Shown: positions 1 to 32,000 of the stretch, piece by piece
Position numbering within the stretch: position 1 is the first letter of the stretch
How the letters are laid out: each line of letters begins with the position of its first letter
From: Wallemia ichthyophaga EXF-994
Taxonomy: Eukaryota; Fungi; Basidiomycota
Direction: 5' to 3'
Assembly: GCF_000400465.1 (NCBI RefSeq)
Contig: NW_008806275.1
Span: 207,443 to 239,442 of the forward strand
Length of the DNA stretch: 32,000 bases
Notes under the pieces: generated by a model
Told to the model about the DNA's origin: nothing
Seen by the model: only the letters and a program-made list of their open reading frames with translations
Database searches by the model: none
Program-made: the position numbers and the translations under genes

Positions 1-10
1 TCAAACTCAC

Positions 11-251
11 GCATTGTCCTCAGTGCACGTCAAACCGGAAAGGAAGTAAAGGACGGGTGCTTTGGCGTTAGCGTGGGTGTTGGGTGGCGTGTAGACGTTG
101 ATTTGCGTCTCTAAACCACCCAGGCTGTGGCTCTGGTAGTGCGTCAGCTGCTGCCGGCCCCACTCCATCCACTGCCACCCACCTTGAACTTGTACTTGTC
201 GATAAACCCGCCTGATACTTTGTTGGTCGATAATTTCTCAAATCCGCTCAT
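11..251 (-). CDS. ESD: S-formylglutathione hydrolase / esterase D, 5' part (continues beyond window start)
   Basis: Manual translation: exon 251-183 MSGFEKLSTNKVSGGFIDKYKFK, 50-nt GT-AG intron 182-133, exon 132-11 SHSLGGLETQINVYTPPNTHANAKAPVLYFLSGLTCTEDN, then a GTGAGT donor. PVLYFLSGLTCTE is the esterase D/FGH signature. Not in the ORF track. Confidence 0.92.
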
Positions 252-491
252 GGTCGTTTGGGTGTAAAACTCACTATCCTTTATGACGTCCGATTATCGG
301 GTGAATAATCGACGTTATCGGCGCTATAGTGGGATTATAGAATGTGCATTTGAGCATGTGAATATGATGTAATATTCACACACAACCCACACGCTTCAAA
401 TTAGATTCGTAAAGGCATTAGCATTCAAAGAGTTACATGATTTATAAGTTTCGACCGCAGCTATCCCAGCCAAAGCCTGCAGTAATTGCAT

Positions 492-964
492 CTAGAAGAG
501 AGTTGATGGGTCAACCCAGCTGTCGACGTGCCATGACCAAATATCGTAGATCTCGCCCTTGTATAATTGATCAAAGTCTTGGAAGAGCGCAAGAGACATG
601 TCGTAGTGGTTCCAAGCGCATGATGGGCACTTATCAACTACTTTTCCGTAACTGGTAACTCCGTTGACGTTGAAACCCTAAACGATGTCAGATGCTATAG
701 CGCAACATACTTCCCACTTACCACCCATTGCCCGCATGGGATTGGATTATCGTAAGATACTGCTACGAATCTATCGTTGTTGGAGAGCCAGTCTCCACAG
801 GCACCTCTGTTGCCTGTCTCAGCGTTGTACCAGGTGGCAATGTTGTTATAAGTATCGTCAGATCTCTTTGAGACTGGTGCAGTTTCATTGACTGGTTGTT
901 CGTTGGTTGGTGCAGCGGCGACCAAGGCAGCGAGAGAGGCGAGAGCAATTGCTTTGAAGTTCAT
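492..964 (-). CDS. Secreted RlpA-like double-psi beta-barrel (expansin D1/barwin-related) protein, copy 1, 142 aa
   Basis: Exons 964-722 and 677-492, 44-nt intron (GTAAGT...TTTAG). Signal peptide MNFKAIALASLAALVAAAP, dibasic KR after the propeptide, ATWY..TGNRGACG, VAV, PCG, VVDKCPSC, HYDMSLALF, Trp-rich C-terminus. Confidence 0.88.
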
Positions 965-1035
965 TTTGCGATCCTGCGCGTTTTTATAGGAGTTGAAAAG
1001 GTTGTAGAGAAGGCAGAATTCAGCTTCATGCAAGT

Positions 1036-1045
1036 CTTATATAAG
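1036..1045 (-). promoter_or_regulatory. Probable TATA element of RlpA-like copy 1 (duplicated at 5987-5996)
   Basis: Palindromic CTTATATAAG about 72-81 nt upstream of the ATG at 964. Confidence 0.4.
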
Positions 1046-2639
1046 GAAAGATCGAGGTCTAAGGCACACAGTTACAATGAATTTTGCGGACGGCTTGTGA
1101 ATTGGTGCCTAGTAAATATTTGTCCAGGTTGTTCGATTTCCTGAAGTGACATAACATTTAATTAAACAGTACATACAAGCTGCACGTATCGTTCGAGTTA
1201 TATTAGCTACATAAATTGCATTGCAAGCTTTGACTTCTTAAGCCATGGAAAAAGTGAGACCGCAAACTAAAACATTCTGACTTGCGATGCTTATTCTCAA
1301 CGATCATTTACAAATCAATACAATGGGATAAAATTTTATCTGGAATTGCCATCGAACAAACTCCAATCATCTCCACCGGTTCCTTGCCATTAGTAAGAGA
1401 TCGCGAACAGGCTGGAAGGGGGGGGGGATAAACTGAGTAAAAAATTAATTTATGCGCGCTATCATTCTGTTCAACTGCTTACTGCACACCCCAAATTACT
1501 GCTTTTCAGTCTAACCTCTAATAATTGTGAAGTAAGTCGCAATCGGCAGATGTGATTGATGTCATTAAATCAAGGATACTCTCAATTAGAAGAGCTTGTA
1601 GCATCGTACGTCTACAGATCCATCCGCATTTCACTCATAGATCGCTAGATTTTACATGCGGTCGGGAGCTATTCCATTTCTTCAAGACTTCTCGTGAGGA
1701 GTGGCGGAGATTGGGAAGTGAAATGGTGCAGCAAATGCTGATTAGGCTAGAGATCGCATCTATCCCTCTTGCTCGGATGCTCGGATGCTCGGTTATAATC
1801 ACCGCATGGCACACTTAAAGATGTCAATCACAGCACGCGAAACTGTGAAGAATGGGCAGATATTCCATTAATATTTAATACAAATTATATTCAATTATGC
1901 ACATGCAATGATAAGGGGCCGGCAGGGACTTTTATTAAGCCAAGCTAGCTGCACGAGGAAGCAGTGTGAAAAGGGCAGAGATTTAGCCAAGTGTTGAATT
2001 GAAAGTGGTGTATAACTCGATTAAGATTCATTGTATGACACTATATCGATTAATGAGATTTCTGAGAAATTCCAAACGCCTGAGCAAGCGACCCTTTTAG
2101 GCGTTCAAGGTGTATGTATCATCTGTGAAATAGAGTACAAGTTGACGTGAATGCTGTACAGCTCCGATATCGATTTTTTATTAGCGTAAAGGTACTATTT
2201 CTACCGTCAGTCGGTTTTTTCGTTAGTGATTAACATGTAAAAGCTAATAATGTATAGCAAACAACTGACTTTAACGTCTCACATAACAACTTATGGTACT
2301 CAATTCATATAAACAAATGTTGAATCGGTAGAAGCGCGAGACCCCCTTCGGACATTGGTGAATCTCAGCCAATCTAATTACATCAATGTTGTCTAGGGTT
2401 TCCCTTGCGTGCCTGTAAATCCATTTCGGCATTTCAATTTTTGAGACAGACTTCCTCAGTCATCTAAAAGACGTATTCAAAGATTCTGATCATGGACGCG
2501 CTCCCTTTTACTTACTCATCAGCAGAATGGGTCTCAACTGGAATTGTCGCATTTTCTATCGGATATTCCATGTCAATTATAACTTGCACTTTGTTGTCAT
2601 GTGTTATTGCTTTCATGCACCGTTGAAGCGTGTTTGAGG

Positions 2640-3180
2640 TTTGAATAGAGTGGCTGGCAGGCGCTTATCGAGATTTGCCACAATTCGCCACAAGACAGTC
2701 ATGTTGTGGGCCATATTGACTTGAAACTTGTATCTTGTAAACGAGTAATAGCTTTTCCGAAACTGTGTTTCAATTCGGGAATGTGGCCTAGTTCTAACAA
2801 AGCCGCGATTTCGACAGTAATGGGGATCGACCCTTCTCGGAAATCGGGTGTTTGGATTGACCAAGTGTATTTCAAAGTTTCGAACAAGGGGTGTGAAAGC
2901 GGGTAAGACTGCGCTGGAACACTAGAGGTCCGTATAGTAGGAATTAAGGTTTTTAGATAGCATATTGCAATCCCTGTAATACGTCTAAAGTATTTGGTCG
3001 GTTTCAGGTCCATATTAAAGGCTAGTAATTGTAATAGCATCGTCAAACACCTCACGTATCCTTTGCTGCAAATTTATACTAAGATTGCTCAAGGTTCCTC
3101 TCATTTCGATGTTATGACACAGCGTCCCCTTAACATTGCCTTCCTCGGCCTAGAGATGATGACGTTTAATGATTGATTTT
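2640..3180 (+). pseudogene. Degenerate orphan gene, paralog A
   Basis: 2820-2890 MGIDPSRKSGVWIDQVYFKVSNKG aligns to 4381-4458. An intron-like GTGTGA...TAGTAG follows, then ELRFLDSILQSL*YV* with in-frame TAA at 2977 and 2986, then MTQRPLNIAFLGLEMMTF (3114-) aligning to 4682-. Boundaries are approximate. Confidence 0.6.
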
Positions 3181-4380
3181 GGGTGAATTCGGAATATTCT
3201 GACTCAAATTCGGTGTTGTATGCATTTATATAACATTCATGTGGCAGTAGTCCTCGACTTAGCCAGCGCTTCCACCTTTCTGAGCTGTTGCTACTCTTTT
3301 AACTGTGAAAACGGAAAGCGAAAATGAGCTGAAGGTACAATAGCATTAGTTTGGAACATATTCATGAGGACAAAATCAATCAATATGACTATTAGAAGCC
3401 GTCTGAATCCCGCTATGGTATCAACCTGCTCGATAAAAAGGCGGGTAGCTACTCGGAGCAAGCACGCGTTCCATACTTTTTGTCTATTGAAGCATTTCGG
3501 TAGCTTTTCGTACTCTTCACGGATTAAACATGTCCTTAACATGTCTTCTTTGTCACCTCTGTTTAGTTACAAAACTACCAGCAGATGGAAAGCTTATTTG
3601 GAGATGATGTAGAACATTATTACGCCATTGAATATTTTTAAAGAATTGGATAGACACTTACTCGTTCCGACCCACAATTTTTAATCAGCGACTTGACCGT
3701 ACATCATAGCAACGTCTGGAGAAGTTTATGTGACAGATCAGGACTTTGAAGGTATAATATCGAAGAGTTGAAACCTGTGAATAATAATGTAACTATCGCA
3801 AATTAAATCTGCTTAGGACACCTTGCAAACGACCAAGCAAGTGAAAAGATAAACATAGAGATATCATATTCATACAGTCTGAATAATTTAGCAAGAATGT
3901 CAATTTTTTAGTAGCTCTAGGATTTCAAATGCAATCTCGTCTCAAACCTCCGCTAAATATCCAGAGTTGAATATCTCGACTATCAATCACATCACATCTC
4001 AGATGGCTGATTTACGAGTTTTGATGATTTCCAAATAAAAAAGCATCATAAATAACCCTAAATAAGCTGTTCAATGCTTAATCAAAATTGTATCCCTGAG
4101 CCTCCAATTGCCTCCCTTAGGCTGTTCGGCCGTTGGAATCAAACATCGGTTTGAAGCACACTACAGGATAGATATGGAGAATTTCTCGCAATTCATGGAT
4201 GGAAACAATGTTTCAGCTGATGAATACCACAATTACTCATACTCTCAGCATTACCGCTATATAAGCGCGATTTACGTTTTCCGACACGTAGCGTCCACGT
4301 GACTCAATACTAGCACCAGGGAGAAATTATTCTCACTCCAGATGATCACAAGCCTTTTATCACGACCTTTACAAAGAAAA

Positions 4381-4740
4381 ATGAAATTTAACCCAACTCT
4401 GAAATTGGGGGTTTGGATCGACCGAGTGCATTTCGAGATTTCGTATTCAATCAAGGGGGTATGAAGGCAGTTGAGACTGCGTTGAAATCTTATAAAACAT
4501 TTAGTAGAAATGCAAACTTTTAAATGCCAAGTTAAAGTCCCTGAAATACGTCACATCTAGCTGGACTAGTGCAGAGCACATAACTACGCTATTCATGATA
4601 AAGCTGCTCTCGAATTTGTCAAAAAGTAAATAACTACAGAAAGGTATCAATATTACGTGACTTTGAAGGTATCAAGCTTCTATGACACAACCGCCAGTAA
4701 ACATGCCATTCTCGATCTGGAGATGACGAGCTTTACTTTT
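4381..4740 (+). pseudogene. Degenerate orphan gene, paralog B
   Basis: MKFNPTLKLGVWIDRVHFEISYSIKG, intron-like GTATGA...TTTAGTAG (4459-4507), KCKLLNAKLKSLKYV, then MTQPPVN(-1)AILDLEMTSF, which carries a 1-nt indel relative to paralog A. Boundaries are approximate. Confidence 0.6.
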
Positions 4741-5353
4741 GTGATATGGCGAGAGGATGGGGATAATTCGGCTATAAAAGATTAATGTAGTTTTAATGAC
4801 TGCTGGATTTTATCAGTGAATGACCGTCTCTGACTTGTCACTGCTCTGCGACAATCAACTGTAATGTTGTAAAGGGAGATAAGAAAGGATTTTGATAATG
4901 AGCACTGACCTTCAATATATCAAGAAGCATCAATACTGGGTTTTGCGCTTTTCTCCTCCTTATCGTTCCGTACCCCCACTTCTCTTTAATAGATATTCAT
5001 CATCTCAAGATGGTTTAATCAAACGAAAGAGAGTCAGGGCTCATGGGCTTTCGTCGTCAACCAAAGCGATCTCATTTCAGCAGCAAAGGTCAAGTACATA
5101 AATGCAGCTTAAGGAAATGGGAACAAAGTGGATGATACTAACCACGTACTCGATATCCCAGAGAACTGCAAGTAATATAAAAGTTCCAGGACACGATTTT
5201 GTCGTTGCGAAGCTCGATATATGCCTGTCTGGAAGGCAAATCGATTACATCACGCAAAATATTCGCACAGATGTTTCACATACTAGAAGAGGTTAAAAAA
5301 TACATGGCAACTAAGTGCAAAGTATGAGCGCGTTAAAAATCTACACTTGAATA

Positions 5354-7738
5354 AGATTCGTAAAGGCATTAGCATTCAAAGAGTTACATGATTTATAAGT
5401 TTCGACCGCAGCTATCCCAGCCAAAGCCTGCAGTAATTGCATCTAGAAGAGAGTTGATGGGTCAACCCAGCTGTCGACGTGCCATGACCAAATATCGTAG
5501 ATCTCGCCCTTGTATAATTGATCAAAGTCTTGGAAGAGCGCAAGAGACATGTCGTAGTGGTTCCAAGCGCATGATGGGCACTTATCAACTACTTTTCCGT
5601 AACTGGTAACTCCGTTGACGTTGAAACCCTAAACGATGTCAGATGCTATAGCGCAACATACTTCCCACTTACCACCCATTGCCCGCATGGGATTGGATTA
5701 TCGTAAGATACTGCTACGAATCTATCGTTGTTGGAGAGCCAGTCTCCACAGGCACCTCTGTTGCCTGTCTCAGCGTTGTACCAGGTGGCAATGTTGTTAT
5801 AAGTATCGTCAGATCTCTTTGAGACTGGTGCAGTTTCATTGACTGGTTGTTCGTTGGTTGGTGCAGCGGCGACCAAGGCAGCGAGAGAGGCGAGAGCAAT
5901 TGCTTTGAAGTTCATTTTGCGATCCTGCGCGTTTTTATAGGAGTTGAAAAGGTTGTAGAGAAGGCAGAATTCAGCTTCATGCAAGTCTTATATAAGGAAA
6001 GATCGAGGTCTAAGGCACACAGTTACAATGAATTTTGCGGACGGCTTGTGAATTGGTGCCTAGTAAATATTTGTCCAGGTTGTTCGATTTCCTGAAGTGA
6101 CATAACATTTAATTAAACAGTACATACAAGCTGCACGTATCGTTCGAGTTATATTAGCTACATAAATTGCATTGCAAGCTTTGACTTCTTAAGCCATGGA
6201 AAAAGTGAGACCGCAAACTAAAACATTCTGACTTGCGATGCTTATTCTCAACGATCATTTACAAATCAATACAATGGGATAAAATTTTATCTGGAATTGC
6301 CATCGAACAAACTCCAATCATCTCCACCGGTTCCTTGCCATTAGTAAGAGATCGCGAACAGGCTGGAAGGGGGGGGGGATAAACTGAGTAAAAAATTAAT
6401 TTATGCGCGCTATCATTCTGTTCAACTGCTTACTGCACACCCCAAATTACTGCTTTTCAGTCTAACCTCTAATAATTGTGAAGTAAGTCGCAATCGGCAG
6501 ATGTGATTGATGTCATTAAATCAAGGATACTCTCAATTAGAAGAGCTTGTAGCATCGTACGTCTACAGATCCATCCGCATTTCACTCATAGATCGCTAGA
6601 TTTTACATGCGGTCGGGAGCTATTCCATTTCTTCAAGACTTCTCGTGAGGAGTGGCGGAGATTGGGAAGTGAAATGGTGCAGCAAATGCTGATTAGGCTA
6701 GAGATCGCATCTATCCCTCTTGCTCGGATGCTCGGATGCTCGGTTATAATCACCGCATGGCACACTTAAAGATGTCAATCACAGCACGCGAAACTGTGAA
6801 GAATGGGCAGATATTCCATTAATATTTAATACAAATTATATTCAATTATGCACATGCAATGATAAGGGGCCGGCAGGGACTTTTATTAAGCCAAGCTAGC
6901 TGCACGAGGAAGCAGTGTGAAAAGGGCAGAGATTTAGCCAAGTGTTGAATTGAAAGTGGTGTATAACTCGATTAAGATTCATTGTATGACACTATATCGA
7001 TTAATGAGATTTCTGAGAAATTCCAAACGCCTGAGCAAGCGACCCTTTTAGGCGTTCAAGGTGTATGTATCATCTGTGAAATAGAGTACAAGTTGACGTG
7101 AATGCTGTACAGCTCCGATATCGATTTTTTATTAGCGTAAAGGTACTATTTCTACCGTCAGTCGGTTTTTTCGTTAGTGATTAACATGTAAAAGCTAATA
7201 ATGTATAGCAAACAACTGACTTTAACGTCTCACATAACAACTTATGGTACTCAATTCATATAAACAAATGTTGAATCGGTAGAAGCGCGAGACCCCCTTC
7301 GGACATTGGTGAATCTCAGCCAATCTAATTACATCAATGTTGTCTAGGGTTTCCCTTGCGTGCCTGTAAATCCATTTCGGCATTTCAATTTTTGAGACAG
7401 ACTTCCTCAGTCATCTAAAAGACGTATTCAAAGATTCTGATCATGGACGCGCTCCCTTTTACTTACTCATCAGCAGAATGGGTCTCAACTGGAATTGTCG
7501 CATTTTCTATCGGATATTCCATGTCAATTATAACTTGCACTTTGTTGTCATGTGTTATTGCTTTCATGCACCGTTGAAGCGTGTTTGAGGTTTGAATAGA
7601 GTGGCTTGCAGGCGCTTATCGAGATTCGCCACAATTCGCCACAAGACAGTCATGCTATGGGCCATATTGACTTGAAACTTGTATCTTGTAAACGAGTAAT
7701 AGCTTTTCCGAAACTGTGTTTCAATTCGGGAATGTGGC
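5354..7738. repeat. Direct segmental duplication, copy 2
   Basis: Matches 403-2787 at offset 4951. It starts at AGATTCGTAAAGGC and similarity is lost after ~7770. Confidence 0.97.
5443..5915 (-). CDS. Secreted RlpA-like double-psi beta-barrel protein, copy 2 (identical to copy 1)
   Basis: Exons 5915-5673 and 5628-5443. Sequence matches 492-964. Confidence 0.88.
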
Positions 7739-8384
7739 TAAAATTTAAAAAAAGCCGCGATTTCACAGTACAAAGGACAATGATCCCTGACAAAGAAGTG
7801 CAACGTGTAGGTAACAAGGAGCATTCGGCTGAGGATGTAGCTATTACAGGTAATTTGTTCAAGATAAGATTAAGTAGAGGAAATGTTTGGGAATGTTTCC
7901 ATTTAAGGTTCTTTTAGGCAGCTTAGGAAGACTGTCTCAGATGACTCAAGTGTCAAACTGGACTTAGAAGCGCGCATAGCAACTCTAGACAAGAACGACT
8001 TATTTTAGCTGTTCAAGGAATGCAGACTGTCTGACGTGATCCTTCTGCGCCTGCTACTTCATCGTATGGATCTTTTCTTTGAATATCACAGGTCGATCTG
8101 GCGTTGCAGCCGAGTGGGTGCTAAACAAGGGTAAATCTTGAAATATGATTCCTACTATTAGACATTGCGGTTTTGCAGAAGAAATATTGCTAGATTTCCA
8201 AATGTGAGAGCAGCTTGTACTATGTTCACTTACGATACATCTGAACGCCTAAAGTAGTCCCCTGCTTTGTCCCTAGAGGATATATACCTGCCATAAAAGG
8301 GTTTGCAATATGCCAGGCTACAACAACAACTGTAAATGTCAACAAATTTGAAATCGCTTGCGCCCCTTGAACCGAAACCGCCAA

Positions 8385-11300
8385 ATGACGTCTATGCGAG
8401 ATAAAGCGTCAACAATATTTGCAGTGGTGATGGTACTCTTGCAGTGCCTAGCCAGTACCTCTGCGTGGCCTCGAAAATCACAGATATCTTCATCCACGTT
8501 CATCCCCGTGGATCCCACTTCGCCGGCAGAGATGACAGTCATAGACGCACTCAGCGCAGATCCTCAATTCACAGATCTCGTCAGGATTTTACAGCGACTC
8601 AAACTTGTTCCCGCTATTAACAAGCTCGAAGATCTCACCATCTACGCCCCCACAAACGACGCCATCAGGAGCTCGAAAGGCGCACACAGCCTCGCTGACA
8701 ACCTCAACGAGAGAAGTCGCGAGATTATTTTCTATCACATTTTAAATTACACCGCCTCTCACGATAACAGTGATAGTCACTTCCCTCAATTACACCAAAC
8801 CCTCTTGCACCCAGCCAACGTGCTTGGTGAGCCCACTTACAATCCTCCGCCGCACTCGCCCTGGCTGCCTGAGCCTGGCGATGGAAAGTCCCTTATGGGT
8901 GCTGGACAACACGTGCGCATCGGCAAGTCTAATGACTCTCAAGTCTGCTTTGGACTTAGGGATGTTGCTGTGGGAGGCAACTACACCGGCAACTGCAATG
9001 ATAACGGTGCTGCAACTATTCTCTCAAGCAAACCGAAGCGTGTACGAAATGGCGTCATTTATCCAATCGATACGGTGATTATTCCGCCCGCAGATCTTGG
9101 TGGGTGGTACTTTTGACATTTCAAACGCAACAGCTCACCCATCACAGCCACACAAATTCGCTCCCATCCATCTCTGTCCATGCTGGCTGATTTGATGCCC
9201 TCACAGGCCATCTCAAACTTAGAACATGACAACGCAAAAGGTCTGACTCTCTTCCTCCCAACCAACGATGCCTTCAAAGCCCTGGACGATGCTGTCTATG
9301 GATACCTTCACAATCAACTGTACGCTAATCCAGATCTGTTGAGTTTGATGTCAGGCCATATTGGAAGAGGAGATGGTGTGGGCTGGAGTACAGCATGGGA
9401 CTCTGATAAATACTTTAAAACAGACCTCAAAACAGAGCTGCAAGTTGACGATTTCGAAGTTAAGCTGGATGACGATACGACTTCCAAGATCAATACAATT
9501 GACATTTTGGCGTCAAATGGAGTCATACATCTGATAGACTCCTTCGTAACTCCCCCTCGACTTCTCTTGCTGGATTCCGAGAAGGCGTTGGTCGGATTAA
9601 ACGCCACCCGTTTCGTCGATTTATTCAGATCAGCACATCTCTCTGATAAGTATCTGAAGGATGACCAAGACAATGCAACGCTTCTAGTCTTTCGAAACGA
9701 TGTCTTTGATGGTATGAGGGAAGGCAGCGTGGACGCTCTCTCACAGCACAGCGATATGGCAAACACTCTTCAGTACCACATCATTCCTGGTAACATCCGA
9801 AAGGACGACGTTGAGTCTGGTGAATTGATTGCTACAGAGCTTAAGACACATATGCTTGATGGACACGGACAGCGAGTCGTCGTAACCAAGTCTGAACGCA
9901 AAGACAAACCTGAATCGACCAACAAAGCCGGTAGAGGCGGCGGATGGAGCTTCAACCACGCGAGCGTTCTCGCTAATGAATGTATGTTTCGCTTCGAGCC
10001 TAAGCTCTAGCCTAATCCCTAGCCTTAACGTCATTCTAACAAATCACAGTTAATGTGGGAAACAAGTCAATCTACTTCATCTCTTCAGTGCTAGAGCCAC
10101 CAAAAGACATAATGAGTGTTGCTGTATCGGACCTTCGCCTGTCGACATTTGTAGCCTCAGTATATGCTGCTGAGATGGGCGAGTACCTTAAGCATGTACC
10201 GGCAACAACGCTCCTGATTCCAACCAATAATGCATTTGAGGAGCTGGGCTATGCGATGAAGTACTTGCTCAAGGGTCGCGCAAAGTCTGAATTGACCAAG
10301 TTGATAAATTACCACGTAATCAACGATATCGTATACTTATCTGATATGACTAACGGTACATACAAGACGCTCTTAGACACAGATATTGATTTACACATTC
10401 GAGACAAAGGCAATGCAACAGAGAAAACAGTTGGCTCACTCCGCAACGAGGTTGGTTATTCTCTTAATGGGGAGGAAAGAAAGGCTGTGATAAAAGAAGG
10501 CGACATTCTCACTTCTAGCGGCGTCATACACATTATTGATCAGGTTGAACGACCTGCAGAGGTTGACATCACCCTGAGAAAGTTGCTGAAGGGCAGCAAC
10601 GCCAACACCATGCTTGATCTGTTCCAGAAGTCCGGGCTACACTGGCTCCTCGATGGAGACATACCACCTCCAGAAGACTACAACAATCCATACGAGAAGC
10701 GCAACACAAGTATTGGGCATCCTGTCAAACCATATACAGTGTTAACGCCAAATGACGACGCATTCACTCACATTAATCTCACGCACTACTATGATGACAG
10801 AGCAGCACTAGAAGCTCTAGTCAGAATGCACATCCTACCAGCACCCCCAGATTACCTCGAAGACAGAGATCCATACAGTTTGGTAGAGCAGGATAATGTA
10901 CCGCCTACGAATGGCGGACATCCTCTTTTTATTTACGACGACATGGCTTATCCATCTTTGCTCTCTTATACTGAGGGTGGGCCATCCAAATACGGCGATG
11001 TGGCGTTCAAGAAAACGGAAAATGACTGGACCGTCGGTATCAAAGGAGCCAGAGATGTCAACGGGCCTGAAGACTTTGCTATTGTCTTGGGATTTGGAAG
11101 GGCGTCACCTCACTTTTACAATTCCAGTATGTCTGCTTTAGACAGCAACAGCAACAACAAGGACTCAGACCAAGACGATCCACACTCTATGTCGATCGGC
11201 GGCGGAATTGTCGTGCTAGATAGAGTTCTGATACCCTACGAGCCTTCGTGGATCTACAGATGGGGATGGATTGTTTTTACTGCTTTGGCAGGCACAGGTT

Positions 11301-11395
11301 TGCTTGGTGGTGGTGGATACGCTTCGTTTATAGCATACCAACGCAGAAAGGCATATAGAGCTGGCTACGAATCACTAGAAGGCGAAGAGGATTAA
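8385..11395 (+). CDS. Multi-fasciclin (FAS1) domain type I membrane protein, ~964 aa
   Basis: Exons 8385-9099, 9148-9981 and 10050-11395 splice in frame. N-terminal hydrophobic signal. Repeated FAS1 H1 motifs (TIYAPTNDA, TLFLPTNDAF, TLLIPTNNAF, TVLTPNDDAF) and H2 motifs (NGVIYPIDTV, NGVIHLIDSF, SGVIHIIDQV). C-terminal TM (WGWIVFTALAGTGLLGGGGYASFIAY) and a short tail. Confidence 0.9.
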
Positions 11396-11490
11396 TGTGA
11401 ATTGAAAATATAATTATAATAATGAATCAAAGGACAACCAAATTTTGTACTATTGAACGAGTTGTATAAATAGAAATAATTTAAGTACAT

Positions 11491-12659
11491 TTACGCCTGA
11501 CCGATGGTTGCAAGCGCTTGACCCTTGAATTTTTCAAACAAATCCTTAGCTTCCGTCCACACGCGTGCGGTGTTGCGGTTGGTTAACTCGAAGAGAGATG
11601 GGAGGAGGTCATGTGAGAATGCATCCGAAGACTCTCTTGGGAGGAGAGTAGGGAGGTGGTCGATTGAGACAACCTGCATTGGAGGAACGTCTGCATTTAA
11701 CTCGACTGGTACTGTTGGCTTATCGAAGGTAGTATTAACGTTGTAGATTGGAATTGGGTTGTTTGGATTAGTAGTGTCACAGCTGACGTCTACAACTACC
11801 GACAATCTACGGTCCTTGCCTGCACTCTCGATGAATTGGCGATCGATAAAGTTTGGTATTTTAGAGCTGAGGTAGATGCAGTTGACGAAGATATCAACAT
11901 CGAGGATCTCCTGGAATGGGCCACCTTTTGCGGTCTCATTGATATCCCACTTGATAATGTTCTCATCTGCGAGACCGGCTTTTTGGAAGAGTGACACAGC
12001 ACCTCTACCGCATCTGCCGAGTGCACCGATGACAAGAGCCTTGATAGGCTTGTTGGAGCTGCTTGCGGCGATCTTTTTCTTGAGATCGTCGATAAGCTCA
12101 TCCTCATTAGGGTATGGCTCTAAATGACCAAGTTCTTTGTCTTCTTGCTGGGCAATATGTGAGAGCAAACCGACAGCTGCACCTGCAAAACCTGCGTGGA
12201 AGCCAAATGCAGCGACCCTGCGACCGCTGTTATCAGTGAGGAACTCCAAATCATACAGACTTCCGCCTCCGTCTGCGAATCTCTTCAATACATCAGCCCA
12301 GCCAGCTTGTTGCTTGTAGCAGTGTGCGAATTGGATGTGGGTGTGCTCGAGCGGCTTGTCCTCGACTGGGAGCTCTTTCAATCCAATGATTAACGTATCT
12401 TTTGGCGCTGTTGGCCATGAGTTGTGTGGTGCGAGCTTTGCACCGACTCTGTAGCGTGTGAGTTACTTGTGCGTAAATTATCTTAAAAATAAACTCACTT
12501 CTCATACTCCTCGTCGTCGAAAATGCGCTGTGGGTCTCTCTCAATTGTCACATCGAATCCTTTATCGAGAAGCTGCTTCGTCGTTGCTGGCGTGAGCGCT
12601 GCTCTTTTTTCGAATTCCTTGGTCTCGCATCTGAGCCAGAGCTTTGGTGGTGTACTCAT
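11491..12659 (-). CDS. LYS1: Saccharopine dehydrogenase (NAD+, L-lysine-forming), 372 aa
   Basis: Exon 12659-12499 (LWLRCETKEFEKRAALTP), 50-nt intron, exon 12448-11491 with GLKELP, FAHCYKQQAGW, GRRVAAFGFHAGFAG, GALGRCG, VDVSCDTTNP and SIDHLPTLLPRESS. Confidence 0.97.
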
Positions 12660-13114
12660 TTTGATTTGCTTAGTGGTTTGAAAAGAAGAAGTCGGCTAGG
12701 TCGCTATCGGCGGTGTGAGTCATTGTGGTATGAGCTTGCGTGGCTGTGATATAGCTATAAATTCCTGTGAATATATTAAAACTAACACTGCTGAGGTGCA
12801 TTTCTGTTGCAATTATATAAAATCCCCCTGATTGAACAAGCTGTGTGTAAAATATAGCTTATAATAATTCCATGATAGCCTTAGACAGATTAATTTTTAA
12901 GCGGACTTTTAAGAGCCGTTTTGGAACCCTCTGTCCGTTTTGAGATAGTATCACTGGTTGACAAGGATAAGCTGGCACCCTAATAGGCTGATATAGATTT
13001 TAGGCGTAACTTAAACGTTGTGGTATATCCTGAAGTTCTTTAAAATCAAAAAGAGTCGCGTTTAAGGCCTCTTGAGGGTTTGATATATATTGATGTAAAA
13101 ATGAATGTTTATAA

Positions 13115-13185
13115 GCATTAATGGGGTAGTGGTAACCTCGATCGTTGCCATCGATCGGCCCCCGGTTCAATTCCGGGTTAATGCA
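13115..13185 (+). tRNA. tRNA-Gly (anticodon GCC), intronless, 71 nt
   Basis: Full cloverleaf: acceptor GCATTAA/TTAATGC plus discriminator A, D stem GGGT/ACCT with loop AGTGGTA, anticodon stem GATCG/CGATC with loop TTGCCAT, T stem CCCGG/CCGGG with loop TTCAATT. T-rich tract (TTTACTTTT) immediately downstream. Confidence 0.96.
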
Positions 13186-13636
13186 TTTACTTTTGCATCT
13201 CAAACCTTCTATCTGCAATTCGATACCTTTTTCTTTTGTCTTCCATATTTTATTTGCGAATTTTTTATACAAATTGACAATTACCTTTTAAGCATCAGAA
13301 ACCGAATGGAACTTTCAGAGCGATTTTCAATCCACAATTGACAACTGCCAGACGAAACGTAGAGGTCGGAGGAAGCCAGATTTTGCTAGGCAACTGTAAG
13401 TAGATTACTCTGTCATTCTCAACCACCCCTGTTATTCCCGAAGCGAGCCAAAAATTTAGTTAAGTTGACTCAGATGATGATTCAGATATGACGTGATGTC
13501 ATCCGACACATTCATTCAAGTACCTAGTGATGAAAAGGTTCCTAAGATCCAGACCTTTTGTTCACTAGATAAAAGCCGCTCGATTTCTTCATGTCTTTGT
13601 CCGCATACACTGAACAGGTTTCTCACTCTCTTTAAA

Positions 13637-14093
13637 ATGTTTTACAAGTCAATCGTCGTCGCCGCTATCGCCTCAATGGTCGCTGCCGCACCTACCCAAA
13701 CTGGTGCCCCTGCAGCTAAGCGCTCAGCAGACTCCTACGGTAACCAAGCCACTTGGTACAATGCTGAGACCGGAAACCGTGGTGCTTGCGGCCAGTACTT
13801 ATCAAACGACGATCGTTTTGTCGCTGTCGGATTTGGCTCACCAATCCCATGTGGACAGTGGATGGTGGGTGAAAAGACTAACTATTCGACCCCACTAACA
13901 ACAAATGCAGGGCTTCAACGTCAACGGCGTCACTAGCTACGGTTACGTTGCCGACAAGTGTGCTTCATGCGCCAACAACCACTACGACATGTCCGAAGCC
14001 CTCTTCAACGACTTTGGTGCATTCGGCCAAGGTGTCATCAACGACATCTGGGCATGGCAAGTCGATAGCTGGGTTGAGCCAAGCACCCTCTAG
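13637..14093 (+). CDS. Secreted RlpA-like double-psi beta-barrel protein, copy 3, 136 aa
   Basis: Exons 13637-13864 and 13911-14093, with a 46-nt intron at the same position as in copies 1/2 (after CGQWx). Signal peptide, KR site, ATWYNAETGNRGACG, VADKCASC, HYDMSEALF, IWAWQVDSWVEPSTL. Confidence 0.9.
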
Positions 14094-15331
14094 ATTGCAC
14101 TTGGCACATTGTGCTTTGTGCACTTTGATTTCTCTGGTTAGATCGAAGTTATAGACATAGACAAAACTGCAAAACTGTAAAAATTCTACTGTGCTTCTCT
14201 ATGCACTACTGTACACTCTTTGTTAATACACTCATTGCAAATTTTTTTTTGTTTCAGTCTATACCAACGTATAAATGCTCAATATCTGCCTGTCAACACA
14301 TAAATGCTTAACATCCGCAGCCGTGTTTGACAATGCTCAGTCGTGTGTTTAGTATTATGTATGATATTCACGCAACTAGATAGGGTCTCATACGCGCCAA
14401 ATCTCGGTTTAGGTCGTGTTATACCTTCCAGAGTGTCCGATAGTGCAGAGCCACGAGTAAGCTGTAGATCCAGTACAATCAAAATCTGCACCTCTATTGA
14501 TCCATTCACATAAAATAATATATAGTATTCCATCAAATCATGCACTAATTCTCAAATCAATTCAAATATGTTATCGTTGTGGTATATAGAAAAGTATCTG
14601 ACAACATGCCAACGGCCCATTTCCCATCTACCAATTGTCCAGCTGCTTAGAACGAGAGCTTTAAGCACTGATGAGAGAGTCTTCTTGCGTGGAAAACCCG
14701 ACAAGCTAGCGTGAGACATAACCTCTAGCGTGGGGCATAAAATTTAAGGTTTCAACATGTAAACCATAGTCGGGATCGTAAAAGCTGTGCTGTTAACGCT
14801 ATAGAATGATATCTTCATACCTATCTTATCTGAATTTGTTCACCTTGGAGTTCCCGACGCTAAAAGTTCGAAACCAAAGTTCCGACACCAAGCTGACACT
14901 TAGGAACAAACGATATCACAGGTTAATAGAGTAATTAAACACAGCTTTCTCGAATTTTACCACAGACTGCATCTTAAACATTCGCAAATTTGTTTTCAAG
15001 TTGGAGTGTCTCACCATAAAATCTTGTAGAGGTCAAATACCGCATAATCAGCTTCAAAATCAGCTTTAGAGAATGTCTCCCGTTTCCCTGAAGCTAGGCG
15101 CCAAGCTTTTGGTGTTAGCGACGATTCGAAATTTGGCAAAAACTGGACTCACACTATCTGCTTCCAGAGAATGCCAAACTGTTACACATGTGGGATAAAC
15201 TGAAATTAATTCACACGATTAGTTCCGAAAAGCTGTACAATTCGCTAGAAATCGTCATCTAACACACGATTAAGTTACAAGTCTCACCTCAAGAGTTCCT
15301 GGAGGACGAAAATCTCGAACGTCTTGTGGGA

Positions 15332-15338
15332 TATAAAA
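15332..15338 (+). promoter_or_regulatory. Probable TATA box of RlpA-like copy 4
   Basis: TATAAAA ~60 nt upstream of ATG 15393, followed by a CT/CA-rich leader. Confidence 0.5.
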
Positions 15339-15392
15339 GTTGAGAATCATTTGTAGCTCTTCTTTATCTACAACACGCACACTCTCTTTACA

Positions 15393-15870
15393 ATGTTCTA
15401 CAAGTCAATCGTCGTCGCCGCTATCGCCTCAATGGTCGCTGCCGCACCTACCCAAACTGGTGCCCCTGCAGCTAAGCGCTCAGCAGACTCCTACGGTAAC
15501 CAAGCCACTTGGTACAATGCTGAGACCGGAAACCGTGGTGCTTGCGGCCAGTACTTATCAAACGACGATCGTTTTGTCGCTGTCGGATTTGGCTCACCAA
15601 TCCCATGTGGACAGTGGATGGTGGGTGAAAAGACTAACTATTCGACCCCACTAACAACAAATGCAGGGCTTCAACGTCAATGGCGTCACTAGCTACGGTT
15701 ACGTTGCCGACAAATGTGAGTTGCAGAATGCTTGTGCCAAAATTTTCTAACAAGATAAAGGCGCTGCATGTGCAAACAACCACTACGACATGTCCGAAGC
15801 ACTCTTCACAGATCTTGGTTCAATGCCTCAAGGTGTATTGAACGACGTTTGGGCCTGGCAATTGGACTAA
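15393..15870 (+). CDS. Secreted RlpA-like double-psi beta-barrel protein, copy 4, 128 aa, two introns
   Basis: Exons 15393-15620, 15667-15715 and 15761-15870. The second intron GTGAGT...CTAAC...AAG (45 nt) splits the Cys of DKC. Spliced tail KCAACANNHYDMSEALFTDLGSMPQGVLNDVWAWQLD*. Confidence 0.87.
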
Positions 15871-16121
15871 GCGAGACGCAAACGGATTGGCTCTCTGGAA
15901 GGACCAATGAAATAGAGCAATACTAAGTTCATATTATAATGTGCAGCGCACATCCACACTCATTGTAACAATAACACTCATTCATGTATTTGCATCTCTT
16001 ATCAATTTCCGTGACTGGAGTAGATAATCCGTGTAGTGTACACGATATCCTGCCTCCTCAATAGCTGCCGTTGCCGCTGCCGCCTCTCTAACTTAAACCA
16101 CCAAGAACTGGCACTGCGCAG

Positions 16122-17614
16122 ATGAGGGTAGGCACAGAGCTAATATCTCGAATATGGACTCAGAAATTATCAGGAAAGCAATATAATAGTTATAGAAACA
16201 GGCAGGACGATGCTCGCAGGCAAGCCGCTCGGAGAAATATTCCACAAGCCTCAGCTGCAATTCGAAGCAAAAGTCGGCGTCAAGAAGACGACGCTGGATG
16301 GAATAGCCAAGGGCGATTTAGATGACAGCATGGACACGGATGAGAAGCAGCCGATGCGTCTCAGGCCATCGAGTTATCTCGTAGGACAGCAACTTGAAGA
16401 TACCTTACTGGCGGGAGAGCCTATTGAGATAAGTTATCCGTGGCGTGATGGTCGTATACACGACTGGATTGGTGCAGAGGCCCTTTGGAAACACGCCCTT
16501 AAGCAGCTTCTTGGGAACCCACGTGCTGCAACTGCTTTGGTGTTGGTCACTGTCCCACACGGACTGTCAAAGGATGAAAGCGAGAAGATTACTCAAATCT
16601 TCTTTGAAAGATTTAACGTTCCTGTGTTTGCACTGTTAGAACGCCCCGTCCTTGGTCTCTATGCTTCAGGCAGTGTCAATGGTCTTTTCATCGATATAGG
16701 CTACGACTCTACTGATGTTGTACCAGTACTGGAAACTATGCCTCAGTATACGGCTGCTACGCACTGGAGGTTTGGCACACGGGAGCTGTCAGTCTATCTC
16801 GCAAGTCTGCTGAAGAGCGACAGCCATCTGCTCGCACATGAAAAGCTTAGCGCGTTGGGGGAGCAAGAGAAATTTAACGCTTTGGTCGAGATTGCTCAAG
16901 AGCTGTTCAACCATCCTCACTCGCTCTCGCTTCTACCCGAGGAAGACGAGAAAGAGAAGAAGAAAGGAGAGGAGTTGGATATCGCAGCCGCACTCGTTAG
17001 TGGTCAAGAGCAGAATTTAATTGATGAAAAGGACGCAAAGGAAAATAACCCAGCAGCCTCTCAAGGGAGATTTGAGGTGCAGTGGCGCGGAAGCACTGTA
17101 TCTGTTGGGAAGATAAGACAAAGATTTTGGGAGCCATTGTTTAACATGAACCTCCTGAAAGGCTTGAAAGGAGTTGATGAGGAGCAGACACGAGTTAGTC
17201 TACCTGAGGCTATCGTGTATACATTAGATCAGTGCGAGATTGAAACGAGGCAGCAAATCTTGAATGGACTGGTGTTGGCAGGACCTCTGGCTGGCTCCAA
17301 GGGCTTCTCGCAATTGCTAGCACCACATATCGAACCATACCTCAGCAAAGGTGACAATAACGAGTTGCAGGCATCAGCATCAGCTATCAAGGTGCTCAAA
17401 GTACCAGATTACTTTGCAGACTTCAAAAAAAGAGATGATTTAAACACTTTCCTGGGCGCTAGTATTGTAGCAAAAGTAAGAGTCGCCAGAGTATAGCAAT
17501 AGCGCTAACGATTTCCAGATAACATCAGCAGATCACTCGAGCTTCGCCATCACCAAAGCAGACTACAATTTGAGAGGACCAGCGGTGATCACGGTGACCC
17601 CATACCTTGTGTAA
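16122..17614 (+). CDS. Actin-related protein (nuclear, Arp9-like), ~467 aa
   Basis: Exons 16122-16127, 16174-17475 and 17519-17614 give MRESNIIVIETGRT.... Actin-fold motifs: YPWRDGRIHDW, ITQIFFERFNVP, GLFIDIG, LVLAG, FLGASIVAK, ITKADYNLRGP. The subfamily assignment is tentative. Confidence 0.82.
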
Positions 17615-17645
17615 TTAACTAATTTATGTGTTTTAATAGTACAAT

Positions 17646-18148
17646 CTACAATTCCTCATGTGTTACTTTTCCAGGACCCGTCGCACCGTCAAGAAGCTCA
17701 ATATCGAAAACAAGAGTAGAACCAGCAGGGATAGGACCAATAGATCTGTTCCCGTATCCCTGTGCAGGCGGTATTGTTACTTTGCGTCTCTCGCCTTGAC
17801 ACATGCCTAGAACGCCCTTTGAGAGCGTTAGGAGGGGAAAAAAAAGGGAGAAAAGAAGGGTAACAAGAAACGCACCTGCTCCCAGCCAGAAATGACCTGA
17901 TTCGCACCCAATTTGAAGGTAAAAGGATGCCTACCAGGCTTTCTACTCGAATCAAAAACGGTACCTTGTTCGAATAACGATCCAACGTAATGCATTTTCA
18001 GGTTATCACCATTTTGCGCTGTATGTAAACAAGGATCAGCTTTTTCTTTGATTCCAATTTGAAGTGTTGTAGGTGGTTGTTTGGATGTAGCAGCAGCAGC
18101 GCCAGCAGCACCTAAAAGGAGACCAATAAATGATATAAAGTTAACCAT
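17646..18148 (-). CDS. FPR2: ER-luminal FKBP-type peptidyl-prolyl isomerase (FKBP2/FKBP13), 147 aa
   Basis: Exons 18148-17876 and 17816-17646. Signal peptide, [53 protein letters not shown] and a C-terminal HEEL retention signal. Confidence 0.93.
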
Positions 18149-18218
18149 AATATTTAATAGGATTTTAATTTTAATTTTATATTACGTCGATGATGGTTGT
18201 TATCAACGTTCATCACAA

Positions 18219-20808
18219 ATGAAGACATCGCCTCAAACGATAAACGATGTGCCGCACAAGCCTGTGACTGATTACACCCGATGGAGGTTGATAGTTACTG
18301 ACGTCGGCAGGCACCAGTGGAAGTATCTCTCCCCTGAGCAATCGGCTGCTTCTCCGCAGAGTATTGAAGATAAATACTGGTTGGGATTGGATATTGTGGG
18401 TTTTATATCCCAGTATCACAATTACACTCACCTAATCATCCTTAGAATCTACCTCAACTCCCTGAGCCACGAAACCCCCTCGACGCTGCTCGTAATGGTC
18501 TGTTGAAGCCTTTGCTCTTCCGTTTCGCTCATTCACTCCACCAGGCTTCAAATTCTACAAGCAAATTCAATCCGTAGATGGCCACTGGGCTGGTGAATAT
18601 GGAGGTCCCATGTTCTTGCTTCCTGGTCTCGTTATTTCAAATTACATATCAGGTGTGAAACTCGCCGAGGAACAGAGAGTGGAAATTATTCGCTATCTCT
18701 TTAACAGAGCTCATGAAGTTGATGGCGGCTGGGGAATGTGAGCAGTCTACATTTCATCATGCCTGTCTAACGATGTCCAAGACATATTGAAAGTCCATCC
18801 ACTGTATTCGGTACAGCGCTAAACTATACAGCGCTTAGGCTTCTTGGTGTTGAAGCAGATCACCCTGTCATGACTAAAGCTAGGGGGACTCTGCACAAGC
18901 TTGGTACGTAGAATGGCTTATAGAAAGACGAATACAGCTAATGCACACAGGCGGTGCAACTGGATCTCCAGCGTGGGGGAAGTTTTGGCTTGCTTGCTTA
19001 GGTGTATACGATTGGGATGGTGTCAATCCAGTACCACCTGAGCTCTGGTAGGTCTAATAATATTGTTTGGACTTTTTTCACTCTGTGTCTAGGTTGCTAC
19101 CAGATTGGCTGCCAATACATCCTACCAAATGGTGGATACACTGCAGACAGGTGAGTTGGTAATATTCAAAGATTTTGCCTCCTAATTGAATACAGATTTA
19201 CCTCCCAATGTCATACCTCTATGGGAAGAGATTCATAGGCCGATCGACTGAGCTTACAGAGCAGCTGAAACAAGAGCTGTATGTGGATCCGTACGCTAGT
19301 ATTGATTGGTCTGCACAGCGGAACAACGTCAACAAAATCGATCTCTTCCAACCACATTCAGCTGTAATGGACGCCCTTAATGCTGCTCTCTACTACGGAT
19401 ATGAACCCTGCTCTATACCACCGCTTAGACAAGCAGCTCTAAGGAAAGCTTACACGCATATCGTTCACGAAGATGAGAACACATGTTATCAGGGATTAGC
19501 GCCTATCAATAAGGCTTTCAACCAGCTCTGCCGTCTGGATGCTGATGGGCCTGATTCTAACGCCGTCAAGAAGCATTTGGAAAAGACAAATGACTTTTTG
19601 TGGCTTGGTCCTGATGGCTTGCGTGAGACTGGTACAAACGGATCTCAGCTGGTAGGTGGGAGGGTGTAAGAGGTAGGTATTTTATTGCTCACCAACACAT
19701 AAGTGGGATGCTGCATTCATTGCTCAAGCACTCGTTGAGACGGGACTTGGCGAAGAAGAAGAAAACAAGCAAGCCACTGAGAAGCTCCTTGAATGGATTG
19801 ACAAATGCCAAATAAGACAAGATCCGCTCTATCCAGCTTACCGTCAACCAACTAAAGGTGCATGGCCATTTAGTACAGCTGAACAAGGATATACGGTCAG
19901 TGACTGCACAGCTGAAGGCATAAAGTCTGTCATATACCTTCAGGAGTATTTGAAGTGAGTATGAAGTGCGCGCAAAGCTATTTTTAAACTCCTACCAGGC
20001 ACACAAAACACCACGTCTCGTATGAACGTTTACATGATTCAGTCGATCTGCTACTAGGGATGCAGAACGCAGATGGTGGTTTCGCATCGTATGAGCTGAC
20101 GAGAGGCTCGAAACATCTCGAACTCCTCAACCCTGCTGAAGTTTTCGGTAAGATTATGGTCGAATACTCGTACCCAGAATGTACAACATCTGTCGTTACG
20201 GCACTGTCACTGTTCAAGAAGCACCAGCCAGATTATCGTAGAGAGGATATAGAAAGGACAACAAATGCAGCTATCAAGTATATTCATGCCGCACAAAGAG
20301 AAGATGGAAGTTGGTATGGGAGTTGGGCCATTTGTTTCACGTATGCGGCTATGTTTGCTTTAGAGTCGCTTTCTTCGGTAGGAGAGCACTACGAGAACAG
20401 TGAAAAAGTAAGAAAAGCATGCGAGTTTCTTCTCAGCAAACAGAAAGAAGATGGTGGATGGGGAGAATCTTATTTGAGTTGCGAGACAGAGGAATACACT
20501 CAGCACCAAGACAGTCAGGTAGTGCAGACTTCGTGGGTCGTTCTTGCGTTGTTGCATGCCAGATACCCACATAAAGAGCCAATCAAACGCGCTGTACGAT
20601 TGATAATGAGTCGACAAAACAAAGACGGTAGTTGGACGCAGGAAGCGATTGAGGTGAGTGGTTTAATGATATTCAAACCGTCTAATGCAGATGCTACTAG
20701 GGTATATTCAACAAGAATTGCGCTATTTCATATCCAAATTACAAGTTCTCCTTCACAATCTGGGCATTGGGGAAGGCGTATCGAGAAGTGGGTGATATTG
20801 AATGGTAA
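18219..20808 (+). CDS. ERG7: Lanosterol synthase (oxidosqualene cyclase), ~9 introns
   Basis: [64 protein letters not shown] (Val as in lanosterol rather than cycloartenol synthases), [10 protein letters not shown] repeats (QREDGSW, QKEDGGW, QNKDGSW) and terminal [14 protein letters not shown]. Confidence 0.96.
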
Positions 20809-20820
20809 TGACGTGATACA

Positions 20821-21147
20821 TTAAGATTTGCCTTCTCGCCTTGCTTTGAGCTGGGAGAGTGTGAGTGTGGTGGTGGGAGTGTTATCAATGTTTGCTTACC
20901 CAGAGTGCCTTACAATCTTGGGCTAATGTGAGCTGTGCGGGGCTATAAAAATGAGACTCACTCCTGTAATTCTCGAAAACCTCTTTGCAGTTCTCTTTCT
21001 GATAGTAGTTGTCTTCTAAACACTCGAAGCTCTTCTTTGCAGCGTCGGCGCAGGGGCTGTATTGAGATTAATTCGGCAGAATGATTGCAACTAACACCCT
21101 CACTCATTAAATTTTGTAACCTTATCTTTAGCCTCGGCGCCGCTCAT
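20821..21147 (-). CDS. COX23: Twin CX9C mitochondrial IMS protein, COX23/CHCHD7-like, 61 aa, 4 exons (missed by ORF track)
   Basis: Exons 21147-21104, 21056-20962, 20916-20900 and 20850-20821 with GT-AG introns of 47/45/49 nt. Spliced product [61 protein letters not shown], containing two exact CX9C motifs and the DPC...Y..C...W pattern. Confidence 0.87.
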
Positions 21148-21168
21148 TGTTCTTGTTGAAGAACCGTT

Positions 21169-21829
21169 ATGGCGTCACAACCACCAATTCCTCCGCCAGC
21201 TCCCAAGCCGTTGCCACTTGGGTATGAGTCACCAAAAGACAAGGCATATCGCAAATTGGTTGAACAGCCATTGGTTCCTATTGGTGGGAATGTATCGAGT
21301 TGAGTGACAGACAAACGCTGACGTAGGCATAGGAATCGGTGCGACGATTATAGCGCTCACACGCGCAGCCATGGAGATTAGAAGGGGTAACAGCAGAGCA
21401 GCGAACAAGTTCTTCAGATACAGAGTCTATGCGCAGGGAGCCACCGTTGTCGCAGCCGTTGGCGGTATGTGGTACTATGGTACAGCGCAGGAGCAAAAGG
21501 GCGCTAGAATAGAGAGGGATCGATTGGCCCGAACGGCTGAATTTGAGAAGAGACTTGATGACCTCAATCAGGCTGGCGTAGGCGAACAAGCGATGACTAG
21601 CTTCCGGAAACACGCTTCTGAAGCTGATAAACGCAAGGTTAGCACTATTGCTGATCTTGATCTCACCGGCACTTCCTGGGACAAGTTGCCGGCTGAAACT
21701 GCCCCTGCGTCCGAGAAAACACCCGAGAAGACACAGCAAGTCAACACAAGCAACCCACCTATGCCAACATCAGGGAGATTCTCACAGAAAGATCCATTGG
21801 CTTCGAATAGAGGAGGTAAAAGCGAGTAA
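21169..21829 (+). CDS. RCF1: Respiratory supercomplex factor 1 (HIG1 domain), 203 aa
   Basis: Exons 21169-21283 and 21333-21829. EQPLVPIGIGATIIALTRAAMEIRRG...FRYRVYAQGATVVA is an N-terminal HIG1 domain with a QRRQ-like motif, followed by a coiled-coil and a low-complexity tail. Confidence 0.88.
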
Positions 21830-21861
21830 AATGGATTTATCTTGTAATCTACATAACAATC

Positions 21862-23384
21862 ATGAGCTTATTTCCTTTCTCAGCGTTGCGGTGTGGCAGA
21901 GGAGGAGTTCTGGCTGTAGCATCCAACAATCAAATAGCTGTAATTGATGGGTTCGTGTGGCCTCGTTTACAATACTCCCACTCAGCCTTCTCAGCATCAA
22001 AGTCCTCAAGAGCACAGAAGGACACACGATGCCTATCAGAGTGCTCCTATTCAGCAGCGACGATAAGCAGCTGATAAGTACTGGCGACGATAAGCAGCTT
22101 AACGTTTGGAATATCGAGAAAGATGCACTCGTTCTCAAAGACACAGTGTGTGTGGGGCATCTGGCTTTATGACATCTGCTTACCACTCCTCAGCCTCATC
22201 AGCAAGCGTGCAAACTCACTCAATCTCCTCAACGAAGACACTGTCCTCGTTGGAGACAAATTCGGCGATATTTTCACCTACAAGCTCAATAGAACGGACC
22301 AAGACAAGGAGAATGACGCAAAAACTAAAAACAAGGACAAGGAACCACTGCTTGGACATGTCTCAATGGTTAATGATGTCGCCGTCACTCCCTCACACAT
22401 CATTTCTGCAGACAGAGATGCTCACATACGCATATCAAGGAACCCACTGGGATATGTCATTGATATGTTCTGTCTCGGCCACGAAAAGTTTATCACTGCA
22501 GTCGGTGTACTCGATGAAAATCTTCTTTTGTCTGGTGGTGGTGACGATTATATTATTCTGTGGAATTACAAAGAGGGCAAGGAAATGAGGCGATTTGACG
22601 TGAGAGATGCTGTTCTTGCTCATGCTTCAGTGAGAGCAATCAAAATTCAAGATAAGATGCTGAAGAGCGATGATATTCCGGCTGATTACGGTGAGCATAT
22701 TCTGTGCATTGATCGCATATTGGTTAGTGGAATTGGAAAGGATGCGGGTGGTGATGCTGTTGACCCACTCGTGCTCTTCACTTCATGCGGGTGAGTTGAA
22801 AGCGCTGTGCAAGCAGCTCCATTAACGTTATATCGCAGTGCGACAGGTGTTTTCTACGCGAGAAAATCAGCATTTGTAGAGGCCAACGAGTTCAATATCC
22901 AGGCTGTTGATTTGCAGCATCCTATCATCGAAATGGCAGACATGGGCGGAGGCAAGTTTGTTGTGACGCTCGATACATCCAGAGGAGCGCCAGATGCAGC
23001 TGCTGTACTCATGCTGAATTCTGAAGGAGAGGTGGGAGATTATGGCTCTATTGAGGTATTATCTGATAGATATACAGCTACAAATAAGTGAACAAAATTC
23101 GCTTGTGAGTACGTTGAATGGATTGACTGTGCAAGGTAAGACTGCTCTAACCTCTTACATATAATTCCGTCTAATATCATCCTCCAGGCGCAGAAAAGGA
23201 TGTCAAGCACCTCGACCTCTACTCTCAACTAGCCCTGCAGCCCAAAGTCGAAGGCGAAGACAATTTAGACGAGGAGAAAGAACATCCAGAGAAGAGTGGA
23301 AGGACTGGTGAAAAGCGCAGGGCGAGGGAGGCAGCCAAGATGTCAAATCAAGCTAAAAAAAGCAAGACAGATGAGTCGACGTAA
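21862..23384 (+). CDS. TRM82: tRNA m7G46 methyltransferase non-catalytic WD40 subunit (several introns)
   Basis: LISTGDDKQL, SKRANSL, VLVGDKFGDIF, LLGHVSMV, IISADRDAHIRISRNP, FCLGHEKFI and LLSGGGD are WDR4/Trm82 hallmarks. Basic C-terminal tail ending at TAA 23382-23384. Confidence 0.9.
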
Positions 23385-23440
23385 GGTAATAATCATCAAT
23401 TATGAATAGAAATACATTATTTGTCTATATGTCCACACTT

Positions 23441-24073
23441 TTAATCGCAAGATTCATCCAACCAGCCGTCTCTCCACCGTTGCGGCACCTTATCGCAATC
23501 GAAAATATCCTTACCGAGACGGGCATTGACGTCGTTGTGCATCTGGCACCTGTACGTGTATGTGTAAGACTATTGCGCGACCTGAACACGTAAGGCAACT
23601 TACATCCACAATTCAAGCGCAGAGCGTGTATGAACCTGTGGCGGCTGTTGTTTGACGTAACTGCGTAGATGGCTAGCGCAATCACCGCATGGGTAGAAAG
23701 AGCCAACTGAGCTAATTAGATTCTTCATCTGAGTTTGCTCACTTATACTGGCTGTGTGGGGGTAGTATGATGCCGCTGTATGTAGGAATGTCCATGTCTG
23801 CCGACCGAGTTGGTCTGCGTCGACTGGACACCCGAATTTGTCTGCTAGTGTTGGTTGGGCTAGTTTTTGGATATTGCTTTGGGTTTGCGTGTTGTTGGTG
23901 GTGTTGTTGGTGTTGTTGGTGTTGTTGGTGTTGTTGGTGTTGTTGGTGTTGGTGATGTTGCTCCCACTCCCACTACTCCCACTACTCCCACTTCCCCCTT
24001 TTCTCTGCTGCTTGGACCAACTTTTAAACGAATTGCACACCTTGCATGGCTTCCCATCCGCACCAATTTCCAT
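23441..24073 (-). CDS. ERV1: Mitochondrial FAD-linked sulfhydryl oxidase Erv1/ALR, 192 aa
   Basis: Exons 24073-23604 and 23549-23441 (54-nt intron). N-terminal DGKPCKVC shuttle, CP.D..QLGR.TWTFLH, YPCGDCA redox centre, [25 protein letters not shown]. Confidence 0.96.
23899..23992. repeat. Two adjacent 9-bp coding minisatellites in ERV1 (TNN x ~6 and GSS x ~3)
   Basis: (GGTGTTGTT)n at ~23899-23952 and (CTCCCACTA)n at ~23961-23992. Confidence 0.9.
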
Positions 24074-24134
24074 ATTACTAACACAGATCACAGTTGGTAT
24101 CAAAGTATAAATAATTATTTAATTTTATCATCTT

Positions 24135-26471
24135 TTAAAATGGCGTCTCACACACTACACACTTTCCAGCGCTGCTTGGCGATTTGCACATGCATATACT
24201 GCAGCTCCTCTCATTCCCGCCTTGCTTAGCCGCTGCCCAGAGGGGGTTGAGTGTGGCTGGTGTGGCTGATACTGTTGACGGCTGCTCGTCTACCCTTATG
24301 GCAAAGGAGATGGATGGTACTGCTTCCACCTTCTCCTTCAGCCCGGGTGCTATCTTGCTCACTGGGATATTAAGCAGCGAGTTGAAAGTAAATGAAGGTA
24401 TCTCCGATACTGCTTTAGATTGTGCTTTGTCCTTGGCGTCTTGTGGAGGTGGTGTAGTTGCGGTTGTGGCTGTGGTTGATGATTCTGGTGTTGGTGTCGA
24501 AGCTGGGAAAATGTTGACAAATGTGGAGCTCTTGTTGTCTTTCGCTTCACCTTCAACCTTGTTCACTTGCGCTTCCTTAGCTGCAGTTGAGAATGAGGGG
24601 AAAGATGGGAATTGCGATGGTTGAGGTTGTGCTTTACCCTTCTTCACTTGATCCTCTTCAAGTTCCTTATCATCGTCCGATGCCTTGGCTGGCTCTTCAT
24701 CTTTTGCTTCTTCCACTTCATCCATCTCCTCTTCGTCTTGTTCCAGTTCGTCGTGTTCCATTTCGTCACTCTCTTCTTCCTTCTCCTGTTCGACATCCTC
24801 TTCTTTCTCACCATCTACATCTACATCACTGTCACTGTCGATGTCTATGGTTTCAGTGGTTTTTGCAGGTGGCTTAGGCGAGGGTGGAGTTGGTTGCACA
24901 GACGAGGCGAAAGTAGGCTTCGGCTGAGAGGAATGTGATTGAGCGAGTGAGCTATTTTGTGGCTGTGTCTGTCCGAAAGCGCGATCGGTTGACTGCATCT
25001 CTAAAGCCTGCTTCTTCGGTGATGGTTCGGCTTTAGCTGCGAGTGGACCGAATGCTCCCGTTTCAGGCTGCGAACGACCTTCAGCTTTATCAAAGGAGGG
25101 TTTGCTCAGGTCGTTAGATGTCGCTGAACCTTTCTGCAACTCGTTCTCGTCAGCTTTTCTCTTGTTTTTCTATTAACGTCAGCTGGAGTGATCAAGGATG
25201 CTAATTTCACCTACGGATGGATCTGTCTGTTCGATCAGATCGAGTGCGCTTACGTTTGCACCTTTGTTTTCTTCTGATTTCTCTCCATCAGTCTTCTTCT
25301 CGGGAGCAACACTCTTCCTAGAATTAGAATCACGCAGCTTAGATGGTCGAGGTGTACGAGACTTAGAAATACGAGCGACAGGGTTGTTATTTTGGTATGG
25401 GTTGATGGTCTCATTTGATGGTTTGTTAGAAACAGGTTCATCACCCAAAACACCCAAAACAGCATCAGCAGCTCTACTACTGAGCTTTGAAGGTGTGTTG
25501 TGATCCTCTCTCTGCTTGCTTTTCTCAGGTGAGGGTGATTGAGATGATTGAGATTCAGCCGTTTGTACTTGACGGAGTGGAGAGGGTCGAACGACGGTAG
25601 CGGGTTTAGAAAACCGTGGAACACTCAAATGGGACGATTTTGAAGGAGTGGAAGTGAGTTTTGGTTGTGATTGCTGGTGTTTTTTGTTTTCTACCTGCTG
25701 CTGCTGCTGTTGTTGTTTTGAGTCTGCGTTTGAATCATCAGTTCTGCGCCTCTTGCCCGTGTCGATGGGGAGTGATGAACCAACGCCGATGGATCTGCCT
25801 ACATTTTCCAACGAGCTTGAGCTGTTTCTTCTATTTGATTGGGATGGGCTGCCGAAACCAGCGCCCATGTAGATAGGTCTCTTCCTTGCAGATAAAGAAC
25901 CACCGAGGCTTTGTCTGGAGTTTCTCGAACTTACGCTGCTTCTCTGGGAGAGGTTAGAACGGGCAGGGGATAAGAAAGCGTTAACAGAGCTAGTTTGTGG
26001 TTTGCGTGTGGGGGTAGTGGAAGTGCCTGGAGAGAATAGGGCGACGGAGGGGATGTTCTGTGATTGGTCGAGTGGAGGTTGTTGGATTGAGCTGCCGATC
26101 AATTTGAAACATTGAACGGCTTCCTCAGAGGTGAGTGAGCGGTTCCCCTTGTCTTTAAAAAAGTTGGATAGCAGGTTGTTGGTTTGCTGTGAATCATCTG
26201 GCTGTCTCCAGTCGATGAGATCTTCAGTGGGATGAGCGCCTAGTTCCTCGATATCCATTGGTGAGTCAATGTGGGCATCTTTAAGGCCATCTCCGTGATT
26301 GTCTCCGGAGCCGTGAGCATCGCCGGAGCCATCACCATCACCATCACCATCACCAGTGCCATCTCTATAACTCGATTTGAAGGGAGATGAAATTAAATTA
26401 TAAAAAGAGCTAAAACCAGTCGATCTCCTTTTTTTATTTTGAGTTTTTGAGTAAGGACTCGAGTGGTTCAT
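24135..26471 (-). CDS. Nuclear basket nucleoporin (Nup60/Nup1/Nup153-like) with a C-terminal RanBP2-type zinc finger, ~763 aa
   Basis: Exons 26471-25215 and 25169-24135 (45-nt intron) join two ORFs in frame. N-terminal basic patch plus amphipathic helix (KKRRSTGFSSFYNLISSPF), Nup60-like LSNFFKDKGNRSLTSEE, long S/T/P-rich disorder with FSF/FTF-like motifs, and terminal CSICMCKSPSSAGKCVVCETP. Confidence 0.68.
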
Positions 26472-26493
26472 GGTTGTAAGTGAACAACCAACA

Positions 26494-26985
26494 ATGCCTT
26501 CTCCAGAATCGCCAGGCCAATTTCCACTCATCGACGTTGATCCTCACTTCAGCAGAGTCGTTAGATTTTTCAGGCCATCTGACTACGTTGCCTGGGGTGC
26601 TCTGTCCACGGCCACCCCTGGTTTGTACTACGCTTGGGAACAAATCAACCCAACAAACGCCATCAAGCAAGTCAAAGTTAAATTGGCTGTGCCTACCACT
26701 CTCGGCGTGATCGGCGGCTTCTTACTCGCCTATCAAAGATCGTCCTTCAGATTCTTTGGTTGGACTGAGAATGGTCAAGAGCAGGAGAAAGATATGGCTG
26801 AGCTATCATCCAGAGCCAACCAAGGCAAACCCCTCTACGGTGACACTGGCCTCTCCCCATACCTCCAAGGCGTCGCTCACAGGAACTCTGCCTTCTCTCA
26901 ACTCAAATTGGCAACTATCCCGTGGTTTAACTTTGCTAACCATAGCCATCACGGTGTCGACGCTGACAAGTACTCAAATAACTAA
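26494..26985 (+). CDS. NADH:ubiquinone oxidoreductase 21-kDa accessory subunit (NUXM / NUO-20.9 family), 163 aa
   Basis: Intronless. PLIDVDPHFSRVVRFFRPSDY, YQRSSFRFFGWTEN..E, GKPLYG..LSPYLQGVAHRNS, PWFNFANH.HHGVD..KY. Confidence 0.92.
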   Translation: MPSPESPGQFPLIDVDPHFSRVVRFFRPSDYVAWGALSTATPGLYYAWEQINPTNAIKQVKVKLAVPTTLGVIGGFLLAYQRSSFRFFGWTENGQEQEKDMAELSSRANQGKPLYGDTGLSPYLQGVAHRNSAFSQLKLATIPWFNFANHSHHGVDADKYSNN

Positions 26986-27040
26986 TTTGTACAAATTTTC
27001 ATCCATTTCCCCCTTCTTCTCGTACCTCCATGAGCTGCAC

Positions 27041-29495
27041 ATGTCCGCCGTCGATACCAGCATCTCCCACGCGCACACCGCCGTATCCACCCACTTCCGC
27101 TCTCTCTCTCTATCGCTATCTCTCTGGTTCGTTCTCATCTCCACCGCCATCTCCGCAGGTATCATCTCTGCTTGTCTAGATATCATCATCGACTGGCTTT
27201 CTGATCTCAGGCAAGGCCACTGCACGTCTCTCTTCCTGCGCTCACTCAAGAGCTGCTGTCCGATGCACCACATGTGCGACGATTGGATCGAGCACACGAC
27301 GGCGACGAATAACATCATCGCCTTTCTTGTCTACGTCTTCTCTGCCATACTCTTGGCACTCGCATCAGCTACTCTCGTCGCTAAACTCGCTCCACGCGCT
27401 TTCCACACGGGCATCCCCGAAATCAAAGCTATTCTTGGCGGTATTGCTATACGAGATTTCTTATCAATGCGCACGCTCGTCGTGAAAGCTGTTGCGCTGT
27501 CCCTCAGTGTAGCCTCTGGGCTGTCTCTTGGCAAAGAAGGGCCACTGATACACGTCACCTGCGCTCTTGCCGAGTTGTACATGGGGGTGGTACGCAGGAT
27601 CGGTGTAGGTGTAGGTGACTGGACAAATTCCGGCGCGCGTCAGCGTCAGACATACGCAGCTGCTGCAGCTGCTGGTGTGAGTGTAGCATTCGGTGCACCA
27701 TTAGGAGGTGTGTGTCAACTTAACAGCCATCACCCTGCCCCCTCACCCTCAACTGCACAGGCGTCATGTTCGCATTGGAAGAACTTGACATAAATCTCTT
27801 CCCTACCAATACTCTCTGGCAGGCGTTTGTTTGTGCTGCACTCGCCGCAGTAACGCTGCAGTGGTGCAACCCATTCGGGACGGGGAAGCTAGTCCTCTTC
27901 TCCGTTTCTACTAACCAGTCTTGGAAGCAGTTTGAATTGGTCTTCTGGCTCCTCCTGGGCGCACTCGGCGGGTTGGCGGGTGTTGCGCTTTTACGGCTTA
28001 ACCTATTCTTCGCTAGGTTGCGCCGCGATACCACTCTCAGACGCTACCCTATCCTCGAAACGACCGCCGTCGCTCTCCTTACTGCTCTGCTGAGTTATGC
28101 GAGTATCCTGACGAGGTGTGTGGGTTTATTTTAGAGTGCTGTGTTGCTATAGTGCTATTTTGCTCTATTGCTATGCTATGCTCTTCAACACTCATACTCA
28201 CACTCACTGACACGCTCACAGAGTGCAGAACACTTCACTAGTCGCAGCGCTCTTGCAGGAGTGTTCCAATACCAACACCACATCAGCACCAACGCTACAG
28301 CTACATGCCACAGTGCTGCTTTGCAACAGTGACCGGCGTGTAAGCGTGACAGTTATGCTACTGGCCTACGCTGCCGTGGTGAAGCTGCTCCTTACAGCCT
28401 ACACATTCGGTCTCTCTGTACCTGCCGGTATATTTCTCCCGGGTCTCTCCATCGGTGCGTGTATGGGACGCGCTCTCGGTGGATTACTCGAATTGGTCGA
28501 AGAGCGCTACTCGACGCTAGCTATTTTCGCCGATTGTCATGGTGCGAGTGATGGTGGCGGGTGTATCCGCCCCGGTCTCTACGCTACTGTCGGCGCTGCT
28601 GCAACTCTCGCTGGTATTACGCGTATGACTGGTGAGTGAGGTTTTATTTTGTGGTGTTTTCTTCCTTTTACTTACTTTAATCTTTATCTCATCTCTCATC
28701 TCACCTTCTACAGTCTCGCTCGTCGTCATCATCTTCGAACTTACTGGCGCACTCTCGCACGTCGTCCCGATCATGATCGCGGTGATGACGGCCAAGTGGG
28801 TAGCAGATGCCTTTGGGAAGCAGGGTGTGTTCACGGCATGGATTTCTCACCAGCAGTACACATATATCCCGCAGGTGGATATTGATGTTGGGTTGGGGGT
28901 ACGGGGCGCGAGTGTCCGTGATATGCACGGCGTGTGTGCGCGCGACGTCGCTCTGTCCCATTATCCCACTCTGCCCGCTGATGGGGAGATTAGGGAATTG
29001 ATGGAGCTGACGCGTGGTAATGATGATGATGATGCTCACACTCACACTCATGGCTACGCTATCATTACCCGCAACGATAGTCTGCTTGTTGGTTGGGTTC
29101 AGGCAGAGAAGATTGTTGCTATTGGTGGTGTAGTGGAGTCTAATTCAACCATCCACTCTTCTTTCTCCTTCAACCAAACAGAAACCCCAGACACACTCGA
29201 TCTTAGCACATATGTCGATACAGCCCCGCTTTTCTTCTACGCGTCGACGCCAATTAACGTGATTGTAGCGACGTTCCAGAGTATGGGGGTGGATAGAGTG
29301 TTTGTTGTGAGCCAGCCAGGCACGCTAGTTGGAGTGATTGAGCGTGTACAGATATCGCAGCTGATGGCAGGCAGAGCGGGTGGATTGGGGCTGGGCTGGC
29401 CGGCATGTCTCACCAGAAGCAAAGGGAGAAAGGAATATGAGCAAGTGGAGATGGTTGAGCAGGCAGGGGAATACCAATTAGAAGAAGGAGGATGA
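27041..29495 (+). CDS. CLC family chloride channel / anion-H+ exchanger (3 introns)
   Basis: WLSDLRQGHC, TGIPEIKAILGG, LGKEGP, GVSVAFGAPLGG|VMFALEE (intron 27708-27760), NPFGTGKLVLF, PAGIFLP, GAAATLAGITRMT|VSLVVIIFELTG, and a degenerate CBS tail. The start codon is a best guess. Confidence 0.93.
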
Positions 29496-29571
29496 AGGAA
29501 CGTGAAAAAGATGGAAAAAGACAACAAAATGTTTTGTTTTATTTAAGATGACGATATCCGATCAAGATAGA

Positions 29572-29973
29572 TCAAGTAGACAGCTCTTGTACTTTCTCAG
29601 CATTGTTCATATCCTGCTCTCGTTGCTGCTTGTGCATATAAATTCTAGCAAGTTGAGTGAGACCAGTACAACCGACGCCAAAGTTAACAGCCGCGAGAGA
29701 GTAGTTTATGGGTTTGATGACAAGCGAGTACCTGACCCATATGAAACCAGTAGCAGCGAGTGCTAAATTCTGATTTAAACTCAGTTTATCTGCAGGTTTA
29801 TTGAAGTCTTTGAGTCCGGCAGCTACTAGAGCCCATTTCATCAACGGTGCCCAGAAGAAAACAGTTTTTGGGCCTAAATTAGATAAATAAGGGGATTGCT
29901 ATTGAAATATAATATCCCCACCCGCTGCCGAGTTCATAAATCTACCAAATCCAGATCCAGACGCAGAAGCCAT
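29572..29973 (-). CDS. MPC2: Mitochondrial pyruvate carrier subunit (MPC2-like), 117 aa
   Basis: Exons 29973-29922 and 29873-29572 (48-nt intron). AGPKTVFFWAPLMKWALV, LSLNQN.ALAATGFIWVRYSLVIKP.NYSLAAVNF, GLTQLARI. Confidence 0.93.
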
Positions 29974-30014
29974 TGTGATTGTTGATAAAGAACAGCCAAA
30001 AAAACCAAATTTAA

Positions 30015-32000
30015 ATGAAATTCACTCAGGCGTTGAATATTAATCTGGTACCAGAATGGAGTGATTATTATCTCGGTTATGAACAGCTCAAGAGGAGGAT
30101 ATATCAGCTAGAACGGGACTTGGAGACGCAGCAACCACGACAGCAACCACGACAGCAACCAAGTGATATTGAAACTCCTCTTCTATCCGCTACAGACTCG
30201 CCTGCGATTCGTTTATTCAGTCCAATCCTTGAAAAAGAAGTTGACAGGATTACCACCTTTTATAAGGATAAAGAGAGTGAATTAGATAGTGATCGACAAA
30301 GCCTCTTTAATTTCATTCATGCGACTGAGTTGGATGTCGTAAGGAATAGCCAGGATTTTAGACCTTCGAGAGATGACACCCGCGATACATACAATACACA
30401 TAATACACACAATACGCACGACAATAACGATCATAGCGATAGCGACGACGATGATGACGATATCACAAAGCATACTCAACCCAAGACTCACTTTGCAAGA
30501 CGATCTTTCAATGACGATTTTCACCATGATCAGCGTGATACAAACGTCGAAAACAACCCACCCAGACGCAAATCTATCGCTGTCATCAGAAGGCCCTCCC
30601 TTGATCTCCTTGATGACGACATTGAGGACTCTATCTGGACATCAAAATCCAATTACGCCATCGACCAGCGCATTATGATTAAAAAACGTCTCACTGAGCT
30701 CTTTGTGCAGTTCAGCGAGCTCAAGCAGTTTGCACAAATAAACGAAACTGGTTGCAAGAAAATTCTCAAAAAGTAAGCCACTCTGTGCCTTTAGACAACC
30801 TCTCACCCCACGCCACACTAAAGGTTTGACAAGATCACTGAAAACGATCTCAAAACCTCCTTTATGGATAATGTTGTCCTCGTCGCTTACCCTTTCACAG
30901 AAGAGACCAAGAAGAGAGTTGACAACATACTCGACCAGTTTATTGATGTATATGCACGCGTTGTTACCCTCAATAATCGCGCTGTCGCACACAATCAACT
31001 CAAAGCGCGTGAGTGATGTTTTTGATGAGTACTCATCACTCAACCTCTATAGATCTTCGCGAGTATGTCGTACTCGAGCGTAACAGTGTGTGGAGACAGG
31101 TGAGTTAAGCATCTCTACACAAGAACACCCCTCACACCTCTCAGATGGTTGGCCAGGAGCGTAGATCGCAAGGTGTTCAGATTCAGTCGCAGTCGTTGAC
31201 CGAAAAGAAACCTGCGACTGGTATTGCCAAGTACATTCCTCCCTGGCTCACCTCGAAGATGGTCGGGCTCCTTACTGCCGTCGTCGTCTTTATCACTCTC
31301 CTCAATCTCGACATATTCGACAAAGGCGAGGAGAATTGTCTCGCGCTTCTTGTGTTTTGTGTTATACTATGGTCATCAGAAGCAGTGCCGCTATTCGTCA
31401 CATCGCTGTCTGTGCCTCTCTTCATAGTCTTACTGCGCGTCGTCAAGTACCCCGATGGTCATAGAATGGAAGCGGAGGATGCAGCCAAGTATATACTATC
31501 CCAGATGATGAACCCAACCATATTCCTTCTCATTGGCGGCTTCACCATTGCTGCTGCACTATCCAAGCATGGCATTGACAGGGTTTTAGCCCTACGAATC
31601 CTCAACCTAGCAGGCACAGATCCCAAGCTAGTCCTGCTAGCACAGATGGGAGTTGCATGTTTCTCTGCGATGTGGATCTCCAACGTAGCCGCGCCTGTGC
31701 TATGCTACTCGCTCGCACAACCGCTCCTTCGCAAATTGCCACCCAAGTCTCCCTACGCACGGAGTATGATTCTCGGCATAGCGCTTGCAGCCAACATCGG
31801 TGGGCAGGCATCACCTATAGCGTCACCGCAGAATGTGATAGCGCTCGATGCGATGGATCCACCGATAGATTGGCTGCAGTGGTTCGCTATTGCACTACCA
31901 GTCGCGTCTACTTCGCTCGTCCTGATCTGGGGTCTGCTCCTCCTCAGCTACGGCAGCGGGGAGGGCACCGTCATCACCAAGCTTAAACCTTCAAAAGACA
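30015..32000 (+). CDS. SPX-domain low-affinity phosphate transporter (PHO87/PHO90/PHO91 family), truncated by window end
   Basis: SPX: MKF.....VPEW..YY..Y..LK, ELKQFAQINETGCKKILKK|FDK. SLC13/CitMHS permease: LWSSEAVPLFVTSL, IGGFTIAAALSK, MWISNVAAPVLCYSL, LAANIGGQASPIASPQN. Confidence 0.93.
30138..30170 (+). repeat. 12-bp coding tandem repeat (QQPR)x~3 in the SPX loop
   Basis: CAGCAACCACGA repeated. An NTH x3 repeat also lies at ~30392-30420. Confidence 0.8.

Follow-up and report, generated by a model that had tools for sequence, protein, structure and literature searches.

Several described systems bear on gene pairs with almost no DNA between them. The compact genomes of microsporidia have very short 5' UTRs and transcripts that initiate within the gene upstream (PMC3629993). 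In both microsporidia and nucleomorphs (Williams et al. 2005, cited in PMC3629993) spacers are too short for promoters and UTRs, and neighbouring genes therefore contain the start or end points of transcripts, which is a genome-wide effect of compaction and not a gene-specific device. HSPD1 and HSPE1 (HSP60/HSP10) are linked mitochondrial genes that diverge across a very short interval from a shared bidirectional promoter (PMC2871058); fungi and metazoa alike have conserved this pair, whose products work together as one machine. CHCHD7, the human orthologue of COX23, also belongs to a divergent pair, lying head-to-head with the unrelated zinc-finger gene PLAG1 (~420 bp apart in sheep and linked in cattle too; PMC7552293), across an interval large enough for a normal promoter. 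More generally, 5'-5' antisense pairs and bidirectional promoters involve genes on opposite strands whose 5' ends face each other and whose start sites lie <1 kb apart (PMC2648788, PMC2670823).

Here we analysed a window of 32,000 nt from Wallemia ichthyophaga EXF-994 (KE007225.1:207443-239442), in which COX23 (minus strand) and RCF1 (plus strand) face each other head-to-head with 21 nt between their start codons. Similar to microsporidia and nucleomorphs, the spacer is too short for promoters and UTRs; however, Wallemia is a free-living basidiomycete with ordinary introns (2.4 per gene), the W. ichthyophaga genome is 9.6 Mb with 73.6% CDS (PMC3849046), and transcript overlap is something that we infer for this locus. 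The pair resembles HSPD1/HSPE1 in its linked mitochondrial genes and short interval, but it is seen in Wallemia only, its products serve separate modules in the biogenesis of complex IV, and its equally tight neighbours appear unrelated. Since CHCHD7 is paired with PLAG1, the identity of the COX23 partner is not conserved. As in 5'-5' antisense pairs the 5' UTRs probably overlap, although in COX23-RCF1 it is the start codons themselves that stand 21 nt apart, and no promoter fits between them. Our verdict is that the pair is real but locally ordinary in an unusually compact genome, without evidence for a dedicated coupling element.

Gene models and start codons

RCF1 (J056_002077; our model is 100% identical to the NCBI protein of W. 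ichthyophaga EXF-994) begins on the plus strand at the ATG at 21169-21171. Its exon 1 (21169..21283) comprises 38 codons plus 1 nt and is followed by a 49-nt phase 1 intron (21284..21332), which we regard as ancient because its position and phase are identical in a distant fungus, and by exon 2 (21333..21829), which encodes the remaining HIG1 domain and the C-terminal tail and ends in a TAA stop at 21827-21829. HIG_1_N (PF04588) is matched by residues 32-83 with 73.7 bits against a cut-off of 22.4. The closest proteins are yeast Rcf1 (5NF8, E = 4e-11) and human HIGD2A (E = 7e-10), versus ~2e-4 for HIGD1A/1B and 0.33 for Rcf2. Type 2 HIG1 proteins carry the motif (Q/I)x3(R/H)xRx3Q, at which RCF1 reads N-KFF-R-Y-R-VYA-Q, with N and not Q/I in first position; the same N variant is found in the distant fungal RCF1 homologue.

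COX23 is a four-exon, 61-aa twin-CX9C gene of 327 nt on the minus strand (20821-21147). Exon 1 (21104..21147) starts with the ATG at 21147-21145 and encodes 14 residues plus 2 nt, and intron 1 (21057..21103; 47 nt, GTGAGG..CAG) lies 66-112 nt upstream of the RCF1 ATG. Exon 2 (20962..21056) holds the first CX9C and the beginning of the second, intron 2 (20917..20961; 45 nt) runs GTGAGT..AAG, and exon 3 (20900..20916), reading ..NCKALW, agrees with the annotated W. mellicola protein P0004; intron 3 (20851..20899; 49 nt, GTAAGC..CAG) and exon 4 (20821..20850), encoding LKARREGKS and a TAA stop at 20823-20821, complete the gene. All introns are thus of the GT..AG type. An alternative TAG acceptor 6 nt upstream in intron 2 would yield a CX11C variant, and in the orthologues a CAG or TAG acceptor lies immediately 5' of ATTG(T/C). 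The 61-aa spliced product carries its twin CX9C as C17-x9-C27 and C38-x9-C48. CHCH-type Pfam models align over residues 13-56, with all CHCH matches below the gathering score in a database that has no COX23-specific model, and in a search limited to PDB sequences human CHCHD7 (2LQT, E = 2.7e-6) scores best, versus 0.007 for CMC4 and >0.02 for other CHCH families. Two CX9C motifs, a CHCH fold and a small protein without presequence are the hallmarks of the COX23 family, and all are present here. Moreover, 42-44 of 47 residues are kept between lineages across codons 16-61. Judged by its sequence, the gene lodged between ERG7 and RCF1 is a true orthologue of COX23/CHCHD7 and is intact. In yeast, COX23 is needed for cytochrome c oxidase assembly and is imported by Mia40/Erv1 (PMC7582755).

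The gene identities proposed in a first-pass annotation of this DNA, COX23 and RCF1, hold (a CHCHD7/COX23-like twin-CX9C protein and an Rcf1/HIGD2A-like HIG1 protein), and the positions it gave for the two ATGs (21147 on the minus strand, 21169 on the plus strand) and for the 21-nt spacer are those found in the sequence. It had further argued that both starts look forced. We agree: the sole Met of spliced COX23 is position 1, the next Met of RCF1 (M52) lies inside the HIG_1_N match, and an in-frame TGA stands at 21157-21159 upstream of the RCF1 ATG. Additional support for both start codons comes from the conservation of 37 of the 38 residues of RCF1 exon 1 across lineages despite many synonymous changes, from the COX23 ATG, whose position is kept with the exon 1/intron boundary in W. 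mellicola and the Logan lineage, making three lineages with our own, and from N-terminal lengths that in both proteins agree with the human and yeast homologues.

Local compaction and conservation of the pair

COX23 and RCF1 sit in a 12-gene run that spans 15.6 kb, of which intergenic DNA makes up 3.05%: its 11 consecutive gaps measure 12-76 nt, with a sum of 477 nt and a median of 41, and the tandem and convergent gaps of the window likewise fall at 12-76 nt. Spacers are therefore systematically too short, and promoters and UTRs have to overlap neighbouring genes. Only 12 nt (20809..20820) separate the ERG7 (lanosterol synthase) stop at 20806-20808 from that of COX23, so on the positions of the stops the 3' ends of these two genes must overlap, and neighbouring transcripts would then overlap the 327-nt COX23 gene at both ends. 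On the other side, 32 nt (21830..21861) separate the RCF1 stop from the ATG of the next gene, WD40, at 21862 (+); as counted from the sequences, this gap is ~34-36 nt in the other Wallemia lineages, with a conserved ATAACAATC-ATG leader. Three other divergent pairs in the window serve as comparators, namely nucleoporin-like (-)/complex I 21-kDa subunit (+) with 22 nt between ATGs (26472..26493), MPC (-)/SPX/Na-sulphate symporter (+) with 41 nt (29974..30014), and FKBP (-)/ERG7 (+) with an AT-rich 70 nt (18149..18218). Their starts are backed by W. mellicola N-termini, and we judge the partners in each to be functionally unrelated. Mitochondrial proteins are encoded by 5/12 genes of the run, and ERV1, the complex I subunit gene and MPC all lie within 9 kb of the pair. 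A scan of the whole window against Rfam gave nothing at gathering score.

The pair, all of its intron positions and a spacer of 21, 21 or 24 nt are kept in three Wallemia lineages. In W. mellicola, whose COX23 protein is indexed in 25 blocks, the spacer is 24 nt in every copy read from genome assemblies and short Logan/ENA contigs, and a third lineage, represented by a Logan assembly, has 21 nt. By this comparison of sequences the arrangement predates the split of at least three Wallemia lineages, and an assembly indel in the spacer, which the first-pass annotation had named as a hazard, is unlikely given that the arrangement recurs in the W. mellicola assemblies and contigs and in the third lineage. 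However, conservation of the pair is uninformative on coupling, because local gene order as a whole is conserved among the Wallemia species compared. The HSP60/HSP10 type of evidence, in which a pair is kept where synteny is lost, is not what we see, as COX23-RCF1 occurs within Wallemia together with all of its neighbours. Protein homologue searches returned Wallemia proteins and one distant fungal RCF1, giving a single outgroup locus, and on its 3.3-kb RCF1 contig COX23 was not found near RCF1. The expectation that pair and spacer length would be conserved in related genomes is thus borne out within Wallemia and fails at that distant RCF1 locus. Scanning metagenomes for the conserved coding pattern at the 5' end of RCF1 gave 13 matches, all chance proline-rich sequences, and no RCF1/COX23. 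In yeast (YHR116W, YML030W) and in humans we take the two genes to lie on different chromosomes.

Within the pair itself, 36-56% of the RCF1 exon 1 codons for the same amino acid are identical, and this is no extra synonymous conservation (0.56/0.36 versus 0.55/0.43), whereas COX23 codons 16-61, which include exon 2, show a synonymous-codon identity of 0.70/0.59 versus ~0.5/0.43 for RCF1, a marginal excess. Extra synonymous constraint as a sign of an embedded promoter is accordingly absent from RCF1 exon 1 and marginal in COX23, and the higher COX23 value would fit an RCF1 promoter embedded there. The introns of the pair are 38-69% identical between lineages (53-57% for COX23 intron 1), with no conserved block. 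RCF1 exon 1 contains three CCAAT boxes on the strand of COX23, but W. mellicola lacks them, and a conserved binding site for the Hap complex was rejected.

The spacer, its dyad and leader length

The spacer (21148..21168, 21 nt) reads TGTTCTTGTTGAAGAACCGTT and contains, as the first-pass annotation had noticed, a perfect dyad GTTCTT-N4-AAGAAC, with arms at 21149-21154 and 21159-21164. Of the 21-mers in the window, 0.7% contain a perfect 6-bp inverted repeat, as do 1.5% of half-wise shuffled spacers; such a dyad is uncommon, roughly a 1% event, yet both 21-22-nt spacers of the window have one, with the 22-nt nucleoporin-like/complex I spacer carrying its own dyad GGTTGT-N6-ACAACC made of ACAACC contexts. 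The COX23-RCF1 dyad is perfect in W. ichthyophaga only, matching at 5/6 and 4/6 in the other two lineages, and 12/16 positions of its 16-nt core, counted from the spacers, are identical to W. mellicola. Two functions for it were rejected: an RNA hairpin, as the centroid folds are stem-only at -5.2 and -5.8 kcal/mol and 39-nt folds give z-scores of ~0, and a recurrent leader motif, as AAGAAC has 16 copies in the window versus ~21 expected, which is not significant. Beyond the two dyad copies, one more AAGAAC lies in a divergent spacer of the window. The best interpretation of the dyad is a mirrored pair of A/C-rich leader or Kozak-type contexts, one per strand (..AAGAAC..ATG), which would be what remains after a spacer has shrunk to ~20 nt.

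Where transcription starts can be approached through upstream ATGs. Across 30 Wallemia starts, sense-strand ATGs are depleted about two-fold at -1 to -80 (18 observed versus 40.5 expected) and not at -81 to -150 (33 versus 34.2), and therefore leaders of tens of nt would be typical. In stretches inside neighbouring genes the trend persists, with 6 observed versus 11.3 expected (P ~0.07). For both COX23 and RCF1 the nearest upstream ATG in W. ichthyophaga and W. mellicola is at -85 or beyond. In the Logan lineage out-of-frame upstream ATGs occur at -23 for RCF1 and at -19 (with A at -3) and -28 for COX23, and in the window they also occur at WD40 (-31) and ERG7 (-26/-29). Taken together, the depletion suggests leaders tens of nt long, and hence a 5' UTR overlap between COX23 and RCF1.

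A spacer of 21 nt leaves no room for a promoter, given that a pre-initiation complex of Pol II takes up several tens of bp. Each gene must accordingly have promoter DNA within its partner, and the geometry proposed earlier, with overlapping 5' UTRs or very short leaders, is sound. The RCF1 core promoter would be placed on COX23 exon 1/intron 1 and the COX23 core promoter on RCF1 exon 1. Most likely, the start sites would cross, and the two 5' UTRs, each a few tens of nt in length, would be antisense to one another. Promoters that overlap and cross in this way could just as plausibly lead to interference as to co-activation. RCF1 did not appear, in a sequence search, in the published salinity-responsive gene list or the uncut differential-expression table, which use other identifiers, and a literature search found no Wallemia bidirectional promoter.

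Competing explanations and annotation of the locus

We consider it probable that COX23-RCF1 is an instance of extreme local compaction, with crossed promoters and antisense 5' UTRs, in which the shared link to complex IV is coincidental; that this link is coincidental is itself the most likely reading. Any co-regulation would then be a by-product of one shared nucleosome-free region, as for any equally close pair. The counterpoint is that the spacer of the pair stays at 21-24 nt in all three lineages, while W. mellicola has wider spacers in two other tight pairs (nucleoporin-like/complex I 22 versus 50 nt, MPC/SPX 41 versus 99 nt), and such stability could mean a special constraint. It also speaks for the first-pass proposal of a minimal unit that hard-wires co-expression, in which selection keeps the head-to-head pair, its shared regulatory region and the dyad as a binding site. 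In its favour are further the partly conserved dyad arms and core, the tendency of conserved short divergent pairs in fungi towards related function (PMC2871058), and the nearby ERV1, complex I subunit and MPC genes. Nevertheless we think a dedicated unit of this kind improbable, and the data do not support the claim of hard-wiring: pairs in the same window that we judge unrelated have equally short spacers; adjacency is seen within Wallemia only, where the whole local gene order is conserved, and is missing at the distant fungal RCF1 locus and presumably in yeast and humans; in sheep the CHCHD7 partner is PLAG1; the dyad is imperfect in the orthologues and differs from that of the other tight pair; and neither RCF1 exon 1 nor the introns show extra conservation. 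Moreover, COX23 acts in the copper/Cox1-Cox2 module of complex IV biogenesis and Rcf1 in the Cox3/supercomplex module (PMC7582755). By our own estimate, with ~50 related genes among 4884, chance alone would give ~0.5 adjacent and ~0.1 divergent complex-IV pairs per genome.

A different alternative keeps the promoters inside the partner genes but places both start sites within the spacer, so that leaders would be at most 21 nt and overlap by few nt or not at all. Other eukaryotes can translate mRNAs with very short leaders, mammalian TISU genes being one example. The upstream ATGs of the Logan lineage argue for very short leaders there and not for overlapping UTRs, as any longer leader would meet those at -23 and -19 as its first AUGs. 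WD40 and ERG7 also have out-of-frame upstream ATGs, and the compact microsporidian E. cuniculi has some of the shortest 5' UTRs known (PMC3629993). Against such nearly leaderless transcripts stand the depletion of upstream ATGs to about -80, its persistence inside neighbouring genes and the at least 85 ATG-free nt upstream of both genes in W. ichthyophaga and W. mellicola, and we hold this alternative to be possible but rather unlikely. A broader reading of the locus, to which we give little credence, is that Wallemia, although free-living and intron-rich, routinely has ATGs 20-40 nt apart with promoters embedded in the partner's coding exons and antisense 5' UTRs, and that selection maintains ERG7-COX23-RCF1-WD40, above all the COX23-RCF1 spacer with its 21/21/24 nt against drifting lengths elsewhere, as a co-regulated mitochondrial unit. 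It is very improbable, finally, that the COX23 model is a chance ORF or pseudogene or that the spacer length is an assembly error. What could be taken to point that way is that COX23 is missing from the public W. ichthyophaga annotation (GCA_000400465.1) and that a collection of 5.8 billion proteins contains no identical protein, and hence no cDNA-derived copy. However, the twin CX9C is intact, canonical introns stand at conserved positions in three lineages, synonymous changes occur among the conserved codons, the gene is annotated in W. mellicola, its best PDB match is CHCHD7, and the spacer length recurs in independent assemblies. Moreover, the published annotation pipeline could not have found the gene: W. 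ichthyophaga genes were predicted by GeneMark-ES only and novel transcripts were accepted only at least 200 bp from a gene (PMC3849046), which is why COX23 was missed.

With hard-wired co-expression of complex IV factors unsupported, the pair itself is of modest interest. The wider meaning of the window lies in a median spacing of 41 nt that is comparable to microsporidia and nucleomorphs, yet found in a free-living fungus with normal introns. If crossed, overlapping promoters are indeed used, Wallemia would be useful for the study of promoters inside coding DNA and of transcriptional interference between neighbours; if exon-embedded promoters and a co-regulated unit both held, it would offer a tractable model of promoter function without promoter DNA of its own. 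Across the genus, annotation probably goes wrong for small CX9C genes and for genes that are tightly packed, which affects inventories of respiratory-chain assembly factors. In the same window ERV1 lies concealed in a chimeric gene model, and in W. mellicola annotations ERG7, RCF1 and WD40 are fused.

COX23 and RCF1: structure, identity and starts

COX23, on the minus strand, and RCF1, on the plus strand, are divergent genes whose start codons stand 21 nt apart, and on re-derivation we found that the first-pass annotation was correct in all its sequence statements, on both ATGs, the spacer with its dyad and in-frame TGA at 21157, and the positions of the methionines. The COX23 model has four exons (21147-21104, 21056-20962, 20916-20900 and 20850-20821, with the ATG at 21147) and introns of 47, 45 and 49 nt, all GT..AG, and its 61-residue product contains two CX9C motifs and a Met at position 1 only. 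Against Pfam the protein scores nothing above gathering (the CMC4, COX6B, NDUFB7 and CHCH models align weakly), and among all solved structures it is closest to human CHCHD7 (2LQT, E = 2.7e-6), which is orthologous to yeast Cox23, with CMC4 second (E = 0.007); the CHCHD7 alignment covers the characteristic CL(D/E)(D/E)N.Y ... Y(K/R)NC(K/R)..W pattern. The model also agrees in structure with an annotated 62-aa W. mellicola orthologue (P0004, 82% identical). RCF1 has two exons (21169-21283 and 21333-21829, ATG at 21169) and a 49-nt intron, and is 100% identical over 203 aa to the hypothetical protein J056_002077 of W. ichthyophaga EXF-994. The contig that encodes this protein, KE007225.1 of GCA_000400465.1, matches the window exactly across the 20.6 kb compared, which places the window at KE007225.1:207443-239442. 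It matches HIG_1_N at 73.7 bits (cut-off 22.4) and is closest to yeast Rcf1 (5NF8, 4e-11) and human HIGD2A (7e-10), with HIGD1A/1B and Rcf2 far behind. The names first given to the two genes are justified. Intron 2 of COX23 (20917-20961) has an AAG acceptor in W. ichthyophaga; an in-frame TAG 6 nt upstream of it would add two residues and turn the second CX9C into CX11C, and the other two lineages have a single acceptor, CAG or TAG.

Both starts do look forced. The COX23 ATG holds the same position in W. ichthyophaga, W. mellicola and a third lineage (the Logan assembly of SRR25399871, hereafter the Logan lineage), which is nearer to W. ichthyophaga than W. mellicola is, and the proteins are of similar length (61, 62 and 64 aa, the last from a hand-built model). 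Sixteen residues precede the first Cys, compared with 14 in CHCHD7, and an additional exon would not fit. In RCF1 the ATG is likewise conserved and the second Met is residue 52, within the HIG_1_N match (residues 32-83); the stretch ahead of the HIG1 domain is as long as in yeast Rcf1 and shorter than in human HIGD2A. Over the first 38 codons 37 residues are kept in the two other lineages, while identical codons make up 56% and 36% of those encoding the same amino acid, so that the protein is clearly under purifying selection starting at Met1, and directly upstream of the ATG the similarity is abruptly lost. In exon 2 the NKFFRYRV part of the conserved HIG1 motif is encoded by a 23-nt block (21404-21426, AACAAGTTCTTCAGATACAGAGT) with no synonymous-site change in the three lineages; adjacent codons vary.

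COX23 is absent from the W. ichthyophaga annotation, which has no gene between ERG7 and RCF1, and its protein has no identical entry in a collection of 5.8 billion proteins. Gene prediction there used GeneMark-ES only, and RNA-seq 'novel transcripts' closer than 200 bp to a gene were not accepted (PMC3849046); such a pipeline could not find COX23, whose neighbours are 12 and 21 nt away. In W. mellicola the MAKER models (loci L002-L005, 2850-7585) join ERG7, RCF1 and a WD40 gene in fusion proteins 1152-1205 aa long, COX23 being nested on the opposite strand, and in the JGI models (locus L007, 9636-10200) RCF1 is cut to 84 aa and COX23 to 51. It appears that tight packing breaks gene models throughout the genus. 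The NCBI 948-aa model at 23441-26471 (minus strand) is a chimera, of a nucleoporin-like gene (C-terminal zinc-finger-like CxxC..CxxC, stop codon beginning at 24135) and, as its 3' part, ERV1 (Evr1_Alr match 68.5 bits, ATG at 24073), which are two distinct genes in W. mellicola. ERV1 is a sulfhydryl oxidase that partners Mia40 in the import of CX9C proteins such as COX23.

Packing of the twelve-gene run

The genome of W. ichthyophaga, a halophilic basidiomycete, has been called 'unusually compact', with 4884 genes in 9.6 Mb, of which CDS takes up 73.6%, introns that average 61 bp and number 2.41 per gene, and a G+C content of 45.35% (PMC3849046); that of the window is 45.4%. With COX23 added and the chimeric 948-aa model split, positions 16210-31829 hold 12 genes. 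The convergent gaps are Actin/FKBP (31 nt), ERG7/COX23 (12 nt), WD40/ERV1 (56 nt) and CLC/MPC (76 nt); the divergent ones FKBP/ERG7 (70 nt), COX23/RCF1 (21 nt), nucleoporin-like/complex I 21-kDa subunit (22 nt) and MPC/SPX transporter (41 nt); and the tandem ones RCF1/WD40 (32 nt), ERV1/nucleoporin-like (61 nt) and complex I 21-kDa subunit/CLC (55 nt). The 11 gaps (median 41 nt) add up to 477 nt, 3.05% of 15.6 kb, and since all are small the COX23-RCF1 spacer is the local norm; for comparison, a survey of 64 species gave a mean divergent intergenic distance of 1343 nt for fungi (PMC2871058). Starts of the other divergent pairs are backed by W. mellicola N-termini (MPSPES../MPTLEQ.., MNHSSPY../MDNKKHSSPY.., MASA.. 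and MKF..). Promoters, 5' UTRs and 3' UTRs must therefore overlap neighbouring genes throughout the run, and both ends of the 327-nt COX23 gene must lie in such overlaps. Head-to-head pairs are already known, as are overlapping transcription units in compact genomes and the compact nature of Wallemia genomes; what is new here is the overlooked COX23 gene and a concrete view of extreme local packing in a free-living fungus. The RCF1/WD40 gap (21830-21861) ends in a leader, ATAACAATC-ATG, identical in the three lineages, and an out-of-frame ATG in strong context directly follows the RCF1 stop at -31 of WD40, which is why the WD40 leader is probably shorter than 31 nt.

The pairing and its spacer

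The first-pass annotation had proposed that this pair would be a minimal bidirectional unit hard-wiring co-expression of two functionally linked genes. The functional link stands only broadly, as the two proteins share the complex IV pathway but are not direct partners, Cox23 belonging to the copper/Cox1-Cox2 branch of its biogenesis and Rcf1 to the Cox3/supercomplex branch (PMC7582755). That selection keeps the genes paired as a dedicated unit is not supported by our data, given that other gaps are equally tight and that we found no dedicated element. Two observations do favour selection: the spacer is stable at 21-24 nt, when two other pairs differ between species (22 vs 50 nt and 41 vs 99 nt), and 5/12 genes of the run encode mitochondrial proteins. 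However, the entire neighbourhood is syntenic within Wallemia, so retention of the pair in all three lineages carries no information, and at the sole outgroup locus compared, a distant fungal RCF1 on one 3.3-kb contig (57% G+C), COX23 is absent: the RCF1 intron position is the same as in Wallemia, and upstream lie a ~230-nt CT-rich region and then a hydrolase gene. We also estimate that ~0.5 adjacent complex-IV pairs per genome are expected by chance, assuming roughly 50 such genes among 4884. Yeast COX23 (YHR116W) and RCF1 (YML030W) are on different chromosomes, and human CHCHD7 (8q12), HIGD1A (3p22) and HIGD2A (5q35) are unlinked. In sheep the head-to-head partner of CHCHD7, ~420 bp away, is the unrelated PLAG1 (PMC7552293). 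The five mitochondrial genes (COX23, RCF1, ERV1, complex I 21-kDa subunit and mitochondrial pyruvate carrier) lie within 9.2 kb (20821-29973) in an order kept in W. mellicola, with P ~0.03 if ~16% of genes are mitochondrial, a rough post hoc estimate of our own.

The spacer itself (21148-21168, TGTTCTTGTTGAAGAACCGTT) reads AATAGTCCTTGT(C/A)AGAGAACTACA in W. mellicola, 24 nt in all copies read, five of them from genome-assembly loci and three from short Logan/ENA contigs, and GGTTCTTCAACAAAAACATCT, 21 nt, in the Logan lineage. With its length so reproduced, an assembly indel, which the first-pass annotation had named as a possible flaw, can on this comparison be considered excluded. The dyad GTTCTT-GTTG-AAGAAC is uncommon (0.7% of window 21-mers, 1.5% of half-wise shuffles) and perfect in W. 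ichthyophaga only, the Logan lineage matching at 5/6 and W. mellicola at 4/6. A second tight spacer (26472-26493, GGTTGTAAGTGAACAACCAACA) carries a different perfect dyad, GGTTGT-N6-ACAACC. In both, each arm is an A/C-rich stretch immediately 5' of an ATG (..AAGAACA-ATG and ..AAGAACCGTT-ATG; ..ACAACC-ATG and ..ACAACCAACA-ATG) that resembles the leaders of other window genes. The dyads thus likely arise from two A/C-rich start contexts set back to back, since an inverted repeat becomes likelier when a G/T-rich half precedes an A/C-rich one, as the half-wise shuffle indicates. RNA folding gave weak dyad stems (centroid -5.2 and -5.8 kcal/mol), with 39-nt folds no better than shuffles. Introns and spacer are 38-69% identical between lineages and yielded no conserved block, and synonymous-codon identity in RCF1 exon 1 (0.56/0.36 for the two comparison lineages) shows no excess over the rest of the gene (0.55/0.43 and 0.49/0.43); for COX23 the values are somewhat larger (0.70/0.59), no more than a marginal hint. 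RCF1 exon 1 ends in a 30-nt stretch (21255-21284) with three CCAAT motifs on the COX23 strand (ATTG G on the plus strand); these lie ~105-140 nt upstream of the COX23 ATG, and are missing from the W. mellicola orthologue.

Between conserved arms, the dyad centre reads GTTG in W. ichthyophaga (21155-21158), whereas the Logan lineage (locus L006, ~1797-1800) has CAAC, the exact reverse complement; inverting it in place raises spacer identity from 12/21 to 16/21 by our count, and the difference looks like a small hairpin-loop inversion or template-switch mutation. At the second pair (26469-26496) the start of the minus-strand gene forms CATG and thereby gives the complex I 21-kDa subunit gene a second possible ATG, in frame, at 26470; for the nucleoporin-like gene an upstream ATG in frame stands at 26531.

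Leaders and promoters

A Pol II pre-initiation complex with its nucleosome-free region needs far more than 21 bp, and for that reason the core promoter of each gene would lie inside transcribed DNA of its partner. In a count of ATGs on the sense strand ahead of 30 start codons, 15 per species (window 12659-30015 and locus L007), we observed 2 at -1 to -18 (7.1 expected), 5 at -19 to -40 (11.9), 11 at -41 to -80 (21.5) and 33 at -81 to -150 (34.2), that is, a roughly two-fold depletion reaching to -80 and none farther out; within stretches of neighbouring genes only, 6 were observed against 11.3 expected (P ~0.07). This suggests that typical Wallemia 5' leaders are a few tens of nt long, even where a neighbouring gene lies closer than that, in which case pairs 21-22 nt apart would have overlapping, mutually antisense 5' UTRs. 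For RCF1 the nearest upstream ATG is at -88 in W. ichthyophaga and -85 in W. mellicola, and for COX23 at -100 and -173, respectively. By contrast, upstream ATGs that are out of frame occur in the Logan lineage at -23 of RCF1 and at -19 and -28 of COX23 and favour very short leaders there. Overall we lean modestly towards overlapping COX23 and RCF1 5' UTRs and consider nearly leaderless mRNAs rather unlikely. With either leader length the elongating polymerase of each gene would cross the promoter of its partner, which makes interference and co-activation equally plausible. A precedent comes from microsporidia, whose transcripts initiate in upstream genes and whose 5' UTRs rank among the shortest known (PMC3629993).

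Elsewhere in the window, ARAGORN placed a tRNA-Gly(GCC) at 13115-13185, in the region's only long divergent interval, while an Rfam gathering scan reported nothing, this tRNA included. A pair of small paralogues (13637-14093, 136 aa; 15393-15870, 128 aa) share the start MFYKSIVVAAIA and have similar leaders, ctctctttaaa and ctctctttaca, before the ATG. A direct segmental duplication (389-2802 and 5340-7753) comprises 2.4-kb copies that are 99.2% identical and start 4951 nt apart, each holding on the minus strand (695-1033 and 5646-5984) an identical 112-aa ORF that lacks a Pfam match and has an internal Met followed by a signal-peptide-like stretch.
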